A stretch of DNA of 64,000 nt from Candidatus Heimdallarchaeota archaeon (GTDB lineage: Archaea; Asgardarchaeota; Heimdallarchaeia; Heimdallarchaeales; Heimdallarchaeaceae). Made by a program: the position numbers and the translations under genes. The DNA is taken from positions 1 through 64,000 of the forward strand of contig DXJF01000114.1 in NCBI GenBank assembly GCA_019057375.1, given 5' to 3'. Position 1 is the stretch's first letter; every line of letters starts with the position of its first letter. The notes under the pieces were generated by a model. That model saw nothing but the letters and a program-made list of their open reading frames with translations. It searched no databases and was not told the DNA's origin. This document shows, one piece after another, positions 1-64,000 of this stretch.

Positions 1-52
1 TAATCAAAGATAAATACAAAGTACAATTCTTAAGGATTTTTCAATGTATATT

Positions 53-1051
53 TCAAGTCTTGAAGTGCTCAAAACCTTCATTTGACAGATTATACATGGA
101 AAACTTTTGATCTGAAATAATTATGGTTTTATGGTTTTTATTGAAACAACCAATCTTTCTTACAAACAATTTTTTCTCTTTGGCTTGTTTTAACAATTCT
201 TCCTCCATCTCTGGAATAATAGAGAAAATAAGTTCAAACTCTTCTCCTCCATTAAATGTTAAATCTAATGGATTCAGTTTTTTAGTATTAGCGTGAGATT
301 CTACTAGAGAATGAATAGGAACTTTGGTAACATCAATTCCCATTTTATTTATATCTGATAATTCTTTCAAAGTTATAAATAGACCATCTGAACTATCCAT
401 ACATGTATTGATTGAAATTCTATTAAACAAATCTAAATAATCTATTTTCGCTTTTGGTTCAAAAATAGAAGATACTACTACTTCATGCAAACCAGCAGGA
501 ACTTTTTGATTATTCAGAAGTAGATTATAACCAAGGGATGTTAGCCCAAAAAAACCTGTTGAAAAAAGTAAATCCCCATTATTTGCACCTTTTCTGGGAA
601 GCAATTTCTCTTTTTCACAAACACCGAATGAAACAATATCTACAATAATATCATTTGTTTCATTCAAATCCCCTCCAAGGTATAAAATATCATATTCATT
701 ACATTGATCCCTTATTCCCTGAATGACATCCATTGCTCTAGATATCTCTAAATTTGAAGGAAATCCAATACTTGCAAGACAACCTAGAGGTTTTGTACCT
801 TTGGCAACAATATCGCTAACAGACATTGTCACAGCTTTTTGCCCTATTTGTTTGTCTGACATTCCTGGAAGAACATCAGTTTGAAACACCAGCATGTCCG
901 CATTAATTACGAGAATTTTTCCTGATTCTAACGCAAAGGTTGAAGCATCTTCATTATAATCGAGGACTGGAGTATCTACTAGGCTAGCTAATTTTGATAA
1001 GAAAAGCTTCTCTCCTATCTGGTTCATAGTGCGATTAGTATGTTCTTTCAT
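53..1051 (-). CDS. thiL: Thiamine-monophosphate kinase
   Basis: EDA, DMLV, VSDIVAKG, GGDLNE, DSSDGL and GGEEFEL motifs typical of ThiL. Confidence 0.9.
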   Translation of the reverse strand: MKEHTNRTMNQIGEKLFLSKLASLVDTPVLDYNEDASTFALESGKILVINADMLVFQTDVLPGMSDKQIGQKAVTMSVSDIVAKGTKPLGCLASIGFPSNLEISRAMDVIQGIRDQCNEYDILYLGGDLNETNDIIVDIVSFGVCEKEKLLPRKGANNGDLLFSTGFFGLTSLGYNLLLNNQKVPAGLHEVVVSSIFEPKAKIDYLDLFNRISINTCMDSSDGLFITLKELSDINKMGIDVTKVPIHSLVESHANTKKLNPLDLTFNGGEEFELIFSIIPEMEEELLKQAKEKKLFVRKIGCFNKNHKTIIISDQKFSMYNLSNEGFEHFKT

Positions 1052-1156
1052 TTTATTCCCTTAAATATATGGTATTTTTGACATTTCAAAAGAATTTCTG
1101 ATTAGTGAGAAAAAACTTCGCAACAAAAATTAGAAGTAAGGGGGGACTAGAAACTA

Positions 1157-1993
1157 CTATCCTAACACTCCAGAAAAGTAGAAGAAGAACACAAAAAGTG
1201 CTACAGGAATTGTGATTGCAATAAAAGCATTAACCCAAGCCATTTTTCCTATGATTCTTAATGATATAGAGGAATAGATAATAAATACAAGCCATAAAGC
1301 TACCATTAATCCCTTAAATATCCACATTACTGGAGAGCCATACAAGTTATTTATATAAATGGCAAAATCTATAAAATCCACGGAGCTTGAATTTCCTAAA
1401 CCCCCTGATGGTCCCATTAACGTTAAAAATATACCAAGAAATTCTCCTACAGTAATAGCTGCAAGTGAATAACCAATTATTGATTTGAATTGTTTTGTTG
1501 TTGCCTCGGAGCCAAGTATTGCTGCAAATTTTGCCATTAACCAAGTTGCAATAAATAGGAATATTTTGTACATCAACCAAACTACTAACGGCATTATAAC
1601 TAAAGTAACTAAAAACAAAATGAATCCCATTGATATTGTCATTGACCACTTTTCATGAGTAGGATCCCCAATTACGAAAAAGGTTGAATATACAACTCCT
1701 GATTTTATCATAACCATATAGTATCGCAAAGAGAGAAACAGTGAAAATAGGAGTAAAATTATATTACCACCTTTTTTTTCAGCAGCAATTGCGATTTCTT
1801 CACTGGTTCTAAAAGGATGTCTAAAATATGCATACAATCGTATGAAGACTTCTCTTAATGAGGGTTTGAATGAAAATTTCTTCAATTCATATTCCAGAAG
1901 TCCAAAACCACAAAATGGGCAAACAGAGTATTCTAATGGAACAGTCTCAGAACAGCTTGGGCATTTTTGTGTGCTTTCACTCATGTTGCTCAA
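1157..1993 (-). CDS. Zinc-ribbon plus Yip1-like multipass membrane protein
   Basis: N-terminal CPSC...CPFCG, then YFRHP and about five hydrophobic segments in a Yip1-like layout. Confidence 0.6.
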   Translation of the reverse strand: MSNMSESTQKCPSCSETVPLEYSVCPFCGFGLLEYELKKFSFKPSLREVFIRLYAYFRHPFRTSEEIAIAAEKKGGNIILLLFSLFLSLRYYMVMIKSGVVYSTFFVIGDPTHEKWSMTISMGFILFLVTLVIMPLVVWLMYKIFLFIATWLMAKFAAILGSEATTKQFKSIIGYSLAAITVGEFLGIFLTLMGPSGGLGNSSSVDFIDFAIYINNLYGSPVMWIFKGLMVALWLVFIIYSSISLRIIGKMAWVNAFIAITIPVALFVFFFYFSGVLG

Positions 1994-2083
1994 ATCTCTA
2001 TATTGGTTTAGGTTTAATATCTATTTTGACTAGTTAATGAAAACCTTTGTGTTAAATGTAAGGAGAAATTGAAGTATAAAAAA

Positions 2084-2836
2084 TCATCTTTTTCTTTTGT
2101 CGGACCTCTTCTTCATAATTCTAAAGAGGGATATTAGAGGAAATATCACTAGTAAGGAAGATATATCCATAAAGACGGTCTTAGTCTGACTTTCAATTTC
2201 TAAATTAGTTGAAATTAGTTCTATAGATAGTTCATATAATCCATATGATGTATGTGCTTTGAGTAAAACTCCTGTAGAACTATGATAGTATAAAGCTGAA
2301 AACTGTCCATTATAATCACTAGTTTGGAATAAAGTAACTTCATATGATTTATTTTCTCCATTAATGTTCTGCTCAAAATTACTTATCTCATCAATAGTTG
2401 TATTAGTTTGCTGAACTTGTGATTCAATGTTTTCCCAGTCAGATGAATTGGCAAAGAAACCTCCATTCCAAGGATAAATCCCAATAGTTAAACCAAATGC
2501 CAAATCAACATTCCTAACATTATAAAAAGTACTGTTTGTCATAGTATTTCCGAGAAATAAGGTCCCATTAATTTCAGTTTCAGTGATCGAAGTCATACTA
2601 TATCTAATTTGATCGTTAGGAACCACTGACCAGTTCCCAAAATATGTCCCCGGAGGCCAATTTCCATAAAATACGTTCTCAGTACCACTTGATTCTAGAA
2701 CTTCATAAGTAAGCAAATCCCCTATTTCTAACCCTATATTTGATGAAGCTGTTGTTAAACTAAAAATGGTAAACATGCATAGGAAAATTACACAAAGTGA
2801 AGAAATTGAAATTTTATTGGTTTTTTTAGATTGCAT
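2084..2836 (-). CDS. Secreted protein with C-terminal membrane anchor
   Basis: Signal peptide; C-terminal hydrophobic helix followed by basic tail KKRSDKRKR. Confidence 0.65.
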   Translation of the reverse strand: MQSKKTNKISISSLCVIFLCMFTIFSLTTASSNIGLEIGDLLTYEVLESSGTENVFYGNWPPGTYFGNWSVVPNDQIRYSMTSITETEINGTLFLGNTMTNSTFYNVRNVDLAFGLTIGIYPWNGGFFANSSDWENIESQVQQTNTTIDEISNFEQNINGENKSYEVTLFQTSDYNGQFSALYYHSSTGVLLKAHTSYGLYELSIELISTNLEIESQTKTVFMDISSLLVIFPLISLFRIMKKRSDKRKR

Positions 2837-2892
2837 ATTAAACCCTAGGAAAGCGATTACATGTTTTTATTAGAACATGCTTAAATTTATTG

Positions 2893-2985
2893 TGGCGGAC
2901 CAGGCAGGATTCGAACCTGCGACCCCCAGCTGTCTTCAGTATAAACTTCCGAAGGCTGGTGCCTTATCCACTAGACTACTGGTCC
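2893..2985 (-). tRNA. tRNA-Arg(TCG) with 17-nt intron at 37/38 (2932-2948); CCA encoded
   Basis: Full cloverleaf GGACCAG...CTGGTCC G CCA; strict BHB CTTC-GGA-AGT-TTAT-ACT-GAAG-ACA; 76 nt after splicing. Confidence 0.95.
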
Positions 2986-3097
2986 ATACTAATTTTCCTT
3001 TTCATTATACTTATTATCTTTTCTGTTTAAAACTTAACAGTTGCTCATCACCTATTATGTTTAGAACTAAAAGGGATTTTGAAATATGAGAAAGAGA

Positions 3098-4336
3098 TTA
3101 TCGAGGAATGCCATTTTCAATCCATGAATTTATGAGTCTCTCGAACTCCTTTTTCTTCTTTATAGATTGAGTTTGATATGCATAAATCTGTGACATTGCT
3201 AATCCACCAAGTTCAATATAAGCCTCATCCATATCACATATTGCAGAGATTCTAGCTTTCCAATTCTCATCAGTATCGGCTTGTTGTGCATAAGACATAA
3301 ACAATCTCAATATTTTTTCTATCTTTGAAGAAACAGCTGATTCATCGGTAACAGGTTTTGTGCTCACGTCTACTTTAGCAGGTCTAGATTCTTCTCTAGG
3401 TGTTGGTTTGGGTTCAGGTTTTGAGGGAGATGGTGATTCAGCTTCTGGAGCTGGCATAGAAGGGGGTTTTTCAACTTCTTGTGATTCATCAAAAATATTT
3501 TCTTTAATTATAGGTCTTGACGAGCTTGCTGATGGTGAAGGCATAGGTTCTTTTGGAGGAGTGTAACTGATTTTGGAAGGTTCTTCTCTAATTGTTGCAG
3601 ATTCCTTCTTTTCAGAAACTGAAGAGGGAGTAGCGAATTTTATCTGATCTGGAGAAATTGTATCTTCTGCTTTGGGTGCAGGCATAGAACCTGTAGATGT
3701 GATAATAGATGCACCCCTTGAGGAAGTTGTAAAAGCATCCTTTGGAACAGATAATGTTATGTGAGGAATCTGCCTTGCATTAATAATTGCATCTAAACCT
3801 ATGTCAATTGGTTCAACTAATGGTTTTAGAGAGGGTGCTTCTGCCCCAAGTTTTAGTACTTTCTCTTTTAAGGTTTGACTTCCAGCTGTCATTAAACTAA
3901 GTTTCTTCTTTAGTTCTTGGTTTTCTTCTTGCAGTTTTTCTTCTCCTTTTTCAGCTTCAGTTTCAATCGATTCAATTGAACCCATCAGAGCATGCATCTG
4001 CAACTTAAGTTCTTCTCTTTCAGCGTTAAACAAATCCTGTTGTAATCTTGTATCTTCTATTTCTTTATCCAGATCTACTTTCTCTTTTTGCAAGTCTTCA
4101 ACTAATTTAGATAATTGATCTAATTCTGTTGTTAGCTCACGAACTTTTTCATTTGATTGTGTTTGAGACATTTTTTCTTGAAGTTTCTCAAAAAGTTTAA
4201 TTCTACGCATTGCTAATTGAGGAGAAATATTTTCTTTTTGCATGAAATTAAGAATATATTCTAAATCGTGGGGTTGAATGCTGTACTTCTTAAGAAGTTC
4301 TTCTATGGAAATGTCATTTTCACTCATAACCTTCAA
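3098..4336 (-). CDS. Coiled-coil protein with Pro/Ser/Glu-rich linker and small C-terminal helical domain
   Basis: Long ORF; heptad-rich residues ~50-165; low-complexity P/S/E/K linker. Confidence 0.6.
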   Translation of the reverse strand: MKVMSENDISIEELLKKYSIQPHDLEYILNFMQKENISPQLAMRRIKLFEKLQEKMSQTQSNEKVRELTTELDQLSKLVEDLQKEKVDLDKEIEDTRLQQDLFNAEREELKLQMHALMGSIESIETEAEKGEEKLQEENQELKKKLSLMTAGSQTLKEKVLKLGAEAPSLKPLVEPIDIGLDAIINARQIPHITLSVPKDAFTTSSRGASIITSTGSMPAPKAEDTISPDQIKFATPSSVSEKKESATIREEPSKISYTPPKEPMPSPSASSSRPIIKENIFDESQEVEKPPSMPAPEAESPSPSKPEPKPTPREESRPAKVDVSTKPVTDESAVSSKIEKILRLFMSYAQQADTDENWKARISAICDMDEAYIELGGLAMSQIYAYQTQSIKKKKEFERLINSWIENGIPR

Positions 4337-4430
4337 TAAATTGTACTAGGATTTAATTTAATAAAGTTTAGTTGTTGGCGGGAAAAGGAAACGTTTTTTT
4401 ATCTGGAGGGCCTTTTTTTTCCAAGGTGCT

Positions 4431-5459
4431 TTGATGGTAGAGCTTAGAGGATTGATGATAAATAGATTAATTGTTTTACTTCAAATTTTCATATTTCCAG
4501 CATATTTCTACATTTGGATGAATATAGAACCGATGAAAAGTGTAACTCTAGATGGCTTCTTTTTCTGGGGAACCAATCCTTTATCAGGAACACCAGAAGC
4601 AGTTATATTAAGAGGTATAGCTCCGCTAATTTTTGCACTGCCGTTTTCACTTGTTTCCTTAGTTAAAGCAACACGAGTCGCTAGTTCATACGAGCTCATG
4701 TGGAGAGCCTTAGGAAAAGTAAGAATTGATACAAAAATTTTTTACATGGTTAATGCAATTTTCTGTTTGTTCTTTTTAATTTTACCATTTGGAGCTCCTC
4801 TAATATCTGTGTTTGGAGCGTTTTTTGCAGTTAAACTAATATTATATGCATTTGGAGTCAAAAAGAATGTACCTACAATTTTAGTTGTCATCCCAGGATT
4901 ATTTCTAGCTGCCATCCCTTTGATGATAACAATTGCTTTCTTTGTGGAGTATTCAAATGTATTCGTACCAATTTGGAGTATATGGACAAGTTACGCACCA
5001 ATTTTCTATGGAGTGGTTTTATGCTTAGCCTGCGCGATTGCTATAGGCAATTTCTTGATGCTTCTTAGAGAGGGGGCCTCACAAGTGTCCTATAAGAAGG
5101 AAATTGCTGATAGAATTGGTTTAGTTATTAAGATGTTTTTGTTTGGAGGAATCTTGGCACTCTTTGCTTTTGTTGATAAATGGTCTTTGAATGGTCTTTC
5201 AATATTTATTATCAACATCATAGCTGTTGCATTAAGTGTATTCGAAACATTTGTGCGGTGGAGGAAGCAGATGATGAAGGAAACAGGTTCAGGTGGAAGA
5301 ATAATGGTTATTCTCTTCATTGCTGTAAACTTCTTTGTTAAATACATGGCAAGACCTGAAATAGCAATCACAATAATTGTTGCATTGTCAGCATGTATAT
5401 TCTTTGCGCTCTTCATTGTAGCGTATAAATATGCAACAGATGAAACATTATTTGAGTAA
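4431..5459 (+). CDS. Multipass membrane protein, unknown function
   Basis: 342-aa ORF with about nine hydrophobic segments. Confidence 0.6.
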   Translation: MMVELRGLMINRLIVLLQIFIFPAYFYIWMNIEPMKSVTLDGFFFWGTNPLSGTPEAVILRGIAPLIFALPFSLVSLVKATRVASSYELMWRALGKVRIDTKIFYMVNAIFCLFFLILPFGAPLISVFGAFFAVKLILYAFGVKKNVPTILVVIPGLFLAAIPLMITIAFFVEYSNVFVPIWSIWTSYAPIFYGVVLCLACAIAIGNFLMLLREGASQVSYKKEIADRIGLVIKMFLFGGILALFAFVDKWSLNGLSIFIINIIAVALSVFETFVRWRKQMMKETGSGGRIMVILFIAVNFFVKYMARPEIAITIIVALSACIFFALFIVAYKYATDETLFE

Positions 5460-5572
5460 TTATCAATGTGCTCATTGGAATCAAGGAATTAATAATTAAT
5501 TCCTAACCAAAATTTTTATATGCCGACTTATGAAGTCCTTATCAAATTCCCCCTAGCTTTGAGAGGGTTCCG

Positions 5573-6205
5573 ATGAGTAGCAAACATATTGATTCAGAAA
5601 TAACTATAAAAATTGAAGAAAATACTGAGAAGCTAATAAAGGAAATCTTAGCGGATCAGAAAAAAACAATTGCTTCAGTCAACAAAGAAACAGAAGGAAA
5701 GATCAAAGCAATTCAAGAAAAAATTTTAGAAGAGGCAAAAAACAGAGCTGATTCTGAATTTTTAAAAAAGAAAGCAAAGAAAGAGCTTGAACTTAAACTT
5801 CAAATTACAAAATATAGAGACGATTTGGTCTATGGTCTCATAGAAAAAGCAAAAAAGAAAATAACTGCTCTCACAGGTACCAAAGAGTATGAAAAAAGTC
5901 TTGAAAAATTGGTTTTAGAAGCTACTTTAACTCTTAAACAACCTGAAATTACTGTTTTATGTAGAAAAGAAGACAAAGATATCTTCTCTAAACAGTTTTT
6001 TGACAATATTTCTAAACAAATCACAGACAAAGAACTTGAAGTGAAATTTAACGTGTCAAAAGATTTTATCAAATCAATGGGTGGAGTAAAAGTAGAGACG
6101 ACTGATGGAAAAATCAGCATTGACAATACTTATGAGAAGAGAATTGAAAGGTCTTTAGATGTGTTAAAAAGAGAACTCTCATTATTACTCACACAAGAAA
6201 GTTGA
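5573..6205 (+). CDS. atpE: A/V-type ATP synthase subunit E
   Basis: N-terminal coiled coil; C-terminal SMGGVKVETTDGKISIDNTYEKRI motif of V-ATPase E. Confidence 0.85.
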   Translation: MSSKHIDSEITIKIEENTEKLIKEILADQKKTIASVNKETEGKIKAIQEKILEEAKNRADSEFLKKKAKKELELKLQITKYRDDLVYGLIEKAKKKITALTGTKEYEKSLEKLVLEATLTLKQPEITVLCRKEDKDIFSKQFFDNISKQITDKELEVKFNVSKDFIKSMGGVKVETTDGKISIDNTYEKRIERSLDVLKRELSLLLTQES

Positions 6206-6807
6206 TATCTATGAACAAAAAATTCTGGGCAAAGACAAGCGTGTTTCTTTTATTGGCTATATTTATGTTACATCCTTATTCAAACGTTGCTAGAGCACAA
6301 TCAGACCAGTATATTGGTGCGATTAACGGACGTATATCTGAAACATATATTGTTAGAAACACTAGAGTTACCATTCAAGCAACCATTGTTAACTTTGGTG
6401 ATTTAGAGATTGAAGTAATATCCTTTAATGTCGATTTTATTCATTTAGGTGGAAATGACAGATTCAACACAACTTACAGTATAAAATATGATTATGATCG
6501 CAGAACTCTCGAACCAGGAGCTAGTTTAACAGGCACCCTTAGAGAAGAAATAACAAGTCCAGAAGCGGATTATAATGTATCAATATACTTCAAAGCCCTT
6601 GATACCTATCACCCACATGAAACCTTTGGACCTAGTGCAATAGATTACATAGCCGCTGAAAATATCACCGTATCTGTTGTTGATTTTAGTGGGCCTTCAA
6701 ACATAATTTTAGGTATTGGTCTAGCTTTTGCTGCTGGTGTAGGAATTGTTGTGATCGTAATTATCTATGGTTGGTTAAAGGAGAAACTAACAAAGAGAAG
6801 ATATTAA
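6202..6807 (+). CDS. Secreted Ig-like protein with C-terminal TM anchor
   Basis: Signal peptide; beta-rich core; TM helix plus basic tail. Confidence 0.55.
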   Translation: MISMNKKFWAKTSVFLLLAIFMLHPYSNVARAQSDQYIGAINGRISETYIVRNTRVTIQATIVNFGDLEIEVISFNVDFIHLGGNDRFNTTYSIKYDYDRRTLEPGASLTGTLREEITSPEADYNVSIYFKALDTYHPHETFGPSAIDYIAAENITVSVVDFSGPSNIILGIGLAFAAGVGIVVIVIIYGWLKEKLTKRRY

Positions 6808-6818
6808 TTGAATTAAAT

Positions 6819-7289
6819 TTAAGTTAGACTTAACAGCCAACTTTTAGGAAGGTAAATCAAACCTTCTTTTATCATTTGTAAAAGAATTTTTTCTAGCTTG
6901 TTTAACCCAATATTAAATAAATCACAACTTCTGATCAAATCATCTAAAGTTCCTGATACATTCCCCTCTATCAGATGTAAAATAGTATCAGATAGCGATG
7001 CCGAAGGTATGTTTGGGAGCTCAACTTGTTTTTGTTCATAACTTTCAATTAAGTTGGAAATTAACTCAATATGTGAATCAGCTATAGAAAAGAATTTCTC
7101 TGCTAAGTCTGTATTTAGATTTCCAGCTTTAAGAAAAGCATCACAGTCTTGTGACGATTTTTTACAAATTATTGCTTCTCCAGAAGTGTAAGTGATGATT
7201 TTACTGCAGTTATTACAGAATTTGTGTCTGTAATTATCTGGGATTTCATTGATTGTCTCACAATTATGGCATCGAAAAAGAATTCTCAT
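6819..7289 (-). CDS. Zinc-ribbon protein with C-terminal winged-helix-like region
   Basis: CHNC and CNNC pairs at the N-terminus. Confidence 0.5.
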   Translation of the reverse strand: MRILFRCHNCETINEIPDNYRHKFCNNCSKIITYTSGEAIICKKSSQDCDAFLKAGNLNTDLAEKFFSIADSHIELISNLIESYEQKQVELPNIPSASLSDTILHLIEGNVSGTLDDLIRSCDLFNIGLNKLEKILLQMIKEGLIYLPKSWLLSLT

Positions 7290-8095
7290 TCATCTACTTC
7301 CTTATACAATTTTCGTGCAAAAATCAAAAAACCAGTATGTCCAATCATTCTAGTATTAGGTCGGATAGCATGTGCTTTAAGTTGAATATCTCTTCGGATC
7401 AGTTCAAGAGCTTGTATATCACCAAAACTGAATTCTAGAAATTTAGTAAATACTTTTTCAATTTGATTATATGTTGGCAAAAAGACTGTAATTATCCCAC
7501 CATATTTTAAGGATTCAAATGCATGTGGAATCACTGTACAAGGATCACCTAGATCAAGAACTACAGCATCAACACTCTTTTCATCAAACCCAGTTGAAAC
7601 ATCTTTAAGCTTCATTGATACATATGATTCAACTCCAATTCTCGAAAGATTTTTCTTTGCTGTATTGAATGCATCCTCTCTATTCTCATAAGTATAAACA
7701 TGTCCTGCAGGACCTACATATGTTGCTAGTATTGAAGTTAAAGCTCCACTTCCAGTGCCTGCTTCAATTACTCTACTTCCAGGTTTTATTCCACCATTCA
7801 ATAAGATTGAACCAGCATCCTTTGTATAGATTATTTGAGAACTATGTGGAATCTGCTTAAGAAAATCACTAGGTATTGGATTATAGATGGTTAAACTGAT
7901 TAATTTGTTTGTGGTTACATTTATTCCAAATGGTTTTCCAATAATCTGGTCAAAATCAAAAAAACCTTTGTGACAATGAAATTGTTGACCTCTAATTGCT
8001 TTAGCTAACCATCTCTTTCTATTATCTAGAACAATTAAAACATCAGAACCATCGGTAATGAGTTCATTTTCTGTAGATGCTGTCATGAAATCCAA
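7286..8095 (-). CDS. trmI: tRNA (adenine57/58-N1)-methyltransferase
   Basis: QIIYTKD, EAGTGSGALT, LDLGDP and GHTGFL motifs. Confidence 0.92.
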   Translation of the reverse strand: MDFMTASTENELITDGSDVLIVLDNRKRWLAKAIRGQQFHCHKGFFDFDQIIGKPFGINVTTNKLISLTIYNPIPSDFLKQIPHSSQIIYTKDAGSILLNGGIKPGSRVIEAGTGSGALTSILATYVGPAGHVYTYENREDAFNTAKKNLSRIGVESYVSMKLKDVSTGFDEKSVDAVVLDLGDPCTVIPHAFESLKYGGIITVFLPTYNQIEKVFTKFLEFSFGDIQALELIRRDIQLKAHAIRPNTRMIGHTGFLIFARKLYKEVDE

Positions 8096-8487
8096 ACAAA
8101 AAAAGGTATATGAGAATAAAAATTTATTTTTCTAGTAGAGAAGACATTCAAATTTTCTTTTCATACATGTTATAAGTACTTCTCCCAATTAATCTAATAG
8201 CTTGTTTTCTTGATAGAAGACGTCTTACTAAGAATGTAGCAAATTTATTTGTAAAACCAGGAGTAAAACTTGGCCTTTTTCCTAGTTTAGCAAGTGATTC
8301 TTTTGCTACTTTCGTTGGATTCATAGGTTTAGGAACCAAAATTCCAGGATTATCGGGTTCTGTAGCTATATAGTTAGGTGTATTGGTGATTCCAGCTGTG
8401 CATGCTAAAACATCAATATTGTGTTTCTTAAGCTCAAACCATAACCCTTCTGCAAGTATGGAGTTGCTAGTTGCTGCATAATGAACG

Positions 8488-8710
8488 CACGTTATGAAAC
8501 TTGGTTAAACTTGCCAGAGGCTTTCTAACCGTCGTTTAAGTGGGTCCCCTCACGTGCGTTGAGGGGAAGTCATCCAGACTTTGTTCTGGAATAGTAAGTG
8601 GGCCTTCAGCATAGAGCTAGCTAGGCTCCCCGTTTCATGGTAAGTTTACTGAGAGACAACCACTTGTGTAGTTGCGAAACAGGTAGGTGCTGAAGCGCAC
8701 ACTATCTAGC
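8488..8710 (-). ncRNA. Putative omegaRNA-like structured RNA inside the element
   Basis: Lies downstream of a TATA box; multiple stems (CTTCAGCA/TGCTGAAG, CAACTAC/GTGGTTG, TCCAGA/TCTGGA, TCCCCTC/GAGGGGA); ends at the element right end. Confidence 0.55.
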
Positions 8711-8728
8711 TTTCTATGTGTACTTTCA

Positions 8729-8736
8729 TATATAAA
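8729..8736 (-). promoter_or_regulatory. TATA box TTTATATA inside the element
   Basis: Archaeal TATA consensus ~25 nt upstream of the structured region. Confidence 0.5.
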
Positions 8737-9439
8737 CCCGAAGAAAAAAAAACACCCATGCTTCTCTTTCCTACATCTCCCCATAACTAGGTAGAGGACG
8801 CATGGCAAGATTAGTCAACTTTACCACAAACAGTTGTGCACGGTCAAAGGATTACCTTGAAATCCAGCCATCGAACTAACTAAGATAATTCCACCTCTTT
8901 CTCTCTTCTTCATTAATTTACCAAAATAATCAACTAATGTTACAGGTCCTCTACAGTTAATATTAATAACATTAAAATGTTCTTCCAAATCAAAATCCAG
9001 AAATGGACCTATGGGAATGATTGCAGCATTATAGACCAACGTACCAATTTCAATATCCTTAGTATGCTCTTTTATAATCTTAATTACTTCTGAATCTGCT
9101 AAATCTGCACTAATTATTCGAACATGTACTCCATGTGTTTTTTCTATATCTCTTGATAATTTTTCAAGCAGTGGTTTTCTCCTTGCAACCAGAACAAGAT
9201 TGATGCCTTTATCTGCAAGAACCCTAGTAAATGCTTCGCCTATTCCTTGAGAACCCCCCGCAATCAGTGCCCAAGGTCCGTACTTTTGTTTGAATCGTTC
9301 TTTTTTCATATGCGAAACAGCTATCAATTGAAGTTTATTAAAAAGATTAAGTAAATTAATTTTACAAGATTTTATTGGAATGTTTCTAATGTTTTGGAAG
9401 AAGTTTGGTTAGAAAAAGGAGAAAGATGAAAAAGAAAAA

Positions 9440-10768
9440 TCAAAGGAAGTTTTTCTCTTTTAATATATCTTCTAGTTTTGGATAGCCAATTTCCTCAAGT
9501 TCATATTTTACCCTAACTATTGGTTTATTGACTTTAACTAGTCGAGTTATATCTATTGGAGTTGCTGAAATAACCACATCACAATCTGTATTATTGATAG
9601 TTTCTTCTAAATCTTTGAGCTGCTGTTCAAAATAACCCATGGCCGGAAGAAGAGGACCTATTTCTGGATATTTATCAAAAGTCTCTTTCATACTTCCAAC
9701 TAAATAGGGGCGAGGATCAACAAGTTCCTTTGCACCAAATCTTCTAGCTGCAACAACCCCAGCACCATATTTCATTTCACCATGAGTTAATGTTGGTCCA
9801 TCTTCTATTACCAAGACTCTTTTTCCTTTAACTAACTCGGGGTTATCTACAAAAATAGGGGAAGCAGCTTCAATTATGACTGCATTAGGATTAGCTTTTC
9901 GGATATTCTCCTCAAGTTCCATAACATTCTTGTAATCTGTTGTAGTTATTTTATTGACAACTACAACATCTGCTAGGTTGAGAGTTGTTTCTCCTGGATG
10001 ATACGAGGTCTCATGTCCCACTCTATGTGGATCTGCTATAACTATTTGTAAATCAGGTTGATAGAATGAAAAATCATTATTTCCTCCATCCCAGAGAATA
10101 ACATCTGCTTCCTTTTCAGCTTCTCTTAAAATAGCCTCATAGTCCACACCAGAGTATATCACTAAACCTTTGTCAATATAGGGTTCATATTCTTCTCTTT
10201 CTTCAATAGTTGTTTCATGTTTATCTAAATCAGAATATTTGGCAAATCTTTGAACAGCTTGTTTAACAAGATTACCATATGGCATTGGATGACGAATAGC
10301 TACGATTTTCTTCCCAGCATTATGTAAAAGTTGAACAATTTTTCGGGAAGTTTGGGATTTACCACTTCCAGTTCTAACTGCACATACACTGATTAAGGGT
10401 TTAGTGCTTTTAATCATTGTACCTTTAGTACCTAAAAGAGAAAAAGCTGCTCCACATGCGTTTACAAGTGATGCTTTGTGCATAACATATTCATGTGTAA
10501 CATCAGAATATGAGAATATTACCTCGTCTACATCATATTTTTTGATAGTTTCTACAAGTTCACTTTCATCATAAATGGGAATACCATTAGGATATAATTC
10601 TCCAGAGAGTTCAGCAGGATATTTACGATCAACAATATCTGGGATTTGTGTAGCAGTAAAAGCTACAACTTCATAAGATTCATTGGTACGATAATATGTG
10701 TTAAAGTTATGAAAATCCCTTCCTGCTGCGCCCATAATCAATATTTTTCTTCGTTTTGTGCTCATCAT
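9440..10768 (-). CDS. Cyclic 2,3-diphosphoglycerate synthetase-like P-loop protein
   Basis: MGAAGRDFHNFN, AVRTGSGKSQT, WDGGNND and EDGPTLTHG motifs. Confidence 0.8.
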   Translation of the reverse strand: MMSTKRRKILIMGAAGRDFHNFNTYYRTNESYEVVAFTATQIPDIVDRKYPAELSGELYPNGIPIYDESELVETIKKYDVDEVIFSYSDVTHEYVMHKASLVNACGAAFSLLGTKGTMIKSTKPLISVCAVRTGSGKSQTSRKIVQLLHNAGKKIVAIRHPMPYGNLVKQAVQRFAKYSDLDKHETTIEEREEYEPYIDKGLVIYSGVDYEAILREAEKEADVILWDGGNNDFSFYQPDLQIVIADPHRVGHETSYHPGETTLNLADVVVVNKITTTDYKNVMELEENIRKANPNAVIIEAASPIFVDNPELVKGKRVLVIEDGPTLTHGEMKYGAGVVAARRFGAKELVDPRPYLVGSMKETFDKYPEIGPLLPAMGYFEQQLKDLEETINNTDCDVVISATPIDITRLVKVNKPIVRVKYELEEIGYPKLEDILKEKNFL

Positions 10769-10971
10769 TGACCCTCAACGCTTCATAATTCGAACTATTG
10801 ATTGAGTATTAAAAAATTTGTGATTTACTAGCAAAGTAAAACTGGGAAAAATCAGATATGCAACCTCAAAAATTTTTTAAGCCTTTTTTTAATCTTAAAG
10901 CCGACTTATCATCGTTAATAAAAAACATTACTACTCCTTGTAAACCTAAAGATTAACCATATAAATGCGGA

Positions 10972-11259
10972 TTATTTCTGCTCAATTTTTCGGTTAATAT
11001 ACCATTGCATCAAAAAAATAACTCCTATCGATATTAGGAGTCCAAGAAAAGTTGCTACAATGAGTGATATACTACGTATTTTACTAGAAAGATTTTTGGT
11101 TGCAAAATAAGCAATCCCCATCCCACCAATGCTAAAAATAAAAGGAGCTGAAAATCCTAAAGCCAACATTTTCTTTGTAATTACAGAGGATTCTTTTTCA
11201 CTCATCTTAATATTAAATGGAGAGCATAACATTAAAATTTTATTAAATAAGCACTTCAA
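10972..11259 (-). CDS. Small two-TM membrane protein
   Basis: Two hydrophobic helices; true start probably at MSEKES. Confidence 0.5.
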   Translation of the reverse strand: MKCLFNKILMLCSPFNIKMSEKESSVITKKMLALGFSAPFIFSIGGMGIAYFATKNLSSKIRSISLIVATFLGLLISIGVIFLMQWYINRKIEQK

Positions 11260-11260
11260 A

Positions 11261-11845
11261 CTAATTATTGTCTAAATGAGATAGATGATTGCACACAATA
11301 GTTATCACATGAGAAGCTAGATAATCCTTTTCTCCTAAACTAATTGGAACATTTCTAATATCAAACAAAGCTTTTTCTTGTTCATCAGACAAGTCATGTT
11401 GACTTCCTAAAATAAAGCACAAAGAAAGATCGCTTTGAGTAAGTACCTTCTGTTTATCAATGGATAAACCTTCAGGCGTAAGATAAAAGATTGAGGAATC
11501 CTTAGCAAGATTATCTAATAATTTATTAAAACGTATCACTCTATATTCTGCTTTGTATTCTTTAGGGCTTGACAGAACATCTAGCATCATGTAGGTAGAA
11601 TCAATTTCATTTTGAAGAGTATCAAATTTATCTGAAATTGGAATGCTTAATACCTTTTGTTCTTGTTCATGGGACATATAAACTAATAATTGAATCTCCC
11701 TTTTTATTCTGTTATTCCATCTGCTTAAATTTAGCAAACAGCGTGAAAGAACATCTAGTCTTTCTTGGCCTCCTACGACTGATTTTATGGTTTTTTTAGT
11801 CGAGCTTCTTATGGTTGAAGAAGGAATCAAAAAGATTAATTTCAA
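11261..11845 (-). CDS. trmY: tRNA (pseudouridine54-N1)-methyltransferase, SPOUT family
   Basis: RLDVLSRC, FILGSQHDL and ISLGEKDYLASHVITI motifs. Confidence 0.75.
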   Translation of the reverse strand: MKLIFLIPSSTIRSSTKKTIKSVVGGQERLDVLSRCLLNLSRWNNRIKREIQLLVYMSHEQEQKVLSIPISDKFDTLQNEIDSTYMMLDVLSSPKEYKAEYRVIRFNKLLDNLAKDSSIFYLTPEGLSIDKQKVLTQSDLSLCFILGSQHDLSDEQEKALFDIRNVPISLGEKDYLASHVITIVCNHLSHLDNN

Positions 11846-11894
11846 GAGTTATTCCCCCAGCTTAAGAAAAGAATAAAGGAAGAAGATTGAAGAG

Positions 11895-12170
11895 TTATCC
11901 GCCTCTTCTATCATCTTTAGATCTTATGTTTGTCCTCCCTCTATGAATAGAGCAAGAAATACAATAATATGCAATCTTCTTTTGACGAGGAATATAAGCA
12001 CCTTCATCTCTAAGTTCTTTAGCTAACCTGTAATCAACTGCACTGGAATAGATGCTGAATTTTTTAGCTTTATCAGATGGAACTAATTTTCCGCAAGAAT
12101 GACATTGAACTGATGTGGCTCTACCTCGTTTTCCTCCAGACCTTCCTCCCGATTTTCTCTTTTTAGGCAT
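11895..12170 (-). CDS. rps26e: 30S ribosomal protein eS26
   Basis: MPKKRKSGGRS, VQCHSCGKLVPSDKA and YCISCSIH. Confidence 0.95.
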   Translation of the reverse strand: MPKKRKSGGRSGGKRGRATSVQCHSCGKLVPSDKAKKFSIYSSAVDYRLAKELRDEGAYIPRQKKIAYYCISCSIHRGRTNIRSKDDRRGG

Positions 12171-12256
12171 GTTAAATATTCACCTTCATTATACTGTACC
12201 TAAATCAGAAACTAAGTTTGAACTTTTAAATTTGTTGAAAAATGAGCGAGAAATGT

Positions 12257-12631
12257 CTATGAATCAATTTCTTTTGAAAATAGCTTCTCATAGGTTTGCT
12301 TGAGATATAGTTCTGCTTCATTCATCACTTCCTCACCAAATTTAGTGATTATATAGTATTTTCTGTCGATTCTTTCAGCACTATTTCTCATTTCTGTTTT
12401 TTTTACCAGACCTTCTCTTTCAAGAAGATATAATATTGTATAATTTGTTACAGTAGCTGGACTAAAGTTGAATCGTTCTTGGATTTCTTGTTTCAACTGA
12501 TAGGCATATTTTGGCTTTTCTCTTAGAAGTTTTAGAATCCATATCCAAAGTAAATCAATAGTGAGATTCTTCACTAGACGTTGATAAGCCTTGGAATCTT
12601 TTGAAGCTTTGACTGAATTTTCAGAACTCAT
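12257..12631 (-). CDS. PadR-family transcriptional regulator
   Basis: wHTH with YAYQL...Y-IL--LEREGLV...RKYYIIT--G. Confidence 0.85.
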   Translation of the reverse strand: MSSENSVKASKDSKAYQRLVKNLTIDLLWIWILKLLREKPKYAYQLKQEIQERFNFSPATVTNYTILYLLEREGLVKKTEMRNSAERIDRKYYIITKFGEEVMNEAELYLKQTYEKLFSKEIDS

Positions 12632-12685
12632 CGAATATAGAAGAAATAGCTTGTTTAAAAAATTTCAGTAGAAATGAAAAAGGAG

Positions 12686-13108
12686 TTATTTTAGTGGAAC
12701 ATACAGTGAGGATCTTGTTGCTCCAATACCTGGGGCTCCATGACGAACCACCTTTGTACTTGGTGAGAATTCACCTAAAAGATGTCCAATCATTAGTGGT
12801 TGAATTTCAATTTCTAAAAATTCACGACCATTGTAGACAGCTACTGTTACACCCACCATTTCAGGAAGAATGGGCATATCTCTAACATGAGTGCGAACAA
12901 TAGGTTTCTCGCCTTTATCTCCAGTTTCCATAGCCCTTCTAATATCTTCTAATAATTTCTTTCTTCGTGGGGTCCAGAATTCTTGACGAGATAAACTCCT
13001 TCTTCTTCTTGAAGGTAATAAGTCTAATATTTCATCCATGGACATTTGTTTTAATTCTTCTAATGTATATCCTCTATACCTGAATTTACGAGAAGACACC
13101 TTGTTCAA
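12686..13108 (-). CDS. rps19: 30S ribosomal protein uS19
   Basis: [18 protein letters not shown] and [25 protein letters not shown]. Confidence 0.97.
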
Positions 13109-13187
13109 CCGAGTTATTTGCCTTGAGAGTTATTTTAAACCTTTTGATTTTTGTTCATATTCTATGCATGTTTTAGGCAGTTACAGC

Positions 13188-14066
13188 TTAAAGAAGATAA
13201 TTTGAGAATAGCCACCCAAATAGAACTAGGATAAGAGAAAGAAAGACAGGTACTGGTAATCCTGGAAATTTACCATATCTAAAAAGCATATTTTCCGTAA
13301 TCTTAATTCCAACTAGAATACCAATTATGGAAACAAAACCAAGAATTGGGTCTAATTCTTTTGTTATGAAAGTAACCAGGGAAGAATAGAAGATAAAATC
13401 GCCAATTCCAATTGCAACTGACTGACTGATTTCAGGTTGAGTTTTAGATGAAATAGACAAATTTGTTTTCTTGAATATCTTACTTATAGGCCCCTTAAAG
13501 ACAGAATATATATCAAACAATGAAATTAGAACTATAAGAATTATGAATGTAATAAAGGAAAATATCATGCCAAATATTGTTCCCATGGCAATCCCTAGAA
13601 GAAAAATTATTGTATTTTTTACTTTAACACCACCTTTTCCTAGAATGAAGGACCAGATAGCGAAAAACCCCATAATTCCACCTAGTACTGCTGTGACAAT
13701 CTCAACCCAGAAAACATTCTCGAGGAATGTGACTTCAAAGAGATAGCCATGGATCCATAACATACACACAGAGGATGCAAAAAACGATAAGGCAAAGAAT
13801 AACTTCAAAACCAAGATTAGATGTTTTTTTAAAGCAAAAACAATCAGAAAGCCAGAACCAATAGCCACCGATACCAGAATTAAACCCTCTAAAATTTGAA
13901 AAGAGTATTCTCCTTCACCAGAAGGAAACAAAACGAGAAGAGTTTCCAAATTTGAATAGAGAACGCCGATTAAATAGCTTATTAGAATAACTGGTAAAAC
14001 AACAAGAGTAATTGGTTGTTGTGCTTGGAAAGCAATTAATAAAAACCGACCTTTGGATTCAGACAT
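13188..14066 (-). CDS. Presenilin-like intramembrane aspartyl protease (GxGD)
   Basis: FDIYSVFKGP, GIGDFIFY and PGLP motifs; about nine TMs. Confidence 0.88.
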   Translation of the reverse strand: MSESKGRFLLIAFQAQQPITLVVLPVILISYLIGVLYSNLETLLVLFPSGEGEYSFQILEGLILVSVAIGSGFLIVFALKKHLILVLKLFFALSFFASSVCMLWIHGYLFEVTFLENVFWVEIVTAVLGGIMGFFAIWSFILGKGGVKVKNTIIFLLGIAMGTIFGMIFSFITFIILIVLISLFDIYSVFKGPISKIFKKTNLSISSKTQPEISQSVAIGIGDFIFYSSLVTFITKELDPILGFVSIIGILVGIKITENMLFRYGKFPGLPVPVFLSLILVLFGWLFSNYLL

Positions 14067-14098
14067 ATCTCATTCACTTCATTAACTTTCTCAATTTT

Positions 14099-14521
14099 CT
14101 ATCCTGTGTACTGTAGTTTGATTCTATCATCTTCCTCCAAATAATAGTTACTAATTCCATAAGGAGAATATTGCCAATCATCTATTAGATAATCGTAATA
14201 ATAAAATGCCCAATAATCAGGAAGTACTTCGGAATACCCATTTACGCCCTTAACATATGATCCAAATGAGAAATTTGTTAATTCTAAATCTGCAACTAAG
14301 GAAAATGCAACAAGAGAAGAAGAACCCTCTTTAATAGTGACATTATATTCTTCATAATTGTTTATGGTTTTCAACGAACCGTAGTTAATAATTACTAACA
14401 CTGTAATCTCATCTCCATTCTCATTAGATTTTGTATTTTTGATATAGAATGAAAGAGCTATTGATATAATTGTCAGAATTATGATGGCTATTGCAAGAAA
14501 AATTATCTTTGATCGTTTCAA
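14099..14521 (-). CDS. DUF4430 (transcobalamin-like) membrane-anchored protein
   Basis: GSYVKGVNG...YWAFY...GISNYYLEEDDRI pattern. Confidence 0.7.
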   Translation of the reverse strand: MKRSKIIFLAIAIIILTIISIALSFYIKNTKSNENGDEITVLVIINYGSLKTINNYEEYNVTIKEGSSSLVAFSLVADLELTNFSFGSYVKGVNGYSEVLPDYWAFYYYDYLIDDWQYSPYGISNYYLEEDDRIKLQYTG

Positions 14522-15171
14522 GTTTTACCACCTTCAGATGCAATAGTTTCCTCATCATAAATAGAAGGAATCATTAGCTGTTTGATTCCTCTTGCCTTGA
14601 AAGCTGAATATATCCAGTTTATCATAGTCTTTGTGAAACTAAACAAAACAAAATTACTGACTACATGAGCTATGGTAAAAATAATGCCACTTCCAAGAAG
14701 TACTAACAAATATTGGAAAACAAAATCACTTCTAATGACTACAATCTGATATCCTATTGTAGTTAATATATCATAGATAATAGCAAAGAAACTTCCAAAG
14801 ACGCCTAATTCCCAATAAGAAAGCCTTAGGAATATTTTTCTCATTAAACTTGTAACCACAGCTAAACTAACATAGCATATTAATTTAAAAAAAATTAAAT
14901 AACCTGCAGACCCTATTATTGCTATTATAATAAACTCATAAACGACAGATATTGAAACAGCTACCATCAAACCATAGTAAACTCCAAACAATATTGAAAC
15001 GAGAAAAATAGTTACAGAAATGAACTCCATATTTGGGACAAAAACAACGATAGTGGAAAGAACAATTCCTAGGCTAGCTAACGATGCAGAAATAGATAGC
15101 TTAAGGATAATATTGATTCTGTTTTTAGGATTTCTTAGATGAACTTTCACTCTGTTTATCATTCTTAACAT
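14518..15171 (-). CDS. ECF transporter S component
   Basis: PNMEFISVTIF motif; about six TMs; next to DUF4430, as in CbrT-type loci. Confidence 0.7.
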   Translation of the reverse strand: MLRMINRVKVHLRNPKNRINIILKLSISASLASLGIVLSTIVVFVPNMEFISVTIFLVSILFGVYYGLMVAVSISVVYEFIIIAIIGSAGYLIFFKLICYVSLAVVTSLMRKIFLRLSYWELGVFGSFFAIIYDILTTIGYQIVVIRSDFVFQYLLVLLGSGIIFTIAHVVSNFVLFSFTKTMINWIYSAFKARGIKQLMIPSIYDEETIASEGGKT

Positions 15172-15329
15172 CCAATGTTAGTGCTTTACTAAAAGCCAAT
15201 TAGCAGATTGATATCATTTAAAAGTAAAAGTATTAGTGTTTTTCCTTCCATAATAATATCCACCTTAATTGAAAGAACTACGAAGGAGACTAACCTAACA
15301 TTTTTCAATATATTATAAGCAGTATTCTC

Positions 15330-15815
15330 ATGGAAAATAGTTCCTTTTCAGAAGATACAAAACTGCTTAAAGTGATTAATATAGATGTGCTTACAGCTAG
15401 TCCAGATGTTTTTACAGCTGAAAAGGACCAAAGTGGGATTGAATACACTGAAATTCCCTTATTGAATTTTGAACTTGAAAATGGTGAAAATTTCCTAATG
15501 GCAAGTATCCCTATTTCTATAGCTATTGATATTTCAAGGATTATTAGTGGAGTTAATGGCAATGATTCTCGACTTACACTAGCAGAACTTATTCCAGAGA
15601 TTTGTGTAGTTGAAAAAATCATAATCGATTCCATAATTCCTTATTCAAATGCTTATCAAGCAACTGTTGAAATTAGGTTGGAAGGATTTTCAGATGTTCA
15701 ACATTTTCAGATGGTTCCAAGTCATGCTACACTGTTAGCCCTGTTAGCTAATGCTGATATTTATGTATCTGAAAATATTATTAGAACGATTGATAATTTA
15801 GAGGATGAAGACTAA
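15330..15815 (+). CDS. Bifunctional nuclease (DUF151) family protein
   Basis: RLTLAEL...YQATVEI...PSHATLLAL...IYVSENII resembles the DUF151 RPSDAIALA...PIYV motif. Confidence 0.7.
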   Translation: MENSSFSEDTKLLKVINIDVLTASPDVFTAEKDQSGIEYTEIPLLNFELENGENFLMASIPISIAIDISRIISGVNGNDSRLTLAELIPEICVVEKIIIDSIIPYSNAYQATVEIRLEGFSDVQHFQMVPSHATLLALLANADIYVSENIIRTIDNLEDED

Positions 15816-15916
15816 ACATCAATCTGTAAAACTTATAAAATTGATAAACTATAAACTATTTAAGTGGATTGTAGATTATACTATCATCAGTTAAATCCGA
15901 TAAGAGAAGTGAACCA

Positions 15917-16087
15917 ATGACAGAAAAAAAGAAAAACAAAGTAGATGAAGAAGAAAAGAGTGAAATTGACACCGAAATCGAAGAAGAAGAGTATGGAAAT
16001 CGTGATTGGAAGAAGGTTCTTATTGGTATTTTATTTGTTTTGATTGTAATCATATTCTGGTACGTTATTGAATATGCAGCTAGATAA
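15917..16087 (+). CDS. Small acidic tail-anchored membrane protein (56 aa; not in ORF track)
   Basis: MTEKKKNKVDEEEKSEIDTEIEEEEYGNRDWKKVLIGILFVLIVIIFWYVIEYAAR*; fills the gap between co-oriented genes. Confidence 0.65.
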   Translation: MTEKKKNKVDEEEKSEIDTEIEEEEYGNRDWKKVLIGILFVLIVIIFWYVIEYAAR

Positions 16088-16901
16088 TGAATTATTGAGA
16101 AAAGAAAAATCATTTAAGTGTTTGGTACATCACTTTTTTAGTCCCATGGTCAATAGTCAGATAGTTATTAGTAATTTAATCAAATCTTATTCTTCTAAAG
16201 TTGAAGAGTTAACAGTATTACGGGGGATAAGTTTCGAAGTAGCTAGAGGCGATGTAATATGCTTTCTTGGCACTTCGGGTTCTGGAAAAACGACTACATT
16301 AAATCTTCTAGCTGGCATCGATAAACCAACAGCTGGAAAAATATATTATGATGGTAAAGACATCAATGATTGGACTACTGACCAACTCTTTGAATATAGA
16401 CTGAAAGAGATTGGCTTTATTTTTCAGGAATTTTACCTTCTTGAGCATCTTAATGCTTTAGAAAATGTAATGGTCCCCATAATTTTGCATGGAGAATCAG
16501 AGGAAATTGCTCAGGACTCTGCTCTCCAATTACTAAACCAAGTTGGTCTAGGGGAGAAAGCTCTAAATTTACCTCAAGAGCTAAGTTCAGGTGAGAAACA
16601 AAGAGTTTGTGTTGCTAGAGCAATAGCAAATAGTCCATCGGTTTTAATTGCTGATGAACCTACAGGTACTTTGGATAGTAAGACAGGGGATGGTATAATG
16701 TCTTTGCTATTAAGTCTAGCAAAGGAGAATAAAATGGCAATGATTTATACAACACATGATCCTTATTTTACAAAAATGGCTTCAAGAATTATTGTTCTGC
16801 AAAAAGGGGTAATCATTGAACATGATCCTGAAGACTTTGCAGACATAGGTTACGATAAATCGAAATTTGAATTTCTATTCAAGGGTGAAAACAATGAATG
16901 A
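16068..16901 (+). CDS. ABC transporter ATP-binding protein (LolD/MacB type)
   Basis: GTSGSGKTT, LSSGEKQRV, ADEPTG and TTHD; real start probably ATG near 16147. Confidence 0.92.
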   Translation: MNMQLDNELLRKEKSFKCLVHHFFSPMVNSQIVISNLIKSYSSKVEELTVLRGISFEVARGDVICFLGTSGSGKTTTLNLLAGIDKPTAGKIYYDGKDINDWTTDQLFEYRLKEIGFIFQEFYLLEHLNALENVMVPIILHGESEEIAQDSALQLLNQVGLGEKALNLPQELSSGEKQRVCVARAIANSPSVLIADEPTGTLDSKTGDGIMSLLLSLAKENKMAMIYTTHDPYFTKMASRIIVLQKGVIIEHDPEDFADIGYDKSKFEFLFKGENNE

Positions 16902-19800
16902 ACTAGATAACTATGTTGGTGAAGAAAAAAAACAAACCTTTCTTGAGAAGCTTCTAACAGGATTTTTATTTAACTTAAAATTAATTTGGAAGAACATTAG
17001 GAACAGAAAAAAAAGCATGTTAATAATAACAATAGGGTTGGTTTTTTCCCTATCTATTCTGTTTACTTCATCCATCTGGACTCAAACATCTCAACTAATA
17101 ATCGCAGACGACTATATAGAAACCTTAGATTATGAGATGTATGTTTCAACTTATCTCACAAATGCTATGGATTCAGTATATGCTTATACCTCAGACGATT
17201 TTCTTGTGAGGCAGGTTGACTGGTATTATCCTACCGTTGCTCTGTTTAACTTTGAAGATAAAGGACCCTATTATAGGTGGTATCCAGAGAATCAACAAGA
17301 TAATATGAGTAATCCAGTTTCATTAACTTCTGCACATATTATTTCATCAAGAGCAATTGACAGAATCAAACTGAATTTAGAAATTGATGGAAACGCTACC
17401 CTGAATTCTGGAGAAATCTTGATGAGTTATACACAAGCAAAGCAGTTGGAAGTAATTTATAACAAGACTATTTCTCCTGGTGATGAAGTCAATATTGCAA
17501 TAACAAGAAGAATCCCTAATACAGATATTGGGGAACATCAAATGAGGTTTTATGATATTAATGAAACGATTTTTACTAACTATACTATAGCGGGTATTTA
17601 CAAATATGTAGGATATAACACAGTCATAGCAAAACTACTAGGAGGGCTTGGAAACACGGGAGGTATGCTTCTAGACTCTATTTTCTTCCCTTTAGAAGAC
17701 CTATCAGGCATTGATCGGTTCATTATAGATTCGAATGGACTTTTACCAAGATTATTAGTTAAAGTTAATGCCCAACAGCTGAGAATAAATGGGATATCTC
17801 AAATGCCTGACAATCTTAATGCCCTCAGTGAAAGAATACAAATCAGATTCTTTCACGCTTATTGCTTTATTCTCTCTCAAGAAATTCAAACAATGGCCAA
17901 TGAATATGCAAGAACCTTCAGCTCAACGGCACTATTTACACCCGCAATCGTTGCTACAATTTTTCTAACCATTCTAGCTTCACAAATGACTGTTAAGAAA
18001 AGAAAGGAGGAAATAGCCTATCTACGATCAAAGGGAGCTGTTAGTAGTCAGATTATTGCAATATTTTTTGGTGAATTTATACTTGTTAGTACGTTTTCAC
18101 TGATTCTGAGCGTTGGAACGGGAATTTTATTGTCAGCTCTTATTCCTTCACTGGGTCATGAAGGATTCTTTAGCAAAGCACTTTTCACAAGATATTTTGA
18201 ATATCTAACTATATCTCCATATGATATTGAGATTTACTCAGTTTTAGTTCTAGGGATATATCTAGGGACGACGCTTCTCAATGTTATTTCTTTTGTTAGA
18301 AAAGATATACATGAATCTCTGATTATTACTGTAAGAGGGCAGCGTCTTCTAGGAATTGGGATAAAACTTGCTGCGTTCGCATTAACACTCTCGGGTTTTA
18401 TCTTTCTGATAGTAGACTATACTAGAATAGCCAAGAACAGTTACAGTTTTGGACCTGTTACAATAGGAGCTAGCTCGAATGCACTTTTAGTTTTTATAGC
18501 AGTGCTATTCTTTCTAAGTTACTTTGTTTCGATTGGAATTAATTATGTTCTTAGAGCAATTAAGAAAATTTACAGATTTGTCTTTAAGCAGAACTCATTT
18601 CTAGTTTATAAAAATATTAAAAGACAAACTAAGAGTTTACAAGATTTAACATTCTTTTTAATTCTAATAATTTGTTTACTTACTACGTTTGTAACCATTC
18701 GAACAACGACTATGCATAATAATACGCTCGAAGATTCATACAGAAGGGGTTCTGACATTAGAATTCAATCTCTTGTCGCTGTAAACATTTCTGAATTTGA
18801 AGAGAAGTTGGGAGGAATTGAGGGTATAGATGAAATTGTAGGTTTTCAATCAATTGAAGCAATTGTTGGATCACAAAATGTAGATGTGTTTGGAGTTGAC
18901 CCTTATAAATTCTTGAGTATTGGGAGATGGACGGATAGTAGTTTTGCTGATACAGATCCAGAAACGGCTCTAACAACGCTCGCAGAGACTCCTTCTAGTA
19001 TAATTCTCAGTGATTACATAGTTGATAGGCTTGAGTTTGCCATTGGTGAAAATATGTCTGTAACAGATTTCAGAGGAGGACCATTTACCAAGCAGTTTAA
19101 TGTTTCTGCAATGATAAAATCAGCTCCAGGATTAGGAATAGCACATGGATTTGATCCAAAAATGAACAGAGAAAATTATGAATGGGTACTCCTCAAAGAG
19201 GATATTCTTATCAATGACTTGGGTGTTCAAAATGGAACTTTATTCTTAGCTACAGCTGAGAAAGGAGCAAATTTAAACTTCATTAAAGAAAAAATAGAGG
19301 CATTATATCCACTAATGACTGTCAATCCACAACAGATTAATCCTGACTATATCGGGTATTTTATTGTAAAATATATTCCACACGTATCAATTACATTATT
19401 GATTGGGGCAATAATCTTGAATATTATTGGTGTTGTTTATATTTTAATATCAACTGATTTTATATTAGGACAAAGACGACAAGAAAACGCGGTTATATTA
19501 GCACTTGGGGGAAATCAAGGTAAAATACGGAAAATGTTAGTGGGTGAAATATCGGTTTTCTTAATATCAACACTGTTGATTGGAATTCCTCTAGGATTCT
19601 TAAGTTCATTATTAGCTTTGACATTCTTGAAACCACTTTTGATACCACATGAAGTAATTGCAATGACTCTGCATATTGATTTTGGTCTTTTAGCTATCAT
19701 GATAGTGACATTGTGTGTAGCAGCATTACTGGGTGTTATACCAATAATAAGAAAGCAAATGAAATATGAAATAGTTCAAGAATTACGAGCAATTGTTTGA
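16867..19800 (+). CDS. FtsX/MacB-type ABC permease (duplicated)
   Basis: Two FtsX-like TM blocks (RKEEIAYLRSKGA; RRQENAVILALGG) with large extracellular domains. Confidence 0.85.
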   Translation: MNFYSRVKTMNELDNYVGEEKKQTFLEKLLTGFLFNLKLIWKNIRNRKKSMLIITIGLVFSLSILFTSSIWTQTSQLIIADDYIETLDYEMYVSTYLTNAMDSVYAYTSDDFLVRQVDWYYPTVALFNFEDKGPYYRWYPENQQDNMSNPVSLTSAHIISSRAIDRIKLNLEIDGNATLNSGEILMSYTQAKQLEVIYNKTISPGDEVNIAITRRIPNTDIGEHQMRFYDINETIFTNYTIAGIYKYVGYNTVIAKLLGGLGNTGGMLLDSIFFPLEDLSGIDRFIIDSNGLLPRLLVKVNAQQLRINGISQMPDNLNALSERIQIRFFHAYCFILSQEIQTMANEYARTFSSTALFTPAIVATIFLTILASQMTVKKRKEEIAYLRSKGAVSSQIIAIFFGEFILVSTFSLILSVGTGILLSALIPSLGHEGFFSKALFTRYFEYLTISPYDIEIYSVLVLGIYLGTTLLNVISFVRKDIHESLIITVRGQRLLGIGIKLAAFALTLSGFIFLIVDYTRIAKNSYSFGPVTIGASSNALLVFIAVLFFLSYFVSIGINYVLRAIKKIYRFVFKQNSFLVYKNIKRQTKSLQDLTFFLILIICLLTTFVTIRTTTMHNNTLEDSYRRGSDIRIQSLVAVNISEFEEKLGGIEGIDEIVGFQSIEAIVGSQNVDVFGVDPYKFLSIGRWTDSSFADTDPETALTTLAETPSSIILSDYIVDRLEFAIGENMSVTDFRGGPFTKQFNVSAMIKSAPGLGIAHGFDPKMNRENYEWVLLKEDILINDLGVQNGTLFLATAEKGANLNFIKEKIEALYPLMTVNPQQINPDYIGYFIVKYIPHVSITLLIGAIILNIIGVVYILISTDFILGQRRQENAVILALGGNQGKIRKMLVGEISVFLISTLLIGIPLGFLSSLLALTFLKPLLIPHEVIAMTLHIDFGLLAIMIVTLCVAALLGVIPIIRKQMKYEIVQELRAIV

Positions 19801-19818
19801 TTTCTACATAGAATTGCT

Positions 19819-20943
19819 TTAAGCAAGGAGCAATTCTCTTCTTGCTTTTTCAAGAACTTGTGATATCATAAAGTCCTCAGAATCTTTCCAAGATTGCTCT
19901 ATAAAGGAGTAATTATCTGGATTAAATTCTTTTGTAACAGTTGTGTGCGGATCTAACATCATAATTTTAAGATCAGGGAACAATGACCATAAAATGTTGA
20001 ATAACTCTAATTTCTCCTTTGGAGGCAGTAATATTTTCCACAAGAACCCTCTTACTGTTTCACGAAAATCGGATTCAAATGGTAGAGTTAATTCACGAAG
20101 TAGATAAACTATCTTGGACATCGCTCTTTGACTACATATGGCTTTGAAAACTAACTCATCTTCTAATCCAAAAAATGATCTATCAAATTCTACCAAATAA
20201 TTGCGTATAACATTTTTACTCAGGAATTTCTTTCGTCGTGATAAAGTATATTGTGGCACATCTAGCTGCTTTGAAACATCAGCATACTTTTGAGTTGGAT
20301 CATGCACTAACTCTTTTAAAACTTGAAAATCAAGATATTTGAGCTGATTAAGAACATTTTTTGGTTTTTCTCTTGATATCTTTTGATAATAATCAAATTT
20401 TGAAACATAATCAACTACATCAATATTTTTCTTCCACATATCCCATTTAAAGAACCATTTACTATTAGAGGGGTCCCAATATGAAAGATCAATTCTAGTT
20501 TTAATTCCTTGACCAATAGTTGAGGAATGGACTATTTCTTCTACTAAATCACTGTCAGCCAAATAGTTAAGAAAATTATTGAAATTATTTAGAGAGCCTA
20601 TAGGAATATGAATTTTTAGAAAAATACCTGTAATTCCACCATAGCACCTTTGTCGAACTACCAAATATGGATGGAAATCTAGAATCTTTTCAACAATCAA
20701 ATACTTGTCTATGGAATTGATTTTTAAAAGATAGATATGGCTTTCCAAACCTAATGATTCAGGATGATATTCTGCATGAAAACTACTAATTACATTTTCT
20801 TCTAGAAGCGAATCAATGCGTTTTTTAACTGTTGGTGAGGACAATTTGATTTTTTCTGCCAATCTACTGTAAGGTATAATTGGATCTTTCAATATATGCT
20901 GAAGTATAAGATATTCATCATTTCTAAGACTCAATGTATTCAA
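19819..20943 (-). CDS. Lrp/AsnC-like regulator with two HTH modules
   Basis: HTHs at PYSRLAEKIKLSSPTVKKRI and KYADVSKQLDVPQYTLSRR. Confidence 0.7.
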   Translation of the reverse strand: MNTLSLRNDEYLILQHILKDPIIPYSRLAEKIKLSSPTVKKRIDSLLEENVISSFHAEYHPESLGLESHIYLLKINSIDKYLIVEKILDFHPYLVVRQRCYGGITGIFLKIHIPIGSLNNFNNFLNYLADSDLVEEIVHSSTIGQGIKTRIDLSYWDPSNSKWFFKWDMWKKNIDVVDYVSKFDYYQKISREKPKNVLNQLKYLDFQVLKELVHDPTQKYADVSKQLDVPQYTLSRRKKFLSKNVIRNYLVEFDRSFFGLEDELVFKAICSQRAMSKIVYLLRELTLPFESDFRETVRGFLWKILLPPKEKLELFNILWSLFPDLKIMMLDPHTTVTKEFNPDNYSFIEQSWKDSEDFMISQVLEKARRELLLA

Positions 20944-21002
20944 TAAAATCTAATGCAATGTAGTTAAAAAATATTCGTTTAAAAAAAAGAAAGAATGAGC
21001 GG

Positions 21003-21914
21003 TTATTTTTTCTTTCTTCTAAGAACTAAACCGCTAGATATTAACGAAACTGCCACAATTGGAATCATCCACGGAAAGTTTGTTTCTGTTGGGGTTGGGG
21101 TTGGGGTTGGAGTTGGTGTATATGGTGGAGGTGGTATGTAAAGACCATATTTGACATCTACATCAAAATTATCCACATATCCATACTGTTCAGCCATTGA
21201 ACGAATAGTTATTTTGAAATAATCAAACAATCCTGATGTTGCATTGTAAGCTATTGTAGCATTAAATTTGAAGTCTGTTATGTTTGTAGGAAATGTAAAT
21301 CCCAATTCACTAGTATCAATTCCTGCCATCAAACCAGTTAGAGTTGTTTCATTTAATACTGTAGCAAACAAGTCTAACTTACCATACAAATAATCTTCAT
21401 TATAAATTGAATATACATCCATATAGGTAATGTTTCCAAAATCTGTCATGTTAAACAATAGATTTCCTAGCATCAAATTGAGATCAGTCTCATTGATAAA
21501 TTGACCAAAAGCAGCTAAATAATCAGGTATCGAACCGCCGTATGATAATGGTAGAGCTATTGGCAATCCTTGAGGCATGACAAAAGTAACACCTTCAGCT
21601 ACTTCAACTGGTACAAAAACAGTTGAATTAGGAGTAATTGTACCTTCAAAATCAATCGTATTATAACTATATCCTGTATCGTTGGAATCTGTAAATACAA
21701 TTTTCATAGTTGTATTTTGTTTCAATGCTTGGACATAATCTGTATCATACATGTTTAGTTGTTTCAACTCGAATGCATAGGTCTTATCAGTCTCAAACCC
21801 CCAGGTAGCGTTGGCTTTCACAGGTGATATGAGAGCCATTGAGAAGATAAGTAAAAGAACCCCGCTTGATAATATTAAATTTCTTTTCATTTTATCACCG
21901 GTTAAGCATTCCAC
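21003..21914 (-). CDS. Secreted surface protein with PT linker and C-terminal anchor
   Basis: Signal peptide; (PT)n linker; TM plus RRKKK. Confidence 0.7.
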   Translation of the reverse strand: MECLTGDKMKRNLILSSGVLLLIFSMALISPVKANATWGFETDKTYAFELKQLNMYDTDYVQALKQNTTMKIVFTDSNDTGYSYNTIDFEGTITPNSTVFVPVEVAEGVTFVMPQGLPIALPLSYGGSIPDYLAAFGQFINETDLNLMLGNLLFNMTDFGNITYMDVYSIYNEDYLYGKLDLFATVLNETTLTGLMAGIDTSELGFTFPTNITDFKFNATIAYNATSGLFDYFKITIRSMAEQYGYVDNFDVDVKYGLYIPPPPYTPTPTPTPTPTETNFPWMIPIVAVSLISSGLVLRRKKK

Positions 21915-22039
21915 TTAACTACGTAAAATACCATATTTTCATTTATATACTATTCCTTAATACTAAATATCCCATCACTTCGAAAAAAACCGAACTAAGC
22001 CTTTTTTGTGATTCTTAATCTACCAAAAGGGAGTAACTT

Positions 22040-23851
22040 TCAGTCTTCGTATGGAGATTTATGTAAAGATTTTTGAGCTAATGATAAAATCTGGCTTACA
22101 ATCTCTTCGTTTACTGATAATAGTTTCTTTAAATCTTCAACTTCCGCTTTAGCAATTTCATTAATACTTCCATACTCCAACATTAGTTTTTGTACCTTAG
22201 TTTTACCTATACCTTTTATTTTTTCAAAAATGGAATCTTTAATACTTCTTGATCGCAGGATTTTATGATAGTTTATAGCAAATCTATGAGCTTCATCTCT
22301 GACATTCTGAACCAGTTTCAAAACTGGTGAATTTTGTTCAATTTCAATTGATTCATCTGACCACTCAACAAAAATTTCTTCATTTTTCTTAGCAATACTA
22401 ACAATAGGAACAGACATTTTCAGTTTCTTTAGCACTTTTACTGCAATATTTAACTGTCCTTTTCCACCATCAATTATTAGAAGATTAGGTTTAGGGTCTG
22501 ATTTCAATGTTTCAGAACTATATCTTCGACCAATTACTTCCTCCATCATTGCATAATCATTTGGTTCTGTATACGTTTTTCTAATTCTAAAACGTCTATA
22601 CAATTTCTTCTGAGGAACACCATTTTCAAAAACCACACAAGACCCTACAGAATGCTCTCCTTTAAGTGTAGAAATATCAAACCCATGTATTATAATTGGT
22701 TTCTTTGTTAATTGAAGATCATTTTTCATTTCGTCTAATATCTTCTCAAAGTCCTTTTGATATTGGGTATCTCTTTTGAATTTTTGTAACTCGTTTCGAG
22801 CGTTTTTTTCTGCAATTTCAATTAGTTGTTTCGCAATAGTTGTTTTGAATGTTCTAATGTTGAAATCCTTTGTTTCGAGAAAACGTTCTGTGAATGCTGG
22901 ACCCACTAGAATACTGTATTTGGGTTTTTCTTCACCATAGATGAAGGTAATAACTTCTCCTGTGGTTCTAAGAGGATGGCCTTCCTCTCTTGAATAAAGG
23001 TAGTTAGTGATATTGTGTATACGATGATTTCGCATCTCCAATTTACTTAATGCTAAGTCATCTTCATATTCGTTAAACGCCAATACATCAATATTGCTTT
23101 GCTTAGAATGCAAATCATCTTGAATATTCAAAATTGTTCGAACAGCTTGAGTTAAATCACGTAGATTAGCTGCTTTCTCAAAATTAGATTCTTGAGAGGC
23201 TGACCACATTTCTTCCTCAATACTATCTAATAAATCTGCTACATTTCCTTTCAGAAAGGATATAACATTTTTCACGATTTTTCCGTATTCCTCAGGAGAT
23301 AAATTGTTCTTATATGGTGATAAACATCTTCCCAACCTTTCTCTCATACATCTAGCAGATGAACCTTTTTTGGCTAAACGTTCCATTGTTTTTCCACAAT
23401 TGCATATAGGAAATAATCTTACAACTAGTTTAGCAGTTTGTTTTACCATTGTATCCTTTGGAAAAGGACCAAAGTAAACACTCTTGCTGACTCTTTGATC
23501 TGTTTCTCTTGCAAACAAAAGCTGAGGATATTCCTCTTCCATAGTTATTCTGATTAGCAAATGCGATTTGTCGTCTTTCAACATACTGTTCAATTTCGGA
23601 GACAGTTGTTTAACCAATTTTTTCTCTAAAATCAGAGCTTCAGATTCATTTCTAGTAATAATCCAATCAACACGATGTGCTAGTTCCTGTAATTTATCTT
23701 CTTTAAGATCAACAGTTGTTTGAAAATGTTGTTTTACTCGATTCCTGAGATTCTTAGCTTTCCCTACATAGATTACTTTCTCATCTTTATCTTTTACCAG
23801 ATAAACCCCTGGCTCAACAGGGATTTCTTCAAGATCAGAAAAAAGACTCAT
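22040..23851 (-). CDS. uvrC: Excinuclease ABC subunit C
   Basis: GIY-YIG (GVY...YVGKAKNLRNRV), FDIS, IDGGKGQL, RDEAHRFA and HhH. Confidence 0.95.
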   Translation of the reverse strand: MSLFSDLEEIPVEPGVYLVKDKDEKVIYVGKAKNLRNRVKQHFQTTVDLKEDKLQELAHRVDWIITRNESEALILEKKLVKQLSPKLNSMLKDDKSHLLIRITMEEEYPQLLFARETDQRVSKSVYFGPFPKDTMVKQTAKLVVRLFPICNCGKTMERLAKKGSSARCMRERLGRCLSPYKNNLSPEEYGKIVKNVISFLKGNVADLLDSIEEEMWSASQESNFEKAANLRDLTQAVRTILNIQDDLHSKQSNIDVLAFNEYEDDLALSKLEMRNHRIHNITNYLYSREEGHPLRTTGEVITFIYGEEKPKYSILVGPAFTERFLETKDFNIRTFKTTIAKQLIEIAEKNARNELQKFKRDTQYQKDFEKILDEMKNDLQLTKKPIIIHGFDISTLKGEHSVGSCVVFENGVPQKKLYRRFRIRKTYTEPNDYAMMEEVIGRRYSSETLKSDPKPNLLIIDGGKGQLNIAVKVLKKLKMSVPIVSIAKKNEEIFVEWSDESIEIEQNSPVLKLVQNVRDEAHRFAINYHKILRSRSIKDSIFEKIKGIGKTKVQKLMLEYGSINEIAKAEVEDLKKLLSVNEEIVSQILSLAQKSLHKSPYED

Positions 23852-25824
23852 CTAGTTTCCACCATTTTCTCAAGTTCTTTAATTTTATCACGATAAAGTG
23901 CAGCTTTTTCAAAATCTAAAGCTCCTGCTGCTTCAGCCATTTTTTCCTTCAAATCATCAATTACATAAAGAATATCTTGACTGGTAAAATCATCTGGAAC
24001 TTCTATTTTCTCCTCCTCTTTAGGATCAATTTGCATCAATGTCTCAACGATAGATCTTATTTCTTTACGAATTGTTGTAGGTGTGATACCATGTTTTTCA
24101 TTATATTCTTGTTGAATCCTTCTTCTTCTATTATTCTCTGTTATAGCTTCTTTCATTGAATCTGTAAGATTATCAGCAAATAAAATAACACTGCCGTGAA
24201 CATTTCTACTAGCTCGACCCATAAGTTGGATTAACGAACCTTTAGATCTTAGAAATCCTTCTTTATCTGCATCAAGTATTGCAATCAGAGCTACTTCTGG
24301 AAGATCCAATCCTTCTCTTAGAAGGTTTATTCCGACAACTACATCATATTTTCCTAATCTAAGATCTCTTAATATCTCGATTCGATCTAAAGTGTCTACC
24401 TCATGATGTAAATATACTGACTTTATTTTCATTTCCAGAAGATAGTCAGATAGCATCTCTGCACTCTTTTTAGTTATTGTTGTAACCAAGACTCTTTCTC
24501 CCTTACTTACTCTTTGGTTTATCTCGCTTACAAGACCAGTTATTTGTCCATCAGTTCCTCTTACTTCTATCTTTGGATCTACAAGACCAGTTGGACGAAT
24601 AATCTGTTCTACAATCTGCTCAGATACATCATATTCATAATTTCGAGGAGTGGCACTTGTGAAAACAACGTTGTGCATATATTTCTCCGTTTCTTCGAAT
24701 CTGAAAGGACGATTATCAAATGCAGAAGGAAGTCTGAAACCATGCTCAATTAGATTCTTCTTTCTTGAGTAATCTCCACCATACATTCCACGAAGTTGAG
24801 GGATAGTTAAATGTGATTCATCAATGATAAACAAGAAATCTTCGGGGAAGTGGTCAAGCAAAGCAAAGGGTTTTTCACCAGGTTTTCTTCTATCAAAATG
24901 ACGGGAGTAGTTTTCTATTCCAGAGCAGCCACCTGTTTCTCTTAATAACTCCAAATCATATAGTGTCTTCTGCCTCAATCGATGTCTCTCTACTACTTTG
25001 TCATCCTTTTCAAACTCAGCCAAACGCATATCTAATTCCATCTTTATGTCTTCAAGAGCTGATTCAAAGAAAGCATCATTTGCAAGGTATTGGGTTCCCG
25101 GATAAATTAACATTGCTTCATATTCTTTCATCATTTCTCCTGTAACTGAATGTCTAGAAGTTAAACGTTCTATCTCGTCTCCAAAGAACTCAATACGATA
25201 AGCATAATCGCTATATAATGGAAAAATATCAATAGAATCACCTCTAACTCTGAAAGTTTTACGATCCAGAATCACATCATTCCTTTCGTATTGGTTTTTG
25301 ACTAATTCTAACATCAAATCCTGTCTATCTAAAGTATCACCTACTTTCAAAGCTATTCTTCTAGAACGATATACATCAGGAGGACCAGTACCATAAATAC
25401 AAGAAACAGTTGCACAAACAATTACATCGTCACGAGTAGCTAAAGCTTCAAGAGTTGTATGACGTAAACGCTCAATTTCGCGATTTATATCAACATCTTT
25501 CTCAATGTAAAGATCTTTAGAAGGGAGATAGGCTTCTGGTTGATAGTAATCATAAAAACTGACATAATAGCACACTGCTGCAGAAGGAAACAAGGTTTTA
25601 AATTCACCAAAAAGCTGTGCAACAAGAGTTTTGTTAGGACCCATAATCAAAGTAGGTTTCTTGATTTTATCAATAACAGAAGCCATGGTAAAAGTTTTTC
25701 CAGAGCCAGTAACACCTAGAAGTGTTTGATGTTTATGCCCTTTGTTTATTCCTTCAATCAATTGAGCTATTGCTTTAGGTTGATCTCCCTTTGGAGTGAA
25801 AGGTGTATCTAAATCTAATGGCAT
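23848..25824 (-). CDS. uvrB: Excinuclease ABC subunit B
   Basis: GDQPKAI, GVTGSGKTFT, YYDYYQPEAY, DESH, NLLREGLDLPEV and the C-terminal UVR domain. Confidence 0.97.
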   Translation of the reverse strand: MPLDLDTPFTPKGDQPKAIAQLIEGINKGHKHQTLLGVTGSGKTFTMASVIDKIKKPTLIMGPNKTLVAQLFGEFKTLFPSAAVCYYVSFYDYYQPEAYLPSKDLYIEKDVDINREIERLRHTTLEALATRDDVIVCATVSCIYGTGPPDVYRSRRIALKVGDTLDRQDLMLELVKNQYERNDVILDRKTFRVRGDSIDIFPLYSDYAYRIEFFGDEIERLTSRHSVTGEMMKEYEAMLIYPGTQYLANDAFFESALEDIKMELDMRLAEFEKDDKVVERHRLRQKTLYDLELLRETGGCSGIENYSRHFDRRKPGEKPFALLDHFPEDFLFIIDESHLTIPQLRGMYGGDYSRKKNLIEHGFRLPSAFDNRPFRFEETEKYMHNVVFTSATPRNYEYDVSEQIVEQIIRPTGLVDPKIEVRGTDGQITGLVSEINQRVSKGERVLVTTITKKSAEMLSDYLLEMKIKSVYLHHEVDTLDRIEILRDLRLGKYDVVVGINLLREGLDLPEVALIAILDADKEGFLRSKGSLIQLMGRASRNVHGSVILFADNLTDSMKEAITENNRRRRIQQEYNEKHGITPTTIRKEIRSIVETLMQIDPKEEEKIEVPDDFTSQDILYVIDDLKEKMAEAAGALDFEKAALYRDKIKELEKMVETR

Positions 25825-26031
25825 TCTTGTTTCTCCTATCTTTTAATTGTTAAAAAGTATGTTTATTAGTCAGAAAGATTTCATTTTAAAAACTAGGAAA
25901 AAGAGAAACTAACTTTTACATTCTGAATTTTTATCTGGATCAAGTTATGTAAGTTTTATTCTAACAAGCAGTACAAATGTATCAGCCGTGTAATACAACA
26001 TATAAAGAAGTGAAATCTTGATTCTCAGTAT

Positions 26032-26241
26032 ATGGAATTCAGAAATTATTTTGATGTTCCACGTGAAGAAATCGATGAAAAAGGTGTTATGAGTTACCTT
26101 GAGAGTCTTTATAGGAAAATCGGAGCTCCAAAGGGAAGGATAAGGGCTTGGTACTCTTTACCTCACGAGGATAAAGGGATAAAAAGAATTTGCGTCTTTT
26201 ATTCTGTTGATGAAATTCAAGAGAAGCAAGCAGTTAGATAA
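26032..26241 (+). CDS. Small hypothetical protein
   Basis: 69-aa ATG-initiated ORF in an intergenic gap; protein-like composition. Confidence 0.5.
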   Translation: MEFRNYFDVPREEIDEKGVMSYLESLYRKIGAPKGRIRAWYSLPHEDKGIKRICVFYSVDEIQEKQAVR

Positions 26242-26326
26242 TATCAGTTCTTTCATACAATGTGCAAAGGGCACAAATAGCAATTTTGTCGGTCTTAAAT
26301 ACTGAAATATTTATTTTAAAACAAGT

Positions 26327-26587
26327 ATGGTTTCAACTATTAGTACAAAACAACTCGTTTTAGATGAGTTAAAGTTTATACTACCTCATCAAAAAAGAGC
26401 TCTTCTTCTGTTAGAATCGGATATTATTAGGGAAAGAATGAAGGGATATGCATTGCTAACTACATGTTTCCAGATGAGTTCTCGTGATATTCAAAACCAT
26501 ATTCGTAATAGATGGAAAGAGGAAAAAGATTTGAAAGATATAAAAAAAGCATTTATCGAGTATTGTGAACAAACATTTCAAAGATAG
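26327..26587 (+). CDS. Small hypothetical protein
   Basis: 86-aa ORF, helical and charged. Confidence 0.5.
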   Translation: MVSTISTKQLVLDELKFILPHQKRALLLLESDIIRERMKGYALLTTCFQMSSRDIQNHIRNRWKEEKDLKDIKKAFIEYCEQTFQR

Positions 26588-26592
26588 ATGCA

Positions 26593-27366
26593 TCAGTTGT
26601 TTTCTTCTTGCAAGGGAAAGTAAACAGGAAATATAAGACGAGCAAAATTTTGGTACATTTCAACACTATAATCTTTCTGTTCGATTAATCCTTCCAGTTT
26701 TACGATTTCAGATTCAGTATAACCTCTCATATCTGGAAATTCACTTTGGTTACCATAATCCATAATTTTGCAAATTATTTCACCGACTTGCTCTAATTCT
26801 AGATATGATTCGATTAGGATATGAATGTGGGGAGTTAGTTTATCTGATTGCTCTTCCTCTTTAACTGAATCAGCTATTCTTACTGCAGAAAGGATTGCAG
26901 CTCTTCTTGTAATGTAGTCCTTTGCATAAACTACATTCTTCAATGGATAAAGAACGTCTGCATCATCTAAGTAACCTATCGCCCTAATTGCTGCATACTG
27001 AAGGTCATAATCACTTTCTTCTAGTATTTTTACCAAATAAGGTTTGGACGCATAATCCTTTAAATGACCTAAAACTTCCAAAGTGGATAGTTTAATCGCC
27101 AATGAACTTTGTTCTATAAGATCATGAAGAAAGCTTAAGATTTTCTCTTTAAGCTCTGGAAATTTTGAAGCATATTCAACTAGGGTTGAAGCTGCGGCAT
27201 TTCTTACATTCCAGTCAGAATCTTCTATTAGTGGATAAACTTTGTTGATTCTCTTTGCTTTACCATTCTTCTGTAAGAATAAAGCAAAATTAGCTCGATC
27301 TAGGGGATCGTCGCTTTTTTGTTTTCTACCTATGAATAAACCTCTAAAGAAATCTACTAAACTCAT
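26593..27366 (-). CDS. HEAT-repeat protein
   Basis: Repeats such as DSDWNVRNAAASTL and ESDYDLQYAAIRAIG. Confidence 0.8.
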   Translation of the reverse strand: MSLVDFFRGLFIGRKQKSDDPLDRANFALFLQKNGKAKRINKVYPLIEDSDWNVRNAAASTLVEYASKFPELKEKILSFLHDLIEQSSLAIKLSTLEVLGHLKDYASKPYLVKILEESDYDLQYAAIRAIGYLDDADVLYPLKNVVYAKDYITRRAAILSAVRIADSVKEEEQSDKLTPHIHILIESYLELEQVGEIICKIMDYGNQSEFPDMRGYTESEIVKLEGLIEQKDYSVEMYQNFARLIFPVYFPLQEENN

Positions 27367-28967
27367 AATTCAAACAACCCCTCTTTAATGAGATAACTTA
27401 TAGCTCCTCTTTGTGGTTGAGTTAGCTTTCTAAGAAATGTATAATCTATTTTTCTAACTTCAAACCTTTCTTCCTTTTCTTCATCTAAATCAAACTTGTA
27501 AGCATCCTTCCTTTTTGTAACTTGAACAGCTCTTGTAACTACAGGAAGGTTATATGGCGATAAAGATTTGTACTTTGCTTTATGAACTGCAAATAAGGTT
27601 GCAACATGAATTCCCCCTATTTTCTTGAAAACGATAATATCCGCAAAAGCTGGAAGGATTGTTTTGAAATCGTCTCTATACAAAGCCATATGATTATGTA
27701 AAATGACTAACTGATCAATTCCTACACCGTACTCGTTGGCTTCAAACACATATACCTTCTTATCATCTACTTTTACATATCCTTTTGAGGAAATTCTAGG
27801 ATTATCATCAAGTAGTTGCCCAAAGGTGGAATATTTTCTTCTAAACACCTTACTTACGTATTCTTCAATTTGTCTCCACCCATATGCATAAACAGACCAA
27901 ATATCAGTCCATCTGCTTCTGGATGAGTGCCAATGTTCAACTACAAACTCAGAGTGAGCGTTTTTGTTAACAGCTTGTAAATCCTTAATCTCATTCCATG
28001 AAAACTCTTCAAGGAATTCTAAATCAGACTTAAATGAGAAAAGCTTCTGAAATACTGTTTCCTCATCACTGTACTTTGCAACTAGTTTATTCATCGCAGC
28101 AAGACTAAATTCACCTATAGGAGGTGCAAGGAAAGCTTTCAATTCTTTAGGATAGATAATTGTTTTATCTTCGTGTCTTTTTGGAAGCTTATACTCATCT
28201 TTCTCTAGTAAATAATTAATTGCTTTTTTCTGAATGTAATGTGCAAAGCCCTCACCTATAAGTTCATGGAGATTCTTTTTTCTTGCAACCTTAGCCCTTT
28301 CATTTATCAGATTAACTGCTTCTATTGAAAAATTATTGAAAAGAGTATATTTCCGAGCATCTTCTGGGGGAGTATAGAAATCTTCTACTCCTGCTTCTGT
28401 AAATAATCGAATTACACCTATCAAATCTTGGAAGTATTGCCAAGCCCAAACATGTTTATTTTGTGAAGCCTTGTTCAATTGAAATACATTGTTTGTCATT
28501 AGTTCTTTTAGAACTAAATCTAATTGGTATAATTGTGCTAAAATTCCTGGTGAGTTAGACTCAGTTTTTTCATTCATATAAGCATGAGCAAATGCATGTA
28601 TCAACATAACTCTTAGAGTTAATTCTTGTTCTTTAGTAAGTTCTTTTGGAGGAACAGAAAGATAAACAAGAGTTGGTAAAGAGTTATAGACAGTTTCCTT
28701 TCCAGTTGGAAGGAAATCACTAATCCTAGCTGACCGAAGGTTTGTAATTTGTTCAGAAGTGAGTATAGCTTGTGGAGTTCCTGTTACCTCTACAACTCTA
28801 TTAACAGAAATATGCATCTCAGGATTAATGAAAATTAATATTCTATAATTCTCAGGTGTTGCTCCAATAAGAGTTTTAAAGTCAACTCTTGCATTGTTGT
28901 AAACTTGGATTACGTCACTAAGTTCTTCTTTAAGCATGAAATATACTCTCCCGTAGTATTTGCTCAC
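27363..28967 (-). CDS. Hypothetical protein with degenerate zincin-like motif
   Basis: LIHAFAHAY (HExxH with E replaced by A) and a distal EGFA. Confidence 0.5.
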   Translation of the reverse strand: MSKYYGRVYFMLKEELSDVIQVYNNARVDFKTLIGATPENYRILIFINPEMHISVNRVVEVTGTPQAILTSEQITNLRSARISDFLPTGKETVYNSLPTLVYLSVPPKELTKEQELTLRVMLIHAFAHAYMNEKTESNSPGILAQLYQLDLVLKELMTNNVFQLNKASQNKHVWAWQYFQDLIGVIRLFTEAGVEDFYTPPEDARKYTLFNNFSIEAVNLINERAKVARKKNLHELIGEGFAHYIQKKAINYLLEKDEYKLPKRHEDKTIIYPKELKAFLAPPIGEFSLAAMNKLVAKYSDEETVFQKLFSFKSDLEFLEEFSWNEIKDLQAVNKNAHSEFVVEHWHSSRSRWTDIWSVYAYGWRQIEEYVSKVFRRKYSTFGQLLDDNPRISSKGYVKVDDKKVYVFEANEYGVGIDQLVILHNHMALYRDDFKTILPAFADIIVFKKIGGIHVATLFAVHKAKYKSLSPYNLPVVTRAVQVTKRKDAYKFDLDEEKEERFEVRKIDYTFLRKLTQPQRGAISYLIKEGLFEL

Positions 28968-30315
28968 CCAAATTCTTTATTTGAGCAGGATCTATTAAGA
29001 TGGGTTTGGTAATACCTTTGAGCATTCTTTTTGTATGGATATAGATCTCTTTGTTCCTTAGAGCCTCAGTTCCCATTAAGAAGTAAGAAATGTTCCAATT
29101 CCTAGAACGATCAGCCTTTAAAGAGCTGAATATTGCATTTAATTGTTGCAAACATTCTCGTGTATCTGCATTTGTTTTTGTTTCAACCTCATCGAAGTAT
29201 TTCTTAAGTTCTTGACTTTTTTTGAAACTAAATGGATAGACAGGAACATTAGGCATACCATCTGTTACTATAGTAAATTGAACATCAATATCTTTGTCTG
29301 TATACTGTTTCTTTGCGTGTTCAATAGCTTTTAGAATGCTCTGAACCATGTGTGTCTTTCCTCGTGCTTCAGCAGTGAGAAGAAGTTGTTCCATTTTCTT
29401 ATCATCATCAACTACAAGGGGGTTTTTAATTATAGGAACAACAGCTAGCTTAAACATATCAAATCGCTTTCTTTTTCTTCTATTAATCATTTTGAAATAA
29501 TAATAGAGACTAAGACTTGTTAAAAGAGCTCCATCCAATCTAGACATTTTTCCTTCAAACACGGTTTTTCTCATGGATTGACTCATATCAACTATCAGAT
29601 AAACTAAGGAACGACGATCCTTCTTTATCCTCATAATATCTTCTTGTTTGACTTCTGTTGGAGGGATAGCTTGAGAACTAAGAATAGCACTCTTGTAGGT
29701 CTCTTTCAAACGAATTGTACCATGTGGTCTTTTTTGAACTTCATCAATAGGTGCAACAGAAATCTGTTTTATTAGATATCTACCTAAAATCTTTCCAAGG
29801 AGATCCATAACACTTTCTCGAGAAATTCTTTTCTTCCTACCAAATGCGTCAGTAATTTCTATATCCACTATTTCAGTTAATTGACTTAATTTCTCTGCTA
29901 ATTGTTGAAGATCTACAGTTCCTTCTTGTTTAAGTTCTTTCAAAAGATCTTGAATATATTTGAGAATTTCCTCAACAGTCTGTAACTCGTTTCGGTTAAC
30001 TCTCTCCAGAACATCGGGTAAAATTCGTTCTCCAATGAATCGAAGGAGTTTCATTTCATTAACCAAACGTTCTTCTTCTTCAGATATTAGAAAAGTGTTC
30101 ATGATTTTCTGAACAATATTGTCTACGGCAACAGCATTTTTCGCTGCAATAGATAAGACTGCACCTTCACGAGAACTTCTTCCAAGATGCGGATTCCTCC
30201 ATAAGCGTAGTACTTGTGCTGCATCCTCGAATTCTAATACAAATTCTTGATTAGAATAATGCTGCAAGGGATCAGCAAATTCTGCTTCTGTTACGAAATA
30301 TATTCGATGGGGCAT
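28930..30315 (-). CDS. vWA (MIDAS) domain protein
   Basis: LIVDMSQSM (DxSxS), GKT and IVTDG. Confidence 0.85.
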   Translation of the reverse strand: MPHRIYFVTEAEFADPLQHYSNQEFVLEFEDAAQVLRLWRNPHLGRSSREGAVLSIAAKNAVAVDNIVQKIMNTFLISEEEERLVNEMKLLRFIGERILPDVLERVNRNELQTVEEILKYIQDLLKELKQEGTVDLQQLAEKLSQLTEIVDIEITDAFGRKKRISRESVMDLLGKILGRYLIKQISVAPIDEVQKRPHGTIRLKETYKSAILSSQAIPPTEVKQEDIMRIKKDRRSLVYLIVDMSQSMRKTVFEGKMSRLDGALLTSLSLYYYFKMINRRKRKRFDMFKLAVVPIIKNPLVVDDDKKMEQLLLTAEARGKTHMVQSILKAIEHAKKQYTDKDIDVQFTIVTDGMPNVPVYPFSFKKSQELKKYFDEVETKTNADTRECLQQLNAIFSSLKADRSRNWNISYFLMGTEALRNKEIYIHTKRMLKGITKPILIDPAQIKNLGEQILRESIFHA

Positions 30316-30352
30316 TTTATCATCTCTAAAAGTTACTAGGAGAGTTTTAAGA

Positions 30353-31903
30353 TTAGATATAATCTACTCTGAGTAACAGTTCATATGATGGTTTTAGTTT
30401 TTCTACGACTTGCTTTCGAATGTTTTCTTTGTATTTGTCTAAACCTTCAAATTTCACTACAAGTTCAGCTAATTCGGCATCGCTTAATGCTTTCATTTTA
30501 GATATATCTTCGGATATATCTTGAACACTAATTGATACGTCGGATTCTTTGATAGATGTACGTAAAACAATCTTAAGTTGTTGTAGTGCATCATTAATCA
30601 TTGAAACTGGAATATCATAAGCATTCATTGTATTTCTTATTCTTTCCAATGTAATGACGTTAATATCAGTTATTTCATCTTCTCTTGCTTGAAGTAATAC
30701 TGTTTCCCCAATGATGTTATTCATTGTACGAAGATCAATATGTGGATTTCTTTGAGGGTCATGAATTTCATCTAAACCAGTATAGAAATCAGTTCTAGCC
30801 ATTCTACTCTCAGAACGAACACCTTTTGTTTTGAGATTATCAGGTAGTGAATTGTTACCTAAGAAAGCTAGAAAATCAACTGCTAATCGACTTACGAAAT
30901 CAGTTGTTTCTTTTTCTAATTCATGTAGTTGAATAATAGAGGGGTTAGCAGTAATTTTTCTTCGAGAAAGAACAATTTGTTCATCAAACATATCTTTAAT
31001 GATTTGTTCTCTGCTTTCCACAGAACGAGCGGGCCAGAGAACTTCAGGAATACGATTAATGATTGGTTGACTTTCTTCTCCAAATACTGTTAAAGGAGCA
31101 TTCGAGGTGAAAAGAACTGCGCCATCAATATAAACTGGCTCGCCTTGAATATTGTATTTGATAACCATTGGCTCCTCAAGAAAACCCATCAAAGATTCTA
31201 GCAGGCTTAATGGAAGCCTTTGTATTTCATTAACTACAATGAAACCATGTGATAATATTCCTACTTTGTGTGAAGTTGCCGCATATGTAGTTGAGGTTTC
31301 TTTTCCAAACAATTCTTCTAAATTCTCAACACCAGCAAGAAGCATGGATAAGCTTTCAGGATCGGTTCTTGGATCTAGTTGGGATCTTCTAACTATAGTT
31401 TTAGTAGCTCCAAGTTTTCCTAAACGACTAACTACTTCCTTTGGAGGAATGGCTAACATACTATTTGTATTATCTAAATCGACGGTGTTGTTATCTGTTG
31501 AAAGTATGGCTTCAATATTCTTTCTACAATATGGACAGAGAGATTGCATAACACGAATTCCAGCAAAGGGATTTGCTGGGAAATTGTTCATTACATCCAC
31601 TATATATCCAGCATCCTCTAAGAATGGACATCCTTCAATATGGTATTTGGAATTATTAATTTCTCTAACAACATGATCTAGCAAAATTCTAGCAAACAAT
31701 GATTTAGCTTCTCCTGTTGGACCAGTAAGTAGAACTTTTCCACCTACAGCTAGTTTATCCATTACCAGATTTTTACCAACATCATTTCCTCTAACGCTGA
31801 CGTCTTTTGAAACTCTTTCACGGAATTCAGGATTCATAAGGATTGATCTAACAGAAAATCCATCATAACCATCCTTCATTAATTTCTGTATTGTGAGTGT
31901 CAT
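30353..31903 (-). CDS. AAA+ ATPase (Mg-chelatase/MoxR-like)
   Basis: Walker A GPTGEAKS, Walker B IVVNE, FTSN sensor and INR Arg finger; adjacent to vWA. Confidence 0.75.
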   Translation of the reverse strand: MTLTIQKLMKDGYDGFSVRSILMNPEFRERVSKDVSVRGNDVGKNLVMDKLAVGGKVLLTGPTGEAKSLFARILLDHVVREINNSKYHIEGCPFLEDAGYIVDVMNNFPANPFAGIRVMQSLCPYCRKNIEAILSTDNNTVDLDNTNSMLAIPPKEVVSRLGKLGATKTIVRRSQLDPRTDPESLSMLLAGVENLEELFGKETSTTYAATSHKVGILSHGFIVVNEIQRLPLSLLESLMGFLEEPMVIKYNIQGEPVYIDGAVLFTSNAPLTVFGEESQPIINRIPEVLWPARSVESREQIIKDMFDEQIVLSRRKITANPSIIQLHELEKETTDFVSRLAVDFLAFLGNNSLPDNLKTKGVRSESRMARTDFYTGLDEIHDPQRNPHIDLRTMNNIIGETVLLQAREDEITDINVITLERIRNTMNAYDIPVSMINDALQQLKIVLRTSIKESDVSISVQDISEDISKMKALSDAELAELVVKFEGLDKYKENIRKQVVEKLKPSYELLLRVDYI

Positions 31904-31920
31904 GAGCTTTACCTTTTTTA

Positions 31921-32523
31921 TTATATATTTTGATTATTTTCTTCTTCTGTAGCAAATTGAACTTGCACAGGTTTGATTTTTTCTAATAACTTTTCTTTTT
32001 CTTCCCAAGACTTAATGTGTCCGATATGGATTACTCTCTTCAACCATCTTAGAGCTTCAAGTTGAGAAGAGATATCGGGTATGTCAAATAGATTCCATAG
32101 TCTATCAGTAAGACGAATTAAAGAGAGATTCTCAATTAACTCTCCACGAGACAAAGCACCTTGGAGATTTGAGTTATATGCACAGATCGCAATTGGAAGA
32201 CTTTTTGTTTCAGAATCCCAAGCTATCTTTTCCCAGAAATAGTTTCTTTCGTGTTTTATCATTTCTTCTTTGGTTGCATCAATAAGATATAACAACCCTT
32301 CAAATGGAGTAAATTGCTTATGTTTGAATTTGAACCCTAAAGAATACGGTAATTCAGTTAGAGAACTATCTATTATGAATTCTGAGAGAGATGTATTAGA
32401 CCTCATCAGTAGAGTTCTGTTTCTAGTTGCTGGAGTATCATCACCCAAAATTAGTATAGATACTTCTGGGTAGCCTAGTTTTCTTCGAAGAGAACTTTTC
32501 AGATTCTGAATAAGGTTAGTCAT
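31921..32523 (-). CDS. Arf/Sar-like small GTPase-fold protein lacking P-loop
   Basis: GLLYLIDAT...LPIAICAYNSNLQGALSRGELIENLSL..LTDRLW mirrors the Arf C-terminal half; GxxxxGK and NKxD are degenerate. Confidence 0.6.
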   Translation of the reverse strand: MTNLIQNLKSSLRRKLGYPEVSILILGDDTPATRNRTLLMRSNTSLSEFIIDSSLTELPYSLGFKFKHKQFTPFEGLLYLIDATKEEMIKHERNYFWEKIAWDSETKSLPIAICAYNSNLQGALSRGELIENLSLIRLTDRLWNLFDIPDISSQLEALRWLKRVIHIGHIKSWEEKEKLLEKIKPVQVQFATEEENNQNI

Positions 32524-32629
32524 TGGGTTTCGTTAAAAAGCAACTTATGTGCATCTTTATCAATTTTTTGAATAAGAAGTTTTTAGAATAAGAGTAAAAG
32601 TTTAGAACTTCAATAAAAATGAAATAGTA

Positions 32630-33124
32630 ATGAGTCAAAAAATCCTAAACATAGTTGTCGCAGGTATTGAGCACAATAACAAGTGGTTGTTTATCAAACG
32701 TGAAAGAGGAGATTATCAGAAGAAATGGGCTTTAGCAGGGGGGAAAATGCATTTTGATGAAACAATAAAAGAATCAATTTTAAGAGAAATTAAAGAAGAA
32801 ACGGGTTTAGAAGTAGAGTGGGTAGGAATTAAATCCATCCTAAATGAAAAACTCAAAGAGAAAGATTCTGGAGAAACAACACAACATTTCATTATTATTT
32901 TATGTTTAACAAAAGCAAAGAGTGATGATGTCATAAAAACAGAAGAAGGAGAATTATGCTGGTTCACTGAACAAAAAATCAGAGATAATAAAGATAAGAT
33001 CATCCCCTCCGATTATCATATGATAACAAATTTGATTATGAAAGAATCATTAAACCAGATTGTTGAAGTGGAACTATTAAAAAAAGAAGATGAATTATCT
33101 CTTGGTTTATTTGAAGAATATTAA
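32630..33124 (+). CDS. Nudix hydrolase
   Basis: Nudix box GGKMHFDETIKESILREIKEETGL. Confidence 0.9.
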   Translation: MSQKILNIVVAGIEHNNKWLFIKRERGDYQKKWALAGGKMHFDETIKESILREIKEETGLEVEWVGIKSILNEKLKEKDSGETTQHFIIILCLTKAKSDDVIKTEEGELCWFTEQKIRDNKDKIIPSDYHMITNLIMKESLNQIVEVELLKKEDELSLGLFEEY

Positions 33125-34074
33125 TTAATTATTTTCTCAAATTCCTTTGAACTTATTTTAGAACCACTTAAAACAAGAACTACTTCTCGTCCTTGAAATT
33201 TCTCAATCTTTTGGATGAATGATGCAACAGACAATACCGCAGCGCCCTCAACTATCAGTTTGTGTTCTTTGAAAAGCAACCTTAATGCGTTTTTAATTTC
33301 CTCTTCTGAAACCATAATGTACTCATCTACATATTTTTTGCAAAAATCGAAAGTAATAGAATCGGGTTCGATCCCTCCAGCAGTTCCATCAGATAATGTA
33401 GGTTTTGATTCGTAATCTATTATTCTTCCTGCTTTAATTGATTCATACATTACTGGAGAATTAATTGGTTGGCACCCAATGATTTCAACTTCCCCAAATT
33501 TACTCTTCAAATAGCTTGCAATGCCTGAAATCAAACCTCCTCCTCCGATGGGAATTAAAACAAAATCTGGTTTCCTTAATTGTTTCTCTAATTCCATTCC
33601 TATAGTCCCTTGTCCCGCTATGATTTTCAAATCGTTATAGGGAGAGATAAACTCTATCATGTTTTTCTTAGCATATTCACGTGCAAATGTTTCTGTTTCA
33701 ACACAATCATTTCCGTAAAGTTCTATCTTTACATTCTGCTCTTCTAATGCTTTAATCTTAGTTTGGGATGCATTTTTAGGTAGAAATATTATTCCTTTCA
33801 ATCCCAAAATATCAATTCCATGAGCGAATGCTGCTCCATGGTTTCCAGATGAAGCAGTTATGAACTCACCTTTACTTTCTGTAGTACAAAGGAAGATCAG
33901 ACTATTCATAGCTCCTCTTATCTTAAAAGAACCAGTTACCTGTTGATTCTCTAATTTGAGATATACTTTGCAATTTCCCATTCTACTTAGAACTGGAGAG
34001 AACTCTAAGGAGGTCTCTTTAATATATGGTCTAATCCTCTCTTCAGCTTCTTGAATTTCTCTAAGTATATCCAT
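33121..34074 (-). CDS. Threonine/serine dehydratase (PLP, fold II)
   Basis: ENQQVTGSFKIRGA, SSGNHG and PIGGGGLISG. Confidence 0.9.
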   Translation of the reverse strand: MDILREIQEAEERIRPYIKETSLEFSPVLSRMGNCKVYLKLENQQVTGSFKIRGAMNSLIFLCTTESKGEFITASSGNHGAAFAHGIDILGLKGIIFLPKNASQTKIKALEEQNVKIELYGNDCVETETFAREYAKKNMIEFISPYNDLKIIAGQGTIGMELEKQLRKPDFVLIPIGGGGLISGIASYLKSKFGEVEIIGCQPINSPVMYESIKAGRIIDYESKPTLSDGTAGGIEPDSITFDFCKKYVDEYIMVSEEEIKNALRLLFKEHKLIVEGAAVLSVASFIQKIEKFQGREVVLVLSGSKISSKEFEKIIN

Positions 34075-34283
34075 TTGTTTCTAAAAGATAATCTCCGATT
34101 TCTATATAAACTTTAAATCTAATCTTCTGATTCTCAATCATCATCTTTTTTGGGGTAAATCTGAAGAGAATTAGTCAAGGAAACTAAAACCAAATATTTT
34201 GGAAATATCATTACAAGTAAAGATTTAAACACCTTCTAGATTTTTCGAGAAAAGGTTTTTACTGAAAAACGAAATGATATACT

Positions 34284-35354
34284 ATGGCAACTAGTTCTTC
34301 TAATGTTTTAAATGAAGGTATTATTACCACTAGAAAAGAAAAAAAAGCGGTACAAAACAAAGCTTCTAGATATCTTTCCATTGATGTTTTCAGAGGTCTA
34401 GCAATAGTCGCAATGATTTTTGTTAATGTGATAGCTCCTTTCAATAAAGTCCCAGCATGGTCAAAGCACGCACTTGATTATGGCTTAACCTATGTTGATC
34501 TAGTTACTCCTTTCTTTATCTTTGCAATCGGCTTAACTTACACAATGTCTTTTAATCGCTATTTCGAAAAAAATGGTTGGTTTCAAACATTTCTAAGATT
34601 CTTACGAAGGTATGCAGCATTTTATGGCATGGGGATGATAGGAGCTATGTACTTCTTCACAGATAAAGGAATAGTTTTTTCTTGGGGGGTTCTACAAGCT
34701 ATAGGATTAGCAGGTAGTTTCACCTTATTCTTTCTAAAGTTTCCAAGAAGTGTGAGATTTGCGGTTGGTATTGGTTTATTAGTTGCATATCAATATATTT
34801 TGACTATACCTGTAGAAGTAGGTATAGATACTATATCCTTAGCTGATCTAAATTTAGATGATGTTCATGGTGGAATAATTGGAGGTATTGGTTTCTGTAT
34901 TCTACTGCTTTTATGTACAGCAATAATTGATGACTTTCGTAAAACAAACAAATGGTGGATTCTGGGTTGTGGGGGAATTTTTACTACAGCAGGAATTATT
35001 TTACATTTTGTTTGGAAATTAACAGGTTGGCCGTTATACGGGGGAATCTCCAAAGAGAGGGTCACCGCATCATATATCCTCCTCACAGTTGGATTAGGTT
35101 CAATTCTTTTCTGGTTGTTATGGTTTATCTATGATAAAAAACAGATTACGAAGAACAGAAGCATTTTACAACCAATTGGGAGAAATTCATTTTTTATCTA
35201 TATAATTCACCCCATAATGATTATGTTAACACAATTAATCTTACCAATCGACACCCACTTTGCACTTGTAATGTTTCTAGGAATAGTTAGTGTGGTTATT
35301 TTGTGGACTGTATCGTTCTTTCTTGATAAGAAGAAAATCTACATAATAATATGA
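34284..35354 (+). CDS. Heparan-alpha-glucosaminide N-acetyltransferase-like membrane protein
   Basis: RYLSIDVFRG, DLVTPFF and GVLQAIG motifs. Confidence 0.8.
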   Translation: MATSSSNVLNEGIITTRKEKKAVQNKASRYLSIDVFRGLAIVAMIFVNVIAPFNKVPAWSKHALDYGLTYVDLVTPFFIFAIGLTYTMSFNRYFEKNGWFQTFLRFLRRYAAFYGMGMIGAMYFFTDKGIVFSWGVLQAIGLAGSFTLFFLKFPRSVRFAVGIGLLVAYQYILTIPVEVGIDTISLADLNLDDVHGGIIGGIGFCILLLLCTAIIDDFRKTNKWWILGCGGIFTTAGIILHFVWKLTGWPLYGGISKERVTASYILLTVGLGSILFWLLWFIYDKKQITKNRSILQPIGRNSFFIYIIHPIMIMLTQLILPIDTHFALVMFLGIVSVVILWTVSFFLDKKKIYIII

Positions 35355-35367
35355 TAAATGAGGTATA

Positions 35368-36285
35368 ATGATGAAAGTAGTAGAAGATATTACACAACTC
35401 ATTGGAGAAACTCCCTTAGTAAAACTAGGAAGGCTCTTTCCAAACTCTGAAATTTTTGGCAAATGCGAATTCATGAACCCTTTAAGTGTAAAGGATCGTC
35501 CTGTTCTGCAAATCTTTAGTGATGCTGAAGAACAAGGTTTGATTAAGCCAGGAGATACTGTGATTGAATGTACAAGTGGAAACACAGGAATGGCAGTTTC
35601 TTTGATTGCAGCCATAAAGAATTACAAAGCAATTTTAGTCATGTCAGAAATACAAAGTATTGAACGACGCCAAATTCTTAGTGCTTTGGGAGCTGAATTG
35701 ATTCTGACACCTGCGGAATTAGGGACTGAAGGGTCCCGACAGAAATTAAAGGAATTATTAGAAGAAAACCCTGATTACTTTTATATAGGACAGCATGTGA
35801 ATTCTTCAAACCCCAAAGCCCATTATCTATCAACTGGTCCTGAACTATGGGAACAAACAGAGGGAGAGATAGATATTCTAATTGCAGGATTAGGTACAGG
35901 AGGAACAATATGTGGTGCAGGTAAATACTTGAAGGAAAAAAATCCAAATGTACAATTGATTGCAGTAGAACCTTTTGAATCACCTTATATCTCTAAGGGA
36001 ATATTCAAACCCCACAAAATAATGGGCACAGCACCAGGATTTGTACCTGAAACACTTGACAAGGATATAATTGATGAGATATTTCTGGTTAAACAAGCTG
36101 ATGCTTTTGAGATGTGTAGAAAAATGGCATTAATAGAAGGTATTCTAATTGGAATAAGCTCAGGAGCAGTATGTGAGGCAGCAAAACAAATTTCGAAAAG
36201 AGTAGAGAATAAGAAAAAGAAAATTGTTGTTGTTTTAGCGGATACAGGACAAAGATACTTGAGCGTGGAAGGATTATTTGTTTGA
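35368..36285 (+). CDS. cysK: Cysteine synthase
   Basis: IGETPLV, SVKDR, TSGNTG, GLGTGGT and DTGQRYLS. Confidence 0.92.
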   Translation: MMKVVEDITQLIGETPLVKLGRLFPNSEIFGKCEFMNPLSVKDRPVLQIFSDAEEQGLIKPGDTVIECTSGNTGMAVSLIAAIKNYKAILVMSEIQSIERRQILSALGAELILTPAELGTEGSRQKLKELLEENPDYFYIGQHVNSSNPKAHYLSTGPELWEQTEGEIDILIAGLGTGGTICGAGKYLKEKNPNVQLIAVEPFESPYISKGIFKPHKIMGTAPGFVPETLDKDIIDEIFLVKQADAFEMCRKMALIEGILIGISSGAVCEAAKQISKRVENKKKKIVVVLADTGQRYLSVEGLFV

Positions 36286-36298
36286 TTTAAAAGAGGAG

Positions 36299-36321
36299 TG
36301 GTGGGGCAGGGCGGATTCGAA
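36299..36321 (-). pseudogene. 3' fragment of an intronless tRNA-Val(GAC) (allele A): T-loop to CCA
   Basis: Minus strand TTCGAAT CCGCC CTGCCCC A CCA; T-stem CCGCC differs from the intact gene and complements GGCG of the 5' fragment. Confidence 0.85.
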
Positions 36322-36360
36322 TAGACTCCTTTAAAATGAGGGAAAGGAAGAGTTTTAAGA

Positions 36361-38328
36361 TTGAACGGTAAAATGTACGAGATGAAAGAGCAAAGAATTC
36401 TAGTATTTATTCTGGTATTCTATCTTACTTTAAATGTAAATATAATTAAAGCCAATAGAACTGATACTTTTCTCTTAACAACCACAAACACCTCTATTCA
36501 GGATAATAAAGCATCAACAGTAAGTCAAACCAGTTCATTGTTCATAGATGATGACTCTGATTTCATCACACTTAACTTCCCTGGAAGTGGAACAAAAGGT
36601 GACCCCTACTTAATTGAAAACTATCAAATCATCACCACTGGTAGAGAAGCAGGTATTGATATTCAGAATACAAGTAAACATTTCATTATTAGAAATTGTA
36701 CTATTGAAACTGACAGTTGGGGTATTCGACTAAATGAAATAGCTCCTAATACAGCATCAATCATTGATAATGAGTTCATAGATAATGATTATACAGCTAT
36801 ATCCATCTACAATTCAATTGGAGTTACAATTTCCAATAATAAATTCAAAAATAATGACGAAGCATTATACTTAAGGAAATCTAGTTTCTTAACTATATCT
36901 AACAATACGTTTGAAGAGAATTGGCATGGTTTGCTCACATCTGGAACTGATTCATTAATTATAGAAGACAACTTTTTCTATTCAAATGTAATTGCAATAA
37001 GCATTACAGCAGTTACTGGTTTTTGTATCAAAAATAATGTTTTTAAAAATAATTCCAGATACGGAATGAATCTATATGCAACAGACAACACACTGGTTTC
37101 GAATAATACATGCAGTGATAGTGGATGGCGAGGAATCCTAGTTCGTCAGTCGATGTTTGTTGTTTTAAACCATAACACTCTTACTAATGATGGTATCCAC
37201 ATTGATTATTACTCGGTAGAATATGGAAGTTTTTCAAATAATCAAGTCAATTCTAGAATTCTTGGATTTTTCAAAAATAAGAATGACTTAGAACTAAAAG
37301 ACCCAATTTATGGTCAGTTAATTTTGTCAGACTGTAAAAAGGGAACCATTTCTAATCAAAATCTCTCAAACACAAGCATTGGTATAACATTGTACAATTG
37401 TGAGAAGACCACCATAATAAATAGTACTTGTAACAATAATGACGGTGATGGAATCCAAATTCATAATTCTGATGGATGTTCAGTGAGTAATAACACTTGC
37501 AATAATAATGATAATGGGATCAGTGTTGTAAACTCAAATCATTGTAATGTATCGAATAATATCTTACTTGGGAATTGGGAGAGCATAGAATTAACAAAAT
37601 CTAACTCAGCAGAAATTAATCTAAACAAATGTTCATTTAACAAAAACCATGGAATAACAATAATAAATTCCGAATATGGATTTGTAACTAATAACAATTG
37701 TTCAGATAATCATAACGATGGAATTCGAATACTAAGTTCAAATTATTTCGTGATTGCTAACAACTCGTGTATAAATAACAGAGAGGAGGCAATTTACTTA
37801 ATAACAACTATTGTTTCTATTGTTTACAATAATCTCTGCAAAAATAACACAAACGGGATATACATCGGACATTCAGGATTTAGTCCTATTCCTGAATTTG
37901 TACCCCCACCTCCAGATTCATATTCGGAAGTAATTTCTAATCATCTTGAAGAAAATAGTAAATATGGAGTTTATCTTAATCGACTGACTCAGGATAACAG
38001 CATACATCATAATTCCTTCATTAATAATGGTGAGGAAGGAATAGCACAAGCTTATGACACAGGATATAGAAATACTTGGTTTGATAAGAAGACAAATGAA
38101 GGTAATTTTTGGTCTGATATGGGGACCGGATCTTATGAAATTGCAGGAGAAGCAAATTCAATCGACAAATATCCGCTAATGGAACCCAAAATGATAGAAA
38201 TGCCGGAAATTCCATCAAATTGGCCAACTTACAGAACTAAATCTAATCCACAAATAATATGCATAGGAATAGTGACATTAGTTATTCTGAAACGTAGAAA
38301 ATTAAGATTTAAAAGAAGAAAAATCTAA
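36361..38328 (+). CDS. Right-handed parallel beta-helix (NosD/CASH-like) secreted surface protein
   Basis: Signal peptide (likely start 36382); GSGTKGDPYLIEN; Asn-rich PbH1 repeats; GNFWSD; TM plus basic tail. Confidence 0.85.
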   Translation: MNGKMYEMKEQRILVFILVFYLTLNVNIIKANRTDTFLLTTTNTSIQDNKASTVSQTSSLFIDDDSDFITLNFPGSGTKGDPYLIENYQIITTGREAGIDIQNTSKHFIIRNCTIETDSWGIRLNEIAPNTASIIDNEFIDNDYTAISIYNSIGVTISNNKFKNNDEALYLRKSSFLTISNNTFEENWHGLLTSGTDSLIIEDNFFYSNVIAISITAVTGFCIKNNVFKNNSRYGMNLYATDNTLVSNNTCSDSGWRGILVRQSMFVVLNHNTLTNDGIHIDYYSVEYGSFSNNQVNSRILGFFKNKNDLELKDPIYGQLILSDCKKGTISNQNLSNTSIGITLYNCEKTTIINSTCNNNDGDGIQIHNSDGCSVSNNTCNNNDNGISVVNSNHCNVSNNILLGNWESIELTKSNSAEINLNKCSFNKNHGITIINSEYGFVTNNNCSDNHNDGIRILSSNYFVIANNSCINNREEAIYLITTIVSIVYNNLCKNNTNGIYIGHSGFSPIPEFVPPPPDSYSEVISNHLEENSKYGVYLNRLTQDNSIHHNSFINNGEEGIAQAYDTGYRNTWFDKKTNEGNFWSDMGTGSYEIAGEANSIDKYPLMEPKMIEMPEIPSNWPTYRTKSNPQIICIGIVTLVILKRRKLRFKRRKI

Positions 38329-38334
38329 AGAGTA

Positions 38335-38443
38335 TGGTGGGGCAGGCAAGATTCGAACTTGCGACTTCCTCCACTTTTTGTCTGTAGGTTTTCCACCTTG
38401 CAGATGTCAAGGAGGTATCATAGCCAAGCTAGATCACTGCCCC
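38335..38443 (-). tRNA. tRNA-Val(GAC) (allele B) with 31-nt intron (38375-38405), probably at 36/37; CCA encoded
   Basis: Full cloverleaf GGGGCAG...CTGCCCC A CCA; intron hairpin TCTG/CAGA plus AGGT/ACCT; relaxed BHB. Confidence 0.92.
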
Positions 38444-38478
38444 TTTTGCCGATAAGCTTTTCGCCTACTTTTCTTTCC

Positions 38479-38504
38479 TTGTTTTCTTTAAATGTTTTTT
38501 GTTA
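38479..38504 (-). promoter_or_regulatory. tRNA promoter block (BRE/TATA-like) of allele B
   Basis: 25/26 identical to 40745-40770 at the same distance (36 vs 37 nt) from the tRNA 5' end. Confidence 0.65.
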
Positions 38505-38641
38505 TCCAGCTCTTTTAGTCAAGTAGACAAATTCGCAGAAAACATGGACAAGCTAGCCATATCCTTTGCAAGAAGTATAAACAGACAACAGAGAGGAAAA
38601 ACCCATCATAACAGAAGATTTTATCGAGTTTAAAAACCATT

Positions 38642-40594
38642 TTGTGGATATTGTTACTGAGTGAATTGGTCACACAAGCAACAAGTAAAACTCAAACAAT
38701 TATGTCTCCCTCGTCAAAGGGAGTGATGAGAAGTTATCAGGTGGTGCTCAAGTGTATAGACCAATCCCAAAGAGAAGAGATTAACCAGAGAATAAAAACA
38801 TTAGAAGAACAACAAAATCAGCTACTCACCCCTCAAGTTGTCAAGCAAGCAGTAGAACTCTATAGAACCAATCCCAAAGAAGGATTTTTCACACGCCAAC
38901 TCTGCAAAAAAGTAGGGAAAAGTCCAAATATTGCAGAAAGTGCTTTCCACTGGTTATACATAGCTATCAAAGGAAAGATAGATAAGGAGAAGAAAGTGGA
39001 AGGGTTATTGAGCTTTCTTTTGAAAAATCCTCAACAGCTGATAGAATGGCTGATTTTTGGTCGTTCCCCTTATACTGAGCGAAGTTTAGAAAACTATTGG
39101 AGACTAAAAAGAAAATATATCATTAACCTCCTCACCAGTACTAGATCCAAAACTGATTCCTATTGGAGAAAAAAACACAAACACAACTATTTTGCTGACT
39201 TCCTACAATTCAACGACTCCCTTCCTTTTACGTCACAAACTGATATCCTCCAAGCTCTTGATGATGCGCTGTTTTACTACAATCATGAATTTTCTCTCAT
39301 CCCACAGCTTACCAAAAATCAGAAAGCATTTCTGAAAAAACTCCAACTCTTAAAGAAGGAACAAAAAACTGTAGTACCTTTTCTCACTTCATGGATCAAA
39401 GGTCCTCAAACTTCTCGATGGAAAAGTCTCAAAACTCTCTCCGAACAACTAGCTTCAATTATAGGCAAACCTTCTCGAAAACTCTTTTCAGTAGTTAGAC
39501 TGATAATTGTTTTCACACTCTTTGATCATTACATGCAGAGTGTCCCTCAGTTAGTTAAGGCTCTCCCTATTGCTAATGTTGTTCCCCTACCATTTAAACG
39601 AAAAAAGAAAGGAAGATTACCAATCAAATTGCTAATGAAGAAAAACTATGTTATCACCCGTCAAGGGAATGCTCAAGAATTGACTGATCAGGTAAAAAAA
39701 CAAGGATGGACGGAATTTTGTTTTCCGCAAAAGGGAAAACAGCGACTAACAGCTCAAGTTCACTTTCCTAAAAAAGTAATAGGGTATATTGGAAATGGTG
39801 CACACTTCAAAGTCTTCCAAGTAAGTAGTGGACAAGCTCCTAGTTTCAAACCTAGGGTGGATGTGGTACTCGAAGGAGCTCATGCTTGCTTCCATTCATC
39901 CAAACTTCTTCACCGTTATCTTGCTAATGTTTCTGCAAAGAAAGCTTCTATTCTTGGAGTAGATATTAACCGCTTAGGACAGTATATGGTCGTGTTTAAC
40001 ACCCCTATCCCTCTGCCTCCAGATTTACTAAACTTAGCAGCACACTATAAACATCTCAGCACAAAAGTTCTGGATGAGTTGAACACAGGTTTTCTCCGTA
40101 AAAGAAAAGAGTATGATTCCCACGGGTGTTGTAAACTTAAAGGTGAACTTGACCGTGTTTATACTCGTCGCAGCCGCATCCTTCGCGAAATCACTTATCT
40201 CCTCCCCCACTTTCTTGCTGCAGTAATGGTGAAAAAGAAGTGTAAAGTGTTAAAGATTGAACGTTTAACTGTTGATCCTACCGGCACCAGAGGAGCTTTA
40301 GCTAAAGCTATTTACACCATGCCCGATAGTTTGTTCATTTACAAAAAAGCAGTGTGGTTAGCTTCTTTGGAGTTAGGGTATGATGTGCAGTTAGAAGCAG
40401 TTCACCCATATCATACCAGCACCATTCATTACGGATGTGGAGGTCTTCTTACTCGTCAAAAAGGTCAGTATGATGTTGCTCCTTGTAAAAAGTGTGGTCA
40501 AAAGGTCCCTACTCATGCTAATGCTGCCAAAAATATTGCTTCCCTTCAAGGTATCTTTCTTCCTCCCGATTCCTTCCCCTCAACGCACGTGTAG
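38642..40594 (+). CDS. tnpB: Large TnpB/Cas12f-like RuvC protein (likely start ATG 38702, 630 aa)
   Basis: RuvC-I ILGVDIN, RuvC-II VLKIERL, HPYHTS-x-HxxC...CxxC zinc finger, RuvC-III THANAAKNI. Confidence 0.85.
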   Translation: MWILLLSELVTQATSKTQTIMSPSSKGVMRSYQVVLKCIDQSQREEINQRIKTLEEQQNQLLTPQVVKQAVELYRTNPKEGFFTRQLCKKVGKSPNIAESAFHWLYIAIKGKIDKEKKVEGLLSFLLKNPQQLIEWLIFGRSPYTERSLENYWRLKRKYIINLLTSTRSKTDSYWRKKHKHNYFADFLQFNDSLPFTSQTDILQALDDALFYYNHEFSLIPQLTKNQKAFLKKLQLLKKEQKTVVPFLTSWIKGPQTSRWKSLKTLSEQLASIIGKPSRKLFSVVRLIIVFTLFDHYMQSVPQLVKALPIANVVPLPFKRKKKGRLPIKLLMKKNYVITRQGNAQELTDQVKKQGWTEFCFPQKGKQRLTAQVHFPKKVIGYIGNGAHFKVFQVSSGQAPSFKPRVDVVLEGAHACFHSSKLLHRYLANVSAKKASILGVDINRLGQYMVVFNTPIPLPPDLLNLAAHYKHLSTKVLDELNTGFLRKRKEYDSHGCCKLKGELDRVYTRRSRILREITYLLPHFLAAVMVKKKCKVLKIERLTVDPTGTRGALAKAIYTMPDSLFIYKKAVWLASLELGYDVQLEAVHPYHTSTIHYGCGGLLTRQKGQYDVAPCKKCGQKVPTHANAAKNIASLQGIFLPPDSFPSTHV

Positions 40595-40654
40595 GGGACC
40601 CATTCAAACGACGGTTAAATAGCCTCTGCAAGTTTAACCAAGTTTCATAACGTG
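40573..40654 (+). repeat. Element right end / 3' part of omegaRNA scaffold
   Basis: 82-nt repeat shared with 8488-8569; hairpins CCCCT/AGGGG and GGTT/AGCC conserved, with changes in the loop. Confidence 0.85.
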
Positions 40655-40708
40655 CGCCGACTTCCTCCACGTCAAGGAGGTATCATAGCCAGGCTAGATC
40701 ACTGCCCC
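40655..40708 (-). pseudogene. 5' fragment of intronless tRNA-Val(GAC) (allele A), truncated in the T-stem
   Basis: GGGGCAG TG ATCT AGCCTGGCTA TGAT A CCTCC TTGACGT GGAGG AAGTC GGCG, then the element end. Confidence 0.9.
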
Positions 40709-40744
40709 CTTTTATTGATAGGTCTTTCTTCGTTCTCTTCTTTC

Positions 40745-40770
40745 TTGTTTTCTTTAAATATTTTTTGTTA
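40745..40770 (-). promoter_or_regulatory. tRNA promoter block of allele A
   Basis: Minus strand TAACAAAAAATATTTAAAGAAAACAA; homologous to 38479-38504. Confidence 0.65.
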
Positions 40771-41057
40771 CAAATCTATGTTTCACCAATATTTGATATT
40801 TCTCTCTTTTTGGTTCATTAAAATCTTCTTTTTTTTCATTCTAATTATTAATTTGGTTTCTTCTAATTTGCTCGTTTTCTTTAATATTTCCCCCTTAAGA
40901 TACCATTTTGTCAAACTTTCGTTTTTTTCCGACTCAAAATCATATTCCAATCCTTGTTTCTTTTTTCAATATCACTAGGTAACATTTATAAAAACTTCAG
41001 CAGACAATCTATCAAAGGAATAGTGTTAAACTATTCTGTCCACTCGAGTGATTTATT

Positions 41058-43673
41058 ATGGATAAAAGTGTAGCAATGTCTTTAAAAATCGTTGGTTTTC
41101 TCCTTATTCTTACTTCTGCCTGGGTACCTATATATACAATTACATTTGATTCTACAACAACTGAACCTGAACCAATTATTCTTGTTGGTTCTCAGAGCAT
41201 TACTGGAGTCCTTCATAATGTATATTACGAAAATAATCTAGCATTTGTAGTAGATTCAGATACAGGGTTAAATATTGTAAATGTAACTGATGCAACAACA
41301 CCTGAGATTATTGGGACATACAATATTGCAAATGGGGCCAATGGTATATTCGTGAAGGATAACTATGCTTACATTGCAGATACGGTCACAGGATTACAGA
41401 TTGTTAATATTACTGACCCTACTTCACCAACACAAGTTGGTACATATAGTATTACAGGAGGGGCCACTGATGTATTTGTATCAGGAAATTATACTTACAT
41501 TGTAGATTCAACAATAGGGTTTCAAATACTAAATATTAGTGACCCAACAACACCAACACAAGAGGGTGTATTTAGTATTTCAGGGGAAATAAACAGTTTA
41601 ATTGTAAAAGATGAATTCGCATATATTGTAGATTCAGTAACTGGTTTACGTATTCTAAATATTACTGACGCAACTTTACCAAGCTTGGTTGCAACCTTCG
41701 ATGTAAACGAACCAGTATATGATGTAGCTGTTTTAGGAAGTTATGCTTACATTGTTGGTGAAAATATTGGCATACAAGTAGTAAATATAAGTAATCCTCA
41801 ATCTCCCGTTCTCACTAGTTCTTATTATATTGAAGGAAATGTCAATGGAATACATATTGAAAATGAACATGCATATATTGTTGATTCGACTGTTGGAATA
41901 CAAATTGTTTCAATTATAAATCCAGAAGAATTAACTATTGTAGGCTCACAGGAAATTACAGGAGAGATATATGGAATATTCGTAAAAGATGGATATGCAT
42001 ATGTTGTAGGATCAGATCTAGAAATCTTTATAGTAAGACCCAGATCTGAGTATGATTCATCAGGTACACTAGTACGAATCTTCGGTTTCAAAATCGATTA
42101 TAAAATGTTAACTTACAGTAGTGCAAACAACCTCGCTCAAGAACGATTCTTGGAAGCAGAAACACCCAGTAGTGTTGTTATTCTTGCTGCAGCTTTGTGG
42201 TTTATACTAATCTTTGCTACAGCTGCTGTTGTTTTGGGTCAGGTTTTTCAAAGTGGTGGTTTCAAATCGAGGGGCACTATTGCAGATATTGCTGCAGGAA
42301 TTCTTTTACTTTTGGCTCTGGTAGTTGCTATTTTATCAATGAGCAGATCAATGATTATAGCAGCAGAAAGATACCAAGCTTTAGTAACGGGACAAACTGC
42401 AGCCTCAACGGTGCCTCTTACGTTTAACCCGAATGATTCTACACCAGCTTACTTTGACATTGGTTTAACAGGTTCAGTTGGACCAGGATTCTACATATTC
42501 ACCATTGGAATATTAATGATGGTAACTGGTATCTTTCTACCAGTCAATTGGCAACAACCAACCAGCTCCAAAATGTCAAGAAGAATTGGTGATACTGGTG
42601 TTCTTAGATGGGTTAAAAACATAGCATCATTAAGATTAACTACTTATGTTACTAGAAGATTATTAACACTTATTCCTCTCTTCATTGCAATATGTGTGAT
42701 GACATTTGTAATGGTAAACGGAATGGGTGACCCAGTTGCATTATTGCTACTTGGAAAACAAAGAGTAACGGAACAAGATAGGATAAATCTTACTAAAAAA
42801 CTTGGTCTAGATCAGCCCATTTATATTCAATTCGTTACTTGGTTCTATAACCTTATACGAGGGGACATGGGTATAAGTTTCCAATCAGGTCAATCAATTA
42901 ATAATATGATTGGTGGATTAATTTGGGAAACTTTAAAGCTTCAGTTAGCATCATTTGTGCTAGCTTTGCTTATTTCGATACCTTTGGGTGTTTTAGCAGC
43001 AAAGAATCAAAATACTTGGATTGACTCAGCTGCAAGTTCTTTCGCACTCTTAGGTCTCTCAATGCCAATTTTTGTGTTTGGTTTATTAATGATTTATATA
43101 TTCAGCGGATATGGTTTAGGATGGTTCCCAGCTGCAAAAGCTCACCGAATACCAGCGCCCACGCCTGTGTTTAGTCAGACGAACTGGCAATTATTCTGGT
43201 CAGGGCAGTGGGGAGGTGTTGGTGGATTTTGGAATAATGTAGGTGTAAGATTAGGGGATTCACTCCTTCATATGGCTTTACCAACTATAACTTTGACATT
43301 TGCTTTCTTAGCCCTATATACTAGGTTAGTTAGGGCAACAATGCTTGAAGTTCTTAGACAAGATTATGTCTTATCTGCAAGAGCAAATGGAATATCTGAA
43401 AGAACCATTACATGGAGACATGCATTCAGAAATGTTTTGATCCCTGTAGTAACCTATGTTGGGTTGTTTATGGCTACAGCTTTAGCTGGAGCTCCAATTA
43501 CTGAAACACTCTTCACATGGCCGGGTTTAGGATTCAAATATGTAGGTGCGGTGCTTCTTTTGGACTTCCCGATGGTCTTAGGTACGACGGCGATTCTGAC
43601 TTTACTTATCTTACTAGGTAACTTGATAACAGATATTGCTTATGTTGCGGTAGATCCGCGTATAGAACTATGA
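41058..43673 (+). CDS. Fusion: 4-TM domain with inserted LVIVD repeats plus OppB/DppB-type ABC permease
   Basis: About six LVIVD repeats (YAYIAD..TGLQIVNITDPT.P); C-terminal GLDQPIYIQF...LARANG.SE.TI..RHAFRN...DIAY..VDPRI. Confidence 0.85.
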   Translation: MDKSVAMSLKIVGFLLILTSAWVPIYTITFDSTTTEPEPIILVGSQSITGVLHNVYYENNLAFVVDSDTGLNIVNVTDATTPEIIGTYNIANGANGIFVKDNYAYIADTVTGLQIVNITDPTSPTQVGTYSITGGATDVFVSGNYTYIVDSTIGFQILNISDPTTPTQEGVFSISGEINSLIVKDEFAYIVDSVTGLRILNITDATLPSLVATFDVNEPVYDVAVLGSYAYIVGENIGIQVVNISNPQSPVLTSSYYIEGNVNGIHIENEHAYIVDSTVGIQIVSIINPEELTIVGSQEITGEIYGIFVKDGYAYVVGSDLEIFIVRPRSEYDSSGTLVRIFGFKIDYKMLTYSSANNLAQERFLEAETPSSVVILAAALWFILIFATAAVVLGQVFQSGGFKSRGTIADIAAGILLLLALVVAILSMSRSMIIAAERYQALVTGQTAASTVPLTFNPNDSTPAYFDIGLTGSVGPGFYIFTIGILMMVTGIFLPVNWQQPTSSKMSRRIGDTGVLRWVKNIASLRLTTYVTRRLLTLIPLFIAICVMTFVMVNGMGDPVALLLLGKQRVTEQDRINLTKKLGLDQPIYIQFVTWFYNLIRGDMGISFQSGQSINNMIGGLIWETLKLQLASFVLALLISIPLGVLAAKNQNTWIDSAASSFALLGLSMPIFVFGLLMIYIFSGYGLGWFPAAKAHRIPAPTPVFSQTNWQLFWSGQWGGVGGFWNNVGVRLGDSLLHMALPTITLTFAFLALYTRLVRATMLEVLRQDYVLSARANGISERTITWRHAFRNVLIPVVTYVGLFMATALAGAPITETLFTWPGLGFKYVGAVLLLDFPMVLGTTAILTLLILLGNLITDIAYVAVDPRIEL

Positions 43674-43690
43674 TAAACAGGTGATATGAG

Positions 43691-44968
43691 TTGCAAAAAG
43701 CTAAGAAAACACAAAAAGGGTCTTTTTCTAAAAGACTTGATAATTACTTAGTGGAAAAAAGGTTACCAAGATCTATGTCTTGGGCTGGAGCACTCGCTGT
43801 GCTCTGGCAGCACTACTACCTTAACTATATCATACAATTCTTAGGGATTATCTTAATATTTGGAATTGGATTACCATATGGTCTTAGAGCATTCGGAGTT
43901 TCCATGAGTGTAGACGGTGTTCGACTAGGACCAATTGGATCTCCATTCGCATATCTTATCTATATAGGAATCGTAGCATTAGTATGGGTTGGTGTAAAGG
44001 TAGGTTGGAGATATTACCAGAAGGTAACTGGTAAGAAAGAAATGATTATTGCAAAAGATGGAACTCTTCGAGAAAGAAGTCCTTCTCAATGGACACTTGT
44101 TTGGAGAAGATATAAGAAAAACAAAGTTGCAGTCTTATCTGCTACTCTCGTAGTTGGAATCACAATTCTGGCAATTACTTATCCAATCTTGATGCCCTTT
44201 AGCCCTGTAGGAACTTCCCCCCTGTTTGATGCATGGAATGGAGGTGGTTCTTTAGCTAATCCAAATCTAAAGTATCCTGGAGGAACAGATATTCTTGGAA
44301 GAGATGAATTCTCAAGGTTACTTGCTGGTAGTGAAGTTTCCTTAACTGTAGGATTATTCTCAACTGTGATGTCTGTTCTAATAGGAGTAACATTAGGTGC
44401 CCTTGCTGGATACTATAGAGGATGGACTGAAGAAATTATTATGAGAATTACAGACATGTTTCTCGCTCTACCATTTCTTGTAATAGCAATTCTAGCAGTT
44501 TCATTCATCAGAAGAGGAAGATTAGTTTTTTTGAGACGGATACCACAATCAATAGTTATTATTATTGTACTAGGAATATTTGGTTGGGCAGGACTATGTA
44601 GGTTAGTCACAGCTAACACGAAGCAGATTTACAACTTAGATTATGTAAATGCTGCAAGAGTATTAGGAGCAAGTAATCGGAGAATCATTTTAGTCCATAT
44701 ACTACCGAATATTTTAGCTCCTATCATTGTTATTGCCACAATATCCATTGCAGGAGGAATTCTCTCAGAAGCAGGATTAACCTTTTTAGGTTTAGGAAGT
44801 CCAACAACGATTTCTTGGGGACAGATGGTTAATGAAGCACAAACGGTTCTTAAAACGAACCCAGAATTAGCGCTTCTACCAGGATTCGCAATATTCTTTG
44901 TAGTACTGGCATTCAACTTGCTAGGAGACGCATTAAGAGATGCGCTAGATCCAAGATTAAGAGAGTGA
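43691..44968 (+). CDS. oppC: Oligopeptide ABC permease OppC/DppC
   Basis: GTDILGRDEFSRL, EAA-like YVNAARVLGAS and GDALRDALDPR. Confidence 0.9.
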   Translation: MQKAKKTQKGSFSKRLDNYLVEKRLPRSMSWAGALAVLWQHYYLNYIIQFLGIILIFGIGLPYGLRAFGVSMSVDGVRLGPIGSPFAYLIYIGIVALVWVGVKVGWRYYQKVTGKKEMIIAKDGTLRERSPSQWTLVWRRYKKNKVAVLSATLVVGITILAITYPILMPFSPVGTSPLFDAWNGGGSLANPNLKYPGGTDILGRDEFSRLLAGSEVSLTVGLFSTVMSVLIGVTLGALAGYYRGWTEEIIMRITDMFLALPFLVIAILAVSFIRRGRLVFLRRIPQSIVIIIVLGIFGWAGLCRLVTANTKQIYNLDYVNAARVLGASNRRIILVHILPNILAPIIVIATISIAGGILSEAGLTFLGLGSPTTISWGQMVNEAQTVLKTNPELALLPGFAIFFVVLAFNLLGDALRDALDPRLRE

Positions 44969-44972
44969 TACA

Positions 44973-46007
44973 ATGGCACAAAATAAAAAAATACTAGACG
45001 CACGAAATATTTACACATACTTCTATACTGAGAGCGGTGTTGTTGAAGCCTTAGATGGTGTTTCCTTCGATGTTAATTATGGTGAACCTGTAGGTATTGT
45101 TGGAGAATCAGGCTGTGGTAAAACAGTCACTGCTCACTCCACTTTACGTATCTTACCTAAAAATGGTAAAACTGTTGCTGGTGATATAATCTACAAGGGT
45201 GTTAACCTTCTTGATTTACCTGATCTTCAAATGAGAAGGATACGTGGTAAAGAAATTGCTATGATTTTCCAAGATCCTATGACAAGCTTGAATCCAATTT
45301 TCAAAGTATCAGATCAGATGACTGAAGTTATTGCTTTGCATAGAAAATGCAATAAGAAAGAAGCTTTAGAGATTGCTATTGAAACTCTTGATCAAGTAGG
45401 AATTTCCGAAGCTGAAAAACGTATTACTGATTATCCTCACCAATTTAGTGGAGGAATGCGTCAGAGAATTCTCATAGCCAGAGCACTTGCTCTTCAACCC
45501 AGTCTTTTGATTGCTGATGAACCTACAACTGCTTTAGATGTTACAATTCAAGCACAGGTTCTTGAAATCATCAAAGAGATGCAAAAAAAACTAGGGTTAG
45601 CTATGATGCTCATTACTCACAATCTTGGAGTTGTTGCAGAGACTACAAAGCGAGTTCATATTTTCTATGGTGGTCGTGTCGTTGAATCTGGACCAACAGA
45701 AGAGATATTCCTTGATCCCAAACATCCATACACATATGCACTCTTTGAAAGTATTCCATCTCTGGAAAAAGACAAGACACGTCTTGAAACGATTCCTGGT
45801 AATGTACCAAGATTGATTAATCCTCCAAAGGGATGTCGTTTCCACCCGAGATGTAAATATGCAACTGAAATTTGTTCTCGTGTTCGACCTCCTGAATTTA
45901 AGTTTGGCAAGGGTCGTCGTGTTGCTTGTCATCATTTCGAGGAACTAGATTTGCATATAGATATGGAATCTATACGTGAGAGTAAGGCTATAAAGGAGGA
46001 AGCATGA
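44973..46007 (+). CDS. oppD: Oligopeptide ABC ATPase OppD/DppD
   Basis: GESGCGKT, YPHQFSGGMRQR and C-terminal GCRFHPRC. Confidence 0.93.
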   Translation: MAQNKKILDARNIYTYFYTESGVVEALDGVSFDVNYGEPVGIVGESGCGKTVTAHSTLRILPKNGKTVAGDIIYKGVNLLDLPDLQMRRIRGKEIAMIFQDPMTSLNPIFKVSDQMTEVIALHRKCNKKEALEIAIETLDQVGISEAEKRITDYPHQFSGGMRQRILIARALALQPSLLIADEPTTALDVTIQAQVLEIIKEMQKKLGLAMMLITHNLGVVAETTKRVHIFYGGRVVESGPTEEIFLDPKHPYTYALFESIPSLEKDKTRLETIPGNVPRLINPPKGCRFHPRCKYATEICSRVRPPEFKFGKGRRVACHHFEELDLHIDMESIRESKAIKEEA

Positions 46008-46008
46008 A

Positions 46009-47046
46009 ATGACAACGCTTGAAGAATATGAAACAATTGATCTCTTCTCTAATTGGGACCAAAAAACACAACCTATTATAACAATTGATAACCTAAAGAA
46101 ATGGTTTCCTGTAAGTCAACAGTCAGTCCTTTTCTCTCGAGTGGTTGCAAATATTAAGGCTGTTGATGGGGTAAACCTATTTCTTAACAAAGGTGAAACT
46201 CTGGGTCTAGTTGGTGAATCAGGCTGTGGTAAAAGTACAACAGCCAGAGTTATTGTCAAGTTAGAAAAACCTACTGAGGGTTCTATTTATTTCAAAGGAA
46301 TAGACATCTTCCAACCTATGTCTCGTGAAGAAGAACTAGCAGTTAAACGTCAATTACAGATGGTTTTCCAAGATCCTTATTCCAGTTTGAATCCAAGGAG
46401 AATGGTTCTTGATTTAATCAAAGAGCCTTTTGATATACATTATCCAGATATGCTCTATGAAGAAAAAGAATCAAGAGTCCTTGAAATTCTTGCAAAGGTA
46501 GGATTAGAAGATTACCATGCTTTAAGATATCCTCACGAATTCAGTGGTGGTCAAAGACAAAGATTAGGGATTGCAAGGGCTTTAGCAATTCACCCAGAAG
46601 TAATTTTGTTAGATGAACCAGTTTCAGCTCTTGATGTCTCTGTGCAGGCACAAATCCTGAATCTTCTACATGACTTGCAAAAGGATTTCGATCTAACTTT
46701 CATGTTTATTGCACATGATCTCAGTGTTATCAAACATGTCTCAGATAGAGTAGCAGTAATGTACCTAGGAAAAATCATGGAAATGTGTCCAACAGGAGAA
46801 TTGTTTCGTAAGACAGCTCATCCCTATTCAGTATCTTTGCTTTCAGCTATTCCTCGTCCAGATCCTCGTATAAAAATGGATCGTATAATTCTTGAGGGTG
46901 ATGTTCCAAGTGCAATTAATCCTCCTACAGGATGTCCATTTCACCCAAGATGTTACAAGGCTCAAGAGATATGCTCAAAAGTTACTCCTCAATTAGAAGA
47001 ACTAGAACCAAATCACTACGTTTCATGTCATTTTCCAGAAATTTAA
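46009..47046 (+). CDS. oppF: Oligopeptide ABC ATPase OppF/DppF
   Basis: KAVDGV, GESGCGKST, YPHEFSGGQRQR and GCPFHPRC. Confidence 0.93.
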   Translation: MTTLEEYETIDLFSNWDQKTQPIITIDNLKKWFPVSQQSVLFSRVVANIKAVDGVNLFLNKGETLGLVGESGCGKSTTARVIVKLEKPTEGSIYFKGIDIFQPMSREEELAVKRQLQMVFQDPYSSLNPRRMVLDLIKEPFDIHYPDMLYEEKESRVLEILAKVGLEDYHALRYPHEFSGGQRQRLGIARALAIHPEVILLDEPVSALDVSVQAQILNLLHDLQKDFDLTFMFIAHDLSVIKHVSDRVAVMYLGKIMEMCPTGELFRKTAHPYSVSLLSAIPRPDPRIKMDRIILEGDVPSAINPPTGCPFHPRCYKAQEICSKVTPQLEELEPNHYVSCHFPEI

Positions 47047-47132
47047 TTTGTTACTTTTTTCTTTTCTTTTTATTTTTGAATTAACTCTGAACAATAGAGA
47101 GTTTTTTAACTTTCTTAGGTAACAACCCCATA

Positions 47133-47711
47133 ATGCACGTGTCACAATATTTCAAGAAACGAACTTATACTTTCAAAGCATTCAGGCGAGACGTTTCAAA
47201 AATATTTAGAAATAGATCTCAGATTAGAGAATCTAGGAAAACAGAAAGATTGTCTCCACAGTTCAGAGAGCGAATTATGTTAGCAGTAACAGCTGTTAAT
47301 GGTTGTAGATATTGTGAGTGGGGTCACACAAAAGCAGCATTAAATCTTGGGTGTACAGAAGAAGAAATAGAACAGATTATGAAACACGATTTCGGTTCTT
47401 GTGACCCTGATGAAGTTATAGGTCTTGCTTATGCCCAACATTATGCTGAATCAGGTGGATCACCAGCAGAAGACGCAAAACAGAAATTATTGGAATTTTA
47501 TGGTGAACAGAAGGCTCGAGACATTCAACTATACATAGATATGGTTACAATAGGGAACTTACTTGGAAATACAGTAGATGCTTTTGAAAGTAGACTAAAG
47601 GGTTTACCACCAGAAAATGGATCGTTTCTATTTGAGTTGTTACTCTATTCCTTAGGTTTTCCTTTTGTTATTATCTTCAATAGAAAAGAGAAAAAGAAAC
47701 GTAAAAATTAG
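47133..47711 (+). CDS. Carboxymuconolactone decarboxylase/AhpD-like protein
   Basis: RERIMLAVTAVNGCRYCEWGH. Confidence 0.85.
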   Translation: MHVSQYFKKRTYTFKAFRRDVSKIFRNRSQIRESRKTERLSPQFRERIMLAVTAVNGCRYCEWGHTKAALNLGCTEEEIEQIMKHDFGSCDPDEVIGLAYAQHYAESGGSPAEDAKQKLLEFYGEQKARDIQLYIDMVTIGNLLGNTVDAFESRLKGLPPENGSFLFELLLYSLGFPFVIIFNRKEKKKRKN

Positions 47712-48742
47712 TAGCCTTCTTCAAGATTTACCTCATTCAAGAATTTCTTCTTACCTTTTGCAAATCTACGTAAATTTTCTATTTGTTCATCCCATCTTTT
47801 TAGATCACCCATAGGTGATGCACCTCTATGAGGGGACACAATGACATTGTCTAGTTCATGAAAAGGATATGAGGAAGGATATTTTTTCCCTTTGTCATCT
47901 TCTTCTGGTTGATAATTGTACCAAACATCGATAGCAGCACCAGTTATTTTGCTTTCCTTCAGGGCTTCAAATAAACTCTTCTCTTCAATGATTGGTCCTC
48001 TACCTATATTAACAAGTAAACTATCTTCTCCCAGTAAGTCAAGTTCTTTTTCTTGGATTAAACCTTCGGTTACAGATGTTAAAGGTAAGGCAACAACTAG
48101 AATATCAATTTCTCTTAGGAATTTCGGAAGATCCTCAAAAGAATACTGCTCTGCAGGAGTGACTAAAGGTTCCATTTGTTTGCTCCAATTATTTCTTAGA
48201 ATGGAAAAATCGATATCGAATCCAGACAGAAAAGTGTGTACTAATCTATTAACTGCTCCATATCCTAGTAAACCTACTTTTCTTCCACGTAGAGGTATAG
48301 AAGTAGCAAATGAATCGCCTCGTCTCCAATGACCCTCAACCATCCAATTATGGTGAAGAATAACCTTGTTCATTAGAGCCAATAAGATTGCTACAACATG
48401 TTGTGCAGTAAAGTAGGCATTACCATGTCCATTGACTAAAGTTATCTTTCTATTTGTTGTTACTTCTCTGAAAAGAGGAACAAGATGTTGTACTCCTGCT
48501 CCTGGATTAATGAAAAGTTGAAGCTTGGTAGCTGCATTAAGTAATTCTTTAGAGGGACGCCACCCCATTATTATATCAGCTTCTGGAACAAGTTCTAGCA
48601 AATTTTGTTCAGAAAGATCTTCAGGAAAAACTAGATTGACATTGGGATATCCTTTTAGTCCTTCTTCCAGATAATTTCTTAAAATATCGTTTGGTTTCCA
48701 GATACAAAGAACACTTACTTCTTTTTCACTCATTATTGACAT
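47708..48742 (-). CDS. D-isomer 2-hydroxyacid dehydrogenase
   Basis: GLLGYGAV, LVNIGRG, AAIDVW and SPHRG. Confidence 0.9.
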   Translation of the reverse strand: MSIMSEKEVSVLCIWKPNDILRNYLEEGLKGYPNVNLVFPEDLSEQNLLELVPEADIIMGWRPSKELLNAATKLQLFINPGAGVQHLVPLFREVTTNRKITLVNGHGNAYFTAQHVVAILLALMNKVILHHNWMVEGHWRRGDSFATSIPLRGRKVGLLGYGAVNRLVHTFLSGFDIDFSILRNNWSKQMEPLVTPAEQYSFEDLPKFLREIDILVVALPLTSVTEGLIQEKELDLLGEDSLLVNIGRGPIIEEKSLFEALKESKITGAAIDVWYNYQPEEDDKGKKYPSSYPFHELDNVIVSPHRGASPMGDLKRWDEQIENLRRFAKGKKKFLNEVNLEEGY

Positions 48743-48862
48743 GAAAAGATTACTTGATTTTAACCTTTAGTTTATAACTGCCTATGTATCTTACTAATTG
48801 ATAACTAGAAGAGTGTATGAAAATGTCAAGGGTAAAGATATCTGTTATTAAAAATAGTTCAG

Positions 48863-49720
48863 GTGATTAAAATGAAATTTGGTTATACATTAGAAAACTT
48901 TGACATGAATTTAGAAAGAGATTTATTAATTGAAACTGCTAAAATTGCAGAAAAAGCAGGTTTTGAATCTCTTTGGACTGTTGATCATATCATGCAATCT
49001 GATGAAAAAGGTTTGACAATCTATGGAAATACTACTACTGCACTCTACAATAATATTGCTGAACCCTTAACAACGATAGCTTTTCTCGCAGGACATACAA
49101 ATAAAATTAAATTTGGAGTTTCTACTCTAGTTCTTCCTATAAGGAATCCCATTATTGTTGCTAAACAGTTAGCTACTTTAGATTATTTAACTAATGGAAG
49201 AATTGTAATGACATTCGGTGCGGGATGGAATGAATCTGAATTTGGCTTTCTTGGAGAAAATTACAAGAAACGAGGAAGCAAACTTCGAGAATGTCTTCAG
49301 ATTATAAGAGCCTTATGGAATGGTGAAACTTCATTTGAAGGAAATTATTATCAATTCCAAAACGTATGTTTCCAGCCATTAAGACCTGAACTTTCCAAAT
49401 TACCCTTAATTGTCGCAGGAACATCTGACTATATGATAGAAACAGCAATAGTATATGGTGATGGGTTACATCCAGCTGGTGCAAGTGGGCAGGAAATCAA
49501 ACAGATAATTGCACCTTATCAAGATAGATTAAATGGTAGAGATTTCTATTTATCAGTTCATGTTGACATTTACAGAGATACGAATCTGGAAAAATTAGTT
49601 AACGATTATGAAGAAAATGGAATTCATAGAGTCATTTTTGATCTATCCAGAGGAGATATCAAGCCAGAAGAAAGAATAGAGTTTCTAGAACGATTAAGTG
49701 ATTATGTAAGAAACTTTTAA
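48863..49720 (+). CDS. LLM-class (F420/flavin-dependent) oxidoreductase
   Basis: AEKAGFESLWTVDH, RNPIIVAKQLATLD and GAGWNESEF. Confidence 0.9.
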   Translation: MIKMKFGYTLENFDMNLERDLLIETAKIAEKAGFESLWTVDHIMQSDEKGLTIYGNTTTALYNNIAEPLTTIAFLAGHTNKIKFGVSTLVLPIRNPIIVAKQLATLDYLTNGRIVMTFGAGWNESEFGFLGENYKKRGSKLRECLQIIRALWNGETSFEGNYYQFQNVCFQPLRPELSKLPLIVAGTSDYMIETAIVYGDGLHPAGASGQEIKQIIAPYQDRLNGRDFYLSVHVDIYRDTNLEKLVNDYEENGIHRVIFDLSRGDIKPEERIEFLERLSDYVRNF

Positions 49721-49747
49721 ACTATTTGTGAATCAAATGTCATTTAG

Positions 49748-51040
49748 ATGATGTTTGATAAAGAATTAATTGAGCAAATTAGAACAGCCTTTCCTAGAGC
49801 AGTTTCTGATTTCAATGGACGGAAGCGTGCTTTCTTTGATAATGGTACAGCAACACTTGTTGTTGATAAAGCAGCAAAAGCTGAAACTGAAGCTCGAATC
49901 AATTGGAGTGCTAATGTAGGTGGTATTTTTGACGAGTCCAGAAAAGCAAGTGAAATTATCCTTGCGGGGAGACAATCGGTAGCAGATTTCTTAAACACTC
50001 CCGACCCATCAACTATCATCTCTGGAGAATCTGCGACTTCATTGCTCTTTAACTTAAGCTACGCTCTTGGCAAAGAACTTACTGGTAATGAAAATGTTGT
50101 TACAACAGATTATGAGCATTATACTAACGTAGACCCTTGGGTAGAACTGAATAAACGTGGAAAAATCAAGCAGGTTCGATTTACCAAGCTGAATATGGAA
50201 GAAGGTACACTCAATATGGATCACTTACAAGAATTGATAGATTCTAACACAAAAATTGTTACCATTACAGCTGCTTCGAACATGCTGGGAACAAAAAGTC
50301 CTTCAGAAAAGATTGGAAAATTGGCACGAGAAGTTGGTGCACACTTTATAGTGGATGCAGTACATCACATTCCTCATGGCCCAACTGATGTTCAAGCTTT
50401 AGACTGTGACTTTCTTGTTTTTTCAGGATACAAACTCTTTACTTCTCATGGTAGTTTTCTCTATGGTAAGAAAGAGCATCTTGAAGATCTTCAACCTTTC
50501 AAGGTAAGAACAGCTCCCAAAACTTCTCCTGGCAAATTCGAGTGGGGAACCAGGAATCAAGCAACATTCGCAGCTTTTAGTGGTGTTATTGATCATTTTC
50601 TTTGGTTATCAAAAGAAGTTCAATCCAAGTACGAAAATGAATTCTCGAATTTTGATGAAAATAAGCGTGCATTGAAGATTGCAATGGATGCAATAGAACA
50701 GTACGAAACAGAATTTTCCAAAGCCATCCTTACTGGATTTGATGACATCCCAGGTTTGCTAGACATGCCAAAAGTAACAGTATACGGATTGACTGACCTA
50801 AACCGATTAGACGAAAGAGACCCAACCTTTTCCTTTGAAGTAGAAAACATTCCTGAAGAAGAAGTAGTTAAACGCCTTTGGAAGGAAGGAGGGATAGCTG
50901 CTCGCGCAGGTCACTATTATTCATATGCTCAAGATATCTATAATAAGCAGAAGATTATCAGAATTAGTTTAGTTCACTACAATACAATAGAAGAAATCAG
51001 GCTATTCTTGAAAACCTTGGATTCAATATGCAAATCATGA
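49748..51040 (+). CDS. Class V aminotransferase / cysteine desulfurase-like protein
   Basis: FFDN, EHYTN, VDAVH, FSGYK, FEWGT and RISLVHYNT. Confidence 0.88.
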   Translation: MMFDKELIEQIRTAFPRAVSDFNGRKRAFFDNGTATLVVDKAAKAETEARINWSANVGGIFDESRKASEIILAGRQSVADFLNTPDPSTIISGESATSLLFNLSYALGKELTGNENVVTTDYEHYTNVDPWVELNKRGKIKQVRFTKLNMEEGTLNMDHLQELIDSNTKIVTITAASNMLGTKSPSEKIGKLAREVGAHFIVDAVHHIPHGPTDVQALDCDFLVFSGYKLFTSHGSFLYGKKEHLEDLQPFKVRTAPKTSPGKFEWGTRNQATFAAFSGVIDHFLWLSKEVQSKYENEFSNFDENKRALKIAMDAIEQYETEFSKAILTGFDDIPGLLDMPKVTVYGLTDLNRLDERDPTFSFEVENIPEEEVVKRLWKEGGIAARAGHYYSYAQDIYNKQKIIRISLVHYNTIEEIRLFLKTLDSICKS

Positions 51041-51237
51041 TAACACTCAACTCTAACAGAAATAAGTTAGATGGAAAAAGGAAGCTAGCGCTACTAAGCT
51101 TGCCATATCATTAATAAGAATGCAACGTCTGAACCACCAAGCAGAGTAGGCAAGCTAGCTTCAGAAGGATATGAAGAAAAGAGTATAAAAACACAAAAAA
51201 ATTGAAACAATAATTGTAATTAAGAAAGAAGGAAGGA

Positions 51238-51314
51238 TGGCGCCGCTGGTAGGATTTGAACCTACGACCGATCGGTTAACAGCCGATTGCTCCACCAGAC
51301 TGAGCTACAACGGC
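51238..51314 (-). tRNA. tRNA-Asn(GTT); CCA encoded
   Basis: GCCGTTG...ATCGG CTGTTAA CCGAT...CAGCGGC G CCA. Confidence 0.96.
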
Positions 51315-51429
51315 ATACTTTTGGTTACATTCGTTCTACTTCCTTTTTCTTTTTAAACCTTTTTTTCTATTCTTTAATTTCTCATAGGAAGAATTATCAA
51401 CAAGGAACCGTCAGTTTATTGGAGTAAAA

Positions 51430-52104
51430 ATGGATATTAAATCTCAGGAAGAGTTGTTTGAGAAGAATTGGGAGCATTATAGTAAAATTATGTTAGAAGA
51501 TAAAGTACCTCTTTTTGATGATAGTGTAATCTACTCTGGAAAAAAACTCTACGATAAAAACAATCCTCCTTTTCTAGCCTCTATTGTTAAGGTTCCTCAT
51601 TCCCTTTGTGAAAACCTCCAACAAATTCAAGCTGCTTTCGATAGGATTGATCACAGACATACTTATTTTCATCCCATATATTTTCACATTACTCTAAAAG
51701 AATTTGGCTGGGAGGACCAAGTAGAAATCAAGGAAATCAGTGAAAAAATGACAAGGGTTGCAAATAATTTTTCACCTTTTGAATTAGAAATCAAAGGAAT
51801 TAATTGCTTTGAAAGAATCATTTTTGCACAAGTGTTCGATAAGAATCAGGTTCTAGAATCTATCTTTAATAAGATTTTTGAAGAGTTTCCACATTTGGAA
51901 AAATACTTCCCATTCTATATTCCCCACATATCTTTAGCTAGAATAGAAACAACTGAAGCCAGGAATTTAATTCATGTGATAAATGAAAAATATAGAAATA
52001 TGGAAATTGGATTTATGCGAGTAGAAGATATTCAGATTGTAGCGGCTAGACCTTATCTAACGGTTGGAAGGATAGATATCCGTGAGAAAATCAGTCTTGG
52101 ATAA
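51430..52104 (+). CDS. 2H phosphoesterase (2'-5' RNA ligase/LigT family)
   Basis: Two HxT/S motifs: FHITL and PHISL. Confidence 0.8.
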   Translation: MDIKSQEELFEKNWEHYSKIMLEDKVPLFDDSVIYSGKKLYDKNNPPFLASIVKVPHSLCENLQQIQAAFDRIDHRHTYFHPIYFHITLKEFGWEDQVEIKEISEKMTRVANNFSPFELEIKGINCFERIIFAQVFDKNQVLESIFNKIFEEFPHLEKYFPFYIPHISLARIETTEARNLIHVINEKYRNMEIGFMRVEDIQIVAARPYLTVGRIDIREKISLG

Positions 52105-52165
52105 AAGATAGTAACAATCAAAATATTTTTTATACGAATATCATCAAAACTCCTTGCAAAGTATT

Positions 52166-52240
52166 GCCTCGGTAACTCAGTGGTAGAGTGATTGACTTGT
52201 AATCAATTAGTCGAGGGTTCAATTCCCTTCCGAGGCTCCA
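52166..52240 (+). tRNA. tRNA-Thr(TGT); CCA encoded
   Basis: GCCTCGG...ATTGA CTTGTAA TCAAT...CCGAGGC T CCA. Confidence 0.96.
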
Positions 52241-52261
52241 TCTTTTTCTTCTATTACTTCA

Positions 52262-52795
52262 TTACAGTTTACTCTTTGCTTTTTCAATTATGTTTTGTAT
52301 GAAATCTGATTTGCCTTCTGTATATTTTTCTCTATCATTTCCATATTTAAGAAATAATTTCTGTTTAAGTTCAGAATATTGTTCTAATTCTTTTGGATAT
52401 TTTCTCAAAAAATCTCTAAACAGAATATGTTTATCCCATTCATAATGACCTTTTAGCATAACATGAAGATGATGGGTTCTATAATTCTCTCCCCCTTTCA
52501 CAAACATATGTCTATCTGGGATTCCCTGCTCTCCCCTATAGATAAAACCAACATTTTTTAGAGGAATAATGATTTTCTCAATATTATCAAGTGAATCAAT
52601 AGCAACAGCGATATCTATTATTGGTTTAGCTACAGAGTTTGGAATGGCAGTGCTTCCAATATGTTGGATATCAACTAGAAAATCAGCTATCACTGCTGAC
52701 ATTAACTCTTTTTCCTGTTTGAAAAAATCTTTCCACTGTAGATTATATGGTTTTAACAGAACTGTACCACGTTTTAAACCAATCATCAAACCCAT
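52262..52795 (-). CDS. GrpB-family (UPF0157) nucleotidyltransferase-like protein
   Basis: HIGSTAIP..VAKPIIDI, RTHHLHV, FRDFLR and YTEGK. Confidence 0.9.
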   Translation of the reverse strand: MGLMIGLKRGTVLLKPYNLQWKDFFKQEKELMSAVIADFLVDIQHIGSTAIPNSVAKPIIDIAVAIDSLDNIEKIIIPLKNVGFIYRGEQGIPDRHMFVKGGENYRTHHLHVMLKGHYEWDKHILFRDFLRKYPKELEQYSELKQKLFLKYGNDREKYTEGKSDFIQNIIEKAKSKL

Positions 52796-52888
52796 TTTAA
52801 AAACAGTTTATTTAGATTTTTTCATCGCTCATAATAGCAAAATGATGATGACTCCCTCCCTTCGACAGAGACCTTACTTTGTTTGTTC

Positions 52889-53209
52889 TTATGAACTATC
52901 AGCTGTTACTATTTCCATTAATCCTAATATTTCGAGTAGTTTTCTTTCTAAATCTATTCCTACTACACCTGCTAATGCTAAAGTACTAAGAAGACTTTCA
53001 ATTAATTCATCCTCAATAGTTGGATCACATTCTAAACCTTCACAGTCATCTAATATTTGGCTAGCAAAAGCATTCAACATTTTTTCTCCCATTATTCTGC
53101 TTGGAGTTTTTGGAATATTCATTACATCTAATTGTTTTACACTGTTTCTACTGTTAATGAGTTCAAGCAGTTTCTTTTGTGCCTCGTTAATTGTTACCAT
53201 CATCATCAC
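52889..53209 (-). CDS. Small helical protein, possibly degenerate MazG-like
   Basis: IEDELIESLLSTLALAGVVGIDLE resembles MazG-like EELADV...LAN..GIDL. Confidence 0.4.
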   Translation of the reverse strand: MMMMVTINEAQKKLLELINSRNSVKQLDVMNIPKTPSRIMGEKMLNAFASQILDDCEGLECDPTIEDELIESLLSTLALAGVVGIDLERKLLEILGLMEIVTADSS

Positions 53210-53606
53210 CTATTCTTCGGAGTTTTTCCTATTTATACAGAGATAATATTTACTTTTAAAATCATCTAATATATTTACTTAATGATTCATTGTTCCACAA
53301 GAAATCTAATAGAAAAAATTATTTTTTCCTTAGAGGTGGATTCGTTAAGAAGAGGGGCTGAATCTCCGAAGAACCACCGTTTCCATTGGAAACTATGGGG
53401 AGGGGCTTTAAACGGCTGAAAGACAACTAATCATTAAATTTAGGATTTTTGTCGGGAGTCTGTAAACTGATTTTTGTCGGTAAATGTAATACCAGCCTAT
53501 TATCAAAAAAAGTAGTTTTCACTTAAATTTTCAAAGGTTTATACTAAAACAAATCTTTTCGATATCGAAATGTTAAAAAAAGGAGGAAGGGAAGACAATC
53601 CAACAT

Positions 53607-53682
53607 GGGCCAGTAGATCAGTTGGGAGATCGCATCGCTTGCACCGATGAGGCCTCGGGTTCAAGTCCCGACTGGTCCACCA
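53607..53682 (+). tRNA. tRNA-Ala(TGC); CCA encoded
   Basis: Cloverleaf with G3:U70; CATCG CTTGCAC CGATG. Confidence 0.96.
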
Positions 53683-53748
53683 TTTTTACCTTTCAGAGTT
53701 AATGATTAAAGAAAGGTTTTTGTTTTCAAATAGAATAAGGATTTTGAA

Positions 53749-54474
53749 ATGATGGTTTCTGCAATTATTCCAGTCCATAATGAAGAAGGTAACGTTATAC
53801 CTGTATACCGTGAACTAAAAGAGATATTGCAGAAAGTAACAACTGATTTTGAGATAATCTTTGTAGACGATGGGTCGAAGGACACTACCTTGGATAAGCT
53901 TCTTTCACTTAAATCTAAGGAAGAAAAACTGCGTATTATTCAATTTAAGAAAAACTATGGTAAAAGTGCAGCTCTTTCAGCTGGATTTGACAATGCAGAA
54001 GGAGATTCCATCATCACACTTGATGGAGATGGCCAAGATGACCCAAATAACATTCCTAATCTAATCAGTGCCTTAACAGAAGAATATGACTTTGTTTGTG
54101 GTTGGAGAAATAAACGTAAGGATAAATTTCTTAAAAAAACTAGCTCGAAAATTTACAATTTTCTAAATAGGGTAATTAATCGAAGTAAAATTCACGATAA
54201 CAATTGTATGCTGAGAATTTACAGAAAAGAAGCTGTTTCGGATTTAAAATTAACAAAGGGGGCACATAGATACATCCCAACAATTCTTACCAGCAAAGGT
54301 TTCAGAATTGCAGAAATAGAAGTCAATCACAGACCAAGATTAACAGGGGAATCAAGTTATGGTTTCAAACGGCTTTTTGTTGGATTCTTTCATTTATTCA
54401 GATTTCGTTCTTTTAACAGAATTAATCAAAAGTCAATATATGCAATAGAAAAGAAATATGGTTTTGAGGAATAA
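53749..54474 (+). CDS. GT2 glycosyltransferase (polyprenol-P glycosyltransferase-like)
   Basis: IIPVHNEE, VDDGSKD, NYGKSAAL and LDGDGQDDP. Confidence 0.9.
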   Translation: MMVSAIIPVHNEEGNVIPVYRELKEILQKVTTDFEIIFVDDGSKDTTLDKLLSLKSKEEKLRIIQFKKNYGKSAALSAGFDNAEGDSIITLDGDGQDDPNNIPNLISALTEEYDFVCGWRNKRKDKFLKKTSSKIYNFLNRVINRSKIHDNNCMLRIYRKEAVSDLKLTKGAHRYIPTILTSKGFRIAEIEVNHRPRLTGESSYGFKRLFVGFFHLFRFRSFNRINQKSIYAIEKKYGFEE

Positions 54475-54485
54475 TATCTAATAGA

Positions 54486-55475
54486 TCAAACTAGTTTCTG
54501 TTCTTTCATCCAGTTAAAAGCATCCTGAAAAGAATCTTTAATAGAATATTCTGGTTCAAAACCCACTATTTGGTTAATTTTTTCTAAACTATATACTCTT
54601 GTTCTACTGAATTGATTTACTCTTCTACGGGATATTTTTGGTGTTGATTTTTTTATTTTAGCCATTGTTTCACTAAAAACAGCTGCAATTATCGCTAGTG
54701 GGAAGCTTATTTCTTCAAATATAGGTTTTTTTCTGGTAATTTCTCCGACCATTTCAAATAACTCCCGAGCAGTGCAAGTAGAACCAATAACATGAAAAGC
54801 TTCACAATTAGCTTTTTCTGTAGCTCCACACATAACTAAAGCTCTAGCTACATCCTCATGATGAACAAAAGAAACAACAGCTTTACCAGTTCCAACAAGA
54901 GGTATCTTTCTTTCCTTCAAAAGGTAATCAAAAACTTTGGGTGCTACTTGTCTATCCCTTGGACCAACAATGTAAGGTGGTCTAACTGCTGATGCAAAAA
55001 AACCATGCTCTTGTGCATACTTGAATATTAATTTCTCTGCTATCCATTTAGTTTCATGATAAGGATGGTCAGATTTTTTTGGATAATCCTCTTTTATTGG
55101 TTGGTTTTTTACCTTGTAACCATAAATGCCAACTGTACTTACATGTAAGAATTTTTTCCCATTGTTCTCAACAAATGCTTCAAGCAAATTCTTTGTACCG
55201 GTTACATTAACATCATAATATAATCTCGAGGGAATATTATCTCTAGCTTCTCCTGCAGCATTATAGACATCATCTATTCCGTTTAACGCTTTTACTAGAG
55301 ATTCTTTATCAGTTAAATCTCCTTTAACGAAACTGATACCTAGTTCTTCTAAAGCAGGATATTTTTTGTCTGACCTAGTTAATGCTTTGATTTCTGTCTT
55401 TGGATATTCTTCTCTTAATTTCTTAGCGATAAAATATCCTACTGCACTAGTTGCTCCAGTTACCAATATAGTCAT
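54486..55475 (-). CDS. NAD-dependent epimerase/dehydratase (extended SDR)
   Basis: LVTGAT, HVSTVGIYG, YHETK and RPPYIVGP. Confidence 0.88.
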   Translation of the reverse strand: MTILVTGATSAVGYFIAKKLREEYPKTEIKALTRSDKKYPALEELGISFVKGDLTDKESLVKALNGIDDVYNAAGEARDNIPSRLYYDVNVTGTKNLLEAFVENNGKKFLHVSTVGIYGYKVKNQPIKEDYPKKSDHPYHETKWIAEKLIFKYAQEHGFFASAVRPPYIVGPRDRQVAPKVFDYLLKERKIPLVGTGKAVVSFVHHEDVARALVMCGATEKANCEAFHVIGSTCTARELFEMVGEITRKKPIFEEISFPLAIIAAVFSETMAKIKKSTPKISRRRVNQFSRTRVYSLEKINQIVGFEPEYSIKDSFQDAFNWMKEQKLV

Positions 55476-55599
55476 TTTCTTCCATCTAAAGTAAAACGGG
55501 TTCTATATATTTTTTTAGAATGAAAAAGGACTAGAAGCTAAATTATTTTAACTTCTGTTAAAGCGAAACGCTTTTTTAAACCGATTTTGTAACTAACTT

Positions 55600-57033
55600 A
55601 TGATAAAAATTTACAGCACTCTTACACGTCAACTTGAAGAGTTCAAGACTATTGAACCTAGTGTTGTGAAGTGGTATAACTGTGGACCAACAGTTAATGG
55701 TCTAATGCATTTAGGGCACGCTAGGTCAGCCATAGCCTTTGATACTATTCGAAGATATCTTGAGTATAAAGAATACAAGGTGGAATATGTAATGAATTTC
55801 ACAGATATCGAAGATAGGGTGATAGAGGTAGCAAAACAGGAGCAAAGAGCTGTACTAGAAGTTGCAGAGGAGTATCTAAGCTATTTTCGAAGGGATATGG
55901 CAAGTTTAAATCTAAAAGAAGCTACTGTACACCCTCGAGCCATGCTTCACATTAACCAAATGATTGAGTTCATTGAGGGGTTAATAGAAAAGGGATATGC
56001 ATATGAGAGTGGTGGTGATGTCTATTTTGATGTTAGAAAATTTGATGAATACGGAAAACTATCAAACCAAAAAATAGACAATATCCTACAAGAAGGTACA
56101 GAAGATGCTAAGAATCCTAAAAAACGCTTTCCTGCAGACTTTGCACTCTGGAAGGAGAAGAAAGAAGGGGAACCATATTGGTTCTCGCCATGGGGAGATG
56201 GAAGGGTTGGCTGGAGTATCGAATGTTCACAAATGTCTATGATGTACCTTGGCGATACTTTAGACATCCACAGCGGTGGTCAGGATCTTATCTTTCCTCA
56301 TCATGAAAATGAAATTGCTCAGTCCGAAGCACTTACTGGAAAACCTTTCGCCAAGTACTGGCTCCATAATGGTTATGTTAACATAGATAAGGAGAAGATG
56401 AGCAAATCTCTAGGCAATTTTGTCAATATTGTTGATTTGCTCCAACACTATTCTCCTGATGCTGTTCGCTTATTTGTCCTTCAAACCCATTACCGTAGTC
56501 CAATTACCTTTACTGAGGATGCAATAGATCAAGCTCAAATAACATCGGATAGGTTGTTTGATGTTATTCTACTAACCAAGAATTATGCAACCGATACAAC
56601 AGTGGATGAAAGTGCTCTATCGGATTTAGATAAAGATTTACTAGAAAAAATCACCAAAGCTAGAGAGGATTTTGTTAATGCAATGGATGAAGACTTCAAC
56701 ACATCTAATGGTTTTGCTGTAGTCTTTGACTATTCTAGGGAAGTTAATGATTATCTTCGAAAAGCGGACAAAATTAATGGAGCTGTTATTAACAAAGCTG
56801 ATGAACTATTCGATGAATTCAGGTCAGTTTTTGGTTTATATGAAGATTTTAACAGTTACTTATCAATGGATTTAGTTGAAAAGCTAGTTAAGCTTCTTGT
56901 TGAATTACGTGGTGAATATAGGAAAGAGAAGAATTGGGAAATGAGTGACAAAATAAGAGATGAGCTAAAGCAAGCTGGTGTCACCTTGGAAGACAATCCA
57001 AAAAGAATTCTCTGGAAACTTAGTGAAAACTAG
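55600..57033 (+). CDS. cysS: Cysteine--tRNA ligase
   Basis: CGPTV, HLGH, DFALWK, DLIFPHHENE, KMSKS and MDEDFNT. Confidence 0.96.
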   Translation: MIKIYSTLTRQLEEFKTIEPSVVKWYNCGPTVNGLMHLGHARSAIAFDTIRRYLEYKEYKVEYVMNFTDIEDRVIEVAKQEQRAVLEVAEEYLSYFRRDMASLNLKEATVHPRAMLHINQMIEFIEGLIEKGYAYESGGDVYFDVRKFDEYGKLSNQKIDNILQEGTEDAKNPKKRFPADFALWKEKKEGEPYWFSPWGDGRVGWSIECSQMSMMYLGDTLDIHSGGQDLIFPHHENEIAQSEALTGKPFAKYWLHNGYVNIDKEKMSKSLGNFVNIVDLLQHYSPDAVRLFVLQTHYRSPITFTEDAIDQAQITSDRLFDVILLTKNYATDTTVDESALSDLDKDLLEKITKAREDFVNAMDEDFNTSNGFAVVFDYSREVNDYLRKADKINGAVINKADELFDEFRSVFGLYEDFNSYLSMDLVEKLVKLLVELRGEYRKEKNWEMSDKIRDELKQAGVTLEDNPKRILWKLSEN

Positions 57034-57113
57034 GAGCTCCCTCCTTTTTTATTTCTAATTTCAGACAAAATAATCTAAAATGATTTATAATCTGTGTTTG
57101 ACTAAAGAAGTTA

Positions 57114-57551
57114 ATGACTAGAATGTATGGTGTCCCTGAAGATTTCAAAGTATATATGTACACTGCAGTTGGAATGGTGATTACTGGTGTTGTGGCTTTT
57201 ATTATTTTCTTAATAATTGGAATTACAGCTTTAATTTCAGCTAGTGTAATTGCCATCGGATGTGGTTTTTTTATAGCTGCAGGAATGGGCTTTGGCTTTC
57301 TTAGAAAAAAGAAGAAAGACACTAACGCTGACCTCAATATTACAATAGTAATTAGAATTTTGTTACTTTTAGCTTTTGCTGTGAGTACTTATCTAACTAT
57401 ATTTTCAGGTTTTTATATTATAGAATCTGATCCCTTCTCAACTAATATGCTTATCACTCTGGCAATTATACTTCCGATAGTTATTATATCGCTAATTACT
57501 TGTGACCTATTTCTAAATCGAAAGAGGAATGAAAAAGAAGGGAGTAATTAA
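57114..57551 (+). CDS. Four-TM membrane protein
   Basis: Four hydrophobic segments. Confidence 0.55.
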   Translation: MTRMYGVPEDFKVYMYTAVGMVITGVVAFIIFLIIGITALISASVIAIGCGFFIAAGMGFGFLRKKKKDTNADLNITIVIRILLLLAFAVSTYLTIFSGFYIIESDPFSTNMLITLAIILPIVIISLITCDLFLNRKRNEKEGSN

Positions 57552-57646
57552 TCATTTAGCCATAAAAAAACCTAGGAATTCGTTAATTAAGGCAAAATCT
57601 GATTAATGGTTCCTGTTGAATTTGAAAGGAATGATTTATACGATTT

Positions 57647-59233
57647 TTATCTCGAAATTAGTTTTCTTCTTCTTAGACTTATAGCAGATAGTAACAATGG
57701 TGGTATCACTAAAGATAATGGATGAAATCTTGATTCATTTGTAGTTTCTGGAGGTTTCTCAAATATTTGTACGTTGATTTGTTCGATGTTTTGATGCTCA
57801 CTCTCATCTTTAATAACAATAGTTAGATTGTAGTTACCATCTTCTAAGTAACCCAGATCTACACTCAATGAAGTTGGTTGCCAATACTTCTTGAAATCAA
57901 GTTCAGATTGTTCTATTAGTTCCTCCTCGAAATATAGTCTATAGCTGCCATTCATTGGATATTTATTTCTAAAGTTGTAGAAAGCTTCCCAGTTTATGAT
58001 TGCTTTTTCACCAGATTTTATCCAATACAGTGAATCTATTTGTATTATTGGCGAAAGTGATACTCTTTCCATTCTGTAAACTCCTCCTGCAACATCTCCT
58101 TCTTCTGGAAAATACATCTCCCAAACAATTTCTGATTTACTATTTACTTCGACCAACCTTGCCCCAATTGTAGTTTTTCCTTCATGACCGTGTGTCCCAA
58201 AAGTTCCTAATTTATTACCATTGGGTAACAGATCTGCGTCACCCCACCAAGCAGTATGATAATTCTTAGGAGATGAAAATTCATAAGTCGTATTAGCAGT
58301 CATTGTATTTTCATCAATAGTAATCTCAATAATCCTCGAATGATGATTCAAATTGTCTGTCTGATTGTGTTCATCATTATCAAAATAGATGAAGGAATTT
58401 TCAGATATTATCTCTAGTGCATGACCATGATAGAAGAGGCCGTCTTTTATGTTTCCATAAATATCTCTCATTGTAAAGTCTCCATGCTCTCCTAGAGACC
58501 AGAGAAGAGAACCTGTTTTATGATCTATCTTGTAGAAAGTGTTAGTATTCCTACAATTGACATAAATTACATCTTGATCTTGATCATAGCTTATAGAATT
58601 TGCATGTGTGACATCAGCAACCCCTCCAATTTCTAAGTCTTGATAAGGACACCAATGACTAAAGGGTATAAAGTCGCCCATATTCACACTCCAGACTAAA
58701 GTGCCATCAGGAGTATATTCTGCTATTTGATCATACAGATATTCTGTTCCTTGGTTTTCAATTGTATACGGATGCAGTGTGAAATAAGTGTCATTTGCTT
58801 CATTTCTTTCATAGTCATGGTGTCCTTTGAACCCTAATTGTTCGGTCTCATCAGTTTCAATATTCCACAAGAAAGCTCCAAAATAATTACCATATAGAAG
58901 AGTTGTTGAGTTGAGAAATTCAACGCTCATGAACCCATCAAGTCCTATATCTTCTTCTATGATAATATTTCCTCCCATATCTGTTAAATAAAGCGTTTTA
59001 TCCACAGACGTATAGTCATCCATATTCCTTCTTTCAATAATAAAGAGATTATAAGCATCAAAATAATCACCATTAGAAGTTATTACAGGATTACCACGAA
59101 TACTAGTAGTACCAGTTGATTCTTCGAAGTTTCCCTGGCTAATCATTCCGTTTGAAGTAAGGAAAAACAAGATTAGTATTGATGGATATATTTTGGAAGT
59201 TATTGAAGTATTGAGCATAGATAGTATCTCCAT
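57647..59233 (-). CDS. Arylsulfotransferase (ASST)-like secreted protein with C-terminal anchor
   Basis: HHDY, DVTHANSI, HGHALE, FDN and GDADLLPNGN; TM plus RRRK. Confidence 0.8.
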   Translation of the reverse strand: MEILSMLNTSITSKIYPSILILFFLTSNGMISQGNFEESTGTTSIRGNPVITSNGDYFDAYNLFIIERRNMDDYTSVDKTLYLTDMGGNIIIEEDIGLDGFMSVEFLNSTTLLYGNYFGAFLWNIETDETEQLGFKGHHDYERNEANDTYFTLHPYTIENQGTEYLYDQIAEYTPDGTLVWSVNMGDFIPFSHWCPYQDLEIGGVADVTHANSISYDQDQDVIYVNCRNTNTFYKIDHKTGSLLWSLGEHGDFTMRDIYGNIKDGLFYHGHALEIISENSFIYFDNDEHNQTDNLNHHSRIIEITIDENTMTANTTYEFSSPKNYHTAWWGDADLLPNGNKLGTFGTHGHEGKTTIGARLVEVNSKSEIVWEMYFPEEGDVAGGVYRMERVSLSPIIQIDSLYWIKSGEKAIINWEAFYNFRNKYPMNGSYRLYFEEELIEQSELDFKKYWQPTSLSVDLGYLEDGNYNLTIVIKDESEHQNIEQINVQIFEKPPETTNESRFHPLSLVIPPLLLSAISLRRRKLISR

Positions 59234-59295
59234 ATATTATTCTCTTCAATAAATTTTTCTTTATTTCTTAATCATTAAAACTTATATTAACTGCG

Positions 59296-60048
59296 TTAAG
59301 ATAAGTGGTTTAGGTTTTCTCTCGCCAAAATCATATTCACTAGATAATATGGAACTTTAGTCTTTCTTCCCTCTTTGTTTCCCAAAGTCATATCTAGATC
59401 ATAAGAAAGTGACCAGTTTTCTACAACAGCTTCCTCTCTGATTTTAGTAGATATTATCTCCCACTGTGTCCCAGGTTTCAACCCTTTTTCCTCTAATTCA
59501 ATATAAACTTCTTGTAGAGTTGCTTCATGAGGAAAATGTCTAGCAATAGCACGCTCAATTATTTCTACAATTTCTATATTTCTTCCTGAACTAAAAAGAG
59601 CTAGTGGTTTATTCGTTTCTGCATTAGTTTTAGTGCTTTCCTTTTGCGGTATCGTTGCCCCATATGGTGTTTTCTCTGGTTTCAATTTTTGTTCAATCAT
59701 TTCTGCTATTTCATCAGTTAGAACATGTTCCCATTTACATGCTTCTTCATGTATCTTTGACCATGGAACACCTAACCATTCAAGAAAACTTTCAGATAGT
59801 CTGTGCTTTCGCACAACTTTTCTAGCTATTTCCTCTCCCTCAGAGGTTAACTTAGCACCGTAATATGGCTTATACTCAATAAATCCTTTTTTTGATAATT
59901 TCTTAAACATTGAAGTAACTGTACCCGGATCTACATTCATCATTTCAGCTATTTGGTTGGTTTTAACGTTTTTAGTACCATATTCAAAAAACCAGAAGAA
60001 AGTTTCTAGATACTCCTCTTCTGCAGCTGTTACTTCTGTTTGATTCAT
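59296..60048 (-). CDS. DtxR/MntR-family metal-dependent regulator
   Basis: EEYLE, TVTSMFKKL, RKHRLSE and EACKWEH. Confidence 0.9.
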   Translation of the reverse strand: MNQTEVTAAEEEYLETFFWFFEYGTKNVKTNQIAEMMNVDPGTVTSMFKKLSKKGFIEYKPYYGAKLTSEGEEIARKVVRKHRLSESFLEWLGVPWSKIHEEACKWEHVLTDEIAEMIEQKLKPEKTPYGATIPQKESTKTNAETNKPLALFSSGRNIEIVEIIERAIARHFPHEATLQEVYIELEEKGLKPGTQWEIISTKIREEAVVENWSLSYDLDMTLGNKEGRKTKVPYYLVNMILARENLNHLS

Positions 60049-60075
60049 GGGAAACCCTATAGGTTGTTATAGAAA

Positions 60076-60867
60076 TCATTCACCTTTGAAATCAGGCTTT
60101 CTCTTTTCAAGTACAGCTTTTATTCCTTCTCTTATATCTTTAGTCCTAAAACAAGTCCTTATTCCTTTAGTTTCAGCTCTATATCCTCCATCGATTGAGG
60201 TATTAAGTCCTCTCTTTATTGCTTTCTTGGCTTCTCTTAGAGCAATGGGTGCATTATTAACAATGATTTCAGCTTTTTCTATCGCTTTTACTTTCAGTTC
60301 TTCTAGAGGAACTTTTTCACTAATCAAACCTATTTCAAGAGCTTCATCAGCTGAGAATTTTCTTCCAGTTAAGATGAGATCTTTTGCAATGCTCAAACCT
60401 ACAACCTTGGGGAGACGATAAGTTCCACCCCAACCTGGTTGCAATCCTATGGTGGTCTCAGTCAGCCCAAATAAGGCAGTATCAGCTGCTATTCGTATAT
60501 CGCATGAAAGAGCTAATTCCATCCCTCCACCTAGAGCATATCCATTAATCGCAGCTATCACAGGAGTTGGATGATTTTCAATTTGTGAAAACACTTTTTG
60601 CCCTTTCTTTATAGCTGTCATCACTCTCCATCCAAGGGATGCGGTCCATTTTAAATCCACACCAGCAGACCAACTTTTACCTTCAGCATAGATAATTACT
60701 GCTCTAACATTTTTCTTTTTCTTTAACGATTTGAGTGTAATAGATAACTGATTTAACAACTTATCATTGAAAGCATTCAAAGCTTTTTGACGATTAAGTG
60801 TAATTAAAGCGATGTTATTGTTTTCACCTACATAATCTAGTAGGAGTAAAGAATTATTCTCGGCCAT
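60076..60867 (-). CDS. Enoyl-CoA hydratase/isomerase
   Basis: SAGVDL, GYALGGGMELALSCD and ETTIGLQPGWGG. Confidence 0.92.
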   Translation of the reverse strand: MAENNSLLLLDYVGENNNIALITLNRQKALNAFNDKLLNQLSITLKSLKKKKNVRAVIIYAEGKSWSAGVDLKWTASLGWRVMTAIKKGQKVFSQIENHPTPVIAAINGYALGGGMELALSCDIRIAADTALFGLTETTIGLQPGWGGTYRLPKVVGLSIAKDLILTGRKFSADEALEIGLISEKVPLEELKVKAIEKAEIIVNNAPIALREAKKAIKRGLNTSIDGGYRAETKGIRTCFRTKDIREGIKAVLEKRKPDFKGE

Positions 60868-61097
60868 GAACTAACTATCCCTATGTCATATCTAAATTTT
60901 ATGTAGTGTATTGTTAATATATTTAGTGATAAGAGAAAATTGCAGTAGAAAATAACTTAGGAGCTTTAGATTGTACAATTCAAAAGTGAATAATACTAAA
61001 ATAATACGATAAGCATATATTTATCCGGTAAAAAAGGCGGTACTTCAGCTGATGCTGGAAAGAAGTTTCGCGTAGAAAATGTTATGTCACCAAATGA

Positions 61098-62678
61098 TTA
61101 ATCCGCTTCATACCCTCCTCCACCTGGAGTCTCAATAATCACTATATCTCCCTTCTTAATTTCCTTAGTGACTTTAGATGGAAGACAAATTGATTCACCA
61201 TCTTGTCTCAAGATATTGCGACCTTTGGAACCAGTTCCTCCTCCCAGTAATCCAAATGGAGAATGTTCTCTTCTTTCACTTTGTATTGACAGTACGGCTT
61301 TTTGTGCTAACAACTCAACTGATCGACGAACACCATTACTCCCTTGCCATTTTCCTGAGCCACCAGTATTAGGTATAATTGAGTATTCATGTATTCGCAA
61401 AGGATAATATCGTTCTAGAACTTCTACTGAAGTATTCCTTGTATTGGTCATGTGACTGTGTTTTGCATGGGGAGGAGTGTAATCCTTTCCTGCACCTATA
61501 CCTCCAGCAATTGTTTCATAGTAAGTAAATTGAACACCTTTTGGGTTTATTCCTCCAATAATTATATTGTTCATTGTTCCACTACTTGCAGCTGGTACCG
61601 CTGTTGGGAAAAGTTGTGCAAAAGCACCTAACATAACATCAGTTATTCTTTGACTTGTTTCTACATTCCCTGCAGCTACTCCCGCGGGGGGAAGAGGATC
61701 AACTAAAGTTCCTTTTTTGGTTATAACCTCCAAAGTTTCATAGAGGCCATAGTTTGTTGCATAGTCTCTAGAAACTAAACAACGCAGAATGTAATATGTT
61801 GCTGAAAGTGTTACTGCATAGGGGGCATTGATGTTTCCTTCTACTTGAGAGTCGGTTTTACTATAATCAACAATAAGTTTTTCACCCTTTCTTTGCACTT
61901 CAGCCGTAATTGCAATTGGTTCTTCCGTCACCCCATCATTATCCATATAATCAGTATAGGCTACAATTTCATCCTCAGGAATGGTTTTCACAAGCTTTAA
62001 AGAAGCACTTCTTGATCTTTTATTCAAGAAATCTATTATTTTTTGAACCCTATCCAGAGAATATTTTTTCAAAAGAGCATGGAATTTTTTCTCACCAATC
62101 TTTGTAGAAGCTAATTGAGCTTGTATATCTCCTTTCCGTTCATTTGGAACACGAATATTGTCAAGAAAATAATCTAACCATTCTTGGTTTAAAATACCAT
62201 TTCTTTCCAGTATGGTTGGATCTATGACAAACCCCTCTTCTTCTAAAGTATACTTCCCACTGGGCATAGAACCGGGGACTACACCTCCAACGTCTGCATG
62301 ATGGCACCTATTTGCAATATACCCTACTAATGTTCTATCAAAGAAAATAGGTTTAACTACAGATATGTCTGGAAGATGTGTTCCACCCAAATAAGGATTA
62401 TTTGCAATGTAAATATCCCCATCCCTGATGTTATCCTCACCAAAATGCTTGATTAAAGCTTTAACTCCCTCTGGCATCGCACCAAGATGAACTGGAATGT
62501 GCTCTGCCTGAGCAATTAATCTACCTTTGTGATCCATTATAGCACTTGAAAAGTCTAATCTATCTCTTATATTTGGGGAAAAGGCTGACCGTTGAAGAAC
62601 GATTCCTGTTTCTAAAGCTACGTTCTTCAGTGACTGATTAATGACTTGTGCCTCTATGAGACTAAATTTAGAACTCAT
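61098..62678 (-). CDS. Hydantoinase B/oxoprolinase
   Basis: FSPNIRDRLDFS, HIPVHLG, GTHLPD, HHADVGG and TPGGGG. Confidence 0.93.
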   Translation of the reverse strand: MSSKFSLIEAQVINQSLKNVALETGIVLQRSAFSPNIRDRLDFSSAIMDHKGRLIAQAEHIPVHLGAMPEGVKALIKHFGEDNIRDGDIYIANNPYLGGTHLPDISVVKPIFFDRTLVGYIANRCHHADVGGVVPGSMPSGKYTLEEEGFVIDPTILERNGILNQEWLDYFLDNIRVPNERKGDIQAQLASTKIGEKKFHALLKKYSLDRVQKIIDFLNKRSRSASLKLVKTIPEDEIVAYTDYMDNDGVTEEPIAITAEVQRKGEKLIVDYSKTDSQVEGNINAPYAVTLSATYYILRCLVSRDYATNYGLYETLEVITKKGTLVDPLPPAGVAAGNVETSQRITDVMLGAFAQLFPTAVPAASSGTMNNIIIGGINPKGVQFTYYETIAGGIGAGKDYTPPHAKHSHMTNTRNTSVEVLERYYPLRIHEYSIIPNTGGSGKWQGSNGVRRSVELLAQKAVLSIQSERREHSPFGLLGGGTGSKGRNILRQDGESICLPSKVTKEIKKGDIVIIETPGGGGYEAD

Positions 62679-64000
62679 TTTCTCTCCTCCATTATTATGT
62701 ATCCTAAATTGTTTACCCGCCCAATTACTGAAGGTGGAATTACAGTAGTTGTATCAAGTTGATCAATAATACATGGTCCGTCTAGAACATTACCTGATAG
62801 CAATTTTTGCTTATCATAAACTGGAATATTTATCCACTCTCCATCAAAATTAACACTTCGGTTTGTTTTAATCGCATCTTCAGGTGGATTTTCAGAACCC
62901 TTAGCTAACTTTGTGAATTCTATTCTTGGTACTTTACCAACTCCCCTTACAGATAAGTTTACTATCTCAACTATGAGTTCTTTATCAAACCAAGAATAAT
63001 TCTGATTATGTAACAACTGAAATTTTTCAGTTACAGATTCTAGTTGTTTTTTATCAATTGGGAATGTAACAGGTAAGGTTAGAAAGTCAGATTGACCCAC
63101 GTATCTCATATCTAAGGAATAATCAAAGGATTGATTTTTGCTTCTAACCTCTTCACTTGTAAGAACTTCTTTCAGATTTTCCTCGATTTCCTTAAGTTTT
63201 TCATTCATCTCAGTAAAATCTACTTCATCTTTAGTTTGAAGATAGGATTGTGTATGTTCGTGTTTAATGTCTGAACAGACAAGTCCAAAAGCTGACCAAA
63301 CACCAGGGAAGGGTGGAATAATAACACCGTCCATTTCAAGCTCTTGAGCTATTTCCCAAGCTTGTAGAGGACCAGCTCCACCAAACCCTAGCAGAGCAAA
63401 ATCTCTTGGGTCTAATCCTCTTTGTATTGTCACTACCCTGATTGCATTAGCAATGTTGTTGTTTAGTATCTTCCTGATAGATAATGCTAGTTCATCTACG
63501 GTCACTATTTCAAGAGGGAATGGTGATGACTTGATTTCATTTAATAGATTATTGAGTTGTAGAGTTGCTTTATCTTTATCTATATTCAAACTCCCTGCAA
63601 AATTATCTTGATGAACATAACCCAGATACAGATTTGCATCAGTTAAGGTTACCTTATCTCCTCCTAGAGAGTAGCACGCTGGACCAGGATTTGCCCCCTG
63701 AGACTCTGGTCCAACAGATAATAAACCATCTTTAAAGTCTGCAATTGATCCACCACCACTACCTATTGTTTCTACATCCACCATACTTGCAACTAGTGGG
63801 AAACCTCTAAATTCTCTTGATCTTAAAACAATTGGACCATTTATTAGAGCTGCAACATCAGTAGATGTTCCCCCTATATCAAGAGAAACTAAGTGCGTTC
63901 TGTTTAAGTGTTTAAGACTATCAGCTGCAGCTAAGACTCCACCCGCAAGCCCAGAATAAAGAGTTTGTATACCCGATTTACCTATCGAAACAACATCTGC
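62675..64000 (-). CDS. Hydantoinase A/oxoprolinase (5' part lies beyond the window)
   Basis: Frame stays open to the window edge (LYSGLAGG...DIGGTSTD...VETIGSGGGS, FGGAGPL). Confidence 0.92.
   Translation of the reverse strand, partial: ADVVSIGKSGIQTLYSGLAGGVLAAADSLKHLNRTHLVSLDIGGTSTDVAALINGPIVLRSREFRGFPLVASMVDVETIGSGGGSIADFKDGLLSVGPESQGANPGPACYSLGGDKVTLTDANLYLGYVHQDNFAGSLNIDKDKATLQLNNLLNEIKSSPFPLEIVTVDELALSIRKILNNNIANAIRVVTIQRGLDPRDFALLGFGGAGPLQAWEIAQELEMDGVIIPPFPGVWSAFGLVCSDIKHEHTQSYLQTKDEVDFTEMNEKLKEIEENLKEVLTSEEVRSKNQSFDYSLDMRYVGQSDFLTLPVTFPIDKKQLESVTEKFQLLHNQNYSWFDKELIVEIVNLSVRGVGKVPRIEFTKLAKGSENPPEDAIKTNRSVNFDGEWINIPVYDKQKLLSGNVLDGPCIIDQLDTTTVIPPSVIGRVNNLGYIIMEERK

Follow-up and report, generated by a model that had tools for sequence, protein, structure and literature searches.

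Interrupted SDR gene and its insert

The window analysed here is a stretch of 64,000 nucleotides from Candidatus Heimdallarchaeota archaeon (NCBI GenBank assembly GCA_019057375.1, contig DXJF01000114.1; contig C65 of genome G000, a 3.47-Mb assembly with 33% G+C, 159 contigs and 89% completeness). Its assignment to Heimdallarchaeota/Heimdallarchaeaceae agrees with the names carried by homologous proteins. It carries an SDR gene that is split in two by a 355-nt insert lying in the same orientation as the gene, and a tnpB element whose right end resembles one end of the insert (Table 1).

Table 1. Positions of the SDR gene, the insert with its parts, and the tnpB element within the window.
Feature	Position	Strand	Description and basis
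SDR gene, 5' part	8840–9309	-	Rossmann fold up to ...GNPLTV; PF00106, E = 2.7e-26
SDR gene, 3' part	8148–8484	-	starts HYAAT...; catalytic Lys of YxxxK replaced
Whole non-autonomous element	8485–8839	-	355 nt, IS607-type, type A; SDR frame restoration, empty sites, 11 homologous copies
Target / transposon-adjacent motif ACCGT	8840–8844	-	in SDR codons ACC GTT; 16/17 insertion sites
Left end	8803–8839	-	four variable nt, CAACTG, then subterminal repeat arm 8803–8822; aligns with L084, L085 and L071
Hairpin and T-run	8744–8805	-	arms 8788–8805 / 8756–8773, 9-T run 8744–8752; inverted repeat, terminator-like (inferred)
Promoter-like sequence	8729–8743	-	CTTCGGG-TTTATATA, TATA box 8729–8736; conservation and tnpB promoter match
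5' RNA domain	8594–8706	-	core P3-P4-J 8627–8685; RNAalifold on 10 copies
Variable linker between RNA domains	8570–8593	-	sequence and length vary among copies; deleted in G017
Right end, TnpB guide-RNA (omega/reRNA) scaffold	8485–8569	-	86–100% identical to right ends of tnpB elements
Flank as predicted guide	8465–8484	-	TCATTATGCAGCAACTAGCA, SDR codons HYAATSN; directly 3' of scaffold
tnpB element of the family	38642–40657	+	650-aa tnpB (ORF 38642–40594), right end 40573–40657; no tnpA
Mid-ORF look-alike of the 5' domain core	39509–39553	+	GTTTTC, stem ACACTCT/AGAGTGT, CCCTCAGTTA; peptide FTLFDHYMQSVPQL

Taking out the 355 nt joined both SDR halves into a single frame of 268 codons, reading ...SSMAGFQGNPLTVHYAAT..., with a boundary that slides over three shared bases (CGT; start at 8485–8488, end at 8839–8842). 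Intact SDR orthologues of 275 aa in three congeners (G018, G010 and G006) represent the empty site and read ...GTPLTVHYAATKAYN... without an extra residue, from which it follows that the insertion was accompanied by neither a target duplication nor a loss of sequence at the junction. The reading frame and these orthologous empty sites together fix the ends of the element to 8485–8839, in agreement with an earlier note on this DNA, which had claimed that removal restores the frame exactly and that this copy defines both ends of an element.

The G+C content is 45% in the insert and 35% in the SDR flanks. Alignment of the interrupted gene with six orthologues showed YAATS--N against YAATKAYN, two codons being gone at about 8465–8468; the loss of the lysine and of two codons is as expected of a dead gene, and to judge from its sequence the SDR gene is decaying after its interruption. 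An ORF of 57 aa within the insert (8635–8808) was rejected as a gene, as it is not conserved and is broken by indels of the T-run and by a 27-nt deletion in the copy on C81.

Ends, copies and transposase of the family

Seventeen insertion sites of mini and autonomous copies were compared in 10 genomes, of which 16 present ACCGT and one GCCGT. CGT closes all 17 left junctions and GTGCGT closes every right end checked, and the last bases of the target, (C)GT, recur at the right end of the element (GCGT), as expected for the crossover core of a serine recombinase. Because CGT stands at both junctions, the crossover dinucleotide would be either GT or CG. The left end (~37 nt), of the form (N4)CAACTG...AATCTTG, aligns with those of the autonomous elements L084 and L085 and of the tnpA-less L071. 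A subterminal inverted repeat of 20 nt (arms 8497–8516 and 8803–8822, 80% complementary) is conserved in other copies and is longer than the imperfect repeat that the earlier note had described. Its right arm (8516–8497) contains two CAAGTTT motifs ~10 nt apart, with inverted, imperfect counterparts in the left arm, and these repeats are probably binding sites of TnpA; the determinants of end recognition in IS607 elements are poorly understood (PMC10690162).

Some of the earlier observations on the ends stood in part. The four-base terminal repeat GCAC...GTGC exists in the window copy, but the first four bases of other copies are CGTC, AGTC, AACC, AATC or TAGC, and the repeat is a chance feature peculiar to the window copy and its twin in G013, absent from the family at large. 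The reported match of the terminal 82 nt to an inverted tnpB right end holds, and extends to 93% identity over 85 nt (8485–8569 against 40573–40657, in inverted orientation), but the changes are not confined to loops, as had been claimed: differences also lie outside them, two within a predicted stem. Likewise, the tnpB 32 kb away, which had been called cognate, belongs to the family by this 93% match, yet closer relatives exist: the right end of the insert recurs with 100% identity in G012 and G022.

Genome G000 contains seven tnpB copies of ~2.1 kb (mutually 72–84% identical), two solo right ends and three short copies, namely the window copy, one at C81:24412–24740 and one whose two pieces, overlapping by 96 nt, lie at the end of C49 and the start of C40; no mini-elements of its divergent tnpB subfamilies (C47, C12 and C117) were found. 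Among the relatives drawn, element sequence was present in 21 of 24 genomes of the genus and in none of 16 genomes from other genera of the order. Short copies of type A number 11 in nine genomes; they align end to end within unrelated flanks, each left flank ending in ACCGT and each element in CATAACGTGCGT. These copies at unrelated sites with identical junctions, found when both ends were compared with the genome and its relatives, bear out the proposal that the family is or was mobile, and the left end proved to be common to autonomous elements. The G013 copy, which occupies a different insertion site in another species, is 98.6% identical to the window copy (5 of 355 positions differ); because near-identity here spans different species (the genomes compared being one per species), it may point to recent activity, transfer or constraint. 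Short copies of type B (G005 and G008) are ~400 nt long, with the layout of type A and a diverged interior. Other copies were observed to be intergenic or to lie in either orientation.

The autonomous element L084 of G008 consists of ACCGT, the left end AGTCAACTGAAG..., tnpA, tnpB and the right end ...GTGCGT. Its tnpA (L084:1703–2305) encodes 200 aa with matches to PF00376 (MerR, E = 1.9e-13) and PF00239 (Resolvase, E = 1.3e-21), and a MerR-HTH plus resolvase tnpA followed by tnpB is the IS607 architecture described in PMC10690162 and PMC10711439. In L085 the same left end and tnpA are followed directly by the right end, tnpB being deleted, and in L071 (G005) the left end stands directly before the tnpB promoter, tnpA being deleted. 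Of 24 congeners, 18 yielded an IS607-type tnpA, with intact genes in G008, G005, G001, G024 and G023. The question of transposase type, which the earlier note had left between Y1 HUH, serine recombinase and others, is thereby settled in favour of the serine recombinase: six-frame searches for Y1 transposase (PF01797) were negative in 25 of 25 genomes from the genus, including G000, and positive in control genomes.

The window itself contains no transposase gene, as had been noted, and neither a Y1 nor an IS607-type tnpA was found elsewhere in the G000 assembly (89% complete); the prediction that the transposase is encoded elsewhere is borne out by the MerR-HTH serine recombinase located beside tnpB, between the same ends, in L084. 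Four PF00239 genes of G000 were rejected as the cognate TnpA, since their products (252–262 aa) lack MerR and they lie on other contigs, away from element ends. Approximately 40 nt of the tnpA 3' end remain upstream of the G000 tnpB copies. Because no tnpA was found in this assembly, the window copy is probably stranded in G000 and its mobilisation there probably not current.

Predicted guide-RNA gene and proposed identity

The interior of the element begins with a hairpin and T-run, the latter found in most mini copies with varying length, which together would form a terminator-like signal against read-in transcripts. The promoter-like stretch TTTTCTTCGGGTTTATATA follows at about 8747–8729, its first bases coming from the T-run. 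Its TATA-box sequence GTTTATATA is kept in 13 of 14 aligned mini copies, and TTTTCTTCG(G/C)GTTTATATA matches, at 18 of 19 positions, the sequence that precedes the start codon of tnpB in L071 and L065. The predicted RNA start is near 8706, about 25 nt downstream of the TATA box. The core of the 5' domain consists of two stacked helices and then an unpaired GTCCCTCAGTAAAC...; among 12 type A and type B sequences, 97.9% of its cells are paired and six pairs show compensatory changes, against 32–49% in slid controls.

The right-end scaffold comprises a hairpin CCCCT/AGGGG, a pseudoknot of CGCACGT with the terminal ACGTGCG, two further stems and two CAAGTTT repeats. Over 38 sequences of parents and minis, the hairpin is 99.5% paired and the pseudoknot between the hairpin loop CGCACGT and the last bases ACGTGCG is 98.9% paired with three compensatory pairs, against 23–49% in slid controls; this is the pseudoknot expected beside the guide in TnpB RNAs. 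Overall, a structured RNA of ~225 nt, with the 5' domain preceding the scaffold and its pseudoknot, would read into the SDR flank, of which positions 8484–8465 would, by analogy with TnpB systems, serve as a 20-nt guide. Rfam searches at E up to 10 over 8300–9000 returned no intron, ribozyme or known sRNA, and over the whole window no known RNA family, the sole match being a chance suhB (E = 8.6). Pairing of the unpaired segment of the 5' domain with the right-end scaffold was also considered and was no better than in shuffled sequences; an 11-nt complementarity between the two is present in the window copy.

The presumptive partner of this RNA, TnpB, is represented in G000 by five or more intact ORFs of ~640 aa. 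The only Pfam signal of the 650-aa ORF in the window, whose stop codon is spanned by the right end, is PF07282 (TnpB/Cas12f zinc-ribbon; E = 1e-4, 22.9 bits, below the cut-off of 26.3), and a profile of the family matched the C-terminal regions of Cas12f/TnpB structures in the PDB (E = 2e-6). In the RuvC domain of 20 aligned sequences, D438 and E537 are invariant and an equally invariant His replaces the third Asp. A conserved Asp-to-His change in RuvC-III is known for other TnpB branches and is taken as compatible with activity (PMC10691335). With this residue in place, nuclease activity of the present TnpB, and homing by cleavage, are predictions.

The family inserts precisely at a conserved five-nucleotide site without duplication, has the ends of serine-recombinase elements and has inserted independently many times. 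We consider it highly likely that the insert is a gene-less, non-autonomous member of an IS607-family lineage of Heimdallarchaeaceae that carries a guide-RNA gene and is now stranded, and that it has operated as follows. By analogy with studied systems (PMC10690162, PMC10711439), TnpA(Ser) acting in trans would excise the element as a double-stranded circle, which would integrate by crossover at the short core (GT or CG) common to ACCGT and the right end ...GCGT. Once inserted, the hairpin and T-run would halt read-in transcripts, and the tnpB-like TATA box would drive the RNA through 5' domain, linker and scaffold into the SDR flank as guide. Loaded in trans on TnpB from the intact genomic tnpB copies, this RNA would allow recognition of the empty site that excision leaves, namely ACCGT followed by the SDR flank; recognition would then promote restoration of the element by re-copying (restorative homing). 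The strictness of the five-nucleotide site could alternatively result from selection via the TnpB motif requirement and not from TnpA specificity.

Other explanations of the insert were weighed against the IS607-type reading. Insertion strictly 3' of a five-nucleotide motif, without duplication and with a right end resembling the target, is also IS605-like, and most tnpB copies stand without any tnpA, as might suit a PATE-type IS200/IS605 derivative moved as single-stranded DNA by a Y1 (HUH) TnpA, which would read subterminal hairpins and place the element 3' of a pentanucleotide. However, six-frame searches of 25 genomes of the genus, G000 among them, found no Y1 transposase, the sole transposase found between these ends is a MerR-resolvase, and the ends bear an inverted pair of repeated motifs and not same-strand hairpins beside cleavage sites; because of the transposase evidence we regard such an origin as excluded, with next to no probability left to it. 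It is similarly very hard to believe that the insert is spliced from the SDR transcript, as an IStron-like group I intron or a bulge-helix-bulge intron, and that the host gene works, notwithstanding that element and gene are co-oriented, that removal is exactly in frame and that the 20-nt subterminal inverted repeat might draw the ends together in a read-through RNA. No intron or ribozyme was matched in Rfam over 8300–9000, the GCAC/GTGC helix of a bulge-helix-bulge would be confined to the window copy and its G013 twin, transcripts reading in would stop at the hairpin and T-run, other copies lie between genes or run in either orientation, and the loss of the catalytic Lys and two codons just downstream is the pattern of a dead gene.

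The RNA might instead have been co-opted as a trans-acting regulator or TnpB decoy, in the manner of TldR-like RNA-guided repression, and no longer serve transposon homing. Such a role would agree with an RNA that has its own predicted promoter and whose additional 5' domain is under structural selection, with a TnpB family that lacks the canonical third Asp, and with the state of G000, where no tnpA was found and tnpB ORFs and RNA scaffolds are nevertheless intact. Set against this, the guide differs at every copy and equals that copy's own flank, nothing requires co-option, the copies act as selfish insertions that here disrupt a gene, and conserved His-type RuvC-III branches are thought still to be active (PMC10691335); we therefore judge co-option unlikely and retain the stranded IS607-type element as the preferred explanation.

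The class of gene-less, omega-RNA-bearing elements is already known, and by its ends and parent transposase, as read from the sequences, the present member is of the IS607 family. The mechanism of that family and homing by its TnpB have been described for CboIStron IS607 (PMC10690162) and ISXfa1 (PMC10711439). With these, the Heimdall family shares autonomous relatives in which a MerR-HTH serine recombinase is followed by tnpB, the lack of target duplication, a short core at both junctions, a target motif 5' of the left end, and a right-end guide-RNA scaffold with a pseudoknot that reaches the last bases. Unlike them, the window element lacks any genes and any group I intron, insertion follows ACCGT, with a GT/CG core, and not (T)GGG, TnpB has a length of ~640 aa and a His in place of the third RuvC Asp, and the guide RNA has its own predicted promoter and an extra 5' domain; moreover, a dinucleotide and weak preferences suffice for the studied IS607 enzymes, whereas this family keeps to a strict five-nucleotide site.

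Gene-less PATE-like IS200/IS605 elements of Geobacillus stearothermophilus encode omega RNAs (PMC10055086) and resemble the insert in consisting of ends and an omega RNA only, with TnpA and TnpB needed in trans; they depend on Y1, single-stranded DNA and end hairpins, whereas a serine recombinase is the cognate enzyme here and searches of the genus found no Y1. OMEGA systems include stand-alone mobilised omega RNAs, which work in trans (Altae-Tran et al. 2021, summarised in PMC10691335) and are likewise evidently mobilised guide-RNA loci, lacking effector and transposase, that share the genome with effector-containing loci. What sets the present case apart is an Asgard host, a structured 5' domain added to the RNA, and an element for which the ends, the target motif, the putative promoter and the parent transposase have all been defined. 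Like MITEs, the mini-elements are short deletion derivatives without coding capacity that occur in multiple copies, are moved in trans and can disrupt genes, but they show neither terminal inverted repeats of the DDE type nor target duplication, and they carry a functional-looking RNA gene.

For an Asgard IS607/TnpB system, these results define base-exact ends, the ACCGT target, the minimal cis content and the type of transposase, which are the parts needed for a test of the system in a heterologous host. They also imply that G+C-rich, ORF-free islands taken for new structured RNAs in Heimdall genomes are copies of a mini-transposon family, and that such copies can inactivate host genes.

A motif common to the 5' domain and tnpB

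Apart from one feature there is nothing unusual about the element within its known class. What is new is that the core of its 5' domain also occurs mid-ORF in the parental tnpB, within a zone of synonymous constraint. The shared core comprises a stem and GTCCCTCAGTWA. The parent tnpB has the leader GTTTTC, a 7-bp stem ACACTCT/AGAGTGT and then CCCTCAGTTA; type A minis have CTGTTTC, GCAACTAC/GTGGTTGT and CCCTCAGTAA, and type B minis TGGTTC, GCAAGTG/CACTTGT and CCCTCAGTTAA, which is the same arrangement with different and compensating stems. The mid-ORF motif was present in 10 of the 10 full-length copies first examined and is invariant in 23 copies, the parental stem therefore having no covariation of its own. 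With the caveat that the pattern was defined after both sequence sets were seen, the 3.47-Mb genome contains nine occurrences of the 12-mer GTC[CT]CTCAGT[AT]A, where 1.2 would be expected; six lie in tnpB and three in minis, with none elsewhere.

Synonymous-codon identity among the 23 tnpB copies of the genus is 0.50–0.60 along most of the gene and rises to 0.71–0.89 over codons ~260–365 (window ~39389–39706), a constraint zone of ~300 nt that peaks at the motif, above the 99th percentile of permuted maxima. In the 3' coding region before the right end it remains at background until the last ~17 codons. An overlapping reading frame was rejected as the source of the mid-gene constraint, no ORF longer than 39 aa spanning the motif. 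That the 5' domain as a whole is homologous to tnpB was likewise rejected: nhmmer gave a non-significant E of about 1.6, a covariance model only a local match on the motif (E = 3.8), and Smith-Waterman comparison z values of 1.1 (type A) and 3.1 (type B), with only the stem and 12-mer shared.

The link between the 5' domain and mid-tnpB, as it appears in these alignments, is probably real though unexplained, and we claim no mechanism for it. It is possible, though we lean against it, that the mini 5' domain is a compacted copy of a mid-tnpB RNA module and that a second RNA element serves or regulates this TnpB family. Such an element would lie ~1.1 kb upstream of the right-end scaffold; it could, for example, be an additional site at which TnpB binds its own mRNA, or one part of a two-part guide RNA, and the gene-less elements would have fused both parts into one short gene. 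As an echo under constraint, the motif offers a testable lead on RNA handling by large His-type TnpB proteins. In distant TnpB homologues the peptide at the motif differs, reading TVNKV or NVSKV.

Shared RNA-like motif in tnpB and the mini-element

Synonymous codon usage in the middle of the window tnpB was constrained over about 300 nt, with the peak of constraint on a motif that consists of GTTTTC, then a 7-bp stem, then CCCTCAGTTA. The core of the 5' RNA domain of the mini-element (the structured part ahead of the right-end scaffold) has the identical arrangement, and within the genome the 12-mer of this motif was confined to this IS607-type element family. The constrained zone also includes a strongly basic and invariant patch of the protein (PFKRKKKGRLPIKLLMKK, TnpB residues ~315–332). 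The third acidic residue of the RuvC domain of TnpB is an invariant His (THxNAA), as seen in all 20 aligned homologues.

Gene-less and part-deleted relatives

A gene-less copy in the genome of another species, at a different insertion site, was 98.6% identical to the window mini-element; this similarity is above that predicted from species-level divergence and suggests recent activity or transfer. Type B, a second gene-less kind, resembles type A (the kind of the window mini-element) in its ACCGT target and left-end motif, in the T-run and TATA box, and in the 5'-domain core and right end; its interior has diverged and carries additional hairpins. Two solo right ends were detected in the window's own genome: no tnpB ORF was found upstream of the C124 copy, and the C7 copy lies too near its contig end for this to be judged. 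Among relatives with one gene, L085 has the family left end and an intact IS607-type tnpA directly followed by the right end; L071 (G005:C106) is its converse, with tnpB directly preceded by the left end.

Features of the element family and of the window
Feature	Location	Strand	Details
tnpB ORF	window 38642-40594	+	
Synonymous-codon constraint zone	window 39389-39706	+	motif 39509-39553
Gene-less copy L032	G013:C41 1501-1855		
Type B gene-less elements	L062, L073, L074 (G008/G005)		~400 nt each
Solo right ends (two)	G000 C124:13355-13446; C7:12635-12716		87-93% identical
tnpA plus guide RNA, without tnpB (L085)	G008:C15 2713-3484		
SDR codon loss	window 8462-8470	-	
tRNA match	window 2896-2985	-	90 nt

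Interrupted SDR gene and a tRNA match

Just 3' of the insertion site, the SDR gene no longer encodes the catalytic Lys of YxxxK and is missing two further codons (YAATS--N, versus YAATKAYN in six orthologues); decay of the gene is either subsequent to the insertion or independent of it. Elsewhere in the window, a tRNA match above the usual length is probably an archaeal tRNA gene with an intron.

Follow-up and report, generated by a model that had tools for sequence, protein, structure and literature searches.

Organisation of the locus

The window, i.e. the whole stretch of 64,000 nt that was analysed, lies in contig C65 of the assembly G000, which is 3.47 Mb in length and 89% complete. It contains a short-chain dehydrogenase (SDR) gene interrupted by a short element (Table 1). 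The N-terminal half of the gene matches adh_short (E 1.6e-26), and removal of the element results in a single SDR frame of 275 aa, reading PLTVHYAAT. Three sister genomes (G018, G010 and G006) encode uninterrupted orthologues, also of 275 aa, which read PLT(V/A)HYAA(T/S)K across the insertion point. The empty site of G010 (...AACTGT|TCATTATGCAGCA...) has a single CGT, whereas the filled site consists, in all copies, of a flank ending in ...ACCGT, an element ending in ...GTGCGT and the other flank. The element is inserted after ACCGT in the SDR gene. In G013 and G024, the closest relatives, a search for the empty site of the SDR gene revealed only a decayed C-terminal remnant.

The interrupted gene (8430-8484, minus strand) reads HYAATSNSILAEG, compared to HYAATKAYNIVLAEG in the intact orthologues. 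The interrupted copy lacks the catalytic Lys of the YxxxK motif and two further residues, at a distance of 17-30 nt from the point of insertion, pointing to decay of the gene once it was disrupted.

Table 1. Features of the interrupted gene, the inserted element and the tnpB gene of the window
Feature	Position	Strand	Remarks
Interrupted SDR gene	8148-9327	-	Halves 8845-9327 and 8148-8484
Target / transposon-adjacent motif (TAM) ACCGT	8840-8844	-	Host SDR sequence, left flank; adjoins the left end in all 17 copies of family 1 (once as ATCGT)
Left end (LE), ~45 nt, terminating in AAGTTGACTAATCTTGCCA	8795-8839	-	Common to the tnpB-only elements of C92, C145 and C144 and the tnpA-tnpB element of G024
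T9 run, directly upstream of the promoter	8744-8752	-	T-rich run (TTTTTTCT...) kept in both short-element families
TATA box TTTATATA, preceded by CGGG	8729-8736	-	Near-invariant across copies; fixed distance to the first helix in two element families
5' RNA domain, four helices, ~118 nt	8591-8708	-	RNAalifold consensus and covariation
Helix P1	8687-8700 / 8598-8612	-	RNAalifold consensus
Helix P2	8676-8683 / 8629-8636	-	RNAalifold consensus
Helix P3	8656-8675	-	RNAalifold consensus
Helix P4	8614-8628	-	RNAalifold consensus
Conserved large bulge CUCUCAGU(AAAC), motif UGUCCCUCAGU	8648-8655	-	Between P3 and P2; RNAalifold consensus
Variable linker hairpin TCCAGA/TCTGGA	8564-8581	-	Present in the window copy, differs elsewhere, deleted in C81 and G017
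Right end (RE), omegaRNA-like core	8485-8569	-	93% identical to 40573-40656
Predicted guide TCATTATGCAGCAACTAGCA	8465-8484	-	RE flank, SDR coding sequence; flanks of the copies diverge directly after ...GTGCGT
TnpB-like gene, 630 aa from ATG	38702-40594	+	Candidate trans partner; own RE 40573-40656; weak Cas12f1-like TNB match
Mid-ORF island: hairpin ACACTCT...AGAGTGT (7 bp), then CCCTCAGTTA	39515-39553	+	Nucleotide identity of seven paralogues peaks here, 0.92-0.96

Ends and predicted promoter of the element

The insert comprises 355 nt (8485-8839, minus strand) and has no coding capacity apart from a non-conserved frame of 57 aa (8635-8808) that runs across the TATA box. Short elements of this kind and full-length, tnpB-bearing elements of 2.15 kb have in common the ~45-nt LE (..ACTGAG..AAAGTTGwCyAATCTTrCCA), the TATA box and the last 84 nt. 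In the second family of short elements and in the tnpB elements, the left-flank motif is ACCGT, ACTGT or ACCTT.

The TATA box noticed in the first-pass annotation was found conserved in every copy of two families. It matches the promoter of the full-length tnpB elements (TCGAGTTTAAATA) in both position and sequence, and the bases upstream of it are similar too (CGGGTTTATATA in short elements versus TCGAGTTTAAATA in tnpB elements). Transcription is predicted to start near 8706, ~25 nt past the TATA box, judging from archaeal TATA spacing; both the promoter and the start site are predictions from sequence conservation. The tnpB elements possess only T4 at the position of the T9 run of the short elements, and this run may be an archaeal terminator shielding the cassette from host read-through.

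The ~220 nt of structured sequence seen in the first reading between the promoter and the shared right end proved to be ~222 nt, running to 8485. The RNA of the window copy folds with -73.5 kcal/mol (z = -3.42), a value that none of 200 shuffles reached; the opposite strand folds at a similar energy with a weaker z of -2.42, a difference that does not decide between the strands. The RE-internal ACGACGGTT (8520-8528, minus strand) is complementary to the TAM and LE start AACCGTCGT (8836-8844, minus strand) in most copies, the window copy pairing only via ACGGT/ACCGT. The bulge CCCUCAGU of the 5' domain is complementary to ACTGAG(G/T)G of the LE. Covariation was not seen for either complementarity.

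Copies, mobility and relation to IS607

A BLAST search of G000 yielded three short copies, seven full-length copies with a TnpB-like ORF of ~640 aa and some RE relics. The short copies are located in C65 (the window copy), in C81, and at the end of C49 and the start of C40, the latter two parts probably being one copy split by the assembly. Among 60 relatives searched, complete short copies are present in two Heimdall-group genera. The alignment of family 1 includes 17 complete copies from ten genomes, and at least 17 exist; all 17 occupy different sites with unrelated flanks. The short elements are 318-406 nt in length, with indels that are not multiples of three. In another species, a 99% identical copy occupies an unrelated site (L031), which shows that the family has been mobile in the recent past. 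There is also a second family of short elements, in which the ends and the promoter are the same but the 5' module is longer; several genomes have many copies of it, frequently at the ends of contigs.

Relatives with transposase genes are informative as to the type of the element. Locus L129 of G024 comprises ACCGT, the LE, a TnpA of 198 aa (Resolvase, 8.4e-24; MerR, 9.4e-10), tnpB and the RE, and similar tnpA-tnpB pairs are found in G001, G005, G008 and G017. The ...CGT of the target and the ...CGT of the element end make up a common core. On the evidence of these relatives, the family is of the IS607 type, with a MerR-resolvase tnpA and tnpB. A Y1 transposase (PF01797) was not matched in G000 (89% complete), the controls being matched. 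The same 89%-complete assembly likewise yielded no IS607 tnpA, and the element may therefore be unable to move in this genome. Four stand-alone resolvase-domain ORFs of ~250 aa in G000 (C56, C127, C16 and C118; L086-L089) are not the family TnpA, being unrelated to it and not adjacent to tnpB.

The idea of an IStron or another intron was rejected. There was no Rfam intron match, and the 19 scored sites are mostly intergenic, while the genic ones occur in both orientations, which makes an intron-like role unlikely. At L063 (G025:C21:23400-24100), a full-length tnpB element is nested in a mini-element, truncating it just past the 5' domain. The mini-elements of genus g2 (L035, L036, L055, L056 and L059-L061) carry a 13-nt insertion, UCAAGGGUGAAAC, directly after the hairpin H1 described below. 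This insertion gives the guide core an additional small hairpin; the one g2 tnpB RE that was aligned with these copies does not have it.

The right-end guide core

The core in the RE contains hairpin H1 (CCCCUCA, 8560-8566; UGAGGGG, 8546-8552), the loop of which, ACGCACG (8553-8559), pairs with the 3'-terminal 7 nt CGUGCGU (8485-8491) in a pseudoknot; an inner hairpin, GGUUAGA/UUUAACC, comes after H1. Among 61 distinct REs, compensatory double changes occur at four positions of the pseudoknot. The elements of a second TnpB clade (40-48% identity) have the same core plan in different letters: ACGCATG/CATGCGT and CGCATAC/GUAUGCG for the pseudoknot, CUCCUC/GAGGAG for H1. In 21 tnpB genes the core starts within the last codons (PSTHV), and DNA conservation jumps exactly there; no conserved structure upstream of the 84-nt core was detected in the last 300 nt of these genes. 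As far as the sequences tell, the RE is a TnpB guide-RNA core with a covarying pseudoknot adjoining the guide. In TnpB and Cas12 guides, a pseudoknot pairs the nucleotides just 5' of the guide with an upstream segment (PMC10097598), and the RE-core pseudoknot, by analogy, matches this conserved plan.

The conserved RE terminus is ...AACGTGCGT (also given as ...CATAACGTGCGT), and for this reason the predicted guide starts at 8484. The first-pass annotation had placed the guide in the RE flank within the SDR gene, but its start has to be shifted by 3 nt, to 8484.

The 5' RNA domain

The four-helix domain between the promoter and the core is supported by covariation. In the 17 family-1 copies, 95.2% of the cells are paired, compared to 91.5% in shuffles, and 9 of 31 pairs are changed on both sides, a covariation score reached by none of 500 shuffles. 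When family 2 is added (27 copies, model-fitted alignment), the values are 94% versus 82%, with 19 of 31 pairs changed on both sides and, again, 0 of 500 shuffles reaching the covariation score. Two of the stems proposed in the first-pass annotation, CTTCAGCA/TGCTGAAG and CAACTAC/GTGGTTG, are the covariation-supported helices P1 and P3. The third, TCCAGA/TCTGGA, does form a hairpin in the window copy, but it is variable or deleted in other copies.

P3 holds two near-fixed G-U pairs, which would be C-A on the other strand, so that the fold is specific to the sense strand. IS607 elements transpose as double-stranded DNA; taken together with the sense-specific fold, this means that the 5'-domain fold is best read as RNA.

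The first-pass annotation had also drawn a crossed, pseudoknot-like pairing between the 5' part and the RE, composed of GTAAACTTACC/GGCAAGTTTAAC and ATGAAAC/GTTTCAT. These segments are complementary in the consensus, where 86.5% of the cells are paired as against 14-47% with a slid partner. However, the 17 pairs do no better in the 17 copies than in shuffles (86.5% versus 86.8%), and they show 0 compensatory changes and many one-sided breaks. ATGAAAC pairs locally instead, with CCTGTTTC in P2. In four copies P2 co-varies to GAACC/GGTTC, with GTTTCAT unchanged: ATGAAAC has become UUGAACC together with the change of CCUGUUUC to CUGGUUC, and P2 is kept. GTTTAAC also pairs locally, with GGTTAGA, in a hairpin that shows one compensatory change.

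The covariance model of the domain, R1, matches short elements only. It gave no match in the full-length loci, in the 3' flanks of clade-2 tnpB genes or outside the two genera (101 genomes). A comparison with Rfam, at gathering and permissive thresholds, returned only tRNAs and chance matches and no family for the element. Readings as a hammerhead, a C/D-box or a tRNA-like RNA were dropped, as judged from the junction and motif layout.

The tnpB gene and its mid-ORF motif

The C-terminus of the TnpB encoded at 38702-40594 can be aligned with a Cas12f chain and has His where the RuvC-III Asp would stand. His occupies this canonical position across the whole TnpB family, which has seven paralogues in the genome. 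Rearranged RuvC sites have been described for archaeal branches (PMC10691335). The RuvC-III His may represent either a rearranged or a dead site, and DNA cutting is unproven. A decayed C-terminus of an IS607 TnpA lies upstream of the gene (38505-38640; ..MDKLAISFARSI..RQQRGK versus ..MIALVTSFAGRLHRQRRGK in intact relatives). As only this remnant is left, the window tnpB copy has lost tnpA and the left end. The copy is flanked by an intron-like tRNA (minus strand) and its partial intron-less duplicate (38330-38445, 40655-40770). Its RE abuts tRNA sequence, and clade-2 elements of relatives abut the tRNA T-arm (L100, L103 and L106).

The island at 39515-39553, with codons SVPQL, is the most nucleotide-conserved stretch of the tnpB ORF. 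It is the sole tnpB counterpart of the 5' domain, contains the motif seen in the 5'-domain bulge and is found in every clade-1 tnpB. The 11-mer TGTCCCTCAGT occurs eight times in the genome (six times in tnpB, twice in short elements), compared to ~0.6 expected from an estimate based on base composition. In tnpB of genus g2 the motif is kept, including third codon positions, at ~61% amino acid identity; it is absent from clade-2 tnpB. The mid-ORF site has no R1 score and no unusual fold, and only ~45-60 nt are collinear with the 5' domain. A profile HMM of the family-2 5' modules found no match in the genome, and hence the homology of the 5' domain to the mid-ORF site depends on the short motif only. 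The earlier statement that the 5' part has no counterpart at the tnpB locus therefore holds for the fold, which R1 does not find there, but the hairpin and TGTCCCTCAGTTA are present mid-ORF, and the LE and TATA box are shared as well. It is plausible that the 5' domain arose by internal deletion of a tnpB element.

Proposed nature and function of the element

The insert is a protein-less, non-autonomous mini-IS, or MITE-like derivative, of an IS607 tnpA-tnpB element of the Heimdall group of Asgard archaea, with a predicted omegaRNA that is probably used in trans. From the parent it has kept the left end, the TATA promoter and the 84-nt RE with the pseudoknotted core; the place of the genes is taken by the ~118-nt four-helix RNA domain. 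It was probably moved by a serine-recombinase TnpA supplied in trans. Transcription may start downstream of the TATA box, traverse the 5' domain and the RE core and continue into the flank, giving an omegaRNA with the adjacent SDR sequence TCATTATGCAGCAACTAGCA as the putative guide. A TnpB from one of the seven full-length copies might load this RNA and cut the restored empty site, ACCGT followed by TCATTATGC..., and this would help the mini-element to be retained or copied again. The target of TnpB would have the form ACCGT plus TCATTATGCAGC..., with ACCGT as the adjacent motif.

A complete, promoter-driven omegaRNA acting in trans was one of the two readings offered by the first-pass annotation, and the anatomy as a whole fits it. 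Published observations point in the same direction: stand-alone omegaRNAs serve compatible effectors in trans (PMC10691335), and PATEs often encode omegaRNAs. Against this explanation we count the RuvC-III His, the negative search for an IS607 tnpA in the 89%-complete assembly and the finding that ISDra2 can do without the sequence 5' of the core (PMC10097598). The tnpB-bearing parents do not have the 5' domain and do not need it. Most likely it takes the place of the mRNA context, either as an accessory or stabilising domain or by offering TnpB a further contact.

The conserved motif allows a stronger role to be considered. The hairpin with UGUCCCUCAGU, which the parents encode in the middle of the ORF and the mini-elements carry joined to the core, might be a second protein-recognised part of the guide RNP, or an RNA switch competing with H1, the 5' strand of which is likewise CCCCUCA; this we regard as rather unlikely. 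If true, the mini-elements would be hyper-parasites whose guide RNA is improved and self-contained. A related reading is a bipartite guide, a looser version of the tracr-like idea of the first-pass annotation, in which the hairpin and UGUCCCUCAGU are a true second part of the TnpB RNP, situated 1 kb upstream in the tnpB mRNA and joined to the core in the mini-elements, with no repeat:anti-repeat pairing. The invariance of the motif in both short families argues for it, as do the nucleotide-conserved island of every clade-1 tnpB, with third codon positions fixed, and the joint absence of the motif from clade-2 tnpB and of the 5' domain from the clade-2 3' flanks. However, there is no covarying pairing between the module and the core, the ORF site shows neither an R1 score nor an unusual fold, its conservation could be at the protein or DNA level, and the motif is missing from clade-2 elements, although their core is the same. 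The bipartite guide appears unlikely.

The domain could also be a passenger, an independent small-RNA gene carried on IS607 ends, with the RE serving recombination only and not as a TnpB guide. It has its own promoter, is absent from the tnpB parents and is joined to the core by a linker that is variable and can be deleted. This reading is nevertheless improbable, since all short copies keep the full 84-nt core, including H1 and the pseudoknot, which reaches well inside the recombination end; besides, there is no terminator between the domain and the core, and Rfam has no match.

Another reading places the conservation at the DNA level, the recurring words (TGAGGG/CCCTCA in the LE, mid-ORF site, 5' domain and RE) and the folds serving TnpA binding or synapsis instead of an RNA function. 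TGAGGG-like words do recur in the LE, the tnpB 5'UTR, the mid-ORF site and the RE, and ACGACGGTT of the RE is complementary to AACCGTCGT of the TAM and LE. But the helices covary as the sequence changes, the near-fixed G-U pairs would become C-A if the opposite strand were folded, serine recombinases transpose double-stranded DNA, and the tnpB elements transpose without the domain, all of which makes this reading very improbable.

Finally, the other reading of the first-pass annotation, a split tracrRNA/crRNA guide representing a TnpB-to-Cas12f intermediate, draws on the consensus complementarity described above and can be dismissed as extremely improbable, because the crossed pairing equals the shuffle mean without a compensatory change, ATGAAAC belongs to the covarying P2 and GTTTAAC to a local hairpin, the modules are contiguous in every copy, and in both clades the tnpB parents possess this ~84-nt core but lack the 5' module. 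The mini-element does not show such an intermediate.

Comparison with known systems

The preferred reading, a mini-element with a guide RNA used in trans, has several implications. It describes a recently mobile IS607/TnpB mini-element with its own predicted promoter-driven guide-RNA cassette in the archaeal lineage closest to eukaryotes, and it comes with a covariation-backed secondary structure for the compact ~84-nt guide core of unusually large TnpBs of ~640 aa. The 5' domain and the mid-tnpB motif are a testable oddity: does the domain help a gene-less element to compete for the nuclease?

The relatives with a MerR-resolvase tnpA and tnpB resemble IS607 TnpA/TnpB and CboIStron (10.1101/2023.11.20.567912). 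As in CboIStron, the end of the omegaRNA scaffold equals TAM nucleotides, CGT here and GG there. In CboIStron, TGGG and ...UCGG have a common core, and the serine recombinase needs matching core dinucleotides; an engineered mini-IS consisting of the ends only can be mobilised, and its omegaRNA functions in trans for IS607 TnpB (10.1101/2023.11.20.567912). Unlike CboIStron, the present elements have no group I intron and no bias towards the sense orientation in genes, their TAM is ACCGT and not TGGG, and their TnpB is ~640 aa in length with His at the canonical RuvC-III position.

With the omegaRNA of ISDra2 (PMC10097598) the element shares the pseudoknot that joins an upstream loop to the nucleotides immediately 5' of the guide, the overlap of the scaffold with the 3' end of tnpB and the separability of the sequence 5' of the core. 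The core differs from that of ISDra2 in its length (~84 nt versus 116 nt), and there is neither sequence similarity nor an Rfam family. The 5' extension is a conserved fold here, not a dispensable mRNA remnant.

In kind, the element resembles stand-alone omegaRNAs and PATE-like elements of the IS605 family (PMC10691335; 10.1101/2023.03.14.532601), which are protein-less and present in multiple mobilised copies. Like these, the short elements have the ends of effector-bearing elements of the same genome and an RE guide scaffold with the flank as guide; by analogy, use of TnpB in trans is expected. Stand-alone omegaRNAs and PATE-like mini-elements are a kind already described. The present elements differ from them in being Asgard archaeal and IS607-type (serine recombinase) and not IS200/IS605 (Y1), and in possessing a dedicated TATA promoter, an upstream T-run and an extra covarying 5' domain of ~118 nt that is absent in the tnpB parents. 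What is new is that the setting is archaeal and of the IS607 type, that a T-run accompanies the dedicated promoter, that there is a conserved extra 5' domain and that this domain has a motif in common with mid-tnpB.

Follow-up and report, generated by a model that had tools for sequence, protein, structure and literature searches.

A TnpB-like element with cargo and a guide-mismatched replacement gene inside a broken tRNA-Val(GAC) of a Heimdall-group archaeon: a possible natural case of homing with rescue

TnpB proteins and their omega-RNAs, found in IS200/IS605 and IS607 elements such as ISDra2 and ISFba1, carry out RNA-guided homing that restores the transposon at sites it has vacated (PMC8612924; bioRxiv 10.1101/2023.03.14.532601; PMC11061315). 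In Caldiarchaeum subterraneum an insertion sequence disrupts a tRNA gene, and element-bearing and element-free alleles coexist in the population (Sugahara et al. 2012, PMC3293823). The protein of that element is uncharacterised and no guide logic was proposed for it. Type V-K CRISPR-associated transposons use a dedicated guide for tRNA attachment sites (bioRxiv 10.1101/2021.02.06.429022). They insert downstream of an unbroken tRNA gene with Tn7-like machinery and bring no replacement tRNA. Archaeal integrative elements of the pNOB8 and SSV types target tRNA genes, leave tRNA fragments behind and keep a functional tRNA. Engineered cleave-and-rescue and home-and-rescue drives direct a guided nuclease against an essential gene and carry a linked, recoded copy of that gene that the guide does not match.

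Here we describe a locus with likenesses to all of these systems. It lies on contig DXJF01000114.1 (assembly GCA_019057375.1) of a Heimdall-group (Asgard) archaeon, a metagenome-assembled genome that is 89% complete with 4.95% contamination. The window, by which we mean the whole stretch of DNA analysed, is 64,000 nucleotides long. Within it an insert of 4,335 bp lies between two pieces of an intronless tRNA-Val(GAC) gene on the minus strand, at 36299-36321 and 40657-40708. The insert holds a gene for a beta-helix surface protein, a complete tRNA-Val(GAC) that contains an intron and has a promoter of its own, and a TnpB-like element of 2.1 kb (38524-40656). Judging from the sequence, we believe with moderate confidence that a composite element inserted in the sole resident tRNA-Val(GAC) gene, and that it would home by a guide while carrying a rescue copy. 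We call the resident gene allele A and the carried gene allele B. G000 is the source genome, other G numbers (G005, G006, G009, G013, G024 and so on) are its relatives, and C numbers (C21, C92, C145) are contigs or copies. The features of the locus are these:

35368-36285, plus strand: cysK-like PLP enzyme gene, the left flank (Pfam PALP, E 8.6e-67); syntenic beside tRNA-Val(GAC) in most congeners examined
36299-36321, minus strand: 3' piece of allele A, covering positions 54-76 from the T loop to the CCA; G013 and G009 have the identical sequence (100%) at the 3' end of their intact gene, and G024 shares both piece and junction
36322-36345, plus strand: outer edge of the insert, resembling the left-end start of the element family (first 8 bases match the C92 left-end start at 7 of 8)
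36361-38328, plus strand: cargo gene for a 655-aa right-handed beta-helix (NosD-like) protein (Pfam NosD 9e-44, Beta_helix 1e-42)
38335-38443, minus strand: complete tRNA-Val(GAC), allele B, with exon 1 at 38405-38443, intron at 38374-38404 and exon 2 with CCA at 38335-38373 (Rfam tRNA, 49.3 bits; ARAGORN with introns)
38444-38523, minus strand: promoter region of allele B, TATA-like box at 38486-38492; a 27-nt core is 96% identical to the allele A promoter and the remainder is diverged
38524-40656, plus strand: TnpB-like insertion element, about 2.13 kb, with left end at 38524-38641, ORF at 38642-40594 and right-end scaffold at about 40573-40656 (family homology end to end)
38642-40594, plus strand: intact gene for a 650-aa TnpB/Cas12f-like protein (Pfam Cas12f1-like_TNB, 22.9 bits, below the cut-off)
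40573-40656, plus strand: conserved 84-nt RNA-like right end, a candidate guide-RNA scaffold (conservation about 90% among the well over 150 copies in the genus)
40657-40676, plus strand: predicted guide of 20 nt, the antisense of positions 50 to 31 in allele A (the sequence flanking the right end)
40657-40708, minus strand: 5' piece of allele A, an intronless stretch of positions 1-50 that the intact genes of G013, G009, G023, G020 and G016 match at 100% identity
40709-40800, minus strand: upstream region of allele A with its promoter, TATA-like box at 40752-40758; 98.9% identical to the region upstream of the intact gene in G013
41058-43673, plus strand: opp-type permease fusion gene, the right flank (Pfam BPD_transp_1 and LVIVD); syntenic in relatives

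The empty sites of relatives show that the resident tRNA-Val(GAC) is a gene that was intact before the insertion. The first-pass annotation had proposed that two pieces of one intronless tRNA-Val(GAC) flank the insert, and that relatives might carry an empty site with an intact intronless allele A. It was right on both points. When rejoined, the pieces give exactly the gene that G013 and G009 keep intact at the same cysK-opp site, with flanks 93-96% identical, and an intact intronless gene also occupies this site in G023, G020 and G016. Its count of a single lost base, G53, has to be corrected, since three bases (51-53) are gone and the 'CG' before 40657 that it took for tRNA belongs to the element. 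We assign this 'CG' to the element because the right end is conserved to 40656 (terminal GTGCG) and a compensatory change occurs in the terminal pairing; the certain tRNA on the right side is therefore 40657-40708 only. The two pieces do not overlap, so there is no direct repeat that would regenerate the target, an integrase-type attachment repeat is ruled out, and the functional copy is a different, complete gene. This sets the locus apart from the pNOB8 and SSV types, as it lacks an integrase and an overlapping direct repeat, does not reuse a host half, and has a transposon end as one of its borders. The promoter of allele A now reads into the right end of the element.

Allele B has an intron of 31 nt and folds as a cloverleaf both as the precursor and in its spliced form. 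Together with the Rfam and ARAGORN matches this bears out the claim that the insert contains a complete, different tRNA-Val(GAC) with its own promoter. Whether allele B is the only Val(GAC) gene had been left as a question, and among the 40 tRNA hits of the 89%-complete assembly it is; in G024 it is likewise the only Val(GAC) among the matches listed. Its T stem differs from that of allele A on both strands, and the 3' piece of the host gene remains unused at a distance of 2 kb. The idea that the target stays broken while a whole other copy is supplied has stood, but the description of that copy as a diverged isoacceptor has not. On its sequence, allele B is a member of the allele pool of the genus and not a distant isoacceptor; native introns homologous to its own are present in G015 and G014, and G011 shares its T arm.

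There is a likeness here to Caldiarchaeum, which also shows a leftover 5' tRNA fragment with its upstream region, a repeated element (1.9 kb there) and a complete tRNA of the same anticodon with a gained intron. However, the Caldiarchaeum insert gives positions 1-27 only and the host 3' part is reused, whereas here the whole gene and promoter are supplied and the 3' piece is left over.

Open reading frames of at least 60 aa in the insert gave a family assignment for the beta-helix protein and the TnpB-like protein only, and none of them is a tyrosine or serine integrase. A gene 76% identical to the cargo gene sits between cysK and tRNA-Val in G005. By eye, the C-terminal stretch of the cargo protein is hydrophobic and then basic.

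The TnpB-like element is one of seven full copies in the genome. These are homologous end to end, with 72-84% amino-acid identity and 72-83% DNA identity. Upstream of the tnpB start their homology gives out within about 140 nt, well before the cargo and the tRNA are reached, which places both of these outside the 2.1-kb repeated unit. The notion of a recurrent mobile module of tRNA-B and tnpB must therefore be given up, and the exact module is found nowhere else in 47 genomes of the order. A phmmer search of PDB sequences matches the 650-aa protein to CnCas12f1 (8hr5, deposited as 'Transposase') with an E value of 4e-5, and also to a TnpB (9nzp). Its predicted model (pLDDT 81) is matched by Foldseek to Cas12f, ISFba1 TnpB and ISDra2 TnpB with E values of 1e-10 to 1e-6 and probability 1.00. 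The model points to a TnpB/Cas12f-like protein having a RuvC fold with an inserted zinc-ribbon (TNB) domain. Residues D441, E540 and H625 are invariant across 24 homologues. The catalytic Asp-Glu-Asp triad is incomplete, the third RuvC Asp being replaced by His625 in 24 of 24 aligned homologues and 10 of 10 paralogues. Since this residue is His in every member of the family, nuclease activity is uncertain. Asp-to-His branches of TnpB exist and are considered possibly active (PMC10691335).

In well over 150 copies the right end of the family stops at one and the same base, and the flanks that follow are unrelated. The consensus fold of its scaffold includes three pairs with compensatory changes, the terminal pairing among them. 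Eight copies have ACCG or a one-base variant directly before the left end, and comparison with empty sites for C21 and C92 shows that these inserted precisely after ACCG without duplicating the target. Short non-coding derivatives of the family are present as well. The 89%-complete genome gave no Y1_Tnp match, so a Y1 transposase was not found in it, and its four resolvase-type serine recombinase genes all lie on contigs without tnpB copies. Cas1 was considered as a transposase and rejected; the genome has a single ordinary Cas1, on an unrelated contig.

In most of this the element resembles those of the ISDra2 and ISFba1 type. It shares with them the TnpB/Cas12f fold, a structured and conserved right end abutting a variable flank, a short motif on the left flank, precise insertion of canonical copies without duplication, and a predicted guide identical in sequence with the unoccupied site. 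It differs in its length of 650 aa with a long N-terminal extension, in the His at the third Asp position, and in that no transposase partner was found in the genome. It also differs in its site, which is an essential single-copy tRNA gene, and the copied unit would include a guide-mismatched replacement and cargo.

The right border of the insert is the canonical right end, directly touching the 5' piece of the tRNA, and the predicted guide is tRNA sequence. It matches at 20 of 20 positions, preceded by GAACCG, in six congeners (G013, G009, G023, G020, G016 and G012), and at 20 of 20 preceded by GAACCA in three more. In the intact gene the ACCG spans the T loop and T stem, read on the strand of the element, and the flank sequence follows immediately. 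Against allele B the guide has mismatches at 5 of 20 positions, position 1 included, the motif reads GAACTT, and the intron ends the match after 13 bases. Allele B still pairs with the guide at positions 2-14. Taking motif and mismatches together, the predicted guide should not recognise the carried allele. The cleave-and-rescue reading of the first-pass annotation is upheld to this extent, that guide and motif agree with the intact allele but not with the carried copy and that the TnpB-like element forms an edge of the insert; what it loses is the recurrent module. The likeness to engineered rescue drives is that the predicted guide matches the wild-type allele and motif while the linked copy is mismatched. 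Unlike those drives, the arrangement is natural and prokaryotic, its function is putative, and its spread would need polyploidy or exchange of DNA between cells. With the type V-K transposons it shares a Cas12-family protein and a guide predicted to point toward a tRNA gene region, by which the mobile element would choose its site.

There is a second locus of this kind. On contig C145 a family member of 74% identity abuts the 5' piece of a tRNA-Val(CAC), and its insert continues with a complete, different tRNA-Val(CAC) and 1.5 kb of cargo before the tRNA 3' piece. Its predicted guide differs from the carried tRNA-Val(CAC) at 6 of 20 positions, with the motif lost, and G006 keeps an intact gene that matches the guide, with CCACTG before the target. 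That the same layout recurs at tRNA-Val(CAC) argues against coincidence. A pattern search of 47 genomes of the order found right-end-to-tRNA junctions of this sort at these two loci only, and an exact search of metagenome contigs for the junction gave no match. Among the relatives the distribution is patchy, and some carry chimeric alleles without the element. In G024 the chimera has the promoter and D loop of allele A, the remainder of allele B, the cargo and a 3' scar. At the CAC locus of G013 and G009 the chimera joins the acceptor stem of A to the core of B. We read these alleles, from their sequences, as 'resolved' states.

The left side of the insert is less regular than the right. The match of the outer edge to a left-end start has p of about 0.002-0.004 against random genome windows when anchored at the junction, and an unanchored local alignment is not significant. 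A genome-wide profile search for left ends (nhmmer) did not detect the outer edges, and the resemblance of the C145 outer left edge is not significant even when anchored. Three bases are lost at the left junction here, while C145 has a 5-bp duplication and some 50 nt of filler that includes an inverted 11-mer, and neither pattern could be linked to a known mechanism. Such irregular left junctions mean that the insert was not placed by a clean canonical event. The inner left end at 38524 is not preceded by the target motif. Single crossovers of the Campbell type between carried and resident tRNA were considered on paper, and the gene orders they predict were not observed.

The scenario we favour, guide-directed homing with a rescue copy, would run as follows. 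A composite would first have formed, bounded on the right by the canonical right end of a TnpB-like element and on the left by what looks like another left end of that family. By inserting at ACCG, one of the normal motifs of the family, it destroyed the resident gene and supplied a complete, promoter-equipped allele from the genus pool, one that differs exactly where the guide RNA of the element would pair. Following what is known of TnpB elements, an RNA made from the right end would carry the adjacent 16-20 nt as its guide and send TnpB to unoccupied copies of the site. The resulting break would be repaired by copying the occupied allele, so that the whole insert, rescue tRNA and cargo included, would be copied along. 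Later, the leftover tRNA pieces may recombine with the carried gene and so delete the element. Its loss would leave a chimeric, guide-resistant tRNA gene, possibly with a gained intron.

It is known that TnpB elements protect their own insertion sites by cutting empty copies. It would be new for one to occupy an essential single-copy tRNA gene and carry a guide-mismatched replacement, as the most conserved sequences would then become safe and widely shared homing sites. We would extend this only tentatively to the claim that Heimdall-group TnpB elements are natural RNA-guided home-and-rescue drives in essential tRNA genes, which cut unoccupied alleles (on other chromosome copies or incoming DNA) and are copied with a guide-resistant tRNA and cargo. 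If this is true, they are a natural parallel to engineered rescue-type gene drives, and they offer a mechanism for the integrase-less gene islands at archaeal tRNA genes. It would also imply rapid turnover of tRNA alleles, with intron gain and recoded stems as lasting footprints after the element is lost. The old idea that archaeal tRNA introns and recoded stems are footprints of mobile-element conflict becomes testable in this genus, where the occupied state and the putatively resolved chimeric alleles are both visible among close relatives. An Asp-to-His TnpB variant with a defined motif (ACCG) and a predicted guide is also a test case for DNA cutting by such variants.

The strongest competing explanation is a passive composite transposon, moved in trans, whose unit from a stray left end to the right end happened to include a tRNA-Val and cargo. 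Its landing would have been tolerated thanks to the spare gene, with TnpB and guide idle and no drive. The canonical motif and right-end junction fit this well, as do the left-end-like outer edge, the replacement of the RuvC-III Asp by His, and the short non-coding derivatives, which show that ends are mobilised in trans. We nevertheless consider it somewhat unlikely. In one genome with only seven full copies, a Val(GAC) unit landed in Val(GAC) and a Val(CAC) unit in Val(CAC), which makes untargeted transposition into a 4-nt motif very unlikely. The left junctions are not clean either, and no transposase was found in the genome.

A stepwise build-up at a tRNA hotspot is less probable in our opinion. 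It holds that cargo gene and tRNA-B arrived in the T loop as an island, through an unknown integrase or one-sided homologous recombination, that the TnpB element came later as a separate event, and that deletions tidied the junctions. The first-pass annotation had allowed for much the same order of events. Several scars and islands at the tRNA-Val loci of the genus (G005, C47, G022, G005:C102) make such a history conceivable; G024 holds the island without the element, and the cargo gene is native beside tRNA-Val in G005. It is important to realize, however, that G024 lacks allele A positions 39-50, which G000 keeps, and so the G000 state cannot derive from a G024-like one. Had the element inserted later, in canonical fashion, into an island already in place, a T loop and ACCG would be expected next to the inner left end. 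No remnant of either is there, which disfavours a stepwise history and leads us to reject this version of it. At two independent loci nothing separates the right end from the tRNA piece, and there is neither an integrase nor a flanking direct repeat.

Small TnpBs also occur beside Val(TAC) in G000 and Val(GAC) in G005, and what adjoins their right ends is a stretch of just 15-18 nt from a foreign tRNA allele.

One could also argue that the system serves the host, a TnpB with a fixed guide against the old tRNA-Val cutting or blocking incoming DNA (tRNA-integrating elements or competing strains) while the recoded host tRNA is safe. The guide does fit the alleles of relatives and not that of the host, and the short foreign stretches kept by the small TnpBs are in keeping with such a role. 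We find this very improbable, however, as the copy in the window belongs to an actively repeated element family and the element is conserved at the allele A site in none of 24 congeners. The full 5' tRNA piece and its promoter are still present, which speaks for a recent insertion rather than a fixed host gene. An assembly artefact, in which reads of two strains with different tRNA-Val alleles were joined across the repeated element, is hardly credible despite the metagenomic source and its contamination, as an identical 13.9 kb occurs in a second assembly on a separate ENA contig of 155 kb, the left junction is found in the independent genome G024, the right-end junction falls at the canonical base beside the canonical motif, and the element copies, at the DNA identities given above, are too diverged to confuse an assembler.

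In the window, contig C65 of the source assembly (3.47 Mb, 33% G+C, 159 contigs, 89% complete), a resident tRNA-Val(GAC) gene lies in two pieces, with a complete but different tRNA-Val(GAC) between them. The first-pass annotation had described this arrangement, and we agree with it apart from the size of the gap. The three tRNA features are:

36299-36321, minus strand: 3' piece of the broken intronless gene (allele A)
38335-38443, minus strand: complete tRNA-Val(GAC) (allele B), interrupted at the canonical position by a 31-nt intron
ending at 40708, certain tRNA sequence from 40657, minus strand: 5' piece of allele A

A gene for a 655-aa beta-helix/NosD-like protein, the complete tRNA and a 650-aa ORF lie between the pieces. 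One base had been thought missing from the rejoined tRNA, but the right end of the TnpB-like element reaches 40656, so certain tRNA sequence starts at 40657 and positions 51-53, three bases in all, are absent from the broken gene. The promoter core of the carried tRNA resembles that of the broken gene. The latter promoter (40709-40800, minus) is itself intact and, reading across the 5' piece, now points into the right end of the element; RNA from it would be antisense to the candidate guide RNA and to the 3' end of tnpB.

In most of the 20 syntenic congener loci examined, tRNA-Val(GAC) lies between cysK and the opp permease gene. Two congeners, G013 and G009, have the empty site there, with exactly the rejoined intronless gene and flanks that are 93-96% identical, and the 5' part of allele A is also 100% identical in G023, G020 and G016. 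The resident gene was therefore whole before the 4,335-bp insertion. The first-pass reading holds in part: its claim that the resident gene was destroyed and a whole different allele supplied with a TnpB element is shown. Allele B belongs to the gene pool of the genus, since its intron has homologues among the native introns of G015 and G014, and the intronless gene of G011 contains its T arm. G024 has the left junction of the source genome, the cargo gene and an intron-bearing allele with the B-type T arm, but the D loop and promoter there are of the allele-A type and the element is absent. The source genome retains allele-A positions 39-50, which G024 lacks, so the G024 state is best derived from one like that of the source genome by recombination between the two 5' halves. 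Chimeric valine tRNA genes mixing parts of the broken and carried alleles occur at L055/L056 (G009:C6, G013:C135), L029 (G011) and L030 (G024). These genes resemble the resolved remains of earlier insertions and point to a rapid turnover of alleles at valine tRNA loci. In the tRNA-Val(GAC) of G018 (L004, G018:C52, ~315-392) the acceptor 3' strand is unpaired with the 5' strand at two positions; this gene is either a recombinant pseudogene or the product of a strain-mixed assembly.

The 650-aa ORF has a weak match to a Cas12f1-like zinc ribbon, and its predicted fold matches Cas12f, ISFba1 TnpB and ISDra2 TnpB. Its homologues are labelled Candidatus Heimdallarchaeota or Heimdallarchaeaceae in their source records. 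The third RuvC residue is an invariant His in this family; TnpB branches of this kind have been reported in a survey and judged possibly active (PMC10691335). The source genome holds seven full copies of the 2.1-kb element (72-84% amino-acid identity), three distant paralogues and several remnants consisting of the right end only. The common right end is the point where homology among copies stops, and a genus-wide search gave well over 150 right ends stopping at the base equivalent to 40656. The last seven bases of the consensus pair with an internal stretch; the copy on contig C145 ends in A instead of G, with a compensating change in this pairing. The repeated unit starts at about 38524, leaving the carried tRNA and cargo gene outside it. 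No Y1 transposase was found in the 89%-complete assembly, and its serine recombinases are unlinked to the element. The source genome also has ~330-nt non-coding derivatives (window 8486-8850, minus; C81:24410-24739, C40:1-143 and C49:36421 onward), each of which combines the start of a left end and the 84-nt right-end scaffold with a TATA-like box of its own. They may be miniature elements mobilised in trans, or else guide-RNA genes that stand alone. Right-end-only matches greatly exceed full copies in G005, G008 and G022.

Eight independent copies, the short non-coding derivatives included, have ACCG or a one-base variant directly 5' of the left end, and empty sites for the copies on C21 and C92 show precise insertion after such a motif without duplication. 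In the orientation of the element, GAACCG (T loop and T stem) of the intact tRNA stands directly before the 20 nt now found after the right end (40657-40676). This 20-mer is perfect with GAACCG in six congeners and with GAACCA in three more. In allele B the motif position reads GAACTT, position 1 differs and the intron interrupts after 13 matches. Published TnpB work predicts this arrangement of a guide able to recognise the empty site (PMC8612924; bioRxiv 10.1101/2023.03.14.532601). As RNA, the mature carried tRNA and the predicted guide show complementarity at 18 of 20 positions in a count made by eye, a point that would matter only should this TnpB variant be able to use RNA as a substrate.

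A second locus of the source genome repeats the pattern. On C145 a tRNA-Val(CAC) is split within the anticodon loop, and its 5' piece directly borders the right end of another member of the family (74% identical). The left side of this member is truncated and lies next to a whole tRNA-Val(CAC) of different sequence; beyond that come ~1.5 kb of small ORFs and the 3' piece that matches the split gene. In G006 the corresponding gene is intact, with CCACTG preceding the target; the carried copy has six mismatches to the candidate guide and no motif. The gene of G013 and G009 at this site is a chimera, in which promoter and acceptor stem are those of the broken allele and the core is that of the carried one. 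In a pattern search of 47 genomes of the order, the tRNA-Val(GAC) locus of the window and the C145 locus were the only ones with such a junction of a right end and tRNA-Val. For the larger C145 cargo ORF (L033, 5957-6619) the SocA/Panacea antitoxin domain gave a weak match that stays below threshold, and a C-5 cytosine methyltransferase gene starts immediately beyond the 3' tRNA piece.

We believe cleave-and-rescue or addiction would be a coherent inference from these sequences, with support from the motif, the guide, its mismatches and the second occurrence, and we would give guided homing with rescue about an even chance. Some features do not fit so simple a story: the irregular left junctions, the short match at the outer edge, the lack of a motif at the inner left end, the failure to find a Y1 transposase and the invariant His. 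The left junction in the window lacks three motif bases, and the one on C145 has five bases duplicated and ~50 nt of filler, within which an 11-mer of the tRNA occurs inverted. At 36322 the outer edge resembles the left-end start better than chance only if the comparison is anchored at the junction (p ~0.002-0.004), the corresponding C145 match is not significant, and the motif is not present before the inner left end of the window element. Passive composite transposition is unlikely, if still a serious competitor, and a stepwise history at an insertion hotspot is more doubtful again. A role in host defence seems improbable, and an assembly artefact is scarcely credible.

The closest described architecture is in Caldiarchaeum subterraneum, which combines a repeated 1.9-kb element with a 5' fragment of tRNA-Thr and a complete tRNA that has gained an intron (PMC3293823). 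That element supplies only part of the tRNA gene and was not known to involve a guide, whereas the window insert supplies a whole allele. In the limited collection of literature searched, we found no description of a tRNA gene split by a TnpB element that brings along a replacement mismatched to its guide.

Other TnpB genes also lie beside tRNAs. On C47, a 4.2-kb island that lacks an integrase comes after Val(TAC), the third valine tRNA (C47:1651-5961, L063). An ordinary 401-aa TnpB opens the island, two unknown ORFs and a PLD-like nuclease gene lie within it, and 22 nt copied from the 3' end of the tRNA close it; in relatives the site is empty. Beyond the right end of this TnpB, 18 nt resemble the anticodon arm (positions 24-41) of a different Val(TAC) allele. 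In G005 (L013, C8, 3860-5280) a 404-aa TnpB of the same small type lies 51 nt from an intact tRNA-Val(GAC). Directly after the right end of this TnpB come 15 nt (positions 24-38) of the allele type of the source genome, one base different from G005's own gene, and a 10-nt scar of the tRNA 3' end follows cysK. Finally, a distant paralogue (44% identical) of the 650-aa protein sits in a tRNA-Leu 3' copy at C47:49300-51900 of the source genome, with a 42-nt copy of the tRNA-Leu 3' end on one side and, ~130 nt past the stop codon on the other, an intron-bearing tRNA-Leu-like sequence matched over ~100 nt.

Follow-up and report, generated by a model that had tools for sequence, protein, structure and literature searches.

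The window analysed here, a 64,000-nt stretch of a Candidatus Heimdallarchaeota contig, contains an open reading frame (ORF; 38642–40594, + strand) that raises the question of what becomes of an RNA-guided nuclease when the third residue of its RuvC triad is a histidine instead of an aspartate. A sequence-only reading of this locus had offered two answers, i.e., a variant nuclease clade or an RNA-guided binder. The first is favored by our results, since the histidine is family-wide and the family behaves in an OMEGA-like manner, while the second is disfavored. The histidine is the signature of a clade and not a lesion.

Fold and domain layout of the window protein

The ORF at 38642–40594 encodes a TnpB/Cas12f-fold protein of 622–650 aa, in agreement with its initial description as an oversized TnpB. 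It is open for 650 codons counted from a TTG, but the real start is probably the TTG at 38666 (642 aa), because this codon is NTG in seven of the copies in the same genome and lies ~30 nt past a conserved TTTAAA box; the ATG at 38726 (622 aa) is the alternative. The box, TTTAAA(A/T)A at 38629–38636 (+), is present in nearly all loci of the family at a fixed distance of ~2025–2030 nt from the right end of the element, and is the probable archaeal TATA element of tnpB.

The AF2 model of the window protein (pLDDT 83) has the WED-REC-RuvC-TNB fold of TnpB. Its top Foldseek matches are Cas12f and TnpB (E of 5e-9 to 5e-6), and structure comparison with VIA gave Z scores of 11.7–13.5 with 330–350 residues aligned across model residues 28–640. 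A RuvC fold, for which the sequence-only reading had looked to structure prediction, is thus predicted for this protein. The long N-terminal insertion described earlier corresponds in the model to a helical region (residues 41–313) that separates the first WED strand from the WED barrel. Besides, the Pfam and NCBIfam searches with the window protein returned only C-terminal matches below the family cut-offs (PF07282 with 22.9 bits against a cut-off of 26.3 bits; Cas12f2 as the best NCBIfam match, with 16 bits against a cut-off of 450 bits).

A histidine conserved at the RuvC-III position

The RuvC-I aspartate D441 (in LGVDINRLG; 39962–39964, +) and the RuvC-II glutamate E540 (in KIERL; 40259–40261, +) are both intact, as first noted from the sequence, and both are invariant in an alignment of homologs sharing 37–85% identity. 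Among the representative clusters of the family, D441 is retained in all 104 that cover the position, while the position of E540 holds E in 106, D in 17, and H in 1. The two residues stand at the ends of predicted strands (437–442 and 536–540, respectively). The RuvC-III position, where TnpB and Cas12f carry an aspartate, is occupied by H625 (CAT; 40514–40516, +) inside V-P-T-H-A-N-A-A-K-N-I. In a profile alignment, this residue falls on the D of the N-A-D-x-N-A-A motif of three solved Cas12f chains, and in the model it sits at the N-terminus of helix 624–634. The zinc finger/TNB insert (40427–40495, +) has indeed the HxxC/CxxC arrangement, with H596-Y-G-C599 as the first knuckle and C615-K-K-C618 as the second, and these four ligands fall on the four zinc cysteines of AsCas12f in the profile alignment. 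H596, C599, and C615 are invariant in the homolog alignment and C618 is conserved in at least 90% of the sequences, with the first ligand being His (HCCC) in 106 clusters and Cys (CCCC) in 17.

The histidine at RuvC-III is not a private change of the window copy, and the close homologs do not have an aspartate at this position. H625 is conserved in at least 90% of the homolog alignment, and the histidine is found in all 11 copies of the source genome, in 21 of the 22 aligned homologs, and in 114 of the 121 representative clusters, with Q in five and D in two. The canonical D-E-D triad of TnpB is absent, and D-E-H is characteristic of the whole family. Because the histidine is common to the entire family, we consider the protein a known type of variant, neither a broken nor a newly invented enzyme. 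Among nucleases of the RNase H fold, histidine is accepted as a metal ligand, as in the DEDH tetrad of the Argonaute PIWI domains. We infer catalytic competence for the His-type site, in which the histidine would serve as metal ligand in place of the aspartate.

The omegaRNA scaffold, the guide, and the candidate TAM

The 3′ end of the gene overlaps the core of an omegaRNA scaffold (40575–40657, +), which is supported by covariation in an alignment of 60 loci. In this alignment, 93.9% of the cells are paired and eight pairs have double changes, while none of 500 shuffles reached the observed pairing values. The P1 hairpin (40575–40580 with 40593–40598) is formed across the tnpB stop codon, and its loop (40583–40590) pairs in a pseudoknot with 40650–40657, the last 8 nt of the element; the P2 helix is formed by 40613–40620 with 40632–40639. 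Compensatory changes were seen both in the pseudoknot (pair counts CG51/UA5/AU1 and GC44/AU8/GU6) and in P2, and RNAalifold recovered P1 and P2 independently. The scaffold probably extends farther 5′ into the ORF. No Rfam family matched this 3′ RNA.

Conservation among ~55 loci ends abruptly at ...CATAACGTG-YRT, beyond which each copy differs in sequence. This is the arrangement of OMEGA systems, in which a 3′ scaffold ends at the right transposon end and a variable guide follows. The predicted guide of the window copy (40658–40677, +), i.e., the first 20 nt past the right end, runs antisense to an intron-less tRNA-Val(GAC), over its anticodon arm and variable loop. With up to three mismatches allowed, this 20-mer had no second match in the source genome, and the guides of eight copies of this genome also matched their own flank only.

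Just outside 23 left ends, the motif ACYGT is conserved. The empty site of one relative (L107) reads ACTGC|TAACTTTTATT, and the corresponding occupied site (L002) reads ACCGT|LE ... RE-GCGT|TAACTTTTATT. In this one pair of sites, the motif stands beside the guide-matching target in the element-free DNA. Based on this pair and on the junction consensus, we propose the 5-nt ACYGY abutting the guide-matching DNA as the candidate TAM.

Distribution, IS607 linkage, and selection

The D-E-H TnpB family is multi-copy and confined to Heimdallarchaeia. A profile search of the whole library with the family yielded only 271 clusters; we detected 78 family loci in ~20 Heimdall MAGs, many of them at contig ends, and 11 copies in the source genome. 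In many genomes, an IS607-family serine transposase is encoded directly upstream of tnpB, as in loci L024 and L036, whose tnpA genes score, together with that of L018, 164–170 bits against NF033518 (IS607 family transposase). The 3′ end of tnpA is conserved in more than 20 family loci, and short forms of the element with a conserved left end are also present.

The family is under purifying selection (dN/dS of 0.12–0.17, ~0.13), and ORFs of more than 600 aa are preserved in 43 of 49 family loci. The copies have diverged at dS values of 0.3–1.3. Near-identical copies were sought as proof of recent transposition, and no pair exceeded 92% identity, not even among copies of a single genome; the loss of near-identical repeats during MAG assembly may explain their absence. 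In the source genome (89% complete), neither a cognate IS607 tnpA nor a Y1 TnpA (PF01797) was found, and the four PF00239 resolvase genes, which are located on other contigs, do not encode the cognate IS607 TnpA.

The window copy and its tRNA-Val neighborhood

The earlier statement that no tnpA is nearby has to be amended. A remnant of an IS607-type tnpA (serine recombinase), comprising ~90 nt of its 3′ end, persists at ~38525–38612 (+), with ~70% identity to the last ~90 nt of tnpA in the full-length L024, L036, and L018, while the remaining part of the gene is missing. The window copy is therefore non-autonomous and unable to move by itself. It could be an inert relic with no target in the cell that has not yet decayed, whatever the function of the family, a reading to which we give somewhat less than even weight. 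Besides the reduction of tnpA, no left-end motif adjoins the window tnpB, the guide matches nothing else in the genome, and tnpB is missing from the otherwise same neighborhood in a close relative. Other copies of the source genome are damaged as well (an interruption in L004, only a fragment left of L011). On the other hand, the ORF has remained open over its full length, and the promoter box, the catalytic residues, the zinc ligands, and all helices of the omegaRNA have been kept intact. The pairwise dN/dS of the window copy to its nearest relatives (0.13) also speaks against a relic, although such pairs do not isolate the terminal branch.

To the right of the element, an intron-less tRNA-Val(GAC) gene is disrupted, and its 5′ fragment (40658–40708, −) remains with its own upstream region extending to ~40770; the junction between the element and the fragment is ambiguous within 40655–40658. 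A 108-aa ORF at 40652–40978 has no family match and was taken as spurious because it overlaps this fragment and its T-rich upstream region. An intact tRNA-Val(GAC) with a 31-nt intron (38335–38443, −; Rfam tRNA 49.3 bits, ARAGORN intron mode) is the sole tRNA-Val(GAC) found in the assembly, and the intron-less allele specified by the window guide is nowhere intact in the source genome. The 5′ part of the intact tRNA, together with the ~75 nt preceding it, recurs as a direct repeat at the right-hand fragment (38406–38504 and 40671–40770, 85% identity).

Farther to the left, a tRNA-Val 3′ fragment (T loop to CCA; 36299–36321, −) has a T stem, CCGCC, complementary to GGCG in the right-hand 5′ fragment. 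The TAGACT that follows this 3′ fragment looks like a left-end junction. This 3′ fragment is also present in the relative without tnpB. An element of 4.3 kb, with 36322 as its left end and with a beta-helix gene (36361–38328) and the intron-bearing tRNA as cargo, was also considered and set aside: its junction, TTCGAA|TAGACT, falls short of the expected GAACCGT|AGACT by three bases, and the same junction occurs in the relative without tnpB. For the history of the locus, both an insertion and a deletion via the ~110-nt direct repeats were considered.

Proposed function and alternative explanations

Taking these features together, we propose that the ORF is probably the TnpB of a Heimdallarchaeia-specific IS607-family insertion sequence, i.e., a transposon-type OMEGA system with a His-type RuvC-III. 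TnpB would be the RNA-guided effector of this system. Its layout comprises WED, a split RuvC, a zinc finger, and a helical REC region enlarged to ~270 aa; a conserved His takes the place of the third RuvC carboxylate (D-E-H), and another His is the first zinc ligand (HCCC). At least the final ~85 nt of the element, across the stop codon, encode the omegaRNA scaffold with its two hairpins and pseudoknot, and the DNA directly past the right end would supply the guide. Each copy would target its own insertion site in the state without the element, consisting of the TAM ACYGY, whose last two bases would be the recombinase crossover dinucleotide, and then the guide-matching sequence. By analogy with characterized TnpBs, the complex would cut the element-free site after excision, leading to the element being copied back. 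RNA-guided DNA cleavage by a His-type TnpB is expected here from this analogy; our literature search found no cleavage data for any His-type TnpB.

It is unlikely that the replacement of the catalytic aspartate by histidine abolishes cleavage and that the family consists of RNA-guided DNA binders (TldR-, Cas12k-, or Cas12m-like) acting in regulation or targeting. The absence of the canonical RuvC-III aspartate and of a detectable cognate tnpA in the source genome would fit such binders, and the long preservation of the copies without near-identical recent ones could mean a host-level function. However, D441 and E540 are kept and the third position is specifically His and not a random residue, while known inactivated lineages lose several catalytic residues together with the transposon context (PMC10691335). 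The family retains its linkage to IS607 TnpA, its left and right ends, and a TAM at the insertion sites, and its guides are whatever sequence happens to flank each copy, with no second target in the genome. A TldR-like binder is disfavored because of this retention of D and E, the multi-copy occurrence, the link to IS607 TnpA, and the own-flank guides, and a repressor-like binder is improbable because the OMEGA traits are canonical and the His-type class has already been catalogued (Altae-Tran et al., 2023).

A more speculative extension of the nuclease reading, for which we see about as slim a chance, is that the His-type RuvC of this Asgard clade differs in its chemistry from Asp-type TnpBs (e.g., Mn2+ preference, nicking, or altered strand choice) and that long-lived immobile copies like the window one are retained for their action on behalf of the locus. 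The guide and TAM of the window copy would then specify the intron-less tRNA-Val(GAC) allele, while the resident intron-containing allele would escape because it has the wrong TAM and its match is broken after 13 nt. If this is true, the window copy would exclude or convert incoming intron-less tRNA-Val alleles, and here a tRNA intron would directly shield its gene against the nuclease of a mobile element.

That the window protein is a type V CRISPR effector (Cas12f-like) rather than a transposon TnpB is highly improbable. In its favor, the best structural matches are Cas12f chains, the size is within the Cas12f range, and the best NCBIfam match is Cas12f2, albeit far below the cut-off. Against it, as reported before, there is no CRISPR array nearby (no tandem or array repeats in 30000–50000), the single Cas1 match of the source genome is on another contig, the guide RNA is a single 3′ scaffold ending at the transposon end, and full copies have IS607 TnpA upstream.

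With the transposon TnpB as the preferred explanation, the clade carries every hallmark of a working transposon-borne RNA-guided system, and nuclease activity is likely. His-type TnpBs have so far been catalogued only computationally, and this family offers a defined test case, with a protein, an RNA scaffold, a boundary between scaffold and guide, and the candidate TAM. It could reveal whether a D-E-H site cuts DNA and with which metal, a matter of interest for the chemistry of RuvC and for compact genome editors. Within Heimdallarchaeia, the archaea most closely related to eukaryotes, the family further serves as a marker of the traffic of mobile elements.

Comparison with known systems

The closest parallels are the IS607/IS605 TnpB-omegaRNA systems (e.g., ISDra2 TnpB and ISFba1 TnpB), which have the same WED-REC-RuvC-zinc finger layout (VIA Z of 11.7–11.8 to 8h1j and 8iaz). 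In both, the scaffold overlaps the 3′ end of the gene and ends at the right transposon end, the guide derives from the flank, the TAM is on the left-end side of the target, and the partner is an IS607 serine recombinase. The Heimdall family differs in its length of ~640 aa instead of ~400 aa, owing to the helical REC region of ~270 aa, in having His for the RuvC-III Asp and as the first zinc ligand, and in a sequence divergence that leaves the Pfam and NCBIfam models for TnpB under their cut-offs.

TnpB branches with a D-to-H change at RuvC-III have been described by Altae-Tran et al. (2023; PMC10691335), where it was argued that the conserved change implies retained activity. The RuvC-III-rearranged branches comprise RIIIr-4 and five others, some of them almost exclusively archaeal (PMC10691335). 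[quoted passage not shown] Compared by description, RIIIr-4 and the Heimdall family have the replacement of the RuvC-III Asp by His in common, whereas the Heimdall family keeps its zinc finger (HCCC, not strictly C4) and is linked to IS607 TnpA. No MazE/RHH neighbor is present at the window locus. Weak MazE/AbrB-like matches occur inside two giant distant relatives from Hodarchaeales (P0177 and P0179, 1669–1784 aa), echoing the MazE/RHH-linked His-type TnpBs of PMC10691335.

Cas12f (type V-F) effectors are the best structural matches (Z of 12–13.5, Foldseek E of ~5e-9) and similar in size, and the NADxNAA-type RuvC-III context of Cas12f corresponds to NTHxNAA in the window TnpB. In contrast to Cas12f, the window protein has a transposon context with no CRISPR array or adaptation genes, and it has His instead of Asp. 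TldR and other nuclease-dead TnpB derivatives have in common with the Heimdall family their descent from TnpB and an altered RuvC-III, but they lose the catalytic residues more broadly, which the Heimdall family does not. They are also immobile and single-copy in a fixed host context, as opposed to the 11 copies, variable flanks, and TnpA linkage observed here, and their guides are aimed at host promoters, whereas those of the Heimdall family match only the flank of their own element.

RuvC motifs, start codon and fold

The open reading frame at 38642-40594 (+) holds 650 open codons counted from a TTG, and the residues picked out by the sequence-only reading are all in place: D441 of RuvC-I (codon 39962, within LGVDINRLG), E540 of RuvC-II (codon 40259, within KIERL), H625 at the RuvC-III position (CAT at 40514, within V-P-T-H-A-N-A-A-K-N-I), and the HxxC/CxxC zinc finger with the knuckles H596-Y-G-C599 and C615-K-K-C618. 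Translation probably does not start at 38642. Position 38666 holds TTG, GTG or ATG in 7 of 7 close own-genome copies, and the frame downstream of it is maintained in one of them (L003) despite an in-frame 3-nt deletion. With a conserved box, TTTAAA(A/T)A, some 30 nt upstream of it at 38629, this codon is the probable start of a nearly leaderless product of 642 aa, the most frequent length among homologs; the ATG at 38726, preceded by GGAG, is an alternative start (622 aa).

Database profiles gave only sub-threshold matches at the C-terminus, to PF07282 in Pfam (22.9 bits against a cut-off of 26.3 bits) and to guided_TnpB in NCBIfam (10 bits). The AlphaFold2 model, built with 22 homologs as input, is confident (mean pLDDT 83) and recovers the RuvC fold. 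Ternary complexes of Cas12f and TnpB ranked first in Foldseek (E 5e-9 to 5e-6), and VIA-align matches, among them ISDra2 TnpB (8h1j) and ISFba1 TnpB (8iaz), reached Z 11.7-13.5 with 330-350 aligned residues covering model residues 28-640. D441 and E540 are modeled at the ends of the strands 437-442 and 536-540, and H625 starts the helix 624-634 after the zinc finger, so that the predicted structure puts all three in the canonical positions of the RuvC motifs. The protein had been called oversized for a TnpB; the extra length comes from residues 41-313, which are helical throughout, separate the first strand of the WED domain from its barrel and form an enlarged REC lobe in the model rather than a foreign domain. 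When the family profile was aligned to solved Cas12f chains, H625 fell on the Asp of N-A-D-x-N-A-A and the four zinc ligands H596/C599/C615/C618 on four cysteines. In the AsCas12f chain, the residue opposite H625, counted in the alignment, is D401, which we take to be the RuvC-III catalytic Asp.

Conservation of the histidine

The histidine is a family-wide feature, which excludes a private GAT>CAT change. In an alignment of 22 sequences of 37-85% identity, D441, E540, H596, C599 and C615 are invariant, and conservation is 90% or more at C618 and H625, the sole exception being a protein with an apparently frame-shifted C-terminus. N-T-H-x-N-A is present in all 11 own-genome copies, the x of H-x-N-A varies across the family (A, D, F, K, S, I, E), and no conserved Asp occurs within five residues of H625 in the aligned homologs or own-genome copies. 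A word-indexed search returned 124 relatives, nearly all of 620-650 aa, whose named sources are all Heimdallarchaeota, Heimdallarchaeaceae or Hodarchaeales. When 1.84 billion representatives were searched exhaustively with the profile, only 271 clusters matched, and thus the family is far from mainstream TnpB. Among the matches listed, the RuvC-III residue in the 121 clusters covering the site is H in 114, Q in five and D in two. A sister set of longer proteins combines D-D-H with a canonical CCCC finger.

Five distant relatives of 1200-1800 aa (P0146, P0157, P0177, P0179 and P0228) carry a D-E-H or D-D-H TnpB-like module at the C-terminus; no Pfam family matches their N-terminal 600-1100 residues, and two of them, giant proteins from Hodarchaeales, show weak MazE/AbrB-like matches mid-protein. 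In addition, three intact own-genome paralogs (L008-L010, on contigs C47, C12 and C117) of just 39-45% identity retain N-T-H-x-N-A-A. They lack the motif AACCAAGTTTCATAACGTG of the right end and constitute a second subfamily, which presumably uses an RNA scaffold of its own.

Selection acts on the protein, with pairwise dN/dS among copies of 0.12-0.17 (dS 0.27-1.3), within-genome paralogs included, and an open reading frame of more than 600 aa is retained in 43 of 49 loci. Identity is at most 92% in any pair of copies and thus gives no evidence of recent movement, although near-identical repeats are lost from MAGs.

Transposon context and omegaRNA scaffold

The own genome (3.47 Mb, 89% complete) contains 11 matches to the tnpB family, and about 20 Heimdall MAGs contain 78 loci, many located at contig ends. 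Directly upstream of tnpB, over 20 loci share a conserved stretch that is the 3' end of a gene. At two loci where this gene is complete (L024 and L036), it encodes a 196-aa MerR-HTH and resolvase protein matching NF033518 (IS607 family transposase) with 164-170 bits (cut-off 110). Short forms at other loci have a conserved left end (…ACTGArGnGTGAAAACTTAyCCAATCTTACC…) immediately before tnpB. The window copy has neither a full tnpA nor this left end. The earlier statement that no tnpA is nearby holds for a complete gene but not for a remnant: some 90 nt from the 3' end of tnpA persist at ~38525-38612, where they abut sequence upstream of a tRNA gene. Neither a cognate IS607 tnpA nor a Y1 tnpA was found in the 89% complete own genome.

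At about 55 loci, conservation extends ~62 nt beyond the stop codon, with a sharp limit at …AACCAAGTTTCATAACGTG-Y-R-T past which every copy differs. A three-helix structure was tested on a 60-locus alignment with 500 shuffles and slid registers. Helix P1 (TCCCCT/AGGGGA) spans the stop codon, P2 is formed by GGTTAGAC/GTTTAACC, and a pseudoknot joins the P1 loop ACGCACGT to the final eight bases of the element, ACGTGCGT. In this model 93.9% of cells are paired, with double changes in eight pairs, values equaled by none of the 500 shuffles and no slid register; counts at pseudoknot pairs include CG51/UA5/AU1 and GC44/AU8/GU6, and RNAalifold found P1 and P2 independently. All three helices are intact in the window (P1, 40575-40580/40593-40598; P2, 40613-40620/40632-40639; pseudoknot, 40583-40590/40650-40657). 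The predicted 3' RNA thus has the layout of a TnpB omegaRNA, in which the scaffold stops at the right end and the guide starts at 40658. In one row of the alignment (L094, 545-774), the P1 loop is CACGTGCGTTG, which is the usual sequence in reverse complement, with the element end unchanged; the loop looks as if inverted between the P1 arms, which would break the pseudoknot in that copy.

Candidate target-adjacent motif

ACYGT is conserved just outside 23 left ends, while sequence farther out is unrelated. An element-free site for the own-genome copy L002 was found in a relative (L107, GCA_030638525.1), where the adjacent MBL-fold protein is 94% identical. The empty site reads …CTAGTTGG-ACTGC|TAACTTTTATTAATG…, the occupied left junction …CTAGTTAG-ACCGT|AGACTACTGAGG… and the right junction …CATAACGTGCGT|TAACTTTTATTAATG…. 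This comparison indicates that the 5-mer is target DNA directly adjoining the guide-matched DNA, and in this one site pair it occupies the position required of a target-adjacent motif (TAM), for which it is a candidate. Both junctions carry its last two bases, in line with a crossover dinucleotide used by a serine recombinase. At the right end the sequence is TGCGT rather than ACCGT, a difference that would leave the occupied site uncut. In eight own-genome copies, the 20-nt guides match perfectly at their own flank alone, all other sites in the own genome having at least three mismatches, and these eight guides give no sign of being aimed at host genes.

The tRNA-Val surroundings of the window copy

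The window copy has the guide CGACTTCCTCCACGTCAAGG at 40658-40677, which runs antisense to an intron-less tRNA-Val(GAC). Directly right of the element, on the (-) strand, lies the 5' part of this tRNA (40658-40708, with its promoter region to 40770). The 3' fragment is found at 36299-36321, its T stem CCGCC complementing GGCG of the 5' fragment, and the two pieces are separated by a beta-helix gene, the intact, working intron-containing tRNA-Val(GAC) (38335-38443) and the tnpB element. Rebuilding the intron-less gene would give …ATTCGA-ACCGC|CGACTTCC…, in which the guide match comes after a TAM-like 5-mer. The intron-containing gene matches the guide over only 13 nt, up to the intron, and its 5-mer in place of the TAM is ACTTG; on these grounds it should be spared from the predicted cutting.

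A close relative (L104, Logan SRR12623519 contig) has a 93% identical beta-helix protein and the same gene order. Relative to window 36299-40800, it contains the tRNA 3' fragment and the intron tRNA (5917-5939, 7960-8120) and lacks tnpB and the 5' fragment. Either an insertion or a deletion across a direct repeat of ~110 nt (38406-38504 / 40671-40770) distinguishes the two states. The right-hand repeat copy of the window resembles the relative (~90%), and the left-hand, upstream copy is more diverged (~74%). Farther right, the first opp permease gene (41058-43673) encodes 871 aa with LVIVD repeats fused ahead of the OppB domains, and its counterpart in L104 (8414-10177) is called with just 587 aa; the N-terminal fusion, or its start call, thus differs between near relatives.

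ARAGORN detected only 20 tRNAs in the assembly. The one other tRNA-Val among them (anticodon CAC, contig C145) likewise lies divergently upstream of a family copy (L005, C145:89208-94133), and the right flank of this copy holds the 5' piece of a tRNA-Val broken off within the anticodon loop. Each of the two tRNA-Val genes detected hence adjoins a family copy with a tRNA-Val fragment as guide. In Heimdallarchaeota MAG CSMAG_2326, the right end of L052 (4514-4530) adjoins GCCCCACCA, a tRNA 3' end in the same orientation. Right-end flanks are tRNA sequence in three of ~55 loci (L001, the window copy; L005; L052), far above the genome share of tRNA genes.

Activity and comparison with known TnpBs

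Taken as a whole, the data agree with a canonical OMEGA system of the transposon type, a transposon-borne TnpB with an omegaRNA guide. Such systems rely on cleavage of the element-free site, and D, E and specifically H are fixed across deep divergence; for these two reasons, we regard the D-E-H site as likely to be an active variant. Other RNase H-fold nucleases use histidine to coordinate metal, e.g., in the DEDH tetrad of Argonaute PIWI domains. Our literature search found no experimental paper on any His-type TnpB. Six TnpB branches with altered RuvC-III, D to H replacement included, have already been described (Altae-Tran et al. 2023, PMC10691335), several rearranged branches being almost exclusively archaeal, and the authors argued that conserved RuvC-III changes of this sort imply retained activity. 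We conclude that the present family is no new kind and constitutes a well-characterised addition to the already known His-type TnpBs.
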